From: a virus
Direction: 5' to 3' (one strand)
Virus genome (UHGV): UHGV-0206448
Length of the DNA: 41,488 bases
The notes below the pieces were generated by a model. It saw only the letters and a program-made list of their open reading frames with translations, ran no database searches and had not been told where the DNA came from. A program made the translations under genes and the position numbers. This document shows positions 1-41,488 of this stretch, piece after piece; positions within the stretch are counted from its first letter, which is position 1, and each line of letters begins with the position of its first letter.

Positions 1-384
1 ATGGATCCACAGCAAGAATTATTTACAAAATTACTTACAGAGATCAAAGCATTAGGATATGACGTACATGACGGCTTCTTACCGCCGGATGGTACGCCGT
101 ATCCTTTTGTTTATCTCGCAGACAGCCAATTGATCGATGATGCGAATAAGACCGCTGTGTTTGGCAGCGTCCATCAGACCATTCATGTCTGGCACAACAA
201 TCCAAGACAGAGAGGAACGGTATCAAAAATGCTGTTGGCGATCAAAACCACATGCAGAAAACTGGATCATACCGAAAATTTTGCATGGGATGTCCGGAAT
301 GTAAATCAGAGAATTCTTCCGGATACAACAACAAAGCACCCTCTTTTACACGGGTTGCTGGAAATAGAATTTAGTTTTAGTTAG
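1..384 (+). CDS. Phage tail completion / tail terminator-like protein (DUF3168-like). First gene after the head-tail connector set.
   Basis: 127-aa ORF beginning exactly at position 1. Position is between the HK97 gp10-like gene (window end) and the major tail protein. Sequence pattern resembles the small tail-completion family. Confidence 0.5.
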   Translation: MDPQQELFTKLLTEIKALGYDVHDGFLPPDGTPYPFVYLADSQLIDDANKTAVFGSVHQTIHVWHNNPRQRGTVSKMLLAIKTTCRKLDHTENFAWDVRNVNQRILPDTTTKHPLLHGLLEIEFSFS

Positions 385-398
385 AGAGGAGAAAAAGC

Positions 399-923
399 AT
401 GTTTAAGACAGGACTACAGTTATTTGCAGAGGCGGTATCTGGCAAGAAAATCGTCTATTTGTATCGACTTGCAGGAAAAGCCAAAGAAGAGGCTGCGAAA
501 AATCTTGCATTCACAACAGAAAATGGAAGAACAAAAAGCAAGGATGCGGATTCTACGGCAACGAAGGACGGAACAATTCGCACACCTGGGGCTGCGGAAA
601 CAGAAATCACAGCTACTGCTATCCTTGCGAAGAAAGATAAGTTAATCTCTGAGTTAGAGGACGCGATGGATTCGGATGAGTTGCTTGAAATCTGGGAAGC
701 AAACCTTGAGGATCCGGCAGAACCTGGTCCGAATAAGTTTAAGGGTACGTATTTCCAGGGATATCTCACGGAATTTGAGTTCACATCCTCGGCAGATGAA
801 AATGTAGAGGTGTCTCTTACTTTTGGTGTTAACGGCTCCGGAAAACGAGGGGATGTTACTGTAACTGCACAGCAGCAGGAAGTAGCAGCTTATGTGTTTA
901 AGGATACGACACAGGAATCGTAA
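399..923 (+). CDS. Major tail protein (phi13/TP901-1-like major tail family).
   Basis: 174 aa with RBS GAGAGGAGAA upstream. Family-like sequence 'FKGTYFQGYLTEFEFTSSADENVEVSLTFGVNG'. Position before the tail chaperones and tape measure. N-terminus carries an LQLFAE motif. Confidence 0.8.
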   Translation: MFKTGLQLFAEAVSGKKIVYLYRLAGKAKEEAAKNLAFTTENGRTKSKDADSTATKDGTIRTPGAAETEITATAILAKKDKLISELEDAMDSDELLEIWEANLEDPAEPGPNKFKGTYFQGYLTEFEFTSSADENVEVSLTFGVNGSGKRGDVTVTAQQQEVAAYVFKDTTQES

Positions 924-1038
924 ACCCCTCTGGTGATACTGCCTTGATTAGTAGAGGGAGAATTTGTAAGGCGAAAAACGGATGATTATGTACATAGGGG
1001 GCGGTAAAACCGCTCTCTTTTTAATGGAGGAATAAAAA

Positions 1039-1449
1039 ATGATGGAATTAACAATTAACGGACAGGTGTACCAGTTTAAATTCGGAATGGGATTTTTGAG
1101 AGAAATCAACAAGCAGACAAATATGCCTGTGGATGGATTGCCGGGAGTAAAAAAAGACGTAGGATTCCGGTATGCGCTTATGAACTTAATAAATGGTGAT
1201 CCGGACGCGTTGGTAAACATTCTTGATGTTGCGAATAAAGGGCAGAATCCGAGAGTGACAAGAGGCCTTTTGGATGAGTATATCGACGATGAGGACACAG
1301 ATATTGATGAACTTACAGAAACAGTAATGGGTTTCTTGAAGAGTGCCAATGCTACGAAAAAAGCTACGGACGAGATCGTGGACGCTGTGGAGAAAGAGAA
1401 ACAGAGAATGGAAGAGGAAGAAGCGAAGAAGAGAGAGCTGATGATGTAG
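1039..1449 (+). CDS. Tail assembly chaperone (gpG-like).
   Basis: 136 aa with an acidic C-terminus, between major tail protein and tape measure. An A6G run at 1357-1363 lies upstream of an open -1 frame. Confidence 0.6.
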   Translation: MMELTINGQVYQFKFGMGFLREINKQTNMPVDGLPGVKKDVGFRYALMNLINGDPDALVNILDVANKGQNPRVTRGLLDEYIDDEDTDIDELTETVMGFLKSANATKKATDEIVDAVEKEKQRMEEEEAKKRELMM

Positions 1450-1472
1450 ATTTTGAAGAATCCTACAGAGAT

Positions 1473-1787
1473 GTGGCGTTGAATTGTTTCCGATATCTTG
1501 GCTTTAAGAGCTTTGAAGAAGTGGATAGGTTGACAATTCCAGAATACACCCTGCTCATGGAGGCTGTGCAGCTAAGAGAAGTAGATAAGGACTATCGAAA
1601 TCATCTGCAAGCGTTCCTGAATTTTGCTGTGAAAGCAGAGAAAAAGGTCGGAAAGAATAAGACTAAACCAGTTTATCAGAGATTCAGAAAGTTTTTTGAT
1701 TACGAAAAAGAAGTAGATCGTGTGAGGAACCGAAAGCAAAAAAATGAAAGATTGGACATAATCGGCAGAATGATGAAAGGAGAGTGA
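1473..1787 (+). CDS. Tail assembly chaperone gpT-like extension. Probably expressed as a G-T fusion by -1 frameshift from 1039..1449.
   Basis: ORF is in the -1 frame relative to the gpG-like ORF. That frame is open from about 1290 through 1787. It lies immediately upstream of the tape measure gene. The listed start is a GTG. Confidence 0.5.
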   Translation: MALNCFRYLGFKSFEEVDRLTIPEYTLLMEAVQLREVDKDYRNHLQAFLNFAVKAEKKVGKNKTKPVYQRFRKFFDYEKEVDRVRNRKQKNERLDIIGRMMKGE

Positions 1788-1791
1788 TGGC

Positions 1792-4557
1792 ATGGCAGAA
1801 AGTTTTTCCGTAAAGGCAATATTATCTGCGCAGGATAGAGGATTTACGTCTGCTTTCAAATCTGCAATGGGTACCGTAAGCAATTTAAAAAGCACGCTCA
1901 CAAGTGGAATCGGATTTGGAATCATGGCCGGAATTGGACAAAAGGCATTTGGTGCTGTCACATCCAGTATTGGCGGTATGGTGTCGGAATTAAATTCTTC
2001 CAGTGCTGCATGGAAAACATTTAACGGAAACATGTCGATGGTTGGCAAAGGCGCTGACGAGATTGCATCTGTAAAAAAGGAATTGCAAGAGTTTGCAGAA
2101 GATACTATTTACAGCGCATCTGATATGGCGAGTACTTACGCTCAGCTGAGTGCAGTAGGTATTAAAAGCACGAACAAGCTTGTAAAGGGATTCGGAGGGC
2201 TTGCGGCGGCAGCTGAGAATCCAAAACAGGCAATGAAAACTTTAAGCCAGCAAGCTACACAGATGGCAGCGAAACCAACAGTTGCTTGGGCAGACTTTAA
2301 ACTTATGATCGAACAGACTCCGGCTGGTATATCGGCAGTCGCAAAAGAAATGGGCATGACTACCACGGATCTGGTGCAGAATGTGCAGGACGGAAAAATC
2401 GCGACAGAAGATTTCTTTGATGCTATCGCAAAAGTCGGCACAAATGACGCATTTACGAAGCTTGCTACAGAGTATAAGACTGTAGATCAGGCAATGGATG
2501 GTCTGACCGAAACAGTAAGCAATAAGCTGGCACCGTCATTTGATGTTCTATCCGGTCGAGCGATCAAGTCCCTAGATGGGATAATAAATAAAATAGGAGA
2601 TCTTGATGGGGATGCAATCGCAGGGAAATTAACTGGATTTTTCGATAAAGCAAGTGGGTACTGGAATGTTTTAAAAACAGAGGCCTCTGAGGTAAAAACA
2701 GCTTTCGGGGATGCGTTTTCAGCAATCGGCGAAGATCTCGGAAAGATCACCGGTGCGTTTGGATCCACGGAAAGCATTAGTTCTTTCGCCGGTGTAATGG
2801 ATTCCGCGAGCGGGGCTCTGCAAACATTTGCCGGATTTTTAGAGGATCATTCTGAAACTATCGCGAAAGTGATTCCTCAGATTCCTAAGCTTGTCGTTGC
2901 ATATAAAGGCTTTAAGATTGCAAAAAGTGTTGCCCCGTTTGTAGGCGCATTCACCAGTGCGATTGCAGGTCTTGCCGGCGCAGGGATTAGTGCGATTGCC
3001 GGAAAATTGTTTGGAATTTCCAAGGGACAGAGAGAAGTTGGAGTGTCGAGTAGGGAAAGCATGAAAAGCACTATGGAATCTGCCAAAGCATTTATGATGC
3101 TTGGTGCAGGAGTTGCTCTGATTAGCGGTGGTTTCTTTTTGCTTGCTCAAGGAGCGAAAGCTGTGGCGGAATCGGGACCATTGGCTGTTGCTGTTTTAGT
3201 TGGAATGGTAGCTGCAATCGCAGGACTTCTGATCGTGGCAAAAATGGTGGCTCCGACATTATCGGCAGGTGCAGCAGGATTTGTTGCATTCGGCGCAGCT
3301 GTTGTTTTGGCAGCGGCCGGAATCGCCGTATTAACTATGTCCGCAATTTCTCTGGCAAATGCCGGACCTCTTGCAATTGCAGTGATGTTTGGTCTGATCG
3401 TAGCAATTGGTGGATTGATGGTCGTAGCGGCAGCAGTCGCACCCGTTTTAACTGCAGGAGCTGTTGGACTGATTGCATTCGGTGTGGCTGCGGCACTTGT
3501 TGGAGCGGCAGTATTGCTTGCGAGCGCAGGCCTTGCGATCGTGGCAAGTGTACTTCCGATTGTCGCCGAGTATGGCTTACAGGCATCTGTAGCAATCGGA
3601 GCATTGGGCGTTGCAATGACGGTATTTGGAGCCGGTGTGATCGTGGCCGGTGCGGGCTGCGCTGTCCTTGCTGTTGGATTGCTTGCAGTAGGCGTTGCGG
3701 TGCTTGGAGTCACAGTTGGAGTAGTTGCATTCGGTGTCGCAATGGTAGCAGCGTGTGTTGGAGTGCTGGCGATGGCAGTCGCGTTACTGGCAGTAAATTC
3801 CAGCATGAAGTCCATTGCAAAAAACGCAAAAACAGCGCAGAAATCCATTACAAGTATGAAGGATTCTGTGAGTATTGTGAATGACGGGTTGGATGCTCTT
3901 GGAAACAAGGCTAAAAGTGCCGTGAAATCTATAGTGAGTGCATTTGACAACGGCGCGGGAAAAGCTAAGAGTTCCGGAAAGAAACTCGGAGACAGCGCGA
4001 AAGATGGGGTACAAAGCGGACTCCAGCCAACACAGGCAATCGCAATCAGCATGGTTTCTGCCGTGCTTGCATCTCTTGCGTCAGGGGCGGGCAGCGCCTA
4101 TAGCAGTGGTCTGAATATTGGAATTAGCTTTGCAAATGGATTAGCTGCAAGCCTTGGAAGAATACAGGCGATTGCGGCACAGATGACGGCCGCGGCAAAT
4201 TCTGCAGCAGCATCCCGGGCGAGCCTGCCAAAAACAAGAAGTGTTATAGCGGGTGAAATAGAAAATACTCCGATGATCTCAGCTTATGGAATGGTCGATG
4301 AAATAAATGACAGAATTGATATTCCGGTTATTTCCAGTGCTGACCCAGTCATGACGGCATATACAAGCAGAGTAGGTGCGAAGAAAGAATTATCTGATGA
4401 TTATACTTATAAGAGAAATGCGACATACACAATCGTTGTGCCGGTTGAATATAACGGCAGAGAAGCAGCACGCGTTACTGCAGAATTTACGCAGAAAGAG
4501 CTGGAAAGCCGAGAGAGCATGAAGATGAGACTGAAAGGAGAACGAAGTCATGTATGA
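1792..4557 (+). CDS. Tail tape measure protein with a roughly 230-aa Ala/Gly/Val-rich multi-TM core containing tandem ~45-aa repeats.
   Basis: 921 aa. Helical N- and C-terminal regions and a long hydrophobic repeat core ('SGPLAVAVLVGMVAAIAGL...' / 'AGPLAIAVMFGLIVAIGGL...'). Canonical position. Confidence 0.9.
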   Translation: MAESFSVKAILSAQDRGFTSAFKSAMGTVSNLKSTLTSGIGFGIMAGIGQKAFGAVTSSIGGMVSELNSSSAAWKTFNGNMSMVGKGADEIASVKKELQEFAEDTIYSASDMASTYAQLSAVGIKSTNKLVKGFGGLAAAAENPKQAMKTLSQQATQMAAKPTVAWADFKLMIEQTPAGISAVAKEMGMTTTDLVQNVQDGKIATEDFFDAIAKVGTNDAFTKLATEYKTVDQAMDGLTETVSNKLAPSFDVLSGRAIKSLDGIINKIGDLDGDAIAGKLTGFFDKASGYWNVLKTEASEVKTAFGDAFSAIGEDLGKITGAFGSTESISSFAGVMDSASGALQTFAGFLEDHSETIAKVIPQIPKLVVAYKGFKIAKSVAPFVGAFTSAIAGLAGAGISAIAGKLFGISKGQREVGVSSRESMKSTMESAKAFMMLGAGVALISGGFFLLAQGAKAVAESGPLAVAVLVGMVAAIAGLLIVAKMVAPTLSAGAAGFVAFGAAVVLAAAGIAVLTMSAISLANAGPLAIAVMFGLIVAIGGLMVVAAAVAPVLTAGAVGLIAFGVAAALVGAAVLLASAGLAIVASVLPIVAEYGLQASVAIGALGVAMTVFGAGVIVAGAGCAVLAVGLLAVGVAVLGVTVGVVAFGVAMVAACVGVLAMAVALLAVNSSMKSIAKNAKTAQKSITSMKDSVSIVNDGLDALGNKAKSAVKSIVSAFDNGAGKAKSSGKKLGDSAKDGVQSGLQPTQAIAISMVSAVLASLASGAGSAYSSGLNIGISFANGLAASLGRIQAIAAQMTAAANSAAASRASLPKTRSVIAGEIENTPMISAYGMVDEINDRIDIPVISSADPVMTAYTSRVGAKKELSDDYTYKRNATYTIVVPVEYNGREAARVTAEFTQKELESRESMKMRLKGERSHV

Positions 4558-6082
4558 TTTTGTAGACACGGGCGAGGTTGGGAGTGAAAACTCCCTGCCG
4601 AGTGAGGCTCTGCAGATTGATGGGGCATATATTGAAAATCTAATTGATGGATATCGGACTCTGTACGTGACCGGTCGTGAGCTTTTGGGATCGGAAATTT
4701 CGGAGAGAGAAATTGACCTTGTGGATGGGTCCGAGTATACGGGAAAGCGAGATACAACCAGAAGTATTACAGTTGGATACCAGTTGCTTTGCACATCCCC
4801 TAGAGAGTTTCAGGAAAAATTCAACAAACTCTCTGGAATCTTAAATAAGGAACAAGCAAAGCTGATTTTTGCAGATGAACCGGATAAATATTTTATCGGG
4901 ACGAAATCAAGTGTCGGAGATGTGGAGCCAGGCAGATTGAACGTAAAAAGCGAATTTACTTTTTATTGTTGTGATCCACGGAAATATTCTGCAGCGGAAA
5001 AATCGTTTACCGCTCATCAGGAAAGCGGATATCAGACGCTTACTATTGTAAACGGTGGTACAGAATCCGTTCCGGTAAGCTACGATATCACTCACAACCA
5101 TGAAAATGGATTTATCGGGATTGCCAGTAAATACGGTGCAATACAACTCGGCAAGACCGAAGAAGCAGACGGCGAAGACTATAAGGCGTCAGAGATACTG
5201 TCAGAGGGGTATAGCCTGTTTCAAGACGATCATGGTACCTCTTATCAGAATCCAGAAAACACCACACAGGGAGCGTTGGAAGTGCGGAATGTTGCTGGAT
5301 ACAATGTGATGGCGCTAAAAGGTGGACAAGCAACATCCGGATACTGGAATGGTGGAATGAAAACACTTACTATCCCGGTGGACAGTGAGGGCAGACGTGG
5401 AGCGAAGAACTTTTACTGTTACACGCAGCACTGGTTCGAGACAGGTTTGATGGGACAGACGGGAGCACAGACTATTGCGTTTCTTACAGGGGAAAATGAA
5501 GTGATCTGCTCTATGTCTATTAACAAGAGTGATACGGTTGGTAATACGGCGCATGTGGACTGGTTCGCGCCACAAAACAAGAAGATCAAGACACTGGATT
5601 TCCAGCCGACAGCTTATGAGGGAAACCCATTTAATTTAAAGATGGGTGGCGGGCATAATGATTTCTTAAAAGAGGGTGACCGGCTTCGGATTTTTTGGTA
5701 CGGTCAGTATTATTATTTTACTATCCCGGAGATTAAAGACATGGCGTGTGAGAAGATACAGGTCTGGATCGGGCAGTGGGGAAGTAGAGATCTTGGAAAT
5801 CAGCTGGTTACGCACAATTATTTAAAAAGTATCTGGTTCCGCAAGGATAACGTGGAAAAATACAGAGATGTGCCGAACCGGTATAAGTCCGGAGATGTGG
5901 TCTATATTGATGGAAATGATACAGCGGTTTATGTAAACGGGATGAAGCGGATGGAAGATGAAATCCGAGGAAGTAAGCATTTTCTGGTACCGCCGGGAGA
6001 GACGGAGATCCAGTTCTCCTACTCGGCATTTAGCAGTCCTCCACCAACGATTAAAGCCAAAATAAGGGAGGCGTATTTATAA
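4550..6082 (+). CDS. Distal tail protein (Dit), evolved/long form with a C-terminal extension.
   Basis: 510 aa immediately after the tape measure, with Dit-like N-terminal region. Start overlaps the tape measure stop. Confidence 0.75.
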   Translation: MYDFVDTGEVGSENSLPSEALQIDGAYIENLIDGYRTLYVTGRELLGSEISEREIDLVDGSEYTGKRDTTRSITVGYQLLCTSPREFQEKFNKLSGILNKEQAKLIFADEPDKYFIGTKSSVGDVEPGRLNVKSEFTFYCCDPRKYSAAEKSFTAHQESGYQTLTIVNGGTESVPVSYDITHNHENGFIGIASKYGAIQLGKTEEADGEDYKASEILSEGYSLFQDDHGTSYQNPENTTQGALEVRNVAGYNVMALKGGQATSGYWNGGMKTLTIPVDSEGRRGAKNFYCYTQHWFETGLMGQTGAQTIAFLTGENEVICSMSINKSDTVGNTAHVDWFAPQNKKIKTLDFQPTAYEGNPFNLKMGGGHNDFLKEGDRLRIFWYGQYYYFTIPEIKDMACEKIQVWIGQWGSRDLGNQLVTHNYLKSIWFRKDNVEKYRDVPNRYKSGDVVYIDGNDTAVYVNGMKRMEDEIRGSKHFLVPPGETEIQFSYSAFSSPPPTIKAKIREAYL

Positions 6083-9000
6083 TGAATGAAATCAGAATTG
6101 CCGTACTGAATCCACATGACAGGGTGCTTGCATTTTTGGATAACACCCATCGAAACTCTATGCATTATTGGAACGATGAGCTCCATGAATATCTGCAGGG
6201 GACAGCGAATACATACGCATTTACGGTAAGTTCCAAACACGAGGATGCGGCGTATATCGTGGAAGGGAATAAAGTAGCCTTTGTATATAACGGAAAAGAC
6301 TACTATCTGAATATCGTACATGTGGAAAAGGATGAATTTACAGTTACTGCGACAGCATGGTCTTTAAGCTTCGAATTGATCAACGAGAATGTTGGGGCAT
6401 ACAAATCTGAAAGCGCAATGAGCTTTGAGGAATATGTAACTGCCTTTGATCCGGAACGTACCGTGCGGATCGGGATCAATGAAGTGTCAGATAAGCGGAT
6501 TTCAAACGAATGGACAGGTGAGGCAACGGTACTGTCCCGTTTATTTTCCGTGGCGAATGTATTCGATGCGGAGATTGAGTTCCAGACTGTGTTAAATGAT
6601 GATTATTCACTGAAAGAAATTGTAATGAACGTGTATCGGGAACACTCAGACAATAACACGGGAGTTGGGGAGTTCCGGGGAGATATCAAACTGCGGTACG
6701 GGAAAAATGTTACCGGCATCCGGAAGGAATCCAGTATCGAAAACCTGTACACCGGTATCCGTCCAACAGGAAAGGATGGACTGACTATACAGGGAATTGA
6801 GAAAGAAGAGCTGGATGAGAACGGTGTAGTAGAGTTTTATACACAAGGTCCAGATATCCGGGCACCACAGGCAAGGGACAGATTTCCATCAAACCTGATA
6901 AACAAGGAAGACGGATACATCTTTATGCCAAAATCCTACGATACGGATAACAAAGACAAACTGTACAGTATGGCGCTGTCAGATCTTAAAACCGCATCTG
7001 AACCGGCTGTGACTTATGATGTGACGGGATACTTTGATACCGCTATCGGAGATACCGTGGAGATCGAAGATGAGGAGTACGTTCCTACCTTATACTTGAG
7101 TGCAAGAGTATCGGAGCAGGTTCGCAGTTTCACGAATCCGCAAGCAAACAAGACAGTCTTTACCAATTTTAAAGAGCTGCAGCCGGAAATCTCTGAAGAT
7201 TTGCTGCAGAAAGTAGAGGATCTGATTAACAAAACAAAAATTTACACCAGCAGTATTTCTACGGATAACGGAATTATCTTCAAGAATAACGAGGGAGTTA
7301 CGAATCTGACCGCAAATGTGATGGATAATGGAATCGACCGGACAGAGAGCTTTACCATTCGTTGGTTTAAGGGTGGAAATCATATTTATGACGGCCGGAC
7401 CATAAAAGTTCAAGCTTTGGATGTGGAGAGCAAGGCGGTCTACAAATTTGAAGCAAGGGATACAGAGGGAGTCCTAAGGGGATTTGAAGAAGTAACGGTT
7501 ACGGATGTATCCGATGGAAAAGACGGGGAACAGGGTCCGCAAGGTGAGAAAGGAGAGCAAGGCGAACAGGGGCCTCCGGGTCCACAAGGCGCTCCGGGAT
7601 TGGATGGTATACAGGGTCCAAAGGGGGATCAAGGAATCCCGGGAAAAGACGGAGTTGACGGAAAAACACAGTACACTCACATTGCTTATGCAAACAGTGC
7701 AGACGGGTCTAAAGATTTTTCTGTATCCGACAGCAATCGGGATTATGTCGGAATGTACGTTGATTTTACGCAAAATGACAGCACAGACCCGAAAAAATAC
7801 GTGTGGAGTAAGATCAAAGGTGCGGACGGAGCAAACGGAACACCCGGAAAGCCGGGAGCTGATGGAAAGACCCCATATCTACATATCGCCTATGCAAACA
7901 GCGCAGATGGAAAGACGGGATTTTCCACCACGGATGGTACAAATAAGCTCTATATCGGGCAGTATACAGATTATACACAGGCAGATAGTACAGATGCTGC
8001 GAAGTATACATGGACAAAGATCAAAGGCGAAAATGGAAAAGACGGAACAAACTCAAGAAGCTACATCCTGGAAGCGTCCGATACCGCTATTAAAAAAGGT
8101 GCAGACGGAGCTTTAACACCATCTAAAATAACATTCCGGTCGTTTTATCGAGATGGAGACAGTGCGACAAGGACACCATATAATGGTAGGTTTAAAATTG
8201 AAGAGTCAACCAACGGAACATCATACTCCGTGAAATACACCTCGTCTGCGAATGAAAGTGCAAAGGAGTATACACCGACTGCAACTGCGAAAATACTCCG
8301 TTGCACGCTTTACGGCGCAGGCGGGACTATAAATGCTTTGGATACACAGAGTGTTGTTGTGCTTACGGATGTGGATAATTTGGAAATCGGTGGAAGAAAT
8401 CTGTTACTTAAGAGTAAGAGAAAGGGGGTAAATGATTCATATAATAGACCCGCTGAGTACTTATGCGCCTCTTACGCTATCAGCGCAGCGCCATTGACTA
8501 TAGGAGAGACATATACTGTGCAAATCAATGCTACCACTACAGCCGAAAGAAATTTTATTGGTCTATGGATAGGTGGAGGAAGTTATTCACTATATATGTG
8601 GGGATCAAATGTAGTTACTGCAGGAACTAGAACTTATACTGGTACTTTTAAATTGAGCGATCACGCAGAAGGACAAAAAAATTTCGTCAATGTTTACTCT
8701 TCTACTACAGGTGGTGTTCAAGGATCAACTCCTATTTCAGGAACGTGTACAGTAAATTGGATCAAACTAGAAAAAGGTAACAAAGCTACCGACTGGTCTC
8801 CTGCTCCGGAAGATGTCGATGAGAAAATAGATGATATTCAAATTGGTGGTAGAAACATACTGAAAAATAGTAAAAACGGGATTGTTTGTACTGGCACAGA
8901 CCATTCATCAACAACTACTCCAGGTGCGACAATTACTACGAAAGCTACAGGTATAGGTAACGCTCATGGATGGATTGAAGGTTTTTATACAACCACGGTA

Positions 9001-11034
9001 ACGGAACTGTCGAAACGTGTAGGAACTGAATTTGCGTTCTCACTCGATGTTAAAATAACCGGTTCGTTTACCAATCTGCGTACGAAGGTTGATTTTAGGG
9101 ATACCAGTCATAATAGTAGTATTTTTAGTAACTTTATTGGCATTAATGGTTTAGAAGTAGGAAAATGGACAAGGGTTTCCGGTGTGGCTTCTGTTAAAGA
9201 GGTTGCAAACGTTACGGCAACTCGTTCGCTATTCTTATTTGATTGGAGTAATTCAACTGTCGGATCTACGATCGAATATCGAAATCTACAGCTAGAAGAA
9301 GGTAATAAATCAACAGCATGGACACCGGCTCCAGAGGACATAGAAACTTTAGTAGTAACATTGTCCAACGATTCCCAAACAGTAGCAACAGACACAAACG
9401 GAAACGGTGGAAACTTTGTAGATTGCTCTACAAAAGTGCAGGTTTACAACGGCACACAGGACGTTTCAAAAGTCGCTACTTACACCGTAACAAAATCTTC
9501 CGGAATTGCTGGTACATGGGATTTAAGTACACGTACTTACAAGGTATCCGCTCTATCTACGGATAACGGATGGGTTGACATTAAAGTAACATACAACGGA
9601 AATTCTATCACAAGACGGTTTACGGTTTCGAAATCGAAACAGGGCGCACAGGGAGCAACGGGACCTCAAGGTGATAATGGACCACAAGGGCCGGCGGGGA
9701 CATCGGGAAGAGGGATAAAAACCATTACAGAATATTATTTGATTTCTTCCGCAAAAACAGGAATTACAACAGCGTCAAGCGGTTGGAGTACATCAGTTCC
9801 GACGATGACAGCAACAAATAAATACTTGTGGAACTATGAAAAATTTACGTTTACAGATAATACCACAGCGACCACTACGCCAAAAATAATCGGGATATAC
9901 GGAGACAAAGGAACAACAGGAGCTACTGGTCCGCAAGGACCTCAAGGAAATGCAGGTGCAACAGGTCCCCAGGGGCCACAAGGAGCGACTGGAAACGGAA
10001 TAAAGTCTATCACGAATTATTATCTTGCAACGGCAAGCGGAAGTGGTGTGTCAGCGTCCACATCAGGATGGACTACAACTGTACAAGAAATAACAGTGTC
10101 AAAAAAATATCTGTGGAATTATGAAGTTGTTACCTATACAAATGGTAGCACGTATCAATCAGCACCATGTATCATCGGAGCATATGGTGATAAGGGAGCG
10201 ACCGGTGCTACAGGAGCAACAGGACCAAGTGGCATAATTGTATCTTCTACGGCTCCGTCAAATCCTAAAGTTGGCCAGTTATGGCAAACGGCATCCGGTC
10301 AGCCGATCAAGCGGTGGGATGGAAGTAGGTGGGTGATCCATTATATTTCTGTTGATAACTTAAACGCACAGACTTTAAGTGCGATAGCGGCAGATCTTGG
10401 AACTGTAACCGCTGGACTTATAAAGAGTCTGGACGGACACTTTTTTATCCAAGTAAATACCGGAGAGATCTACTCCGAGGATGAAAACGGGATAAACAGC
10501 TCTGCGATAAGCAAGGGCGTATTTGTAGCGAATGGGATGGACAGCGGCAGACACACAAGCTTGTCTATATTCCCAACGCAGATTGCGCAGTATTTTGACG
10601 GAGCCACCATTTCCAACCTTGTTATTTTTAAACGGGACGGTATATTTGTTAAAAGCTCCGGATCATACGAAATAAACATATCTAAAGCAACAAATTATGA
10701 CTCCGGAAAAATAAAAGGACCATTCGCCAGCACAAACTCATCCAACTATATACAGGCGGAGCTAAAAAGGAGAGGGTGCGTGGTTACATGTAAAATCACA
10801 GCGCTTATACAGTTCCCGAATACAGGATCGCACGGGCCGTTTGATGAATTAAGGATACCTATAGGATATCGACCAGTCGTAGACATAGTAGAGACGTACA
10901 GCGAATTGGTTGGTCCGTCAGTTATCGGGACTGGCAGATATTATATCTCAAAAGACGGAGGAATATCCATTGTAACTGGCAAGACAGACTACTGTGAGCG
11001 CATAAAGACATTTACATGGATTACGGAAGACTAA
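6082..11034 (+). CDS. Tail-associated lysin/fibre (Tal) receptor-binding protein. N-terminal prophage-tail endopeptidase-like domain, multiple collagen-like Gly-X-Y tracts and duplicated modules.
   Basis: 1650 aa. Gly-X-Y tracts include '[25 protein letters not shown]', '[19 protein letters not shown]' and '[25 protein letters not shown]'. Duplicated ~55-aa modules ('[10 protein letters not shown]...KIKG') and duplicated 'GIK(T/S)IT.YYL...KYLWNYE' modules. Start overlaps the Dit stop. Confidence 0.85.
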
Positions 11035-11058
11035 AGGAGCGGATATGGAGATTAGGGC

Positions 11059-11083
11059 AAGACCGTAATGGTCTTATTTTTAT
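11059..11083 (+). terminator. Rho-independent terminator after the tail fibre gene.
   Basis: AAGACC-GTAAT-GGTCTT hairpin followed by ATTTTTAT. Confidence 0.55.
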
Positions 11084-11107
11084 ACTTAAAAAAACCGGAG
11101 GAAAGAC

Positions 11108-11413
11108 ATGACAGAAATATTGACAGAAACCTATAAACTTGCGTTGCCGATAGTACTCACAGCATTTATGGGATACATTGTGTGGCTACTCAAAAATCAG
11201 AAGAAGGACAGGGACGCAAATAGTGCAGGGACAATGCTACTTTTGCGCGTCCAACTTATCGAGTACCACGAAAAATGGACAAAAAGAGGGTATGTTACGA
11301 AGCATGGAATTGAGAATTTTATCGAAATGTATGATGCATACCATAAACTCGGCGGGAATGGAATGGCAACGCAACTATTAGCAGAAGTAAAAGAACTGCC
11401 AATAAAAGGATAA
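11108..11413 (+). CDS. Small membrane protein with one N-terminal TM helix. Lysis-cassette associated (holin-like or holin accessory).
   Basis: 101 aa with RBS GGAGGAAAG. TM segment 'LALPIVLTAFMGYIVWLL'. Sits directly upstream of the holin. Confidence 0.5.
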   Translation: MTEILTETYKLALPIVLTAFMGYIVWLLKNQKKDRDANSAGTMLLLRVQLIEYHEKWTKRGYVTKHGIENFIEMYDAYHKLGGNGMATQLLAEVKELPIKG

Positions 11414-11426
11414 AGGAGAATGCAGC

Positions 11427-11675
11427 ATGAAAAAAATTAACTGGATTGTAAGAATTAAAAACAAGGCATTCTGGGTTGCACTGATCCCGGCACTGTTGCT
11501 GTTGGTACAGGCTATCGCGGCAGTGTTTGGGCTTACCATCGACCTTGGAGACCTTGGGGATAAGCTGTTAACCGTAATCAATGCGCTCTTTGCAGTGCTG
11601 GCGATCCTCGGTGTAGTGGTAGACCCAACAACACCGGGCACAGGAGATTCAGAACGAGCGCTTACATATAAGTAA
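11427..11675 (+). CDS. Holin, phage phi LC3 family.
   Basis: 82 aa. N-terminus 'MKKINWIVRIKNKAFWVALIPALLLLVQ' is characteristic of LC3-type holins. Two TM segments. RBS AAAGGAG. Confidence 0.85.
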   Translation: MKKINWIVRIKNKAFWVALIPALLLLVQAIAAVFGLTIDLGDLGDKLLTVINALFAVLAILGVVVDPTTPGTGDSERALTYK

Positions 11676-11682
11676 ATAGCTA

Positions 11683-11711
11683 GAGGGCTTGTAAACAGGC
11701 TCTCTTTTATT
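11683..11711 (+). terminator. Terminator-like hairpin after the holin.
   Basis: AGAGG(GC)...(GG)CCTCT stem with a ~9-nt loop, followed by TTTTATT. Confidence 0.4.
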
Positions 11712-11744
11712 GTGTGACATCGTACAGGAAGGAGAAGAACGATT

Positions 11745-12254
11745 ATGAAATTTGAACAGGCATTAAAAGCAATGAAGAACGGAGAAAAAGTAAAACTGCC
11801 ATCTTGGGGTGGCTATTGGTATTGGGATTCGGACAAGGAAACGGTAATGATTCAATGTAGACCACAGGACAGTGATAATGGAGAATTACTTGATATCAGA
11901 GAAACACAGAGGGTTGAGTACACTCTTCTCAATGTGGCATCTGACGAATGGGAGATTGCAGACGAAAAGAATTGCCCGGTACTTGGTGGAATTGCAACAT
12001 TTTCATTTGGTGAAGCAATCAAATATATGAAACGTGGAATGAAAGTGAAACGTAAAGGCTGGAACGGAAAGAGTCAGTACATTCAGCTTGCTACCGGAAT
12101 CTCATATAAGGCTGCATCTGGGGAGGTTGTGAATTGTGAACATGAAGCCATTGGTAATATGGCAGTAGCTTTTGTCGGTACATCTGGTGTACAAATGGGA
12201 TGGCTCGCATCACAAGCTGATATGCTGGCAGATGATTGGGTATTTGTAGATTAA
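11745..12254 (+). CDS. DUF2829 / Tad2-like protein with a duplicated N-terminal repeat.
   Basis: 169 aa. Two copies of the 'F(E/G)xA(L/I)KxMKxGxKVK' motif. Hallmark 'KRKGWNGK' and C-terminal 'WLASQADMLADDWVFVD' match the DUF2829 consensus. Confidence 0.6.
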   Translation: MKFEQALKAMKNGEKVKLPSWGGYWYWDSDKETVMIQCRPQDSDNGELLDIRETQRVEYTLLNVASDEWEIADEKNCPVLGGIATFSFGEAIKYMKRGMKVKRKGWNGKSQYIQLATGISYKAASGEVVNCEHEAIGNMAVAFVGTSGVQMGWLASQADMLADDWVFVD

Positions 12255-12285
12255 TTGTGCGACATCGCACGGAGGAGGTGAGAAC

Positions 12286-12375
12286 ATGAGCGAACAGAAC
12301 GAATTTGGCAGAACAACAGCAGAGGAACTGGAAAAAGTATTTGAAGCAGAAGAGCAGGAGGAAGAGAAAGAATGA
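12286..12375 (+). CDS. 29-aa acidic micro-ORF, translationally coupled to the endolysin through an ATGA overlap.
   Basis: Strong RBS GGAGGAGGTGAGAAC before the ATG. Peptide 'MSEQNEFGRTTAEELEKVFEAEEQEEEKE'. Its stop overlaps the endolysin start. Confidence 0.3.
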   Translation: MSEQNEFGRTTAEELEKVFEAEEQEEEKE

Positions 12376-13175
12376 AAATTGGCTTAAGGGGAGGTCACTC
12401 CCCAAATTGTAAAGGTGCAATAGGTCTGATCGATGAACAGGCGGAAGTGCGGAAGATCTACAACGAACTTGTACCGATGCTACAGGCAGTCGGGCATACT
12501 GTGGTTGATTGTAATTCCAACGCATCCAATGTGTCCAGCGAGTTATCTGACGGAACAAATAAGGCGAATAGTGCCGGGTGCGATATTTACGTAACTTTGC
12601 ACATGAATGCGGCAGGAGCGGCGTCAGCTGGCGGTACAGAGGTGTGGTTATACGATGCATCTAACCAGACCATGAATACGATCGCAAGTAATATCTGCAA
12701 AAATTTTGCCGGAAAAGGATTTGCGAATCGTGGAGTTAAATACAGTTCCGGATACCACGATCTGAATGCATCGAACATGCCGGCTATGATCGTGGAGACG
12801 TTATTTTGCACCGGAACAGACGATGTGGCCAGATACCGGAGCTTAGGAGCGAGAGGGATTGCTGAGCTGATCGCAAAGGCAATCGACAGCAAAGCATCCG
12901 CAGGAAGTGGACATGGAAACAAACAGAATACAGAAGATCAGGAAGGAGAAGAGACTATGCAGTGTATGTTTACAGTAGAGGGAAAAGGATGTGTATATTG
13001 GTATCATGATGATAAGATTACGGCTTTGGGACATCCGGATGAGATGAAGATCCTGATGGATATTTACAAAGCGAACAATGGGAGAGATATGCCATCTTAT
13101 CATTGGACAAAGAAAGCGCCGTGGCACGCAAGATTACTTGCGGTGCTGAACAGAAAACCATCTACATCTATCTAA
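12372..13175 (+). CDS. Endolysin: N-acetylmuramoyl-L-alanine amidase (Amidase_3 catalytic domain) plus a C-terminal domain of unknown type, presumably cell-wall binding.
   Basis: 267 aa. Amidase_3 hallmarks: 'IGLRGGHSPN', 'TLHMNAAGA', 'EVWLYDASN', 'MIVETLFCTGTDD'. The C-terminal ~85 aa match no obvious SH3/LysM pattern. Confidence 0.9.
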   Translation: MKIGLRGGHSPNCKGAIGLIDEQAEVRKIYNELVPMLQAVGHTVVDCNSNASNVSSELSDGTNKANSAGCDIYVTLHMNAAGAASAGGTEVWLYDASNQTMNTIASNICKNFAGKGFANRGVKYSSGYHDLNASNMPAMIVETLFCTGTDDVARYRSLGARGIAELIAKAIDSKASAGSGHGNKQNTEDQEGEETMQCMFTVEGKGCVYWYHDDKITALGHPDEMKILMDIYKANNGRDMPSYHWTKKAPWHARLLAVLNRKPSTSI

Positions 13176-13181
13176 TAAAAT

Positions 13182-13215
13182 CCCCTCGGAGATCAGCTCT
13201 CTGAGGGGAATAATA
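13182..13215. terminator. Hairpin terminator at the end of the late/lysis operon.
   Basis: CCCCTCGGAGA-TCAGC-TCTCTGAGGGG (11-bp stem, one mismatch), flanked by A/T-rich sequence on both sides. Confidence 0.5.
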
Positions 13216-13247
13216 TTATTTGTCAGTGAAATGTATTTTTTAATAAA

Positions 13248-13275
13248 TTCAATTCAAACCCCTCTGTGCTATAAT
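13248..13275 (+). promoter_or_regulatory. Sigma-A-like promoter (TTCAAT-16-TATAAT) for the intergenic moron ORF.
   Basis: -35 TTCAAT at 13248-13253, 16-nt spacer, -10 TATAAT at 13270-13275. Confidence 0.4.
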
Positions 13276-13306
13276 ATATGTAGTTAATACAAGAGGGGGA
13301 ACAAGT

Positions 13307-13486
13307 ATGGAATATCAGATCTACGAATCTTACGATACATTTTTACTATACCAAGAGTTTATGGAGATACCGGGAAATTCTTTCAAATTCCGGCTGCCAG
13401 TAGGTATGACTCTGACAACCGAAATGATGCACACCTTTTTACGAGCTGCGTATATGAGTGTTGGACGGATGGAGTTGCCGTCCTGA
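13307..13486 (+). CDS. 59-aa moron ORF between the lysis cassette and attP/integrase. Hypothetical.
   Basis: Strong RBS AAGAGGGGGAA 6 nt before the ATG. Own promoter upstream. Too short to appear in the supplied ORF track. Confidence 0.35.
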   Translation: MEYQIYESYDTFLLYQEFMEIPGNSFKFRLPVGMTLTTEMMHTFLRAAYMSVGRMELPS

Positions 13487-13542
13487 GAATATTGTATCAA
13501 TCTTATTTTTATCAAAAAGTTACTACTTATTTAATGTGTATT

Positions 13543-13590
13543 AGTTGCATCTTAGATGTGCGAAAGAATACGCTCGTAGAAGATGCAACT
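13543..13590. other. Candidate attP core: 48-bp imperfect inverted repeat next to the serine integrase gene.
   Basis: AGTTGCATCTT...AAGATGCAACT is a perfect 11-bp inverted repeat. Partial symmetry continues inward across a 26-bp centre. It lies 25 bp beyond the integrase stop. Confidence 0.4.
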
Positions 13591-13614
13591 AATGAATAGA
13601 ATCCGAAAGCACCA

Positions 13615-15147
13615 TTATTTCGGTACTTTCGGGTACACATCAATCATAAATTCAGAGTTTTTCTGGTTCTTTTTATTCCGTTTTGTTTTGGTCAGTACAA
13701 TCCGGTCGATCAGTTTCCTTAAAGAGCTGTTCTTTTCCGGGATAGTCAGGGAGTTCCATTCGCTTAACAAGTTCTTGCACTTCGGGACAAAATTCTTTCG
13801 ATTTGCCTGCCTCGCAATCGTAGTATGTAAATCTTCCTGGGCAGCAGTGATATTGTTCATGCAGTCTCTGATCCGCTGTTCCAGTGCATTGGATCGTTCA
13901 ATGAAAATCTCTTTCGTGTAAATTCCCTGCTCTAAAAAATCAAATAAGGATTCTCTCTGCTTCAAAAGCGTCTGATGTTCAGTCTCAAAATTTGTGACGA
14001 TCAATTCTTTTGCGGCAATGGCAGCAGTATCTTCCTCATGAGTGTCAGAAAATTCATACTTGGCTATGTAGTCTTTCAGCCATCCCAGAAGAGCTTCTTC
14101 CAGTTCATCAATCCGTATTCCGACCGTGGAACATTCGGTATACTGGCAGATCAGCACATCATAGGGCGTTTTCGTCTGCGCTTTCTTGCGGACCATAAGC
14201 CGGCCGCATTGCGAGCATCTGACCAGACCTGCAAATAAATTTTGGATCGGTCTGTCATTTCTGACCGGAGAGGAAAAACAGCCTTTTGGTTGATTTGCAC
14301 GTTTGAACAGGTCTGCGCTGATGCGTGGCTCCCATGCTGCATCTGCGAGAATATAATCCGTAGCATTCGGCCGGGACTTTACCACACGACCATCCTTTAC
14401 GGCTCTGACTGTCTTACGATATCCCCAACGGACTTTCCCAATGTTTGCCGGATTTGAGATGATACCCTTGAGGGTGGAGGGAGAGAACGGCTTTCCGCTC
14501 CTTGCAAGGATTCCCATATTGGACATATAGGTACAGGCTTTTTGGTATCCGTACTGCTTATTTCCACACAGATCATACATCAGATCGAGAACCGGAGCTT
14601 CTGTCTGGCTGGGAGTAAGAGAGTAGTGTTTTCCATCTGGTGCAATGATACGCTCCCATCCATAAGGAGCAACATTGCCAACGTAATAACCATCAGAACT
14701 GGAACGTTCCCTGCCGCGCTGCATCCGGCGTTTAATTGTTGCGTATTCCCGGCGGCTCATGAATAAGCTGAACTCAAAATATTCATTGTCATATTCATTA
14801 GCTGGGTCGTAGGTTTTATTCGGTGTTACAATCCGGGTGCCGGAATAGAAAAATGCACGCTGCACACGCCCCTGATCGATCGTATCACCTCTGGCCAGAC
14901 GATCTACGTCCATTACGAGGGCGCCATCCCACATACAGGCTTCTACCTCAGAGAGGACTTGCGTCATGACTGGTCGGGCATCGATACTGTCTCCGGACAC
15001 AACTTCCCGGTAAATCGCACCGATCGGAAGAGAAAGCGTTTTGGCCAACTCCAATAGAGTGGTAATGTGGCGTTCCAGGACATCGATACCGAGTGCTTCC
15101 AGTTCAGCGTCTTTTCTGGATTTTCTGGCATAGATAAAATAAGACAT
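13615..15147 (-). CDS. Large serine recombinase (phage integrase).
   Basis: 510 aa. N-terminal resolvase-type catalytic domain ('IYARKSRKD'). Recombinase domain, zinc-ribbon ('CSQCGRLM...C') and coiled-coil C-terminus typical of large serine recombinases. RBS AGGAGTG. Confidence 0.95.
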   Translation of the reverse strand: MSYFIYARKSRKDAELEALGIDVLERHITTLLELAKTLSLPIGAIYREVVSGDSIDARPVMTQVLSEVEACMWDGALVMDVDRLARGDTIDQGRVQRAFFYSGTRIVTPNKTYDPANEYDNEYFEFSLFMSRREYATIKRRMQRGRERSSSDGYYVGNVAPYGWERIIAPDGKHYSLTPSQTEAPVLDLMYDLCGNKQYGYQKACTYMSNMGILARSGKPFSPSTLKGIISNPANIGKVRWGYRKTVRAVKDGRVVKSRPNATDYILADAAWEPRISADLFKRANQPKGCFSSPVRNDRPIQNLFAGLVRCSQCGRLMVRKKAQTKTPYDVLICQYTECSTVGIRIDELEEALLGWLKDYIAKYEFSDTHEEDTAAIAAKELIVTNFETEHQTLLKQRESLFDFLEQGIYTKEIFIERSNALEQRIRDCMNNITAAQEDLHTTIARQANRKNFVPKCKNLLSEWNSLTIPEKNSSLRKLIDRIVLTKTKRNKKNQKNSEFMIDVYPKVPK

Positions 15148-15334
15148 TGTATCACACTCCTATATAATTGTATTTAAAAAAAGGTACAAAAATAACAGCC
15201 AACACAAGAACGAATGTTCTGGATTGTATAGCTGTTCCGAAGATGATACAATATTCTTGGTCAAAATATGTGCATATCTTCGGATGTGTAGACCGTCTCA
15301 GTGTTGGTAGCACTGGGGCGGTATTTTTTTACGC

Positions 15335-15562
15335 CTATGCTGCTTTGTTATAATCGACTACTGCAAACTCGGTCAGCATAGTTTTGAGTTTTTCCAGAAT
15401 AGTTTCAATTTTCTTCAGGGTAACACCATTCAGATATTCTTCGCCACATTGAGTACATTTTTTACAAGGAACATTCTTGATGATAATGTAACAATTGTTA
15501 TATTCTGTCATATAAGTCGTTGTAGATTCTTCTACATTACCTTTACATGTAAAACACATCAT
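15335..15562 (-). CDS. YgiT/MqsA-type zinc-finger protein. Putative antitoxin partner of the DUF4258 protein.
   Basis: 75 aa with 'CFTCKG...(x)...CKKCTQCGEEY'. C-x2-C ... C-x2-C-x2-C arrangement typical of YgiT-type zinc fingers. Overlaps the upstream DUF4258 gene by 4 nt. Confidence 0.65.
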   Translation of the reverse strand: MMCFTCKGNVEESTTTYMTEYNNCYIIIKNVPCKKCTQCGEEYLNGVTLKKIETILEKLKTMLTEFAVVDYNKAA

Positions 15563-15882
15563 GATTTTTTCTCCTTTCTTGTCTCAAGATCCGATTCCCA
15601 TTTTTCGGAATCAGGATAATATGCTGTTACGATCCAAAGTGTTTCCAAATTACTTCCAACTACTACGTGAAGGTATTGATTCTTGATCGAAAGACCAAGG
15701 ATCAGACAACTTGGGAACGGATAGTCATCTGGGTATTGCTCAATTATTTTTCCACTTTGAATACAACTTATGACATCGTCTAGTAAAATTCCACGTTGCT
15801 CCAAACGTTTTGCCGCATGGAGTGTTATCTCAATATTTTCTAAAGAACATATTTCTTTTATAGAATCTATGGTAAGTTCCAA
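15559..15882 (-). CDS. DUF4258-family protein (RelE-fold putative toxin).
   Basis: 107 aa with 'HAAKRLEQRGI...YPDDYPFPSCLILG...LHVVVG...WIVTAYYPDSEKW', matching the DUF4258 pattern. Confidence 0.65.
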   Translation of the reverse strand: MELTIDSIKEICSLENIEITLHAAKRLEQRGILLDDVISCIQSGKIIEQYPDDYPFPSCLILGLSIKNQYLHVVVGSNLETLWIVTAYYPDSEKWESDLETRKEKKS

Positions 15883-15900
15883 TAATGCACCTTCTTTCTT

Positions 15901-16446
15901 TTATTTCAATAAATCATCAATGCAGATCTCGAAATCCTCAAATATTTTTAATTTGAGAATATCGTGAAAAGGTACAATCACCGGCGCGACATCTTCCTCA
16001 TATCGGTATACCGTTGTGCGTTCTCTGGCAGGATCCACAATCCAATACTCCCGAACACCTGCGTCAGTATAGAGCGTATTTTTGGTAGAATAATCCATTT
16101 TACGGCTGCTCGGTGAAACGATTTCGATGATAAAGTCAGGTGCTCCTTCACAGCCACGGTGTGAAATTTTGTTAGAATTACAGACAATGCTAATATCAGG
16201 TTCTACATAGTTTGAATCATCGTCTTTAATGAAAACAGCAAATGGAGCAGGATAAACTTTACAATTACCGTGCTTTTTACTGATATAGTTTTGCAACTCA
16301 GTTGTAAATAAAGCAACTAATTCCTGATGCAATGGGGATGGCGGCGCCATGTTATAAATTTGTCCGTCAATCAGCTCCGCTCGTTGCCCATCTGGAAGAG
16401 CATAGATGTCATCGATTGTATGTGTAGTTGTTTTTAATAATGGCAT
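15901..16446 (-). CDS. Uma2-family (DUF820) restriction-endonuclease-like protein.
   Basis: 181 aa with 'APDFIIEIVSPSSRKMDYSTKNTLYTDAGVREYWIVDP', the Uma2 signature. Confidence 0.85.
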   Translation of the reverse strand: MPLLKTTTHTIDDIYALPDGQRAELIDGQIYNMAPPSPLHQELVALFTTELQNYISKKHGNCKVYPAPFAVFIKDDDSNYVEPDISIVCNSNKISHRGCEGAPDFIIEIVSPSSRKMDYSTKNTLYTDAGVREYWIVDPARERTTVYRYEEDVAPVIVPFHDILKLKIFEDFEICIDDLLK

Positions 16447-16578
16447 GATATCACATCCTTTCTTGATTTAATTTGAATTCTCCCAGTATTTTGTATTATG
16501 TATAATCGACGAAACAGTTACACCTATCATGTAATTGCCTGCTGTGGAGCAGGGGGAGAAAAATTTACAATTTGTCTA

Positions 16579-16607
16579 TTGATGTATACAATATATTTGA
16601 ATATAAT
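16579..16607 (+). promoter_or_regulatory. Near-consensus sigma-A promoter (TTGATG-17-TATAAT) driving the small membrane-protein ORF.
   Basis: -35 at 16579-16584, -10 at 16602-16607, then RBS AAGGAGGG before the ATG at 16630. Confidence 0.5.
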
Positions 16608-16629
16608 TAAGAAAAAAGGAGGGCTTGAT

Positions 16630-16884
16630 ATGAAAAAACATATTATTTATGTAGTAAATAGTTTAATTTTTATTTTATGTTTTCTTTTTATATTGAGCAG
16701 CTTTTTCAAAATTATATCACATACATGTATAGAAGCATATCTATCTGATTCTAATAGTCTAGTTATTGTTTGGATAGTTGGGATTGTTGTAGCAGTTATT
16801 TTTACTCATCCTCTGTATCAGGAGATTCTTGCATGGAGGCTTCCTCTGAAAGAGTGGCTGCAGCTTCATCATCTAAAGCAATAG
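16630..16884 (+). CDS. Small (84-aa) two-TM membrane protein on the opposite strand from the lysogeny cargo genes. Superinfection-exclusion-like candidate.
   Basis: Strong promoter and RBS. Two hydrophobic helices ('IIYVVNSLIFILCFLFILSSFF', 'LVIVWIVGIVVAVIF'). Its 3' end overlaps the convergent 387-aa gene by about 83 nt. Confidence 0.5.
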   Translation: MKKHIIYVVNSLIFILCFLFILSSFFKIISHTCIEAYLSDSNSLVIVWIVGIVVAVIFTHPLYQEILAWRLPLKEWLQLHHLKQ

Positions 16885-17965
16885 GCTCGACTTCAAGAGC
16901 AACACATCCTGATGCTAAAGCATCAACTGGTCCACGTAAGGCTTCTGGATTGATTCCAGAGGCTTTAATTTTATTGTACAATTCGAGTTTCTTTTCAAGT
17001 ACTTGCAATTCTTTTTCGTCTGCTTCGGCATGTTTTAATCTGTAATCATCTTTAGCTGATAAAATAGATTTTATAATTTCTATAATCCCTGGCAGTTTAA
17101 ATGAAAAAGCGCTACCGCCACCTAGTAATATTAAAATTCCGAGTATGACAGTCCAGTTATTTGTCAAGAATTCTTTGACTTGATCTAATAAAAATATAAT
17201 GTCTCCCGGAGAGTTTAGTGTTACTTGAGTCGATATATTCTTTTCAGGAACTATTGATGATAAAAATTCCGTTGCTCCATAGAGAAGGCTATTAATAGAA
17301 CGAGGACCAATAGGCGTTTGTTTTCGGACACTAAATACTACTGAAATATCATTTTCAAGCATGTAATAGTTGTACAAAGTATTTAATATTTGTTTGGCGT
17401 AGCTGTCTAAGCTTGAAATTCCGTGATAGTTTGAAATAGCTCTACATAAAGAATAGTTTAATTCTTCATTTTTTACAGTTCGAAGTAAAGTAATATGTCT
17501 TCTCTTTTTGTAAGGACATGACACATCGTTTATATCGACATCGTGGTTTTCGATTCGAAATATGATATTTTTTTCCAATTCTACAGTTTTGGTTTCGTCT
17601 TCAAAATAATCACCTGCAAGAGCAAAAGTAATATAGCTACTGCGTGCACTTGGAATAACTAGGATATCATCAGTATGTATTTCATTAATAAAAGAAATAC
17701 ATTTATTAATCACTGTAGAGGGACGTTGTATTTCATTGAACTCCATTAAGATATCATCTTTTAAAGAATCTCTGGAAGATTCGGAAAAGTCAGTGTTTTG
17801 AGTAATATTATTCCAAGCTAATGCAACAAAGCGCTTCGAAATAAACTCATTATAAAAATACCCTTTTTTTGTTCTTATCATCCAAAATCTTTTAGTGCGT
17901 GGAATAACAGGAACCGAAAAAGTATCAATCCAATTTAGCACTTCATTTTCTTCATGTAATTCCAT
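16802..17965 (-). CDS. Unknown 387-aa protein: N-terminal globular domain, single TM helix, C-terminal coiled coil and acidic tail. Last gene of the repressor-ImmA operon.
   Basis: RBS GGAGAAAAGAGGAGAAAAT. TM segment 'WTVILGILILLGGGSAFSF'. Coiled-coil 'KELQVLEKKLELYNKIK'. Tail '...SEEASMQESPDTEDE'. No family recognised by eye. Confidence 0.6.
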   Translation of the reverse strand: MELHEENEVLNWIDTFSVPVIPRTKRFWMIRTKKGYFYNEFISKRFVALAWNNITQNTDFSESSRDSLKDDILMEFNEIQRPSTVINKCISFINEIHTDDILVIPSARSSYITFALAGDYFEDETKTVELEKNIIFRIENHDVDINDVSCPYKKRRHITLLRTVKNEELNYSLCRAISNYHGISSLDSYAKQILNTLYNYYMLENDISVVFSVRKQTPIGPRSINSLLYGATEFLSSIVPEKNISTQVTLNSPGDIIFLLDQVKEFLTNNWTVILGILILLGGGSAFSFKLPGIIEIIKSILSAKDDYRLKHAEADEKELQVLEKKLELYNKIKASGINPEALRGPVDALASGCVALEVEPIALDDEAAATLSEEASMQESPDTEDE

Positions 17966-18029
17966 AATATTTTCTCCTCTTTTCTCCTGTACCTTAACAC
18001 CACTTTACTCTATATAAACGCCATAGCGG

Positions 18030-18515
18030 TTATATCATTTCCATGACCGCTAAATTAGGAATAAAATAGATAACATAATTATCTACAGCAATATACTCAC
18101 CGTATTTTCCTTTATAGCAGTCAATAGCTTCTTGCAGATATTCTTCAGTGACATGTAGATGTTCTGCAACCTCATATCTATTTTGGCATCCAGCATTAAA
18201 AGCTGATATGATGCCTCGCAATCCGATCATCCGGTTATACCCGTGCAATCTTCCTTTTTGTTCTTGCTTCATATTTTCAATATCTTGTAGATCAAAGATA
18301 TCACCGACAGCAGTATGGTGATGTCCGATTTCTTCAGCTAAGACGCAAGCCTTTTCTGCGGATGTTTTCAACCTATTGGATATCGCAATTCTATTTCTGT
18401 ATATTAAACCATCACTGCCGGAAAGAGCCTTTTCGCGGACAATCAGTCCGCTACTATTAGCCTCTTCCAAAAGTTCTTCATAAATCGTCATTGTATCACT
18501 CCCATTCAGAGTCAT
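18030..18515 (-). CDS. ImmA/IrrE-family metallopeptidase (repressor-cleaving protease). Non-canonical EExxH in place of HExxH.
   Basis: 161 aa with '...CVLAEEIGHHHTAVGD...'. Overlaps and follows the XRE repressor gene, the canonical ImmR/ImmA arrangement. Confidence 0.75.
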   Translation of the reverse strand: MTLNGSDTMTIYEELLEEANSSGLIVREKALSGSDGLIYRNRIAISNRLKTSAEKACVLAEEIGHHHTAVGDIFDLQDIENMKQEQKGRLHGYNRMIGLRGIISAFNAGCQNRYEVAEHLHVTEEYLQEAIDCYKGKYGEYIAVDNYVIYFIPNLAVMEMI

Positions 18516-18972
18516 CCATCATGATGTCTTTATCGTGTTTTCTCATTTCATCTGTTACTTTAATGTCGGTTCGTTCATGAGCCGCTAATACTTCTAGATG
18601 GTTACTTGACATAGAGTAACGATCAATCAGAGTTAATTCCTCTAAACGTTTGTAAGCTTCTTTTTTCCCGAAATCATTTAACAAGTTATACAACTCCAAT
18701 AAAGCCTTTTCTGATTTTGAAATATATTCGATTGTTCCATTTCCCGTAAATAAATTTACTGTAGCTTTGTTTTTATCCCATCCCATTATATAAGATGGAG
18801 AAACATTTCCCAAATCAGCAGCAGCTTCTATCTTGTCTGATGGTATATTGGTTATAATATTGTTTTCATATTTATACAATGTTTGCTTTGATACATTTAT
18901 TTTGTCAGCAAAATCAACTTGACTCATTCCGAGTTTCGTTCTAATTTCTTTAATTCTTTCTCCAACCGTCAC
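18496..18972 (-). CDS. XRE-family HTH repressor (CI-like/ImmR-like) with a C-terminal oligomerisation/sensor domain.
   Basis: HTH 'GERIKEIRTKLGMSQVDFADKINVSKQTLYKYENN'. Chosen start is the GTG at 18972 with RBS AAAGGAG. The longer track ORF to 19050 would run through the divergent promoter. Confidence 0.8.
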   Translation of the reverse strand: MTVGERIKEIRTKLGMSQVDFADKINVSKQTLYKYENNIITNIPSDKIEAAADLGNVSPSYIMGWDKNKATVNLFTGNGTIEYISKSEKALLELYNLLNDFGKKEAYKRLEELTLIDRYSMSSNHLEVLAAHERTDIKVTDEMRKHDKDIMMDDSEWE

Positions 18973-19043
18973 ATCAATTGCTCCTTTCTTATGAAGTAAC
19001 TTAATGATAACACAAAAATGTAATAAAATCAATAAAAAATATC

Positions 19044-19071
19044 TTGACAAGTTACAAATATGTGATATACT
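19044..19071 (+). promoter_or_regulatory. Early rightward promoter (TTGACA-16-TGaTATACT) in the genetic switch region.
   Basis: -35 TTGACA at 19044-19049. Extended -10 TGATATACT ending at 19071. Drives the Cro-like gene. Confidence 0.5.
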
Positions 19072-19104
19072 AGGGGTAACTTAAAAAGATACGGAGGTGA
19101 TACG

Positions 19105-19305
19105 GTGATAAAAACAAATGAGTTAAGAGGCGTAATTGCTAAGAATGGATATTCTCAGTCGGATGTGGCTGGAATGATTGGAATTACGCCAAAAACGTTT
19201 TATGAAAAAATGAAAAACGGAGTTTTTGGAAGTAATGAAATACAAATTATGATAGACAGACTTCATATCGAAGACCCGGTTTCAATTTTTTTTGCCAAAG
19301 AGTAA
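19105..19305 (+). CDS. Cro-like / DUF739-type HTH regulator.
   Basis: 66 aa with GTG start and RBS GGAGGTGA. 'GYSQSDVAGMIGITPKTFYEKM' HTH. Divergent from the repressor. Confidence 0.7.
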   Translation: MIKTNELRGVIAKNGYSQSDVAGMIGITPKTFYEKMKNGVFGSNEIQIMIDRLHIEDPVSIFFAKE

Positions 19306-19337
19306 CTTTTAAAGATACTTAATGAAGGAGAGAAACA

Positions 19338-19562
19338 GTGAACAATTTAACAGTATTTGAACAAAACGGTCAGCTACTCACCGACAGTAGAGAAGTAGCA
19401 ATGATGGTAGGAAAAGATCATGTAAAACTCTTAAGAGATATCAAAGGATATGCAAGTCATCTCATTGAAGCCATTTTTGGATTGAATGAATACTTCATTA
19501 AATCAGAGCACAAGGACAGTATCGGAATGATAGAGGGCAGAGTAGTAGGAAAGCGAGGTTAA
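19338..19562 (+). CDS. Rha-family phage regulatory protein (N-terminal domain only).
   Basis: 74 aa with 'LTDSREVAMMVGKDHVKLLRDIKGY', matching the Rha N-domain pattern. Confidence 0.55.
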   Translation: MNNLTVFEQNGQLLTDSREVAMMVGKDHVKLLRDIKGYASHLIEAIFGLNEYFIKSEHKDSIGMIEGRVVGKRG

Positions 19563-19694
19563 AGCATGAAAAGAAAAGAAGAAAAAATAAGGGAACGTGA
19601 GATTTTACATAATTATATGGAAATTCTTGCGTTGAACCACAAAGAGATAGAGCCAGCCACAATGACCGACTCTATATGTAAGTTGCACAGCGAA

Positions 19695-19880
19695 TTAAAT
19701 TCCACCACTAATATTAGTATTAAGTTTTGCGGAATTATTCTTGCTATCTTGCTTGCGAATCTTGCGGTAGGCTTCTTCGTACTTATCAGCAATTTCTTCA
19801 GGAGTAAGGTTTGACAAATCCTGATTTCGCAAGTAGAGCATGGCTAATGCTTCGCATTTTGTGCTTGGAAACGTAGCCAT
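19695..19880 (-). CDS. 61-aa hypothetical protein on the opposite strand, with strong RBS.
   Basis: RBS AAAGGAGAAATGAT before the ATG (MATFPSTK...). Charged helical sequence. Overlaps and is preferred over the + ORF 19566..19814, whose overlapping part looks like an antisense artefact. Confidence 0.4.
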   Translation of the reverse strand: MATFPSTKCEALAMLYLRNQDLSNLTPEEIADKYEEAYRKIRKQDSKNNSAKLNTNISGGI

Positions 19881-19952
19881 ATCATTTCTCCTTTCCTGTT
19901 TACTCGGCATTGGCAGATGCCTGTAAGCAAATTATAGGAGATATGGAAACAA

Positions 19953-20138
19953 ATGACAATAAAGATTCAACAAGAAAGAGGTGCGATAAAAATCAACTGG
20001 AATAAATTTTCGGAGTTGTTTGAAATTTCCGATGACGAAAAAGATTTTTTTGAAATGATCTACCGAAGACGCACCATATACAGATGCGTCATAGGAATTC
20101 TGATAATCATAATAATCGTGTTGTTATTAACGAGGTAA
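19953..20138 (+). CDS. 61-aa hypothetical protein with a C-terminal TM helix.
   Basis: RBS AGGAGAT. 'IGILIIIIIVLLL' tail. Convergent with the next gene. Confidence 0.3.
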   Translation: MTIKIQQERGAIKINWNKFSELFEISDDEKDFFEMIYRRRTIYRCVIGILIIIIIVLLLTR

Positions 20139-20433
20139 TAACTGACGCAACGATGGAAATTATAAGCGGCCAAAGCTTACTGTCAAAGAATTTCTTTCTA
20201 CGGTAAGCACAGTAACGGAAGTATTTTTCTGTAAGAGAAAAAGTTCTTTCCGGCGCTTCATCAGATGGAGTTGTGTCAATAAAAGAATAATTGCTTGATA
20301 TTAGTTTATATCTCATTAGCGGCTTTTCGGATTTGCCAAGAAAACCTGATGTAACTGTTTTCTTGAACCTCATACAGAACAGCTTAAATTTTTCTGGGAA
20401 TAGCAAGCAAATTTCATCAAAATCAGAATTCAT
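20107..20433 (-). CDS. 108-aa tail-anchored membrane protein, hypothetical.
   Basis: Strong RBS AAAGGAGAAAAAGT. C-terminal TM 'LWPLIISIVASVITSLITTRLL'. Lies in an AT-rich segment. Confidence 0.5.
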   Translation of the reverse strand: MNSDFDEICLLFPEKFKLFCMRFKKTVTSGFLGKSEKPLMRYKLISSNYSFIDTTPSDEAPERTFSLTEKYFRYCAYRRKKFFDSKLWPLIISIVASVITSLITTRLL

Positions 20434-20480
20434 ACTTTTTCTCCTTTGTTTTTGATAACTACATTATAAAGGAGGGAGAA

Positions 20481-20520
20481 AGGTAAAACAAGATAAAACG
20501 AGATAAAACAAGATAATAGG
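20481..20520 (+). repeat. Four tandem 10-bp direct repeats (GGTAAAACAA / GATAAAACGA / GATAAAACAA / GATAATAGGA) in the leader of the antirepressor gene.
   Basis: Read directly. Perfect 10-bp phasing, immediately upstream of the RBS. Confidence 0.7.
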
Positions 20521-20527
20521 AGGTAAC

Positions 20528-21355
20528 ATGAACGAATTAAAAGTTTTTAATAATGAAGAGTTCGGTAAAATCCGAACAGTGACAATTAACAATGAACCGT
20601 GGTTTGTCGGGAAAGATGTGGCAACAGCTCTCGGATACAAAAACACAAAAGACGCACTCGCTACTCACATTGAAGATTGCGACAGAATTATGGGGTCGCA
20701 AAACGCTACCCCATCTATTAAAGATAGCATGGGAAGGAGTCAATATCCGACATGGATCAATGAATCTGGCTTATACGCCCTCATCTTCGGCAGCAAACTA
20801 GAATCCGCAAAGGAATTCAAACACTGGGTAACATCTGAAGTTCTACCGACACTCAGAAAAACTGGCTCTTATGAGATGCCGAAAACAAAACAGCGCAACG
20901 AGCGTCTCGCCAGTGTCAACAATGCAGTAAAGATTTTAACGCCGATGCTCCAAGCAGCAGGGTGCAACAGTAAAATACAGCTCCTGACTGCAAAATCTCT
21001 TTACGAGAAAGCAGGAGTTGATCTTCCAATCACGATTGAAGCGGATCAGCAGTATGTAGATACGGTACATATCGCAAGACAAGCAAGGCTTTACTTTCAG
21101 AGTTCAGGCAAGCCGGCAGACAAAGCTGTGAATGAGATTATTCGTAGGTTAGATTTGTCAGAAGACATGTATACGGAAACATGGGAATCCAAAGGAAAGT
21201 GGCAAGGAACCGTAAGAAAATATGCGCCGGAAGTGATCGGGATGGTAAAGCAGTGGTACGCAGATAATGGATATCCGAGAGAAATCTCGTATACGCAGTG
21301 CGATGGACAAGCGAAAAAGTATCATGTCATCGTTAGAGATTCAGACACAGAGTAA
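20528..21355 (+). CDS. Phage antirepressor (BRO-N N-terminal domain plus KilA-C/Ant-like C-terminal domain).
   Basis: 275 aa. 'FGKIRTVTINNEPWFVGKDVATALGY' is the Bro-N signature. Confidence 0.85.
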   Translation: MNELKVFNNEEFGKIRTVTINNEPWFVGKDVATALGYKNTKDALATHIEDCDRIMGSQNATPSIKDSMGRSQYPTWINESGLYALIFGSKLESAKEFKHWVTSEVLPTLRKTGSYEMPKTKQRNERLASVNNAVKILTPMLQAAGCNSKIQLLTAKSLYEKAGVDLPITIEADQQYVDTVHIARQARLYFQSSGKPADKAVNEIIRRLDLSEDMYTETWESKGKWQGTVRKYAPEVIGMVKQWYADNGYPREISYTQCDGQAKKYHVIVRDSDTE

Positions 21356-21412
21356 AAATGCGCAGGACAACATACCTCGGACAATCCAACCTGCATACAT
21401 AGTAGAGAGGTG

Positions 21413-21571
21413 ATGATTTTGATCGTAGAAACAGTAAAAGTAAAAAATGCAACAATCCGAGTACACGATGATTGTTATGTGGATCGCACAGAAGAGGAAG
21501 TTAAAAAACTTATAGATGGATGTTGCCGGATTATTCAGGGAGCATTGATGCGAAAAGAGAAAACCGCCTAG
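21413..21571 (+). CDS. 52-aa hypothetical protein.
   Basis: RBS AGAGAGGTGA. ORF ends inside the palindrome ACCGCCTAGGCGGT. Confidence 0.3.
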   Translation: MILIVETVKVKNATIRVHDDCYVDRTEEEVKKLIDGCCRIIQGALMRKEKTA

Positions 21572-21592
21572 GCGGTAGAAAGGAGGACAAGC

Positions 21593-21781
21593 ATGGTAAT
21601 AAAAGGAACCTACCACTGCCAGACCACTCAGCAACCCAACACATTAAACAGCTGGGACATCCGGTCAGTCTCTGTAGATCTGCCGGAAGAAGAGGACAAG
21701 CCTTACTGGCACAAGGTTACAGCATCTGTGATCGGGTTTGTGCTGGTGCTACTGTCGTGGTATCTGGTGTTTGGGTATTAA
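21593..21781 (+). CDS. 62-aa membrane protein with a C-terminal TM.
   Basis: RBS AAAGGAGG. 'VIGFVLVLLSWYLVFGY'. Confidence 0.45.
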   Translation: MVIKGTYHCQTTQQPNTLNSWDIRSVSVDLPEEEDKPYWHKVTASVIGFVLVLLSWYLVFGY

Positions 21782-21867
21782 AAATGAGTGCTGTCACAGG
21801 GCGGCAACCCTCGAGCACTCAAGAAATTAAATCATTTAAATTGTAGACGAAAAGGAGAAGTTTGTAA

Positions 21868-23298
21868 ATGAAAATTACGAAAATTAAGATCAAAAATCTT
21901 TATGGAATTACAGAATATGAAGGAGACGGAAAGAGTGTAGAGCTTTCCGGAACAAATGGAGCAGGTAAATCTTCTGTGATTGATGCGATTCGGTACGCAC
22001 TTACAAATAAGTCGAACCGTAAATATGTCGTCAGAAATGGAGAAACAGAGGGGGAAATTCTGATTGAAACAGATAACGGATTGAGAATCAATCGGAAGGC
22101 AAGAACGAATCAAGCGGATTACAAGAGCGTGAAGCAGAACGGTCATGAGGTGGGGAGTCCGGAAACATTTTTGAAAGATATTTTTACTCCACTGCAGCTG
22201 TCACCGGTTGAATTTATGGAGAAATCCGAAAAAGAGCAGAATGCAATTTTGCTTGATATGATCCAGTATGACTGGTCATTGCAGACAATTCGTGAATGGT
22301 TTGGTGAAATTCCAGATTGGGTATCTTACGATCAGAATATTTTACAAGTTTTGAATGATATACAGTCGGAAAACGGCATGTATTACAGGAATCGGCAGGA
22401 TGTGAATAGAGATATCCGGAATAAAAAATCATTTGTTGAGGATATCGCAGATGCTATCCCGTCTGGATACGATGCAGAAAAATGGGAAAATGAAAATCTT
22501 GGACAGCTGTATCAGGAAATCGAGCGCATCAGAAAAGAAAATGAGCAGATCGAGAAAGCAAAGCGATTCATCGAGCAGAGGGATAATAAAGTCCGGTCGT
22601 TCGAAGCGGATAAAGAGATTAAATTATCTGCATTGGAAAGGTCATTTACCGCAGAGAGAGAGCGGCTTTTGAAAGAGAACGAAAGACTGCAGGCTCAGTT
22701 AAGAGAAAATCAAACAATGCTTGCTGGTATGGAAGAAAGAAAAGCGGACAAAGCAGAAGTAATCGTAAAAGAATATGAAGCGAATGTTGCGAAATATGAC
22801 AGCTCTGTAGAAGAGTACAAGGAATTGTCTGAAAAAGAAGTGCAGGATTACTCGGAATTGCAGAATCAGGCATCTTATGCGGAAGAGATGAAATCCCACT
22901 TGAATGAATATCGGCGAATGGTTGATCTGCAGAACGAAGTGGAGAAATTAAAAGCAGAATCCGAAGATTTTACGCAGAAAATCGAAAAGGCACGGTCTCT
23001 TCCTGGGGAAATTCTAGAAACTGCAACTATTCCAATTTCTGGCCTTACGGTTGTAAATGGAGTTCCACTGATTCACGGACTACCGATCAGCAATCTATCA
23101 GACGGAGAAAAACTTGATCTTTGTATTGATGTGGCGATTCAAAAACCGAATGGACTGCAGATCATCCTGATTGATGGAGTAGAGAAAATGTCTACAAAAA
23201 TGCGGACAGAGCTGTATCAGAAGTGCAAAGATAAGGGATTACAGTTTATCGCAACAAGAACAACAGATGAAGAAGATCTGACAGTGATTGAATTATAA
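21868..23298 (+). CDS. SMC/RecF/SbcC-like AAA ATPase of the phage recombination module.
   Basis: 476 aa. Walker A 'GTNGAGKSS', long coiled coil, C-terminal signature/Walker B 'LSDGEKLDL...ILIDGVEKM'. Confidence 0.8.
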   Translation: MKITKIKIKNLYGITEYEGDGKSVELSGTNGAGKSSVIDAIRYALTNKSNRKYVVRNGETEGEILIETDNGLRINRKARTNQADYKSVKQNGHEVGSPETFLKDIFTPLQLSPVEFMEKSEKEQNAILLDMIQYDWSLQTIREWFGEIPDWVSYDQNILQVLNDIQSENGMYYRNRQDVNRDIRNKKSFVEDIADAIPSGYDAEKWENENLGQLYQEIERIRKENEQIEKAKRFIEQRDNKVRSFEADKEIKLSALERSFTAERERLLKENERLQAQLRENQTMLAGMEERKADKAEVIVKEYEANVAKYDSSVEEYKELSEKEVQDYSELQNQASYAEEMKSHLNEYRRMVDLQNEVEKLKAESEDFTQKIEKARSLPGEILETATIPISGLTVVNGVPLIHGLPISNLSDGEKLDLCIDVAIQKPNGLQIILIDGVEKMSTKMRTELYQKCKDKGLQFIATRTTDEEDLTVIEL

Positions 23299-23309
23299 GG
23301 AGAATCGAT

Positions 23310-23945
23310 ATGGAAGAAATGATTGTAAAAGAGGAAAAACACGAATTGAGTCCATTTGCGGACAGCCAGAGTTTTCAGAAAATTTTTGATATTGGAAAAA
23401 TGTTTGCTACATCGCAGCTGGTGCCACAGAATTACCAAGGAAAACCAATGGATTGCACCATTGCAGTAGATATGGCGAATCGAATGGGCGTATCCCCTAT
23501 GATGGTCATGCAGAATCTGTATGTTGTAAAAGGTAAGCCTACATGGAGTGGACAGGCTTGTATGAGTATGATCCGGGCAAGTGAAGAGTTTAAAAATGTC
23601 CGTCTGGTATATTCCGGAGAACCGAACACTGACGGCAGAGGATGCAGAGTTGAAGCGGAATACAAAAGTGATGGAACGAAAGCGATTGGAACTACAGTGA
23701 CAATAGGAATGGCCAAAGAGATGAAATGGTATGACAAGCCGGGAAGCTTATGGAAAACCATGCCGGAGCAGATGCTCAGCTATAGAGCAGCGGCGTATTT
23801 TGCCAGATCCTATATTCCTAATGCTCTTATGGGAATGCACGTTGAGGGAGAACCGGAGGACATTTGTGAAAATGAGAGAGAAACTGTAGAAAACCCGTTT
23901 GATTTTGAAGCTGCAGTGCAAGAAGCACAGGAGGTATTTGAATGA
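23310..23945 (+). CDS. RecT/Redβ-family single-strand annealing protein.
   Basis: 211 aa. 'QLVPQNYQGKPMDCTIAVDMANRMGVSPMMVMQNLYVVKGKPTWSGQA' fits the RecT core. Confidence 0.7.
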   Translation: MEEMIVKEEKHELSPFADSQSFQKIFDIGKMFATSQLVPQNYQGKPMDCTIAVDMANRMGVSPMMVMQNLYVVKGKPTWSGQACMSMIRASEEFKNVRLVYSGEPNTDGRGCRVEAEYKSDGTKAIGTTVTIGMAKEMKWYDKPGSLWKTMPEQMLSYRAAAYFARSYIPNALMGMHVEGEPEDICENERETVENPFDFEAAVQEAQEVFE

Positions 23946-24739
23946 TTTTAACACAGGAAAATTATTACAGTAAAGAAGCAAATCAGGAGTATCTCAGTGT
24001 CTCGCAGTATAAGGATTTTTGCGGAACGATTGGGCGTGTTGGATGCGAGGAACAGGCACTTGCAAAGCTGAATGGTGACTGGGAATTGGAGAAAACAACA
24101 GCTCTTCTGGTTGGCTCTTATGTGGATTCGCATTTCGAAGGAACGCTTGATTTATTTAAGGCTCAGAATCCTGAGATATTCACAAAAAAAGGCGAGTTAA
24201 AGGCAGAGTACCGAAAAGCAGAAGAGATCATAAATAGAATCGAAAGAGACCCTTTATTCATGATGTTTATGAGTGGAGAAAAGCAGAAAATCTTTACGGC
24301 TGATCTGTTTGGAGCGAAATGGAAAGTGAAGCTTGACAGCTATTTGCCCGGTAAATGCATCGTTGATTTGAAAGTAATGAAATCCCTGAGAGAAGCGCAT
24401 TACGCAAAAGACATGGGATTGATGGACTTTGTGAGATTTTGGGGCTATGACATACAAGCTGCCGTATACCAAGAGGTAGTGAGGATCAATACAGGGGAGC
24501 GATTGCCGTTTTATATCGCAGCAGCCAGCAAGGAGAAAGTTCCAGATATCGAGATTATCCAGATTCCGCAGGAATGGATGAATGATTGCTTGTCTGGAAT
24601 GGAGATGAATGTGTCAAAGATTCTCTCTCTGAAAAACGGAGAGATCGATCCAATACGTTGTGAAGTTTGTGACTGGTGTAAGCACACCAAAATACTAAAA
24701 GCACCAATCTGGCCAGATAATTTGATAGGAGAAGTGTAG
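23942..24739 (+). CDS. PD-(D/E)XK exonuclease, Cas4-like with a Cys cluster.
   Basis: 265 aa. 'CIVDLKVMK' D-x-K motif. C-terminal 'CEVCDWCKH' plus an N-terminal Cys. Follows RecT. Confidence 0.7.
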   Translation: MILTQENYYSKEANQEYLSVSQYKDFCGTIGRVGCEEQALAKLNGDWELEKTTALLVGSYVDSHFEGTLDLFKAQNPEIFTKKGELKAEYRKAEEIINRIERDPLFMMFMSGEKQKIFTADLFGAKWKVKLDSYLPGKCIVDLKVMKSLREAHYAKDMGLMDFVRFWGYDIQAAVYQEVVRINTGERLPFYIAAASKEKVPDIEIIQIPQEWMNDCLSGMEMNVSKILSLKNGEIDPIRCEVCDWCKHTKILKAPIWPDNLIGEV

Positions 24740-25018
24740 ATGAAAAAGTCAGACACGATAGTGACAGAATACGTTGAGTTTTGCTTGATCTGCGGAAAAC
24801 CATACAACATCCATGGACATCATTTGATCTGTGGAAGAGGGAGAAGGCAGAACGGAACAAAGGATAAGTTGATTCTTCCTGTGTGCAGTGATTGTCACGG
24901 GAAAATACACGAAAATAGTGTAAGCATGGCATTGTCTAAGATGGTAGGACAGGCAATCTATGAGCAGAACCATACACGAGAGGAATTTAGGGAACGATAT
25001 GGACAATCATATTTTTGA
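24740..25018 (+). CDS. Small HNH-like endonuclease / zinc-finger protein.
   Basis: 92 aa. 'CLICGK...HGHHLICG...CSDCHGKIH'. Confidence 0.5.
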   Translation: MKKSDTIVTEYVEFCLICGKPYNIHGHHLICGRGRRQNGTKDKLILPVCSDCHGKIHENSVSMALSKMVGQAIYEQNHTREEFRERYGQSYF

Positions 25019-25403
25019 AATCAGAGGGAAATTTTACAAAGGACATTGCTTCCCGGGTCTGAATGATTACATACATGAGATCGGGAAGAACCCGAAAGTA
25101 GGAAATCGAATGAAGCAACAGTATCAGATGATAGCCTGTAACGCCGTCAGACTTGGCTTGAAGCGTTTTAAAACAGATAAGCCTATCATTCTGCACTATA
25201 CGTTTAAAGAGCCTAAAAAGGGCAATAAACGGGACAGAATGAATGTTTTCAGTTTTGCAGACAAGGTGATTGAAGACGCATTGCAGAAATGCGATGTGAT
25301 TGTTAACGATGATCCGGCTCATGTCGTGAATACAACGCATGAGTTTGAGTATGCAAGCGGAATCCCGTCAATCATTGTCCGAATTGAAGAGATAATGAGG
25401 TAG
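24999..25403 (+). CDS. RusA-family Holliday junction resolvase.
   Basis: 'DRMNVFSFADKVIEDALQKCDVIVNDDPAHV' is the RusA catalytic region. Start moved to the ATG at 24999 (RBS AGGGAA) to avoid a long overlap. Confidence 0.75.
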   Translation: MDNHIFEIRGKFYKGHCFPGLNDYIHEIGKNPKVGNRMKQQYQMIACNAVRLGLKRFKTDKPIILHYTFKEPKKGNKRDRMNVFSFADKVIEDALQKCDVIVNDDPAHVVNTTHEFEYASGIPSIIVRIEEIMR

Positions 25404-25513
25404 AGAGCCTTGTTATAAATTGTAACCCGTTCATGTTCAGGTACGTCACACTACGCTGAATACATATCCCGGGAGAAATCCCGGGAGGAAAGGAGTAAAA
25501 GACTCTAGGGACT

Positions 25514-26317
25514 ATGGCTAAAAAGTATTACTGGCTAAAACTGAAAAACAACTTTTTTAGTCAGCCAAAAATAAAAAAACTCAGGAAAATAGCCGGTGGA
25601 GATACTTACACGATCATATATCTAAAAATGCAGCTTTACAGTCTGGAAGATGATGGAAAGTTATATTTTGACGGCATCGAAGAGAATTTTGTAGAAGAAA
25701 TGGCGCTGAAGATAGATGAAGACCCGGAAAATGTAGGCGTTACAATTCAATTTTTGCTTGCGCAAGGACTTATGATTTTATGCGATGATAATGAGTATTT
25801 AATGACAGAAACGCAAGAATCAATAGGATCAGAAAGTGACTCCGCACAACGAGTTAGAGCGCATCGTGAGCGAAAAGCGTTACATTGTAACGATACAGTA
25901 ACATTGTGTAACACAGAGAAAGAGATAGAGATAGAGAAAGAGAATAGAGATAGAGTAAAGAGAAAAGAGAAAGAAAAAGAGATAGAAGAGTTATTTGAGC
26001 GATTATGGAAAAAATATCCGGAGAAAAAAGGAAAAGGGCAGGTAAGTAAAAAGAGCAAGGATAGGCTACTTGATATTGGCTACGAGCAATTCGAAAGAGC
26101 GATAAAACGCTATAAAGAAGATCTGAAAGAAAATAAATGGAGAAAACCACAATACGGCAGCACCTTTTTTAACACCGGATATGAAGATTATCTCGACAAA
26201 AATTATCAGCCACCAGAGAGGACGGCAAAACCGCCAGTAAGCAGAAACTTAAACAACTTCGAACGCAGAGGATACGACATGGATTCTCTGGAAGAGCAGT
26301 TATTGAAGTCAAATTAA
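25514..26317 (+). CDS. Phage replisome organizer (N-terminal Phage_rep_org_N-type domain).
   Basis: 'MAKKYYWLKLKNNFFSQPKIKKLRKIAGGDTYTIIYLKMQ' matches the replisome-organizer N-terminus. An internal repeat-rich DNA segment codes the Glu/Lys-rich linker. Confidence 0.8.
   Translation: MAKKYYWLKLKNNFFSQPKIKKLRKIAGGDTYTIIYLKMQLYSLEDDGKLYFDGIEENFVEEMALKIDEDPENVGVTIQFLLAQGLMILCDDNEYLMTETQESIGSESDSAQRVRAHRERKALHCNDTVTLCNTEKEIEIEKENRDRVKRKEKEKEIEELFERLWKKYPEKKGKGQVSKKSKDRLLDIGYEQFERAIKRYKEDLKENKWRKPQYGSTFFNTGYEDYLDKNYQPPERTAKPPVSRNLNNFERRGYDMDSLEEQLLKSN
25882..25990 (+). repeat. Putative origin of replication inside the replisome-organizer gene.
   Basis: Two ACATTGT(G)TAAC repeats, then about 75 nt of AG-rich iteron-like repeats (GAGATAGA/GAGAAAGA units). 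Confidence 0.5.
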
Positions 26318-26326
26318 GGAGGAATT

Positions 26327-26911
26327 ATGGAACCGAAGAAAGTAACGATAAATTACGCTCTGCTCTGCAAGGAATTGGAGAAGCAGGGCAAGACGAAAGA
26401 GAAATTCTCGGCGGAACTCGGGAGAAGCAAGTCTTTTGTCTGCAATATGGCGAAGAACCCGGAACAGACAGAAGATTTTGAAAGAACCATGTGTTTACTT
26501 CTCGGACTTGAGCCGGGAAGTCTGGTGAAAGAACCGGAGAAGAAAGGAATGACTGCGGCGCAGGCTCTTACAGTGATCAGGGATGAAATTTTAGAGAATC
26601 GTAGAATCATGCAGGAGAATTTTGAGAAAATCTGGAACAAGCTGAACACCAACACTATCCAACTGGAAAAGATTAAGGACAAGGTCAACGAGGTATCTAA
26701 GACTGATTATGACAAGGCAGTGGAATGGTTAAGAGACAAAATGGAAGGTGGTCGCTATGACGGGGCGAAGTTGCTCATGGAGTCAGAAGCGGCAGGAATT
26801 AAAAGGTCGGACATCATGAAAGCGAAAGCAGAACTTGGAGTAAGAATCCAGACTACAGGGTACGGAAAGAATGTGAAAGCATGGTGGAGCTTAAAGGGTG
26901 AACAGGCATGA
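26327..26911 (+). CDS. HTH-domain protein of the replication/early region, hypothetical.
   Basis: 194 aa. N-terminal XRE-like HTH 'FSAELGRSKSFVCNMAKNPEQ'. No NTPase motifs. Confidence 0.45.
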   Translation: MEPKKVTINYALLCKELEKQGKTKEKFSAELGRSKSFVCNMAKNPEQTEDFERTMCLLLGLEPGSLVKEPEKKGMTAAQALTVIRDEILENRRIMQENFEKIWNKLNTNTIQLEKIKDKVNEVSKTDYDKAVEWLRDKMEGGRYDGAKLLMESEAAGIKRSDIMKAKAELGVRIQTTGYGKNVKAWWSLKGEQA

Positions 26912-27017
26912 ACATGAAAAGATATGGGTTTAAGATTTGCAAGAAAAGACACGGAAACATGGATTTTTACACAAAAGTTAGCTCCAAGCGCAAGAGAAAG
27001 AAAAGGGTGAGAGGAAA

Positions 27018-27284
27018 ATGAGTAGACCAGCACACTTTCTTGATCCGTACCAGTTCCAAATCGAAGAGATGGTAAAACTCGGATGCACGGATGAGCATAT
27101 CCATAAAGTCTTGCATGACATTCAGAAAGCGGAATTTACCAGAGATGATCTTATCCGGTACATGGATAAGACTGGGATCCGGAAAAGAAGAGCAGCGAAA
27201 AGATGGACGCGGAACAAAGAGGTTGAGTGGGAAGGACTTTGCAAGCAGTTGCGAGGGAATAAGAAGAAAATAAGCGAAAAATAG
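27018..27284 (+). CDS. Hypothetical 88-aa basic protein.
   Basis: RBS GAGAGGAAAA. No recognised motif. Confidence 0.4.
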   Translation: MSRPAHFLDPYQFQIEEMVKLGCTDEHIHKVLHDIQKAEFTRDDLIRYMDKTGIRKRRAAKRWTRNKEVEWEGLCKQLRGNKKKISEK

Positions 27285-27334
27285 AAAGGAGCCAGCCTCC
27301 GGCCGGGGCAAGGGTATACCGGGCTTCTGAGAAA

Positions 27335-28696
27335 ATGGAAAATTTGATTATAGATTGCTTCGCCGGAGGAGGTGGAGCGAGCGTAGGAATAGAAATGGCA
27401 CTTGGAAGACAAGTAGATATTGCAATCAATCACGATCCGGATGCAATTTTGATGCACAAGACAAACCATCCGAAAACATTGCATCTCACAGAAGATATAT
27501 TCAGGGTAGATTTGAAGAAATATGTGAAAGGAAAGCGAGTTGCTTTAATGTGGGCGAGTCCTGATTGTACCAGCCACAGCAAGGCGAAAGGTGGAAAACC
27601 GAGGGAAAAAGGACTTCGGATTTTGCCTTGGGCGGTATACAAACACGCAAAAGCAATTCTCCCAGATGTGATTATTATGGAAAACGTGGAAGAGATTCAG
27701 CAGTGGGGACCTTTGGATGAAAACGGGCATCCGATTAAGGAGCGGCGTGGGGAAGATTATGAGAAGTTCATTACGGCAATGAAGAGTCTCGGGTATATAT
27801 TCGACTGCCGGGAGCTTGTTGCGGCAGACTATGGCGCGCCAACCACGAGAAAGCGCTGGTATGCAATTTTCAGGAGAGATGGAAAAGACATCGTGTGGCC
27901 AGAAAAGACAAATTTTAAATCCAGAGATCCGAAATGGCAGGAATGCGGGGCATATATCGATTGGTCTGATTTAGGGAAAACGATATTTGATAGACAGAAA
28001 CCGTTGGCAGATGCAACGATGAAAAGGATTGCAAATGGAATCAGAAAATATGTAATAGACAATCCATCTCCCTATATCGTGAGAAATAAAGATGCTGTTG
28101 CATTTATGATTCAATATCACGGAGAAACAAAAATTGGAGAATCAAGAGGACAGTTACTGACAGAACCAATTAAAACAATCGACACATCAAACAGGTACGG
28201 GCTGGTGACAGCTTTCATTACAAAATTTTATAAAAGTGGAATCGGACAGGGATGCAACGAACCTTTACACACAATCACAACATCACCTGGACATTTTGGA
28301 TTGATATCTGCGTTTTTAATTAAGTATTACGGAACTGGCGGAGGACAAGAACTTTCAAATCCGCTTGCAACGATTACCACAAAAGATCGTTTCGGGCTGG
28401 TAAATGTGATTCTGGATATCAAAGGCGAAAAGTATGTCCTGAAGGATATTTTTTTGAGAATGTTAAAACCGGAAGAGCTTAAATTAATGCAAGGATTTCC
28501 GGAGGACTACATCATTGACAGGGATTACAAATACAGGAGATATCCGATCGCAAAACAAGTAGCTAGAATCGGAAACAGTGTAGTGCCAATCATGGCACAG
28601 AAACTGGTAGAAGCAAACTGCCCGTATTTAAAAATCGGGAATAGGGTGCCGAACATAGAAATATATGAGGATGAGCAACAAATTAGGTTTGCGTAG
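27335..28696 (+). CDS. DNA (cytosine-5)-methyltransferase, orphan (no cognate restriction endonuclease nearby).
   Basis: Motif I 'DCFAGGGGASVG', motif IV 'SPDCTSHS', ENV 'IIMENVEEI', motif X 'RIGNSVVPIMA'. Internally duplicated ~32-aa segment in the variable region. Confidence 0.9.
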   Translation: MENLIIDCFAGGGGASVGIEMALGRQVDIAINHDPDAILMHKTNHPKTLHLTEDIFRVDLKKYVKGKRVALMWASPDCTSHSKAKGGKPREKGLRILPWAVYKHAKAILPDVIIMENVEEIQQWGPLDENGHPIKERRGEDYEKFITAMKSLGYIFDCRELVAADYGAPTTRKRWYAIFRRDGKDIVWPEKTNFKSRDPKWQECGAYIDWSDLGKTIFDRQKPLADATMKRIANGIRKYVIDNPSPYIVRNKDAVAFMIQYHGETKIGESRGQLLTEPIKTIDTSNRYGLVTAFITKFYKSGIGQGCNEPLHTITTSPGHFGLISAFLIKYYGTGGGQELSNPLATITTKDRFGLVNVILDIKGEKYVLKDIFLRMLKPEELKLMQGFPEDYIIDRDYKYRRYPIAKQVARIGNSVVPIMAQKLVEANCPYLKIGNRVPNIEIYEDEQQIRFA

Positions 28697-28711
28697 TAGG
28701 AGGAATGACTA

Positions 28712-28894
28712 ATGCCAAAAGTGAAAGAAACACGCTTGCGAAAAGGCGACACGATCAAATGCGCTGATGCAGAGGATTGCGTGAGGACAATGACCGAATT
28801 GGCGGTCTGCGGGATAGATACAGATTTTCTCTACGAAAAAGATGGAGAGAGTGGCTTATGGTTGGAAATAACGGGAGGAAAATTAGATGGATGA
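28712..28894 (+). CDS. Hypothetical 60-aa acidic protein.
   Basis: RBS AGGAGG. Confidence 0.4.
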   Translation: MPKVKETRLRKGDTIKCADAEDCVRTMTELAVCGIDTDFLYEKDGESGLWLEITGGKLDG

Positions 28895-29201
28895 GAAGAA
28901 AGTTAGAGAAGCGATATACTGTATGAAAGAAAGTATTGGTGAAACAATGTGTGAAGAGTGCGTTAATTACTACAAATGTGACCGCACCAAAATGGACGAT
29001 ATGATGAGGACCGCAATCGAAGCACTGGAAAAACAGCTGCCCAAAAAAGTGAAAGTTAAAGAGTGGAGTCCTGCCAGATGTCCTTCTTGCGGAGCTGAAT
29101 TATCTGAGTCTTTGGGAGATGGATATTATAGACATCCAACATTTTTAAAAAGATGTCCAAATGTAGATTGCGGTCAGAGACTTGATTGGTCAGAAGAATA
29201 G
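28887..29201 (+). CDS. Cys-rich zinc-ribbon protein, hypothetical.
   Basis: 104 aa. CxxC pairs 'CEECVNYYKC', 'CPSCGAEL', 'CPNVDCGQ'. RBS GGAGG. Confidence 0.45.
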   Translation: MDEKKVREAIYCMKESIGETMCEECVNYYKCDRTKMDDMMRTAIEALEKQLPKKVKVKEWSPARCPSCGAELSESLGDGYYRHPTFLKRCPNVDCGQRLDWSEE

Positions 29202-29216
29202 GAGAGTGAAATAGCT

Positions 29217-29363
29217 ATGATGGGAAGATGCAAATTAACAAGTATATGCGGATCCGATCGTTGCTGCATAGAATGCCCAGAAAATGATATTTGCAATATG
29301 CAGTGTGTAGATAAGGACATGTATGAGTATTGTGTGGAGTGTCCGGAATATGAGGAGGAGTAG
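29217..29363 (+). CDS. 48-aa Cys-rich mini-protein (12 Cys).
   Basis: 'MMGRCKLTSICGSDRCCIECPENDICNMQCVDKDMYEYCVECPEYEEE'. RBS GGAGAG. Below the ORF-track size cutoff. Confidence 0.3.
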   Translation: MMGRCKLTSICGSDRCCIECPENDICNMQCVDKDMYEYCVECPEYEEE

Positions 29364-29365
29364 TG

Positions 29366-29518
29366 ATGAAAAAATATGATATTTTAATTGCGAAATTGTA
29401 TGCGTGCTGTGGAAATCAAGAAGAGTTTCCACGTGAGCCGATTACCATTGATACTAATAAAATGAGTGAGTTATTGGAAGGTGTATTTATAAAAGCAGGA
29501 TTGTTGGAGGTGGAGTAA
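29366..29518 (+). CDS. 50-aa hypothetical protein.
   Basis: Strong RBS GAGGAGGAG. Its stop overlaps the start of the next gene. Confidence 0.35.
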   Translation: MKKYDILIAKLYACCGNQEEFPREPITIDTNKMSELLEGVFIKAGLLEVE

Positions 29519-30177
29519 TGAACGTATTAGAGAAGATTTTGGAAGAGATAGACAATATGGAGAAAATATATGTTGATTGTAAGAGAGACAATTTTAACGA
29601 TGGGTTTGAAAGATGTAAGAAAGAATGTTGTGAAATTATCCGTTCTCACATGGTAGAAAAAGAAAATGTGACAAGTGCTGAGATAATAAGAAATTTCATT
29701 GATGGAAAGCCATATTACTCCATTAAGTTCAAAGAAACAGGCAAAGACGATTATACGATTGGATATTCTTCGTACAATTTAGCATATGTTATTGAGTGGC
29801 TGAACGAATGTTTTGAGTTTTGTGGAAAAACTAAAGTGGCTAGTGACAATGGCGGTTGGATTCCGGTGAGTGAGAAATTGCCGGAAGTCGGGAAGATGGT
29901 AAAAGTTACCGTACACTCATCCGAATGGATTGAAGACTACGATTCAGACTGGGTTCCAGAAGAAGAAAAGACATACCATCCGGAAGAATACAATGTGTAT
30001 GATGGATATCTGAGCAGAACAGGAGAATGGAAATTCTATGACGAGCAACATTCGGAAAACACCTGTGTAAAAGAATTTGAAACAGACAAAGAGATGATAT
30101 ATGATGTCGTAACAGCATGGCTGCCGATAGAACAGCCAGAACCATACAAGGAGGAAGTCAATGAGAATATGGGATAA
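29518..30177 (+). CDS. DUF551-like phage protein.
   Basis: 219 aa with 'GGWIPVSEKLPEVGKMVKVTV', the DUF551-type motif. Confidence 0.5.
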   Translation: MNVLEKILEEIDNMEKIYVDCKRDNFNDGFERCKKECCEIIRSHMVEKENVTSAEIIRNFIDGKPYYSIKFKETGKDDYTIGYSSYNLAYVIEWLNECFEFCGKTKVASDNGGWIPVSEKLPEVGKMVKVTVHSSEWIEDYDSDWVPEEEKTYHPEEYNVYDGYLSRTGEWKFYDEQHSENTCVKEFETDKEMIYDVVTAWLPIEQPEPYKEEVNENMG

Positions 30178-30376
30178 AGAATACCTTGATTGCCCAGATT
30201 GCCCGAAGTGTAAGCCAAAGGAGACGTTGAGAAATGGAGTCAGATGGGGAATCTGTGGCATGGGTGGAAACATCGTATATCTGGAGCCGTGGAAAGAAGA
30301 AAGAGTAAGTGGAAGAGGATACATTCACCACAATGTAAGCAGCTGCGGATTATTTAAAGCTAACAAGGAGAAATAA
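30161..30376 (+). CDS. Hypothetical 71-aa Cys-containing protein.
   Basis: RBS AAGGAGGAAG. Confidence 0.4.
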   Translation: MRIWDKEYLDCPDCPKCKPKETLRNGVRWGICGMGGNIVYLEPWKEERVSGRGYIHHNVSSCGLFKANKEK

Positions 30377-30377
30377 C

Positions 30378-30566
30378 ATGGACATTTTAATCACAATCGC
30401 ATTCTTGACCCTTTACTACATATTGGGGCTTGGAGCGGTCATAGCATTTAAGGAGACCGGATTGGAAGAAGTCGAGTTGGAAAAGTCAGATTATTTAATG
30501 GCAGTATTTTTTCCGCTTGTGGTGTTTTTGGATAGTGCGGAGATTATGGAGGAGATACAGGTATGA
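30378..30566 (+). CDS. 62-aa membrane protein, hypothetical.
   Basis: RBS AAGGAG. TM 'ILITIAFLTLYYILGLGAVIAF'. Confidence 0.4.
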   Translation: MDILITIAFLTLYYILGLGAVIAFKETGLEEVELEKSDYLMAVFFPLVVFLDSAEIMEEIQV

Positions 30567-30775
30567 GAGGAACCTTAAAGCACCGGCGCGGAAAGAAAGA
30601 GATGAAGCAAGACCGTGATGATCACTTTGCAGATCTGGCCGAACATGAACCAACAGAGAATGCCAAAAAGTGGATGCAAAGAGGTGCGTACTCAGTAGAG
30701 GACTGCTTAAGAAAATGGGGAGTAGATACGAAAGGGAGTGTTTCCAGTGGACAAGAAAACTTTAAAAAAGTATAA
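30563..30775 (+). CDS. Hypothetical 70-aa protein.
   Basis: RBS GGAGGAG. Confidence 0.4.
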   Translation: MRGTLKHRRGKKEMKQDRDDHFADLAEHEPTENAKKWMQRGAYSVEDCLRKWGVDTKGSVSSGQENFKKV

Positions 30776-31160
30776 GCCGAACAAAGACAGGTTAATCCGA
30801 ATAGAGGAGAGGATACAAGAACTTTGCGAACGGGAACCAACTGTTGTTATGGGGAAAGTAACAGGATCCAGTGCAGATTTCCCATACACGGAAGTGCGAA
30901 CATCAGTCCAGATGTATGATCCTTACGAAGACGAGAATGTAAGACAGCAGATTAGGCGAAAAGAAGCGGACAGGCTGCGGATCCTGAAAGAGCAAGAAGA
31001 AGTCGAAGACTACATAAATGGGATTGGCGATCCGGAGATTAAGGAGATATTCGAGTTGCACTATCTTGAGGGGAAAACCCAACAAAAAGTCGCAGATGAA
31101 ATTGGATATACCCAGGCGCGAGTATCGCAGATTATAAGCGGACAGCTTAAAGATTTATAA
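30747..31160 (+). CDS. Sigma-70 region-4-like HTH protein, putative late-gene activator (ArpU/RinA-like role).
   Basis: 'IFELHYLEGKTQQKVADEIGYTQARVSQII' is a region-4-type HTH. Last gene before the structural operon. GTG start at 30747 with RBS AAAGGGAG; the track ORF starts at 30738. Confidence 0.6.
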   Translation: MDKKTLKKYKPNKDRLIRIEERIQELCEREPTVVMGKVTGSSADFPYTEVRTSVQMYDPYEDENVRQQIRRKEADRLRILKEQEEVEDYINGIGDPEIKEIFELHYLEGKTQQKVADEIGYTQARVSQIISGQLKDL

Positions 31161-31244
31161 CATTTATATTTTACTTATGATATAATTATTCTAGAATTAT
31201 TAGGATAATGTTCTGATTGTTTCCCCCAGGAATCTATATGTTGT

Positions 31245-31275
31245 AAAAGCGCCCCCGGTTTGAGGGCGTTTTTGG
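31245..31275 (+). terminator. Rho-independent terminator closing the early/middle operon.
   Basis: GCGCCC...GGGCG stem followed by TTTTT. Confidence 0.55.
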
Positions 31276-31298
31276 TATAGAATATATTGCGAAAATGG

Positions 31299-31306
31299 TG
31301 TATAAT
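31299..31306 (+). promoter_or_regulatory. Extended -10 promoter (TGTATAAT) for the moron gene.
   Basis: Read directly, about 30 nt upstream of the RBS GGGGGG / ATG at 31338. Confidence 0.4.
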
Positions 31307-31337
31307 AAAAGAAAAACACATTGGGGGGAATTTAGTT

Positions 31338-31946
31338 ATGACAATACAGGAGTATAATACAAATATTTGGATGTTTTATTTACAATTAGAAAATGATTTT
31401 TATAACACATTAGGCTTTGTTGAATTTAGTGAAGATAATTTTTCCACATATTCAAAAGAATATGCAAAACAATTATTGGCGATTGGTTCTGAAGTAGATA
31501 TTGTATGTAAAGAGCTATGTAAGAATATCGCACCGAATCAACCTAGAAATAACATTTCAACTTATGCAGAGGTGCTTTGCAATTATGAAAATTTTACAAG
31601 TGAAAAAGTGATATATGAATATACTGGAGAAGAATTCGAACCGTTTAGAGGATGGACAAGTAATGATAGTCCAAGATGGTGGAGAGCCTATAATAGCGTT
31701 AAACACGATAGATTAGATAGCGATAATCAAAAGAAGGCAAATTTAGAAAATGTTTTTAATGCGCTTGCAGGACTATATATGTTAAATAGATTTTTGTGTA
31801 AAAAAGTGTGTGAGGGGAACACGATAAATGAGCCAGAAATAAAATCGAGATTGTTTAAAATGAAAGGATGGGGAGTTACGACAAGAATTGGTGGTGACTT
31901 CGCTTTACGTACAAGAGAAAATGGAAACATGGGAATTCTAGTATAG
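31338..31946 (+). CDS. HEPN-motif protein, Abi-like moron. Candidate abortive-infection/RNase.
   Basis: 202 aa in a markedly AT-rich island. 'RWWRAYNSVKHDR' carries an R-x6-H HEPN-type motif. Flanked by its own promoter and terminators. Confidence 0.5.
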   Translation: MTIQEYNTNIWMFYLQLENDFYNTLGFVEFSEDNFSTYSKEYAKQLLAIGSEVDIVCKELCKNIAPNQPRNNISTYAEVLCNYENFTSEKVIYEYTGEEFEPFRGWTSNDSPRWWRAYNSVKHDRLDSDNQKKANLENVFNALAGLYMLNRFLCKKVCEGNTINEPEIKSRLFKMKGWGVTTRIGGDFALRTRENGNMGILV

Positions 31947-31963
31947 ATTTAAAATAGAGAGAA

Positions 31964-31988
31964 GGCACCTTTCGGGGTGCTTTTTCTT
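31964..31988 (+). terminator. Rho-independent terminator after the moron gene.
   Basis: GGCACC-TTTCGG-GGTGCT hairpin followed by TTTTT. Confidence 0.6.
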
Positions 31989-32229
31989 ATACCGTGGTCA
32001 GTTGGGACAAGCAGGTTCGATTCCTACACACGGTTTTGTGATGTAAGGTTTGCGGCTTACCAGCTGGGGGGTGCTGTAGGGAGTGCACACCGGCTTTACA
32101 TCGCAAATGGTACCAAAACGCAGATATCCGCAGATCTGCCAGAACAAACAAGTAGACAATATGTCTATATTTAGTGTAATCAGCGCACCCGAGCGCGGAT
32201 AGGGTAAAGGATGTCAGACGGCATCCTGT

Positions 32230-32302
32230 GGGTGTATAGCTCAGTTGGTAGAGCAATCGGCTGTTAACCGATGTGTCGTAGGTTCGAGTCCTACTATACC
32301 CG
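32230..32302 (+). tRNA. tRNA-Asn (anticodon GTT).
   Basis: Cloverleaf by hand. Acceptor GGGTGTA/TATACCC, D-arm GCTC-AGTTGGTA-GAGC, anticodon arm ATCGG-CTGTTAA-CCGAT, T-arm GTAGG-TTCGAGT-CCTAC, discriminator G. No encoded CCA. Confidence 0.9.
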
Positions 32303-32431
32303 TTGTGGACTACTGCAAGCTCCTTTTCTTATAAATTGTTTGTGTACTTGGTTATTTTGGTTTTTGTTGGCGTTTGTAATTTTCATAGCAGTAGTCCTAA
32401 ATTCTTAGCATCCAGAGATGGGTGCTTTTGC

Positions 32432-32460
32432 TTGAAAGAGAATAGGGGGCATTGTAAAAT
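32432..32460 (+). promoter_or_regulatory. Sigma-A-like promoter (TTGAAA-17-TAAAAT) upstream of the orphan ImmA-like gene and the late operon.
   Basis: Read directly. -35 at 32432-32437, -10 at 32455-32460. Confidence 0.45.
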
Positions 32461-32504
32461 ATATGCGTGGTAATTGTTAGGCGCAGGATGAGGAGGAAAA
32501 ACGC

Positions 32505-32990
32505 ATGGAAGAGAAAGAACAAGTTGAGAAATTGGTGGAATTCGCAAGAGAAGTTTCGAAATTTTTACACATTACTACCCCAAGTATAAGGTACAAAGAA
32601 CACGGAGGCTATGGGAGTTCATGGTACGATCCTGAAACTGACACTGTTTATATAGGCGTGGAAGCAAGAACTAGAGATGCGTATTATGACATTGCTCATG
32701 AAGTCAGACATAAATGGCAATGGGTAACGGATTCTGATTTTTATTATTCAAAGTATAAAGAAGTTGGAATAGTGAGCCTAGAAGAATATAGGTCGCAGAT
32801 ATCTGAGATAGACGCAGACGCATTTGCCGTACTTATGACGGCAATATATCTAAATGAAGTGGTTAAACTAAATGGATATTCGAATAAGGAGAAGGAAAAT
32901 ATTATTCGAAGAGCAATGAAAATTGCCAAGGAGTATAATATAAAATTCCCATTTGAGGATTATTGCGGAATGATGAAGATAACATTATAA
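32505..32990 (+). CDS. Orphan ImmA/IrrE-like (DUF955-type) zinc metallopeptidase.
   Basis: 161 aa. Canonical 'HEVRH' followed 43 residues later by 'EIDADAFAV', the ImmA-family HExxH...ExxAxxFA arrangement. RBS GAGGAGG. No adjacent XRE partner. Confidence 0.55.
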   Translation: MEEKEQVEKLVEFAREVSKFLHITTPSIRYKEHGGYGSSWYDPETDTVYIGVEARTRDAYYDIAHEVRHKWQWVTDSDFYYSKYKEVGIVSLEEYRSQISEIDADAFAVLMTAIYLNEVVKLNGYSNKEKENIIRRAMKIAKEYNIKFPFEDYCGMMKITL

Positions 32991-33081
32991 CGACATGAAT
33001 TGACGATAACTATATGCCTATAGATTAAGGTGTATAGTTATTTTTATGCAGAATAGAACAGAATGGAAGGTGGTGAGTCCT

Positions 33082-33669
33082 ATGACAGAAAAACAGAAAA
33101 TATTTGCAGATGAGTACTTGATTGATCTAAATGCCACACGGGCTTACCGCGTCGCATATCCAAGCGTAAAGAAAGAAGAGTCAGCAGCAGTAAATGGAAG
33201 TAAGTTGCTAAGAAATGCTAAGGTTGCAGAATATATTGCCGAAAGAATGGAAGAGCGGCAGAAGCGGACGGAGATCACGCAGGATCGGGTTTTAAATGAA
33301 CTGGCCGCAATTGCTTTTTCCAAGGCTTCTGATTATGCGAAAGTAGTTGAGAAACAGGCTACAGCAGAAGTAGATGGAAATATTATTCCACTTGTAGGAG
33401 AAGACGGAGAACCGATTCTTTATCGGACCGTAGAATTGGAGCTTACAGATAACCTTACAGAGGAACAGCAGCGAGCCCTCGGAACGATTAAAAAGGGGCG
33501 CGATGGATTGGAACAGAAGCCCTGCGACAAGGTAAAGGCGCTCGAGCTTCTTGGCAGGCATTTGGGTATGTGGAATGATAAGATAAACGTCGAAGGACAG
33601 GTGGAAGCCAAAAATCCATTTGCAGATCTGACGACAGAAGAATTGAAGAAGTTGGTCGGCGATGGATAG
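33082..33669 (+). CDS. Terminase small subunit (Terminase_2/P27 family).
   Basis: 'MTEKQKIFADEYLIDLNATRAYRVAYP' is the Terminase_2 N-terminus. Start at the ATG at 33082 with RBS GGAAGGTGG. Confidence 0.85.
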   Translation: MTEKQKIFADEYLIDLNATRAYRVAYPSVKKEESAAVNGSKLLRNAKVAEYIAERMEERQKRTEITQDRVLNELAAIAFSKASDYAKVVEKQATAEVDGNIIPLVGEDGEPILYRTVELELTDNLTEEQQRALGTIKKGRDGLEQKPCDKVKALELLGRHLGMWNDKINVEGQVEAKNPFADLTTEELKKLVGDG

Positions 33670-35089
33670 GGAAGAACGAATTAAACAAGGGGCTTTGATA
33701 GAACTTGCAAAGCGTGAGTTCTTTTTTTATTGTCAATTAAAAGCACCGGATTTTTATAAAAGCGATAGAACGTTTTTAGTAAATCTTTGTAATGGGCTTC
33801 AGGAATTTGTGGAATCTGATGAAGAGGTGTGTATTGTAAATATCCCTCCGAGACACGGAAAAAGCAGAACCGCAGGAAATCTTGTGGAATGGTGTCTAGG
33901 GAATGACCCAACATATAAGATCATGACTGGTTCCTACAATGAAACACTGTCTACTATGTTTTCGAAAAATGTGAGAAATAGCATACAAGAGAAAAAAGCT
34001 GATGAAAGTAAACCAGTGTTTTCGGACGTATTCCCGGGAGTAGAAATAAAGTACGGAGATGGTGCCATGAATCTATGGAGCCTCGAAGGCGGCTATAACA
34101 ACTATCTTGCGACATCGCCTACCGGAACAGCTACAGGATTTGGATGCAATCTGATGATTATAGATGACCTTATCAAGTCAGCACTGGAAGCAAACAATGC
34201 AACGGTATTGGAAAACCATTGGTCATGGTTTACAGATACGATGTTGTCACGTTTGGAAGAGGGTGGGAAAATTATCGTAATCATGACGAGATGGCATAGC
34301 GAAGACTTGGCGGGGAGAGTACTGGAATGGTGTCAAAACAGCAATAAAAAATACCGACATATAAAAGATAAGGCTTTACTGGATCCTACTAAGCGCTTAA
34401 TGCTCTGCCCGGAGATTCTCAGCTATGAGTCTTACAAAGATAAAACAAGCGCGATGGGAGAAGATATCGCCAGCGCTAACTACAATCAGGAGCCAATTGA
34501 TCTAAAAGGACGGCTATACACAAAATTTAAGACTTACGAAGATATACCGCGGGATTTCAATGGGGATCAACTCTTTACGGAGGTTAAAAATTACACTGAT
34601 ACGGCTGATGAAGGAAGCGATTACTTATGCAGCATTACTTATGGGGTGTACAACATGGAAGCTTATGTGCTCGATATAATCTATACTCAAGAGGCTATGG
34701 AGCACACAGAAGGAAAAGTAGCAAAAATGCTATTTGATCATAGAGTAAACATTGCTGATATTGAATCTAATAATGGAGGAAAAGGATTTGCAAGGGCGGT
34801 AGAAAGTATTTTGCAGCAACAATTCCAAACGAATAAAACATCAATTAAGTGGTTCCACCAGTCACAGAACAAGAAAGCAAGGATTTTATCTAACGCCACT
34901 TGGGTGATGGACCATATTTATTTTCCGAAGAATTGGAGAGATAGATGGCCAGATTATTATAAAGACATGAATAAGTATCAAAGAGAAGGTAAAAATGCAC
35001 ACGATGATGCGCCGGATGCAACTACTGGAATTGCTGAAAAGATAAGCAAGGGTAAAGTGAAGTTAAAGACCTTTAGAGGAGGAATATAA
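33662..35089 (+). CDS. Terminase large subunit.
   Basis: 475 aa. Walker A 'IPPRHGKS'. ATPase plus nuclease architecture. Overlaps the TerS stop. Confidence 0.9.
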   Translation: MDREERIKQGALIELAKREFFFYCQLKAPDFYKSDRTFLVNLCNGLQEFVESDEEVCIVNIPPRHGKSRTAGNLVEWCLGNDPTYKIMTGSYNETLSTMFSKNVRNSIQEKKADESKPVFSDVFPGVEIKYGDGAMNLWSLEGGYNNYLATSPTGTATGFGCNLMIIDDLIKSALEANNATVLENHWSWFTDTMLSRLEEGGKIIVIMTRWHSEDLAGRVLEWCQNSNKKYRHIKDKALLDPTKRLMLCPEILSYESYKDKTSAMGEDIASANYNQEPIDLKGRLYTKFKTYEDIPRDFNGDQLFTEVKNYTDTADEGSDYLCSITYGVYNMEAYVLDIIYTQEAMEHTEGKVAKMLFDHRVNIADIESNNGGKGFARAVESILQQQFQTNKTSIKWFHQSQNKKARILSNATWVMDHIYFPKNWRDRWPDYYKDMNKYQREGKNAHDDAPDATTGIAEKISKGKVKLKTFRGGI

Positions 35090-35090
35090 A

Positions 35091-36449
35091 ATGAATGGGA
35101 AAAGACCATACAAACTGCCGGAACCGCTTTTATGTTCCGCTGATAAAGAAATCAATATGACATTAGTAGATGAGTATATTCGCAAGCATGAAGAGCGAAT
35201 ACCAAGGTACAGATACCTTGAGAATCTATACAAAGGTTTCCACGATGTATTCCGTCTTCCGGAAAAGGAGTCATGGAAGCCGGATAACCGACTGGCAGTG
35301 AATTTCCCAAGGTATATCACAGAGACCTTTTTGGGATACGCTTATGGGATTCCGGTTAAAAAATCTCACCCAGACGAAAAAATAAAAGATGCGATCCTTG
35401 AATTTGACCGGGATAACGATATCTCAGATCAAGAATACGAGCTGGCGAAGAAGTGCTGCATCTACGGACATGCTTTTGAGTATTTTTACCAGGATGAAGA
35501 AGCAAAGACAAAGACAGTAGTCTGCAATCCAAAAGAACTGTTTGTTGTCTACGATGATACCGTAAAGAGCCGCGCCCTATTTGCAGTGAGATACGGGAAA
35601 AAGGACGATAATGTTACAAGGTATGGTGAGATACTAACAAGGACAGAAATCATCCCATTTGAGGGAGAAAAGATGCAGGAGGGAGTGCTGAACCCTTATG
35701 GGCGCATCAATTGCGTGGAATACCTGTTAAACGATGAGAGAATCGGCCTGTACGAGGAAATTGCCGGCATGGTAGAAACATACAACCGAGTGATCGGAGA
35801 AAAGGCAAATGATGTAGATTCTTTCGCAGAAGCGTATCTTGCAGTGCTTGGTGCAGAATTGGACGAAGAGGGTGTTTACAAGATTAGGGACAACCGGATT
35901 ATAAACTTGTACGGCACAGATAATGCAAAAGATATTATCGTACAGTTTCTCGGAAAGCCTACGGCAGACGGAACACAGGAAAATCTTTTGAATCGGCTTG
36001 AGGATTTGATTTATCAGACAAGTATGGTAGCGAATATCTCAGATGAATCGTTTGGAAATGCTTCTGGAACTTCCCTCGCGTATAAACTGCAGTCTATGAG
36101 CAATCTTGCACTAACGTTCGACCGTAAAGTTGAAAAGTCCATGAGGAAACGATATAAGCTGTTTTGCTCTCTTGCAACGAATGTGTCAGATCGGGACGCG
36201 TGGAAAGATATTGATTTTACAATGAGTAGGAATATCCCGAAGAATCTCCTTGAAGAAGCACAGACAGCACAGGCGCTTGAAAGCATCGTATCCAAGGAAA
36301 CGCAGCTGCAGGTGCTATCTGTTGTCAAGGACGTTTCGGAGGAGATCGATCGAATGGAGAAAGAGGACAAAAAGAAGCAGGAAACAATCGTAGAGAAGCG
36401 GATGTTCGGAGGTGCGGCGGATGAGCAGCAGGACGTACTGGAAGAATAG
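35091..36449 (+). CDS. Portal protein (SPP1 gp6-like).
   Basis: 452 aa. Position between TerL and the MuF protein. Acidic C-terminus. Confidence 0.8.
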   Translation: MNGKRPYKLPEPLLCSADKEINMTLVDEYIRKHEERIPRYRYLENLYKGFHDVFRLPEKESWKPDNRLAVNFPRYITETFLGYAYGIPVKKSHPDEKIKDAILEFDRDNDISDQEYELAKKCCIYGHAFEYFYQDEEAKTKTVVCNPKELFVVYDDTVKSRALFAVRYGKKDDNVTRYGEILTRTEIIPFEGEKMQEGVLNPYGRINCVEYLLNDERIGLYEEIAGMVETYNRVIGEKANDVDSFAEAYLAVLGAELDEEGVYKIRDNRIINLYGTDNAKDIIVQFLGKPTADGTQENLLNRLEDLIYQTSMVANISDESFGNASGTSLAYKLQSMSNLALTFDRKVEKSMRKRYKLFCSLATNVSDRDAWKDIDFTMSRNIPKNLLEEAQTAQALESIVSKETQLQVLSVVKDVSEEIDRMEKEDKKKQETIVEKRMFGGAADEQQDVLEE

Positions 36450-37932
36450 GGAAGAAGAACAGCGAAAGAAGAATATCAAGGATGAAGCTGAATATGCGAA
36501 AGAGATCGAGAAGATCTACGCGAACATGATGGATGAAATCCAGAAAGAGATCAATGGATTTTACACACGATATGCAAAAGCAGAAGGAATCACAATCGCA
36601 GAAGCAAAGAAACGGGTATCTAAAATGGATATTGATGCATACAGCCGGAAGGCGAAACGGTATGTAAAGGATAAGAATTTTTCAAAAGAAGCCAATGAAG
36701 AGATGCGGCTATATAATGCCGCTATGAAGATCAACAGGCTTGAAATGCTAAAAGCAAATATCGGAATGCATCTTGTTGGCGGATTTGATGAGCTTCAGAA
36801 GTATTTTGACCAGATCCTGACAGAGAAAACACTGGAAGAATTTGAAAGGCAGGCTGGAATTCTTGGCAAATCCATTCAAAACAATGCGAAGATGGCACAT
36901 TCGATCGTGAATGCTTCTTTCCACAATGCGAAATACTCAGACCGTATTTGGATGTACCAGGACATGATGAAAGCCGAATTGTCGAAGCTATTACAGACTG
37001 GTTTGATACAGGGTAAGAATCCGAGAATACTGGCAAGGCACCTTACCAAACTGTTTGGAGTAAGCCGGGAAAATGCAGAGCGACTGATGATAACGGAGCT
37101 GTCGAGGGTGCAGGCAGAAGCGCAGAAACAGTCTTATATCCGCAATGGATTTGATGAGTATGAGTTTATCGCAGAACCTACCGCCTGTCCGATCTGTAGA
37201 TCGTTGGACGGAAAACATTTTAAAGTATCAAAAATGATGCCTGGAGAAAATGCGCATCCAATGCATCCTAATTGTCATTGCAGTACAGCAGCATATATGG
37301 ATGATAAAGAGTATCGAGAATGGCTGGATGGATATTCTAAACACGGGATGAATTTTGAGGAGTGGAAAGACAGGAGAGAGAAGGAAGAAAGCAAAAGGAA
37401 GTATAAGTACAGCAATACAGTTGTTGACACAAACCTTATCAATTCTCCAGAATACAGAAGGCGAATTGATAAGATTTCCAGTACGACAAAGGTTAATAGA
37501 AACACATGGAAAGTTGCAAAGGATATGTTGTTTCATAGGTCCGGGACAAAATTTGAAGATTTAGCATATATTGATGAAAAAACGGGAAAATATGAAATCA
37601 ACAAGGAATTTGATACTGAAAGTCGCGCAAAGCCGAATAAGAAAATGGATGCAATGCTGAAAGATGCAGATCCGTATACCATCATTGGAATACATAATCA
37701 TCCGGGAAGCAGTGTTCCAAGCATGGGAGATATACAAGTTTGTTTGCATAGAAAATATAAATGTGGTGTCGTTGTATGTCATGACGGCAAGATTTTTCAG
37801 TATTCTGTTGATGAAAAAAGATTTAATAAAATAATTTGCAACTATGCTCTTGAAAGAATGGAAAAAGAAGGATATACTGATTCTGTAAAAAATATGTTTT
37901 ATGATTCAGGCGTTGAAATGAAGGTGTTATGA
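36412..37932 (+). CDS. Minor head protein: MuF/SPP1-gp7 head-morphogenesis domain fused to a C-terminal RadC-like JAB (DUF2466-type) domain.
   Basis: 506 aa. The gp7/MuF domain ends with 'CPICRSL...HPNCHCS'. The C-terminal ~180 aa contain 'IGIHNHPGSSVPSMGDIQ' and 'CHDGKIFQYSV', matching the RadC HNHP...PS..D and DH.I...YS motifs. Confidence 0.8.
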   Translation: MRRMSSRTYWKNREEEQRKKNIKDEAEYAKEIEKIYANMMDEIQKEINGFYTRYAKAEGITIAEAKKRVSKMDIDAYSRKAKRYVKDKNFSKEANEEMRLYNAAMKINRLEMLKANIGMHLVGGFDELQKYFDQILTEKTLEEFERQAGILGKSIQNNAKMAHSIVNASFHNAKYSDRIWMYQDMMKAELSKLLQTGLIQGKNPRILARHLTKLFGVSRENAERLMITELSRVQAEAQKQSYIRNGFDEYEFIAEPTACPICRSLDGKHFKVSKMMPGENAHPMHPNCHCSTAAYMDDKEYREWLDGYSKHGMNFEEWKDRREKEESKRKYKYSNTVVDTNLINSPEYRRRIDKISSTTKVNRNTWKVAKDMLFHRSGTKFEDLAYIDEKTGKYEINKEFDTESRAKPNKKMDAMLKDADPYTIIGIHNHPGSSVPSMGDIQVCLHRKYKCGVVVCHDGKIFQYSVDEKRFNKIICNYALERMEKEGYTDSVKNMFYDSGVEMKVL

Positions 37933-38105
37933 TGGATAAAGAGAAAGAATATAAGAGAATATGCGAAAAGTTGGGGTGCAGGCCAACAGAAATAAAGATA
38001 CCGGATTTAAAAACAGAAGATGACAGCTGGGAAAATCCAGTCAGTAAACTCACAGTAGAAGAAATTGATTTTCTTTATGAAAATGGTTATTTGAATCCAA
38101 GATAG
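37929..38105 (+). CDS. 58-aa acidic ORF, ATGA-coupled to the end of the MuF-JAB gene. Possible partner/immunity-like protein.
   Basis: Start codon overlaps the stop of the MuF gene. 'MMDKEKEYKRICEKLGCRPTEIKIPDLKTEDDSWENPVSKLTVEEIDFLYENGYLNPR'. Below the ORF-track cutoff. Confidence 0.35.
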   Translation: MMDKEKEYKRICEKLGCRPTEIKIPDLKTEDDSWENPVSKLTVEEIDFLYENGYLNPR

Positions 38106-38165
38106 ATACCACCAGTCAGAAAAAGGCCGGTGGTATTTTTGTACTCATTTTGGAGGTGATGCGAT

Positions 38166-38453
38166 TTGATTGAGGTGAGAATTCGACCAGAGCGAATTAA
38201 AATCTCTGGACACGCCGGGTATGCGGAGCCGGGAAAAGATATTGTGTGTGCAGCTGTGACAGCACTTACACAGACGCTGATTCAGTCGATTGAAAATTTA
38301 ACAGATGATGAAATAGAATACAGAATATCTCCCGGAAAGGCTGAGATAGAATACAGGAATCTGTCAGAGAAATCAAAAACTCTGGTGGATTCCTTTTTTG
38401 TTGGCATTCGCTTGATTGCCGATGAGTTTCCAAATTATGTAGCAATTATGTAA
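38166..38453 (+). CDS. prp: Prp-family (DUF464) cysteine protease (ribosomal-processing protease homologue), phage-encoded.
   Basis: 95 aa. 'ISGHAGYAEPGKDIVCAAVTALTQT' contains the catalytic His and Cys. TTG start with RBS GGAGGTGA. Lies between the MuF and scaffold genes. Confidence 0.75.
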   Translation: MIEVRIRPERIKISGHAGYAEPGKDIVCAAVTALTQTLIQSIENLTDDEIEYRISPGKAEIEYRNLSEKSKTLVDSFFVGIRLIADEFPNYVAIM

Positions 38454-38535
38454 TTCACGCCCAAGTCTTGAAGGCGTAAAAAGCTAGGGGAAAGGACCAT
38501 GAAGAATGTCATTAAACTTTTAGGAGGTAAAGAAA

Positions 38536-39111
38536 ATGAAGAGCAGGATGTTTAGAATGCTGCAGTTATTTGCAGAAGTAACCCTAGATCACACAGCAGA
38601 ACCTGATGCGGTGAAAGATAGTGTTAATCCGGAAAACACATCTGATGATAGAGGGGAAGAAAAAAAGTACACAGACAAGGATGTGGATGCGATTGTAAAC
38701 AAAAGATTCGCAAAATGGAAAACTGAGCAGGAACAGGCGGTAAAGAGTGCTAAGGAAGAGGCAGAAAAGCTGGCAAAAATGAATGCTGAGCAGAAACAGA
38801 ATTACGAGATCGAGAAGTTGCAAAAAGAGAATGAAAAACTGAAGCAGGAGGCTGCAAAGGTTGAGCTTAGCAGAAGCGCCACAGGCATTCTTGCAGAAAA
38901 AGGAATTGAAGCAACGCAGGATGTTCTTGATTTTGTTGTAGGGAATGACGCTGATGATACGAATACAAAAATTGATAAGCTTGTAAAAATCGTGGAATCC
39001 CAGCTTAAGAAAGCCGAGATCGCCAGAGCAACCGGAACTACACCAAAAACTATGACGAACTCAGGAAGCCAGTTGTCTGAATTTGAAAAGAGACTTGCAA
39101 AGTATAAATAA
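38536..39111 (+). CDS. Scaffolding protein.
   Basis: 191 aa, highly helical, Lys/Glu-rich, immediately upstream of the capsid gene. N-terminus 'MKSRMFRMLQLFAE'. Confidence 0.75.
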   Translation: MKSRMFRMLQLFAEVTLDHTAEPDAVKDSVNPENTSDDRGEEKKYTDKDVDAIVNKRFAKWKTEQEQAVKSAKEEAEKLAKMNAEQKQNYEIEKLQKENEKLKQEAAKVELSRSATGILAEKGIEATQDVLDFVVGNDADDTNTKIDKLVKIVESQLKKAEIARATGTTPKTMTNSGSQLSEFEKRLAKYK

Positions 39112-39125
39112 AGGAGAATGCGAAA

Positions 39126-40043
39126 ATGAAGAACAGAGAATTTATGATGTTACAGTTATTTGCGGCAGGAGACAACAATGATATGCCGGTAAGAAGCTAC
39201 CAGCTTGAGTTTAAAAGCCTTTTGCAGGCAGTATTTAAAAAGATGTCTTATTTCGCGGATTTTTTCGGCGGCGAACTTGAGGCACTGGATGGAGTCAGAG
39301 AAAATGAAACAGCCTTTTATGTAAAAACATCAGACATTCCGGTTGTGGTTGGGACCGGATATGATAAAACGAAAACGAAAGCTTTTGGAACGGGAACAGG
39401 GAACTCTAGCCGTTTCGGAGAGAGAACAGAGATTATTTACACTAACACACCGGTTAATTACTCTTGGGGATGGAATTTCCATGAGGGGATTGACCGCCAC
39501 ACCGTAAATAATGATTTTGATGTTGCGGTAGCAGATCGATTGGAACTGCAGTCTCGGGCAAAAACAAAGCAGTTTAATAAGCAGCATGGAAAATTTATTT
39601 CCACATCTGCCGGAAAAACTTTAAGCGTTACTGATTATACGGCAGACAATGTTTTGAAGTTGTTCAATGAACTTTCTAAGTATTTCAATAATATTGAAGC
39701 AGTTGGAACGAAAAAAATTAAGGTTTGTTCCGATCTGTACAATGCCGTTGTGGATCATCCTCTGAATACGACTGCTAAAAACTCTACTGTAAACATTGAT
39801 GGCAATGAGGTTGTGAAGTTCAAGGGATTCCTTGTAGAGGAGATTCCGGATGAGCTCTTCCAGTCCAAAGAATGTGCCTATGCATATATTGCCGGAGTTG
39901 CAAAAGCATTTACTGGAATTAACACAGCGAGAACGATCGAATCCGAGGATTTTGACGGTGTAGCTTTGCAGGGAGCTGGTAAGGCTGGAGAATTTATTCC
40001 GAATGACAACAAGAAAGCTGTAGTTAAAGTGTCGGTGGGGTAG
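39126..40043 (+). CDS. Major capsid protein.
   Basis: 305 aa after the scaffold gene. N-terminus 'MKNREFMMLQLFAA' shares the LQLFA motif. Confidence 0.8.
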   Translation: MKNREFMMLQLFAAGDNNDMPVRSYQLEFKSLLQAVFKKMSYFADFFGGELEALDGVRENETAFYVKTSDIPVVVGTGYDKTKTKAFGTGTGNSSRFGERTEIIYTNTPVNYSWGWNFHEGIDRHTVNNDFDVAVADRLELQSRAKTKQFNKQHGKFISTSAGKTLSVTDYTADNVLKLFNELSKYFNNIEAVGTKKIKVCSDLYNAVVDHPLNTTAKNSTVNIDGNEVVKFKGFLVEEIPDELFQSKECAYAYIAGVAKAFTGINTARTIESEDFDGVALQGAGKAGEFIPNDNKKAVVKVSVG

Positions 40044-40126
40044 TACCCTCTGACGATGTAGCCTTAGTTGGCAGAGGGAAAGTCGGAAAGGCAAAAGTAG
40101 GAAAAGCGAAATAGGAGGTATGAGTT

Positions 40127-40510
40127 ATGGCATATACACCAACTACATGGAATGACGGCGACGTTATGACAGCAGAGAAACTGAATAAGTTAGAGCAGGG
40201 CGTGAAGAATGAGCAGGTTGGACCAGCAGGACCAGTAGGACCAGCAGGACCGGCAGGAGCAAAAGGCGAAAAAGGCGAAAAAGGCGATCAAGGAGTAGCA
40301 GGACCGAAAGGAGACAAGGGAGATCCAGGCGCACAGGGACCTGCGGGACCAAGTTACACTCTTCCAGCGGCGAATAAAACAACGCTTGGCGGTGTGAAAC
40401 AGATGGCTTTGATTGCAGATTTGTCGACAGAAACAGCGACTGATCTGAAAAATAAAATCAATGCGATTCTTGCGGAGATGAAAAAACAGGGTATCATGGC
40501 GAATTCGTAA
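40127..40510 (+). CDS. Collagen-like (Gly-X-Y) head decoration / fibre protein.
   Basis: 127 aa with '[44 protein letters not shown]'. Confidence 0.7.
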
Positions 40511-40524
40511 GGAGCTGAAATTGA

Positions 40525-40851
40525 ATGCTGGATGATTTAAAAATTCTTCTGGGAATTGATGTTTCCGATAGGGATTCTGATGAAAAGCTTTTATTGATTC
40601 TGGAATCTGTGCGAAATCGTTTGAAACTGCTTCTTGGTGGCATGGAAGTGCCATCGAGTATGCAGCATATCGTTACGGATGTGGCAGTGATCCGTTTTAA
40701 CCGCATTGGCTCTGAGGGTATGTCTTCCCACAGTGTGGCTGGAGAAAGCACTTCGTACAATGAAAATGATTTTTCCGCCTATATGGACGAGATACAAGCG
40801 TATCTTGACTCTGTAGACGGGGCAAAACGGGGGAGGGTGCGATTCCTATGA
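40525..40851 (+). CDS. Head-tail connector (gp6-like / DNA-packaging Phage_connect_1-type).
   Basis: 108 aa. 'LDDLKILLGIDVSDRDSDEKLLLILESV' is a typical start for this family. Confidence 0.65.
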   Translation: MLDDLKILLGIDVSDRDSDEKLLLILESVRNRLKLLLGGMEVPSSMQHIVTDVAVIRFNRIGSEGMSSHSVAGESTSYNENDFSAYMDEIQAYLDSVDGAKRGRVRFL

Positions 40852-41150
40852 GGTATGATAAAGCTATATATTTTCAAACGGCAGAACACGGAGCGTACAA
40901 TCCAGAGACTGGTGATTACGCAGATGACTACGTGACGGAAGTGAAGAAGTATGGAAGTGTTTCAGATACTGGGACAGAAACGATGAATTTAGTTTACGGT
41001 GAGATTAAGCAAGGGAGCTTGACCATCCAACTACAGACGCACTATAAGGAGCTATTTCACAGGATCCGCGTTGGAAGGAAAGTATACAGAGTGGATTTTG
41101 AACGAAAACTGCGAACAAAGCATGTGTTTGTGGTATCTGAGGTGCAGTGA
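40848..41150 (+). CDS. Head closure / head-tail joining protein.
   Basis: 100 aa. Overlapping starts and stops within the connector gene set. Confidence 0.5.
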   Translation: MRYDKAIYFQTAEHGAYNPETGDYADDYVTEVKKYGSVSDTGTETMNLVYGEIKQGSLTIQLQTHYKELFHRIRVGRKVYRVDFERKLRTKHVFVVSEVQ

Positions 41151-41485
41151 TGGCTACGTTAAAAATCGAAGGAATCGCAAAGCTGAATAAAGGTTTGAAG
41201 AAGCGGATGGATATGAGTGCTGTGCAGACAGTTGTACGGAAAAACGGGGCAGATATGCAAAAGAAAGCACAGAGGAATGCTCCAGTCGATACCGGAACAC
41301 TGAAAAGGAGTATCGGTATTGACATTTCAGACGGCGGAATGACTGCCACAGTAGAACCAACAGCTGAGTATGCGCCTTATGTGGAACTTGGAACCCGATT
41401 TATGGAAGCGCAGCCATATTTGAAGCCTGCATTTGAGGAACAGAAGAAACAATTTGAAAAGGATTTGCAAAAGCTTGTGAGGTGA
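41147..41485 (+). CDS. HK97 gp10-family tail-component protein.
   Basis: 112 aa. 'RNAPVDTGTLKRSI...PYVELGTRFMEAQPYL' fits gp10. Confidence 0.7.
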   Translation: MMATLKIEGIAKLNKGLKKRMDMSAVQTVVRKNGADMQKKAQRNAPVDTGTLKRSIGIDISDGGMTATVEPTAEYAPYVELGTRFMEAQPYLKPAFEEQKKQFEKDLQKLVR

Positions 41486-41488
41486 GAT

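Follow-up and report, generated by a model that had tools for sequence, protein, structure and literature searches.

A convergent gene pair behind the repressor operon

The window, meaning the whole 41,488-nt stretch of the virus genome UHGV-0206448 that was analysed, contains a lysogeny module on the − strand in which an XRE repressor gene (18496–19050; HTH_3, Pfam E = 1e-13) and an ImmA gene (18030–18515; Peptidase_M78, E = 1.5e-4), jointly spanning 18030–19050, are followed by a gene for a 387-aa protein (the large gene; 16802–17965, − strand), defined from the ORF, its homologs and an AF2 model. The large gene starts 64 nt downstream of the ImmA gene, with a Shine-Dalgarno sequence read from the DNA (AGAGGAG, 17974–17980, − strand) 8 nt before its ATG, and the order XRE–ImmA–large gene is also found in the relatives L101–L105. 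On the + strand, within a listed 128-aa ORF, an 84-aa two-helix membrane protein is encoded (the small gene; 16630–16884), preceded at 7 nt by a Shine-Dalgarno sequence (AAGGAGG, 16616–16622, + strand). The two coding sequences converge and, by their coordinates, share 83 nt on both strands (16802–16884). A first-pass annotation had described this arrangement, including a large gene co-oriented with and directly behind XRE–ImmA with its own ribosome-binding site, a cargo slot between repressor and integrase, an 84-aa protein with two transmembrane (TM) helices on the opposite strand, and an overlap of about 83 nt, all of which were borne out.

Family and fold of the large protein

The large protein has 289 homologs, some of which carry PF28530 (DUF8426), including P0004, P0010, and P0019 (91%, 78%, and 72% identical, respectively) with precomputed PF28530.1 annotations. 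Membership in DUF8426 is assigned from these close homologs and not from a direct scan, as the Pfam copy used did not hold the PF28530 model and returned 0 families for the large protein; an NCBIfam scan also returned no family. By this close homology, the large protein is assigned to DUF8426, and it is related to PDC-S02, one of the 145 PDC candidates and a phage defence candidate in PADLOC, which replaces the earlier description of it as an unknown protein. The PDC-S02 match (E = 7.5e-11) pairs residues 26–177 with profile positions 3–138 of 324, and is thus confined to the N-terminal half; distant homologs, which share the overall architecture of the large protein, match PDC-S02 HMMs with E-values down to 1e-28 and up to positions 3–225 of 308. 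Among PHROGs, the large protein matches phrog_10226 (E = 1e-56). The family is extensive, with 751 clusters (50% identity) matching at E ≤ 0.001. Its members are spread over defence islands, Streptococcus prophages and satellites, and the prophages of Clostridia, among them gut Lachnospiraceae. A BFVD search identified one uncharacterised homolog only, literature searches on DUF8426 and PF28530 found no paper mentioning either, and searches on PDC-S02 and YTH with anti-phage terms found no functional data.

The AF2 model of the large protein is compact (pLDDT, 87; pTM, 0.86). In the model, the N-terminal domain (approximately residues 25–165; 17471–17893, − strand) adopts a PUA-like β-barrel of the YTH/EVE/ASCH type and carries the conserved motifs FWMIRT, ALAWNN, DILVIPS, and CPYKKRR. 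A PUA/EVE-like pattern had been suspected in the first-pass annotation; the resemblance is one of predicted fold and not of sequence profile: the Pfam YTH, EVE, and ASCH families do not match, an hhalign comparison with the YTH domain of YTHDC1 gave a probability of 0.3% (no signal), and a profile search against PDB sequences returned chance matches only. Elsewhere, the PUA-like (YTH/EVE-type) fold reads modified bases in DNA or RNA, and the conserved W28, W51, N52, and Y120 are candidate residues of a modified-base pocket. No sequence similarity links the domain to known PUA-like readers (YTH, EVE/THYN1, ASCH, and the N-domains of McrB and VcaM4I), and a further difference is its fusion partner, a hydrophobic and helical C-terminus in place of a nuclease, GTPase, or eukaryotic RNA-processing module.

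The model secondary structure delimits a second, small α/β domain (approximately residues 170–260; 17186–17458, − strand), which ends in a conserved (N/Q)SPG motif and has weak ACT-like or S6-like fold matches only; a nuclease reading of this middle domain received support from no search. It is followed by a short hydrophobic helix, an invariant GGG(S), and a second hydrophobic stretch (residues 266–298; 17072–17170, − strand). G282, G283, and G284 are invariant in the family alignment, and the hydrophobic run of approximately 11–12 residues before the GGG(S/K) appears in the model as a helix (residues 271–281) with a low-confidence loop after it. A TM helix had been proposed here, and the hydrophobic run is present, but an anchor is doubtful because the hydropathy is marginal (Kyte-Doolittle 19-residue mean, 1.5–2.0) and the AF2 model is compact; the segment is instead a candidate membrane-inserting hairpin or partner-binding element. 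The C-terminal region (residues 304–387; 16802–17055, − strand) consists of coiled-coil-like model helices (304–311, 317–335, and 340–356) and an acidic tail conserved across the family, in agreement with the coiled coil and acidic tail described at first pass. Searches of Pfam, NCBIfam, PDB sequences, and folds gave no sign of a nuclease, an NTPase, or any other catalytic domain, which points to a membrane effector.

The small gene and its signals

The small protein is modelled by AF2 as a helical hairpin (H2–32 and H41–83; pLDDT, 80). Outside of the overlap, the small gene has a dN/dS of 0.1–0.45, indicating purifying selection, and it has been called in public data (8 clusters, 69–100% identity). 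It matches no family in Pfam, PHROGs, NCBIfam, or PADLOC, nor do any of the 34 members of its family match Pfam or PHROGs, and a profile search of 5.8 billion proteins found 35 unnamed small proteins. The partner proteins are two-helix membrane hairpins of 60–90 aa with a basic tail, probably of N-in/C-in topology.

A consensus scan located the promoter proposed previously for the small gene (−35 TTGATG, 17-nt spacer, −10 TATAAT; 16579–16607, + strand). The match to the consensus means little by itself, as this AT-rich region has about as many promoter-like hexamers (22) as shuffled sequence would lead one to expect (20.4). What lends weight to the promoter and ribosome-binding site is their conservation: amongst relatives with large genes 55–100% identical, the conserved columns are the TTG of the −35, the TATAAT, the Shine-Dalgarno sequence, and the ATG, with diverging flanks. 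A strong Shine-Dalgarno sequence lies upstream of most partner ORFs, and in most loci comparable promoter sites occur 50–75 nt ahead of the start (with a score of 12/12 in L077 and L082). Based on dN/dS, the conserved promoter and Shine-Dalgarno sequence, and the helical hairpin model, the small gene is a genuine gene.

A terminator-like hairpin inside the large gene

Within the 83-nt overlap, one strand codes for the acidic tail of the large protein and the other for the basic tail of the small one. An identical 83-nt overlap is present in relatives with large genes 79–87% identical, and overlaps of 17–83 nt occur in 25 of the 27 convergent lineages. A terminator scan identified, 53 nt past the small-gene stop and inside the large gene, a 13-bp hairpin with a T-rich tract (16937–16977, + strand; −19.1 kcal/mol, z = −3.9). 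The hairpin is present in relatives, where 86% of cells are paired (34–59% in slid controls) and 8 of the 13 pairs have changed on both sides; 0 of 500 shuffles reached the score of the hairpin, and its G-U pairs fit the + strand only. It is the probable intrinsic terminator of the small gene, and its covariation within the coding sequence of the partner makes the convergent overlap look functional. Given a promoter of its own and a terminator inside the large gene, the small gene is predicted to yield an mRNA overlapping that of the large gene by approximately 175 nt.

No terminator for the large gene was found on the − strand by the same scan, and a GC-rich hairpin at 16533–16551, considered for this role, has its T-run on the wrong side. 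An Rfam search of 15200–19200 found no relevant family at E ≤ 1, with one chance match elsewhere. The mutual antisense control envisaged in the first-pass annotation is not obligatory, as the partner is co-directional in 9 of the 39 loci surveyed (see below). In these co-directional lineages, in which the pair lies just upstream of terminase genes, expression may be lytic rather than lysogenic.

Conservation of the pair

Across 39 non-redundant homologous loci, a positional partner was present in 36, convergent in 27 and co-directional in 9, with no clear partner at L085, L086, and L092. The association does not depend on family assignment: when any adjacent two-TM ORF of 50–140 aa was counted, such an ORF was found at 34 of the 39 loci compared with 7 of 160 control genes (≥200 aa, from the same loci; Fisher p = 4e-26). 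The pair is retained across related and distant prophages. The partner position is kept over large-gene identities of 28–100%, and the layout recurs in the distant DUF8426 loci L094, L096, and L098 and in the Streptococcus agalactiae prophage phiGBSVK-D, where the order is repressor, a 128-aa gene, a DUF8426-like gene, a convergent two-TM gene, and integrase. A homolog on the small Bacillus mycoides plasmid p9 has no convincing partner. A lead from 17 Lactococcus plasmids was set aside; it concerned a 211-aa protein with the N-domain only and without a known Abi annotation.

The pair stays together while the nearby cargo changes (HicAB, DUF4258 with an MqsA-like gene, or Uma2), and the type of integrase also varies around it. 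The 28 downstream neighbours of the cassette include 12 integrases and 8 small terminases, and the neighbours of distant homologs include Abi_2, AAA_15/AAA_21, and a Dam methyltransferase. The pair is a widely conserved, self-contained accessory cassette of temperate phages and defence islands. This genomic context, with the PDC-S02 match, Abi_2 and AAA_15 beside distant homologs, and moron slots, fits a role in defence.

Comparison with known systems

By definition, PDC-S02 is a single gene embedded in RM, BREX, or DISARM systems. The locus in the window is neither a single gene nor within or adjoining a known defence system; it is part of a prophage lysogeny module and has a conserved small membrane partner that falls outside of the PADLOC definition.

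In phage lambda, RexA and RexB are expressed in the lysogen from directly downstream of the repressor and combine a cytoplasmic sensor with a small membrane protein. The balance between the two is critical, and a separate promoter serves the membrane component. The likeness to the cassette is one of working principle, together with location downstream of the repressor on the same strand, and homology to RexA or RexB is not indicated, with no Rex match in Pfam or PADLOC. Further, the partner here has two helices and not four, and the genes are convergent and overlapping and not co-directional.

Type I toxin-antitoxin systems of Firmicutes prophages, such as txpA/RatA, bsrG/SR4, and fst/RNAII, share with the cassette a small hydrophobic protein with its own promoter, a convergent 3′ transcript overlap (predicted here), and a prophage location. 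In the cassette, however, a conserved protein-coding mRNA takes the antisense role, the small protein is a larger, two-helix hairpin, and some lineages are co-directional. The small proteins also resemble class II holins in size (60–90 aa, within the 60–100 aa of that class), in their two helices, seen in both the hydropathy profile and the AF2 hairpin, in a basic N-terminus and basic C-terminal tail, and in a predicted N-in/C-in topology. Unlike a class II holin gene, the small gene does not sit beside the endolysin gene (Amidase_3; 12372–13175, on the other strand), and none of the 34 members has a match among the holin families of Pfam or PHROGs.

A Rex-like reading and its rivals

The reading that we favour, with a probability of roughly 0.4, is that the pair forms a Rex-like cassette for abortive infection (Abi) or exclusion, consisting of a sensor and a membrane partner balanced by convergent transcription. 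In a lysogen, the large gene would be co-transcribed with the repressor–ImmA operon, and the PUA-like domain would sense a nucleic-acid feature of the infecting phage. By way of its hydrophobic and helical C-terminal portion, the large protein would relay the signal to the small membrane protein, which may permeabilise or depolarise the membrane or, alternatively, may keep the large protein from having that effect. The outcome would be abortive infection or exclusion, as with RexA/RexB, and the relative amounts of the two products would be set by convergent transcription with antisense pairing. It is a speculative, and on present evidence improbable, further proposal that this amounts to a new class of two-component immune module in which a PUA-like (YTH/EVE-fold) reader of modified or foreign nucleic acid acts directly through a dedicated two-helix membrane disruptor in place of a nuclease, with the product ratio set by mRNA–mRNA antisense pairing. 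In this proposal, a conserved convergent overlap ties the two genes together, the coding sequence of one contains the intrinsic terminator of the other, and covariation of the amino acids on either side preserves the hairpin.

Several of the same features could be explained by an addiction or toxin-antitoxin module of type I-like logic, in which the mRNA of a small membrane toxin is kept in check by the large protein, by the converging 3′ end of the large-gene transcript, or by the two together. A cassette of this kind would stabilise the prophage or island with no sensing of phage, an explanation we regard as unlikely. The convergent 3′ overlap and covarying terminator resemble txpA/RatA and bsrG/SR4, the small product is hydrophobic with a strong promoter and Shine-Dalgarno sequence of its own, and type II pairs (DUF4258 with an MqsA-like gene, or HicAB) occupy neighbouring slots. 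At 60–90 aa and two helices, however, the partners are above the typical size of type I toxins, the antisense partner is a strongly conserved 387-aa protein (60% mean column identity) and not an sRNA, nine co-directional lineages are without antisense overlap, and neither Rfam nor any toxin family in Pfam or PHROGs provided a match. Toxin-antitoxin and Abi functions are, moreover, mutually compatible.

A role in the phage life cycle, either as an input to the ImmA–repressor switch that senses nucleic acids or as an accessory to membrane function or lysis timing, appears quite unlikely. Against it, the cassette is also found outside of phages, both on a small plasmid and with Abi_2 and AAA_15 genes as neighbours, and its position switches between the integrase side and the terminase side, as is typical of morons. 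The large gene does directly follow XRE–ImmA in many phages, and another clade has the pair placed between a gene resembling a late regulator and that for the small terminase, as if in a late operon; the two-helix topology of the partner is holin-like, but the phage has its own endolysin region at approximately 11.1–13.2 kb (Amidase_3), and the partner matches no holin family. That the large protein is a stand-alone, modification-dependent (type IV-like) DNA restriction protein and the small ORF an unrelated neighbour is very improbable, given a partner linked in 36 of 39 loci and no nuclease, NTPase, or other catalytic domain in any search, despite the use of PUA-like domains as readers in McrB-N, VcaM4I, and similar enzymes, the label "putative restriction endonuclease domain protein" on homolog H17 in one phage record, and the single-gene status of PDC-S02 in PADLOC. 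Hydrophobic ORFs are plentiful in AT-rich sequence and promoter-like hexamers occur at the chance rate, but the idea that the 84-aa ORF arose by chance and that the overlap is meaningless is effectively refuted by purifying selection, the conserved Shine-Dalgarno, −35, and −10 sequences, a position maintained at 28–100% large-gene identity, and independent public gene calls.

Implications

For defence databases, these observations suggest that the single-gene definition of PDC-S02 may be wrong; the unit to clone is not a DUF8426 gene by itself but that gene together with the one for its small, unannotated membrane partner. Should the cassette prove defensive, it would connect a PUA-like sensor with an effector at the membrane, a coupling that, to our knowledge, has not been described for type IV-like readers, and it would provide a clear example, within phage immunity, of protein-coding genes coupled in antisense.

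Results

The window appears to be the complete genome of a temperate, siphovirus-like phage. Tail genes occupy the + strand up to ~11 kb, and after them come an accessory and endolysin region (11108-13175), the lysogeny module on the - strand (13615-19050), and early, packaging, and head genes, again on the + strand. The lysogeny module runs from the XRE repressor (18496-19050) through ImmA/Peptidase_M78 (18030-18515) and a 387-aa ORF (the large gene; 16802-17965) to a 355-nt gap, which contains an 84-aa ORF on the + strand (the small gene; 16630-16884), and continues with Uma2 (15901-16446), DUF4258 (107 aa; 15559-15882), an MqsA/YokU-like zinc-ribbon protein (75 aa; 15335-15562), and, last, a large serine integrase (13615-15147). 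The closest public phages are those of Ruminococcus (Mediterraneibacter) gnavus, matching in short stretches only (2–7% of the query), and the bacterial genomes bearing homologs belong mainly to the Lachnospiraceae and other Clostridia.

Several other cargo genes accompany the pair. The Uma2-family putative endonuclease (15901-16446, -) matches the PADLOC candidate PDC-S03 (E = 2.7e-45) and also follows the cassette in the homologous locus L078 and in a 17-locus cluster with a large gene 73% identical to that of the window. In loci L104 and L105, Uma2 is located further downstream, beyond HicA/HicB, which occupy the cargo region between cassette and integrase instead of the DUF4258/MqsA-like genes. 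The latter overlap by 4 nt in the window (15335-15882, -) and resemble a type II toxin-antitoxin pair. Directly upstream of the Amidase_3 endolysin (12372-13175) is a 169-aa protein (11745-12254, +) in which two stretches resemble Tad2 (PF11195, Thoeris anti-defence 2; E = 6.7e-26), and the early region of a relative (L102) contains a Tad2-like gene of 76 aa; it seems that the phage's cargo includes anti-defence genes as well as candidate defence genes. The 1650-aa tail protein (6082-11034, +) combines a Prophage_tail endopeptidase-like region with collagen triple-helix repeats.

The large protein, assigned to no recognised family in the first-pass annotation, is by close homology a member of DUF8426 and is related to the candidate PDC-S02; it is already catalogued. 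There was no match in local Pfam or NCBIfam; the protein matches the uncharacterised phrog_10226 (1e-56) and, over aa 26-177, PADLOC PDC-S02 (7.5e-11), and several close homologs carry PF28530 (named DUF8426). The PDC systems are 145 "guilt-by-embedding" candidates (10.1101/2024.01.29.577857), and a literature search returned no mention of DUF8426 or PF28530. A word-indexed search recovered 289 homologs, almost all 380–400 aa, and in an exhaustive search 751 representative clusters matched at E <= 0.001. More distant homologs match the PDC-S02 HMMs down to 1e-28, again mostly in the first half, and keep the motif order YW.VRT, GW(N/D), GD..IPS, CPYKKR, and QSPG, after which come a hydrophobic stretch with GG and a charged helical tail. 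A 211-aa protein on 17 lactococcal plasmids, without Abi annotation, matches the N-terminal (PUA-like) part only; on Lactococcus cremoris UC509.9 plasmid pCIS7 (L106, 3992-4627) it adjoins a Y-family polymerase gene.

An AlphaFold2 model of the large protein from a 56-sequence alignment was confident (pLDDT 87, pTM 0.86). The PUA/EVE-like character proposed for the N-terminus is recovered in this model, in which the domain is predicted with moderate confidence to be PUA-like at the fold level only, with YTH domains as the best Foldseek matches (probability 0.96, E = 0.026), but neither a profile search of PDB sequences nor hhalign against the YTHDC1 YTH domain returned anything. Residues 170-260 form a small alpha/beta domain in the model with weak, non-specific fold matches, and no catalytic domain was found with any method used. 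The hydrophobic run read earlier as one TM helix is present, but spans ~11–12 residues before an invariant GGG(S/K), has a 19-residue hydropathy of 1.5–2.0 family-wide, and in the model forms a short helix (271-281) that gives way to a loop of low confidence. As the basic residues lie after rather than before the segment and the model is compact, it is more likely a monotopic hairpin or partner-binding element than a single-pass anchor.

The possibility that the small gene is a spurious ORF is effectively excluded. Public data contain gene calls for its product at 69–100% identity, dN/dS in divergent pairs outside the overlap is 0.1–0.45, most homologs have a strong SD, and tblastn with the small protein hit 27 fetched loci, every one convergent on the 3' end of the large gene. 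The AlphaFold model is a helical hairpin (H2-32 / H41-83, pLDDT 80), and the basic N-terminus and basic C-terminal tail suggest an N-in/C-in topology. Pfam and PHROG searches with 34 family members returned no family, and all matches in a profile search of 5.8 billion proteins are unnamed (51–137 aa, mostly 67–92 aa).

The near-consensus promoter reported for this gene (TTGATG-17-TATAAT, 16579-16607) exists as sequence, but the match by itself carries no significance, such sites occurring at the chance rate in this region (22 found vs 20.4 expected). In an alignment of eight relatives (large gene 55–100% identical), the TTG of the -35, TATAAT, AAGGAGG, and ATG are conserved columns while the surroundings drift, constituting a phylogenetic footprint, and in most homologs a -35/-10 pair precedes the start by 50–75 nt, with L077 and L082 scoring 12/12. 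Directly upstream of the -35 is a GC-rich hairpin (CCTGCTgtggAGCAGG; 16533-16551), rejected as a terminator for either strand since the T-run is on the wrong side; at this position L101 and L102 have another perfect palindrome (CCCCGACAtcggaTGTCGGGG).

Conservation of the pair across related prophages was borne out. Clustering the fetched loci at 90% large-protein identity gave 39 lineages (28–100% identity to the window), of which 27 possess a homologous 2-TM ORF (66–93 aa) convergent on the large gene's 3' end, usually overlapping it by 17–83 nt, and nine a same-strand 2-TM ORF (60–78 aa) starting at or just past its stop; L085, L086, and L092 lack a partner. The partner HMM was built from the same sequences, making its E-values circular, though the positional evidence is not. 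A family-blind count (a correctly placed ORF of 50–140 aa with two or more hydrophobic segments) found a partner at 34 of 39 loci vs 7 of 160 control genes (p = 4e-26), and the large gene and small partner together are the unit.

Close relatives share the order XRE, M78, 387-aa gene, and convergent 81-aa gene, the last two again overlapping by 83 nt, and continue either directly with a serine recombinase or with HicA/HicB, Uma2, and a tyrosine integrase, while a Streptococcus agalactiae prophage has repressor, 128-aa gene, DUF8426-like gene, convergent 2-TM gene, and integrase. Distant DUF8426 genes outside recognisable phages retain a convergent hydrophobic ORF (67–81 aa) and adjoin Abi_2, AAA_15/AAA_21, and Dam methyltransferase genes. 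Non-redundant downstream neighbours include integrases (12/28), small terminase subunits (8/28), and Bro-N proteins (2/28), placing the cassette at two classic moron positions. In one clade (L041-L048, L064-L067, and L093) it is flanked by a sigma-70-region-4/ArpU-like late-regulator gene on one side and the small terminase gene on the other, with the 2-TM partner co-directional, such that the gene pair was inverted or rebuilt in evolution. In streptococcal phage satellites, too, a DUF8426-like gene separates the integrase from a repressor-like gene; the 65-aa ORF convergent with it in satellite phage Javan462 (L100, 2438-3935) encodes a highly charged product rather than a membrane protein.

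The coding overlap, put at about 83 nt in the first-pass annotation, in which every coordinate was correct, is exactly 83 nt (16802-16884). Inside the large gene, starting 53 nt past the small gene's stop and over codons for K-A-S-G-I-N-P-E-A-L, is a 13-bp hairpin (16937-16967; -19.1 kcal/mol, z = -3.9) followed by ATTTTATT, and relatives have a hairpin and T-run at the same site. In an 11-sequence alignment, pairing holds in 86% of cells, and both sides have changed at 8 of 13 pairs; the covariation score was reached by none of 500 shuffles, and sliding the partner columns reduced pairing to 34–59%. Many pairs read as G-U on the + strand but would be A-C mismatches on the opposite strand, and thus the hairpin is selected in the small gene's transcript. 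In the window and at homologous sites in L003, L026, L030, L031, L077, and L078, large-protein residues flanking the G-I-N/D-P motif covary (A-S...E-A, D-S...E-S, S-A...A-D, S-F...K-D), changes that preserve the hairpin, so that RNA structure on the opposite strand appears to constrain the protein sequence. We read the hairpin and T-run as the small gene's intrinsic terminator, which would yield ~175 nt of mRNA-mRNA complementarity (16802 to ~16977). A scan found no large-gene terminator ahead of the small gene, and lysogenic transcription may therefore run antisense across the whole small gene.

Discussion

The observation of the gene pair is confirmed, and its interpretation as a lysogen-expressed Abi/superinfection-exclusion module is partly supported. 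Three points are new here: the cassette comprises two genes, the predicted fold is PUA-like, and the convergent architecture is conserved and contains a probable embedded terminator that covaries. We infer a Rex-like logic, in which the lysogen would make the large protein as a nucleic-acid sensor acting with, or on, the small membrane protein; infection would then lead to membrane collapse or, alternatively, entry would be blocked. The relative amounts of the two products would be set by convergent transcription together with antisense pairing. The large protein's acidic tail and the small protein's basic tail share the same 83 nt of coding sequence, and, speculatively, these tails may contact each other.

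Alternatively, the pair could be a type I-like addiction module or have a role in the phage life cycle. Antisense control is not essential, because a co-directional clade exists upstream of terminase genes, where expression in lytic growth is a possibility. A further alternative is that the large protein acts alone, as a type IV-like restriction protein. We rate the pair among the prophage/defence-island accessory cassettes that combine a sensor with a membrane partner; it is of clear interest for experiment.

What the first reader, a model, noticed from the sequence alone, without database searches (positions are those of the whole stretch)
36412..38105. Capsid-packaged MuF/gp7 protein fused to a RadC-like JAB domain, with a translationally coupled 58-aa ORF
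SPP1 gp7/MuF proteins are packaged in the capsid and ejected with the DNA. Here the MuF domain ends at its usual CPxC...HxxCHC zinc knuckle (about residue 300) and is followed by an extra ~180-aa domain. The extra domain carries HNHPGSSVPSMGD and CHDGKIFQYS. These match the RadC/DUF2466 JAB signature (HNHPxG...PSxxD, then DHxI...YS). The spacer before PS is one residue shorter than the canonical HxHx7Sx2D. MuF C-terminal fusions are known as polymorphic toxins delivered by temperate Firmicutes phages, typically followed by a small immunity gene. A 58-aa acidic ORF starts at the ATGA overlap immediately downstream. A JAB-type domain injected with the genome could be a toxin with immunity, or an anti-defence effector, for example against ubiquitin-like or JAB-regulated host defences. 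No function of this exact fusion is established.
Basis: partly seen in the sequence, partly recalled or inferred. Interest (0 to 1): 0.72.

Follow-up and report, generated by a model that had tools for sequence, protein, structure and literature searches.

The report
Phage head protein carrying JAB toxin tip
A temperate gut-bacterial phage encodes a capsid-internal MuF/gp7 protein whose swappable C-terminal tip is a previously uncatalogued JAB-fold metal enzyme, always paired with a tiny acidic partner gene; this looks like a new toxin–immunity cassette of the known "MuF polymorphic toxin" kind.

Summary

The family is large (≥1,383 50%-identity clusters, gut Clostridia) and the domain is always C-terminal. 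It occurs on MuF-superfamily carriers or as a stand-alone ~200-aa protein.

The 58-aa ORF is real and under purifying selection. A homologue or analogue abuts the JAB stop in every locus that has sequence there. It co-varies with the JAB tip and not with the carrier. It occurs as tandem duplicates, and survives as an orphan where another tip has displaced JAB. Tip and carrier recombine at about residues 310–330.

Best reading: a new toxin/effector tip plus immunity pair of the known MuF polymorphic-toxin class. Its substrate is unknown. Toxicity, packaging and an anti-defence role are untested.

The parts
36421..37932 (+). MuF-JAB fusion gene. The ORF listing gives a GTG start at 36412 (506 aa); the probable start is ATG 36421 (503 aa). 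Residue numbers in this report count from 36412.
   Evidence: GGAGG at 36408-36412 lies 8 nt before ATG 36421; homologues start MxSxxYWKxRE
36979..37287 (+). SPP1 gp7 / Phage_Mu_F domain (residues 190-292), including the zinc knuckle CPIC (37186-37197) and HPNCHC (37264-37281)
   Evidence: Pfam PF04233 E 9e-17; TIGR01641 E 3e-24; motif positions
37339..37401 (+). Carrier/tip recombination junction (about residues 310-330). Identity to MuF proteins with other tips collapses here.
   Evidence: identity to L089 and L001 is 60-80% up to residue ~300, then 10-27%. The reverse pattern is seen against L034.
37384..37929 (+). Mobile C-terminal module (about residues 325-506): a conserved helical lead-in (KYKYSNTVVD..SPEYRRRID, equivalent to QRYGRNKxTxIN..SGEYRxKFD in stand-alone forms) followed by the JAB/MPN core
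37555..37557 (+). Glu382 (FEDL), the putative catalytic glutamate, 46 residues before the HxH
   Evidence: invariant in A2 (76 sequences) and A3
37693..37731 (+). JAMM-like motif HNHPGSSVPSMGD (His428, His430, Ser437, Asp440), with a 6-residue rather than 7-residue spacer
   Evidence: H428, H430 and D440 invariant, S437 >=90% conserved; aligned to RadC HNHPSGDVqPSNAD with a 1-residue gap
37777..37806 (+). CHDGKIFQYS (His457, Gly459, Tyr464), resembling RadC's LDHIVIG..YVSF
   Evidence: H457 invariant in A3; YicR sequence read; the equivalence is not covered by the hhalign alignment
37929..38105 (+). 58-aa acidic partner ORF and candidate immunity protein. ATGA overlap with the JAB stop; alternative start ATG 37932.
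38104..38143 (+). Hairpin plus U-run (intrinsic-terminator-like) marking the 3' edge of the cassette
   Evidence: dG -16.4 kcal/mol, z -3.4; conserved with compensatory changes in related loci
35091..36449 (+). SPP1-type portal gene immediately upstream, overlapping the MuF gene (context)
   Evidence: Pfam PF05133 E 3e-104

Best explanation
This is a MuF-type polymorphic toxin/effector locus of a temperate siphovirus of gut Clostridia.

The N-terminal ~310 residues are an SPP1-gp7/MuF head protein. By analogy with SPP1 gp7, this part is incorporated into the procapsid through the portal and leaves with the DNA (inferred, not shown here).

The C-terminal ~185 residues are a self-contained, horizontally exchangeable module. 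It consists of a helical lead-in and a JAB-fold metal-dependent hydrolase with an intact Glu...HxH...Ser..Asp site. Its nearest sequence relative is the RadC clade.

The overlapping 58-aa acidic ORF encodes its cognate partner. That partner most likely binds the basic JAB module stoichiometrically and keeps it inactive in the producing cell or lysogen, as an immunity or antitoxin protein does. It is probably not packaged.

Once delivered into a cell that lacks the partner, the JAB tip would hydrolyse a cytoplasmic target. I think a nucleic-acid or nucleotide-linked substrate, as proposed for RadC and Tox-JAB domains, is somewhat more likely than a ubiquitin-like isopeptide.

Shown here: the domain identities, the fold, conservation of the catalytic residues, the modular exchange, and the strict linkage and co-variation with the small ORF. 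Inferred: packaging, toxicity, neutralisation by binding, and the substrate.
For: Domain identities and genomic position
- The MuF domain lies directly after the SPP1-type portal gene.
- The phage is temperate: serine integrase, ImmA-like peptidase, tail and lysis genes.

JAB fold and active site
- AF2 pLDDT 91.9.
- Foldseek top hits are RadC 2qlc and PfJAMM1, probability 0.97.
- 16 of 34 relatives hit Pfam RadC weakly and 14 of 34 hit Prok-JAB.
- hhalign against a RadC profile: 91.7%, E 7.9e-7.
- E382, H428, H430 and D440 are invariant; S437 and H457 are >=90% conserved in 76 diverse representatives.

Polymorphic-toxin signatures
- Identity to MuF proteins with other tips (L089, L001) is 60-80% up to residue ~300 and 10-27% afterwards. 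Against L034 (different carrier, same tip) it is 7-30% in the N-terminal part and 40-67% in the tip.
- The tip occurs on Phage_Mu_F (48), Phage_min_cap2 (17) and VG15 (8) carriers.
- A homologous small ORF abuts the JAB stop in 84 of 89 loci. Four of the five exceptions are contig ends.
- In 79 of 79 divergent genome loci a 35-110-aa ORF abuts the stop.
- Partner distances track JAB distances (r 0.81; partial r 0.77; Mantel p 5e-4) and not carrier distances (partial r -0.16).
- About 25 loci carry tandem duplicate partners.
- An orphan partner lies downstream of a different tip and its own 79-aa ORF in L089-91, and that protein is widespread, in 134 index blocks.
- Stand-alone ~200-aa JAB plus small ORF pairs occur between housekeeping genes: MatE | pair | SAICAR synthetase.
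- Decayed prophages retain the pair.

Properties of the partner
- It is under purifying selection: pN 0.18-0.31 against pS 0.7-1.0, and this includes the orphan copy.
- Charges are complementary: module pI 9.2, partner pI 4.2-4.7.

Literature
- MuF toxins are typical of temperate Firmicutes phages. [quoted passage not shown]
- Toxin and immunity genes travel as pairs, and tip displacement leaves the old immunity gene behind (PMC3482391).
Against: - No experiment shows toxicity, neutralisation, packaging or ejection.
- The domain is found only on MuF-superfamily carriers or alone. It never appears on LXG, Rhs, T6SS or other toxin-delivery N-termini, whereas about 75% of MuF toxin domains are shared with other polymorphic-toxin families (PMC5576092).
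- The shortened spacer could alter or abolish metal binding. Metal-site geometry could not be inspected.
- Co-variation of two adjacent genes can arise from linkage alone.
- The divergent 'family 2' partner ORFs are only weakly related to the 58-aa family (hhalign 53%, E 1e-4).
Confidence: 0.68

Rival explanations
1. Injected anti-defence deconjugase. The JAB tip is a Cap3/BilC-like isopeptidase delivered with the genome. It strips ubiquitin-like conjugates, such as Cap2-primed CD-NTases in type II CBASS or Bil/Bub conjugates on virion proteins, before host immunity fires. The small ORF would be a pseudo-substrate inhibitor or chaperone that silences the enzyme during assembly.
For: - The catalytic Glu, His, His, Ser and Asp needed for isopeptidase chemistry are conserved.
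- MuF fusions are proposed early-injected effectors (PMC5512222).
Against: - PADLOC has no Cap3 or JAB hit.
- Sequence-level affinity is to RadC, whose clade is argued to lack the Ubl-tail groove (PMC5512222, PMC3482391).
- Stand-alone JAB plus small ORF pairs sit in chromosomes without phage context, and orphan partners are retained. Both fit a toxin-immunity pair better than an anti-defence enzyme, which normally needs no cognate inhibitor.
- No paper in the library reports a phage-borne JAB anti-defence protein.
Confidence: 0.12
2. Non-toxic RadC-like nucleic-acid-processing helper. The tip acts on the incoming phage DNA or on host nucleic acids to aid genome establishment, repair, circularisation or the lysogeny decision. 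The small ORF would be a regulatory subunit rather than an immunity protein.
For: - RadC is the nearest sequence relative.
- RadC domains occur in polyvalent early-entry proteins of phages and conjugative elements and are proposed to process nucleic acids (PMC5512222).
- The module is basic, pI 9.2.
- gp7-type carriers contact the DNA end in the capsid (established knowledge of SPP1 gp7).
Against: - Close relatives replace the tip with unrelated domains while keeping the same head and replication modules, so the activity is dispensable and interchangeable. That is typical of conflict effectors.
- Orphan partner genes under purifying selection and tandem partner duplicates are hard to explain for a mere regulatory subunit.
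Confidence: 0.13
3. Morphogenetic or self-processing peptidase. The JAB domain cleaves a head component, or the fusion itself, during capsid maturation, and the small ORF is an assembly chaperone.
For: - JAB domains are peptidases in characterised cases.
- The gene sits in the head-assembly module next to a Prp protease and the scaffold gene.
- PHROG families matching the N-terminal part carry labels such as 'head maturation protease'.
Against: - The PHROG matches stop at residue ~409 or earlier and reflect the MuF part.
- The phage already encodes Prp, and both scaffold and capsid carry the MLQLFA Prp motif.
- Stand-alone JAB pairs lie in non-phage chromosomal contexts.
- Sister phages with the same head genes carry unrelated tips.
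Confidence: 0.04

Closest known systems
MuF polymorphic toxins of temperate Firmicutes phages (Jamet et al. 2017, PMC5576092; MuF delivery class in Zhang et al. 2012, PMC3482391)
   Same: - SPP1-gp7/MuF carrier encoded after the portal gene of a temperate siphovirus.
- Variable C-terminal tip beginning just after the zinc knuckle.
- Small ORF immediately downstream.
- Tip-plus-ORF cassettes exchanged by recombination.
- Abundant in human gut Firmicutes.
   Different: [quoted passage not shown]
- JAB and RadC are not mentioned in the main text or the held supplements of that paper.
- The tip was not found on any non-MuF toxin carrier.
RadC / YicR family (Pfam PF04002; PDB 2qlc)
   Same: - JAB fold.
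- HNHP...PSxxD motif.
- Upstream Glu on the preceding strand.
- Downstream His...Tyr-x-Ser pattern (CHDG..YS against LDHIVIG..YVSF).
- Best sequence-profile relative: E 0.02 against 2qlc; hhalign 91.7%.
   Different: - Below the Pfam and NCBIfam thresholds.
- One-residue deletion between HxH and Ser.
- No N-terminal HhH/UPF0758 domain.
- Has its own helical lead-in and HRSGT motif.
- Always paired with a small partner ORF.
Tox-JAB-1 (PF15659) and Tox-JAB-2 (DUF4329) toxin domains of Rhs, T6SS and T7SS polymorphic toxins (Zhang et al. 2012)
   Same: - Divergent JAB domains used as C-terminal toxin tips with cognate immunity genes.
- E, HxH, S, D signature.
- Proposed to act as nucleases rather than DUBs.
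   Different: - Only single spurious-level Pfam hits (E 0.041 and 0.14).
- Different carriers: Rhs and others, not MuF.
- Different immunity families (Imm65 lipoprotein, Imm-NTF2-2), whereas the partner here is a 45-67-aa acidic helical protein.
Bacterial defence-associated JAB deconjugases (CBASS Cap3, PDB 9ild; BilC, PDB 8tyy) and archaeal JAMM1 (PDB 5ld9)
   Same: - Same catalytic residue set.
   Different: - 11-13% sequence identity.
- No E1, E2 or Ubl genes nearby.
- No PADLOC hit.
- Phage-encoded and fused to a head protein.

Membership tests
SPP1 gp7 / Phage_Mu_F (PF04233, TIGR01641) | HMM score above the curated threshold | tested here: met
   PF04233 62.3 bits against 29.6; TIGR01641 85.4 bits against 39.65
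SPP1 gp7 / Phage_Mu_F (PF04233, TIGR01641) | Gene located directly downstream of the portal gene in the packaging/head module | tested here: met
   TerS, TerL, SPP1 portal, MuF, Prp, scaffold, MCP in that order
SPP1 gp7 / Phage_Mu_F (PF04233, TIGR01641) | Protein present in the capsid via the portal and ejected with the DNA | not testable with these tools
   Needs virion proteomics or ejection assays
JAB/MPN (JAMM) superfamily | JAB/deaminase-like alpha/beta fold | tested here: met
   [not shown]
JAB/MPN (JAMM) superfamily | Catalytic residues Glu ... His-x-His ... Ser-x-x-Asp conserved | tested here: met
   E382, H428, H430 and D440 invariant, S437 >=90% conserved in 76 representatives
JAB/MPN (JAMM) superfamily | Canonical spacing HxHx7Sx2D | tested here: not met
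   The spacer is 6 residues family-wide, with a one-residue gap against RadC
JAB/MPN (JAMM) superfamily | Zinc actually bound, and hydrolase activity | not testable with these tools
   Model coordinates could not be inspected; needs biochemistry
RadC (PF04002 / TIGR00608) | HMM score above the curated threshold | tested here: not met
   The window protein has no hit at E<=1. The best relative reaches E 0.0026. NCBIfam RadC scores 13-14 bits against cut-offs of 134-180.
RadC (PF04002 / TIGR00608) | Detectable homology of the JAB core to a RadC profile | tested here: met
   hhalign A3 against A4: 91.7%, E 7.9e-7, 57 columns; 2qlc is the top PDB profile hit, E 0.02
RadC (PF04002 / TIGR00608) | Downstream DH-x-I ... 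Y-x-SF motif | tested here: inconclusive
   CHDG...YS resembles it and H457 is invariant, but hhalign did not extend over this region
MuF-type polymorphic toxin system | Conserved carrier with a variable, recombining C-terminal tip | tested here: met
   Identity profiles; alternative tips in L001 and L089; three carrier families
MuF-type polymorphic toxin system | Cognate small immunity ORF immediately downstream, inherited together with the tip | tested here: met
   84 of 89 and 79 of 79 loci; co-variation r 0.81; orphan copy and tandem copies
MuF-type polymorphic toxin system | Tip is toxic and the downstream protein neutralises it | not testable with these tools
   Needs a toxicity and rescue assay
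MuF-type polymorphic toxin system | Tip domain shared with other polymorphic-toxin delivery families (common, but not obligatory) | tested here: not met
   Only Phage_Mu_F, Phage_min_cap2 and VG15 carriers, or stand-alone forms
[quoted passage not shown] | Match to PF15659 or DUF4329, and association with Imm65 or Imm-NTF2-2 | tested here: not met
   Single hits at E 0.041 and 0.14 among 34 members; the partner ORF has no Pfam hit
CBASS Cap3 / Bil / Bub deconjugases | Operon with E1/E2-like and Ubl or CD-NTase genes; defence-HMM match | tested here: not met
   No PADLOC JAB hit; the neighbours are phage head genes

The most novel reading that the evidence does not exclude
The JAB tip may be a virion-delivered deconjugase that acts as a Cap3/BilC mimic. 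Injected ahead of phage gene expression, it would erase ubiquitin-like conjugation-based immunity (type II CBASS priming, Bil or Bub). The tiny acidic partner would be a pseudo-substrate lock that is left behind in the producer cell. That would be the first pre-packaged anti-Ubl counter-defence enzyme, and it would be widespread in human gut phages.
Probability: 0.1. Interest if true: 0.85.

Novelty: new member of a known kind. Interest (0 to 1): 0.5.

Why it matters
MuF polymorphic toxins are abundant in human-gut temperate phages. About a third of their C-terminal tips are unassigned, and their biological role is still debated: do they kill competitors, bias lysogeny, or take over the host?

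This work assigns one large unassigned group (at least 1,383 clusters at 50% identity, in gut Clostridia) to the JAB superfamily. It also defines its cognate partner family and shows that the pair behaves as a mobile two-gene cassette.

The nearest relatives are RadC proteins, whose biochemical function has been an open question for decades. A RadC-like enzyme with a probable toxic phenotype and a dedicated inhibitor would give a tractable handle on what this JAB clade actually cleaves, through toxicity and rescue assays, co-crystallisation and substrate trapping.

Tried and rejected
- Direct Pfam and PHROG scans of the C-terminal 190 aa gave only spurious sub-threshold hits such as IFNGR1_D2, OAF_C and ILEI.
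- phmmer of the tip against PDB sequences found nothing. The first, less diverse profile gave RadC only at E 0.92.
- PADLOC returned one spurious pAgo hit (13.9 bits) and nothing for the partner ORFs.
- My first downstream-ORF picker took the first ATG and returned out-of-frame peptides for many loci. I replaced it with an HMM search of stop-to-stop segments.
- The apparent 'stand-alone' 134-147-aa JAB proteins among close relatives turned out to be decayed or truncated prophage remnants: L003 has a MuF zinc-knuckle remnant and an in-frame stop, and L086-88 are truncated at a chromosomal junction. Genuine stand-alone ~200-aa forms exist only in the more divergent branch.
- The genome scan with the very diverse alignment A3 failed, so I repeated it with A1.
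- A 39-aa RadC fragment was too short to use as a query, so I used E. coli YicR instead.
- The afdb50 fold library was unavailable, so I used BFVD.
- The simple terminator scanner missed the hairpin after the small ORF. Folding detected it.
- Alternative tips (L089, L001) and their small ORFs gave no Pfam identification.
- A complex model of JAB with its partner, and inspection of metal-site geometry, were not possible with the tools available.
Full report
**1. What is in the sequence**

The window is a complete-looking temperate siphovirus genome, circularly permuted. It encodes:
- a tape-measure protein, Dit, a collagen-repeat Tal and an amidase;
- a large serine recombinase, an ImmA-like M78 peptidase, a Uma2 nuclease and a C5-methylase;
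- the packaging and head row: TerS, TerL, SPP1-type portal (PF05133, E 3e-104), the gene in question, a 58-aa ORF, a Prp cysteine protease, a DUF4355 scaffold and a major capsid protein.

ORF 36412-37932 is 506 aa as listed. Its GTG start overlaps the GGAGG Shine-Dalgarno at 36408-36412. ATG 36421 has ideal spacing and matches homologue N-termini, so the protein is probably 503 aa. Residue numbers below count from 36412.

The MuF assignment is solid: PF04233 at residues 190-292, 62.3 bits against 29.6, and TIGR01641 phageSPP1_gp7, 85.4 bits against 39.65. The zinc knuckle is CPIC 259-262 and HPNCHC 285-290. HNHPGSSVPSMGD lies at 428-440 and CHDGKIFQYS at 456-465.

The 58-aa ORF (37929-38105) overlaps the stop codon as ATGA. 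A second ATG at 37932 gives TGATG. It has pI 4.73.

**2. Is the extension a JAB or RadC domain?**

The window protein gives no Pfam RadC or JAB hit at E<=1, and no PDB sequence hit. The following evidence supports the assignment:

- Among 34 relatives, 16 hit Pfam RadC weakly (best E 0.0026) and 14 hit Prok-JAB. JGI named three of them 'proteasome lid subunit RPN8/RPN11'.
- An AlphaFold2 model built with the family alignment is confident, with pLDDT 91.9 and pTM 0.85.
- Foldseek against the PDB puts RadC 2qlc and P. furiosus JAMM1 on top, probability 0.97.
- A 41-sequence diverse profile of the core finds RadC 2qlc as the best PDB sequence (E 0.02). The motif aligns as iiaiHnHPessv.PSiaD against IILVHNHPSGDVqPSNAD.
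- I built a RadC profile from E. coli YicR relatives. hhalign gives 91.7% probability and E 7.9e-7 over 57 columns, again with a one-residue gap.

In 76 diverse representatives, E382, H428, H430, P436 and D440 are invariant. H375, R376, G378, D383, P431, S437, Y449, H457, G459 and Y464 are at least 90% conserved.

The domain is therefore a JAB-superfamily enzyme with an intact catalytic constellation and a family-wide 6-residue spacer. RadC is its nearest sequence relative. It is not a RadC member by curated thresholds, and structurally it is equidistant from DUB-type JAMMs.

The downstream CHDG..YS resembles RadC's LDHIVIG..YVSF, but that equivalence was not confirmed by alignment.

**3. How big and how modular is the family?**

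An exhaustive profile search finds 1,383 representatives of 50%-identity clusters (976 at E<=1e-10). In every listed hit the domain is at the extreme C-terminus.

The N-terminal partners among 76 long representatives are Phage_Mu_F (48), Phage_min_cap2 (17) and VG15 (8). No other toxin-delivery domains appear.

330 IMG/VR contigs and 188 species-representative genomes encode relatives. The genomes are gut Clostridia, including Lachnospiraceae, Oscillospiraceae, Ruminococcus and Anaerostipes.

The best BFVD structural matches are gut-virome 'Minor capsid protein' entries (TMq ~0.78) that carry no JAB annotation.

Identity profiles show a clean recombination junction at about residues 310-330:
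- Against MuF proteins with other tips (L089; Dorea phage DO134P1), identity is 60-80% up to residue ~300 and then 10-27%.
- Against L034 (different carrier, same tip), identity is 7-30% in the N-terminal part and 40-67% in the tip.

The 'linker' (KYKYSNTVVD..SPEYRRRID) is part of the module. It is modelled confidently as helices packed on the core. It is conserved as QRYGRNKxTxIN..SGEYRxKFD at the N-terminus of stand-alone ~200-aa forms.

**4. The small ORF**

An HMM of the 58-aa protein finds a homologue directly after the JAB stop in 84 of the 89 loci held at that point. Four of the exceptions are contig ends. The fifth is the Dorea phage, which has a different tip.

In 80 more divergent genome loci:
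- 28 have the same partner family.
- The rest have a 42-67-aa ORF in the same position, with motifs such as DDRVIIPDxIKxMSxEEL. It is only weakly related to the first family (hhalign 53%, E 1e-4).
- Overall, 79 of 79 loci with sequence downstream have an abutting small ORF.

Other properties of the partner:
- It has no Pfam, PHROG, NCBIfam or PADLOC match.
- It is predicted to be a small helical protein, with the invariant acidic motif (E30 D31 D32 .. P37) in a central loop (pLDDT 79).
- It is under purifying selection: pN 0.18-0.31 with saturated pS.
- Across 35 distinct pairs, its divergence tracks that of the JAB tip (r 0.81; partial r 0.77 controlling for the carrier; Mantel p ~5e-4) and not that of the carrier (partial r -0.16).
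- About 25 loci carry two tandem diverged copies.

In L089-91 a closely related MuF carrier has an unrelated tip followed by its own 79-aa ORF. An intact orphan copy of the 58-aa family comes after that. That orphan protein is widespread, occurring in 134 index blocks.

Decayed prophages retain the tip-and-partner pair. Genuine stand-alone pairs sit between housekeeping genes, for example MatE | pair | SAICAR synthetase and GH43 | pair | HTH-AIRS.

These are the signatures described for polymorphic toxin-immunity cassettes: toxin and immunity genes travel as pairs, and displacing a tip leaves the old immunity gene behind (PMC3482391). They also match MuF toxins specifically. [quoted passage not shown]

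**5. Mechanism**

The best-supported reading has four steps:
1. The MuF/gp7 carrier takes the tip into the capsid, and the tip leaves with the DNA. This is inferred from SPP1 gp7.
2. The tip is a metal-dependent hydrolase.
3. The acidic partner (pI 4.2-4.7) binds the basic module (pI 9.2) and holds it inactive in the producer cell or lysogen.
4. In a recipient cell that lacks the partner, the tip attacks a cytoplasmic target.

I lean towards a nucleic-acid or nucleotide-linked substrate because the sequence affinity is to RadC, and because that activity has been proposed for RadC and Tox-JAB domains (PMC5512222, PMC3482391). The fold is equally compatible with an isopeptidase.

Rival readings:
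- An injected anti-Ubl counter-defence enzyme is the most interesting alternative. The structural similarity to Cap3 and BilC supports it. The need for a cognate inhibitor, the orphan partners, the chromosomal stand-alone pairs and the absence of defence-HMM hits weaken it.
- A non-toxic RadC-like DNA-processing helper is possible but fits the partner-gene evidence poorly.
- A head-maturation peptidase is unlikely. Sister phages swap the tip freely, the phage has its own Prp, and both scaffold and capsid carry the MLQLFA motif.

**6. Comparison with what is known, and novelty**

The architecture is that of the known MuF polymorphic toxins. JAB domains are already known as toxin tips on other carriers (Tox-JAB-1 and Tox-JAB-2), and RadC domains are known in polyvalent entry proteins.

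I found no description of a MuF-JAB fusion or of this partner family in the library. No curated model covers either protein.

I therefore rate it a new member of a known kind. It is large, gut-associated and cleanly defined, but it is not a new principle. Its main value is as a tractable entry point to the biochemistry of RadC-like JAB enzymes and to the still-unsettled biology of MuF toxins.

Noticed in passing
window 38166-38453; 38536-39111; 39126-40043: The phage encodes its own Prp-type cysteine protease (PF04327, E 3e-22). Both the scaffold (MKSRMFRMLQLFAE...) and the major capsid protein (MKNREFMMLQLFAAG...) begin with the same MLQLFA motif. This resembles the L27/Prp cleavage site used for capsid and scaffold processing in staphylococcal phages.
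   Followed up: partly
window 38104-38143: A strong hairpin (AUACCACC...GGUGGUAU, dG -16.4 kcal/mol, z -3.4) followed by UUUUU sits immediately after the 58-aa ORF, inside the late operon. Related loci keep a hairpin plus U-run at the same place, with compensatory changes (L002, L006, L024, L055, L083) or with different stems (L034, L063, L085). It may be an attenuator, a terminator or the 3' boundary of the cassette.
   Followed up: partly
L001 3965-5494 and 5472-5627 (Dorea phage DO134P1, OP172779.1): A closely related MuF carrier has a different ~190-aa tip containing VVTHNHPSGGSFSFTD, with the same short HxH-x6-S-x2-D spacing. It is followed by an overlapping 51-aa hyper-acidic ORF (pI 4.05). 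This may be a second, very divergent JAB-like tip and partner pair. There is no Pfam hit, and only the motif aligns to the window tip.
   Followed up: partly
L089 3352-5177: The MuF carrier has an unrelated, unidentified tip (...LLLHHELLESTLEKKY..., weak Zeta_toxin hit at E 0.012) and a 79-aa ORF. An orphan homologue of the 58-aa ORF follows, and then YjcQ, a 118-aa ORF and Prp. This is an example of serial tip displacement.
   Followed up: partly
L014-L033 group, about 4527-4957: About 25 viral loci carry two tandem, diverged copies of the small partner ORF after a single JAB tip.
   Followed up: partly
P0139 (family representative): One representative has YNHP instead of HNHP, so the first metal-ligand His is lost. 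Others have HNHA, HNHG or HTHS. These may be inactive or altered variants within the family.
   Followed up: no
window 40127-40510 and 6082-11034: A 127-aa ORF just after the capsid gene consists largely of collagen-like Gly-X-Y repeats ([25 protein letters not shown]...). The 1650-aa tail protein also carries collagen repeats (PF01391) next to a Prophage_tail domain.
   Followed up: no
window 13615-19050 (- strand): The lysogeny region holds a large serine recombinase (510 aa), a Uma2-family putative endonuclease (181 aa), a 387-aa ORF with no Pfam hit and an ImmA/IrrE-like M78 peptidase. A C5 cytosine methylase lies at 27335-28696 (+).
   Followed up: partly
L141 103-1277: One chromosomal stand-alone JAB pair lies near DUF2262 and DUF3916 genes of unknown function, upstream of a GH43 gene. 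I did not determine whether these are immunity-type genes.
   Followed up: no
L095, L097 (genome contigs titles): A few JAB-tip loci are on contigs binned to Tidjanibacter (Bacteroidota) or 'Alphaproteobacteria' MAGs. These are probably mis-binned phage contigs rather than a true host-range extension.
   Followed up: no
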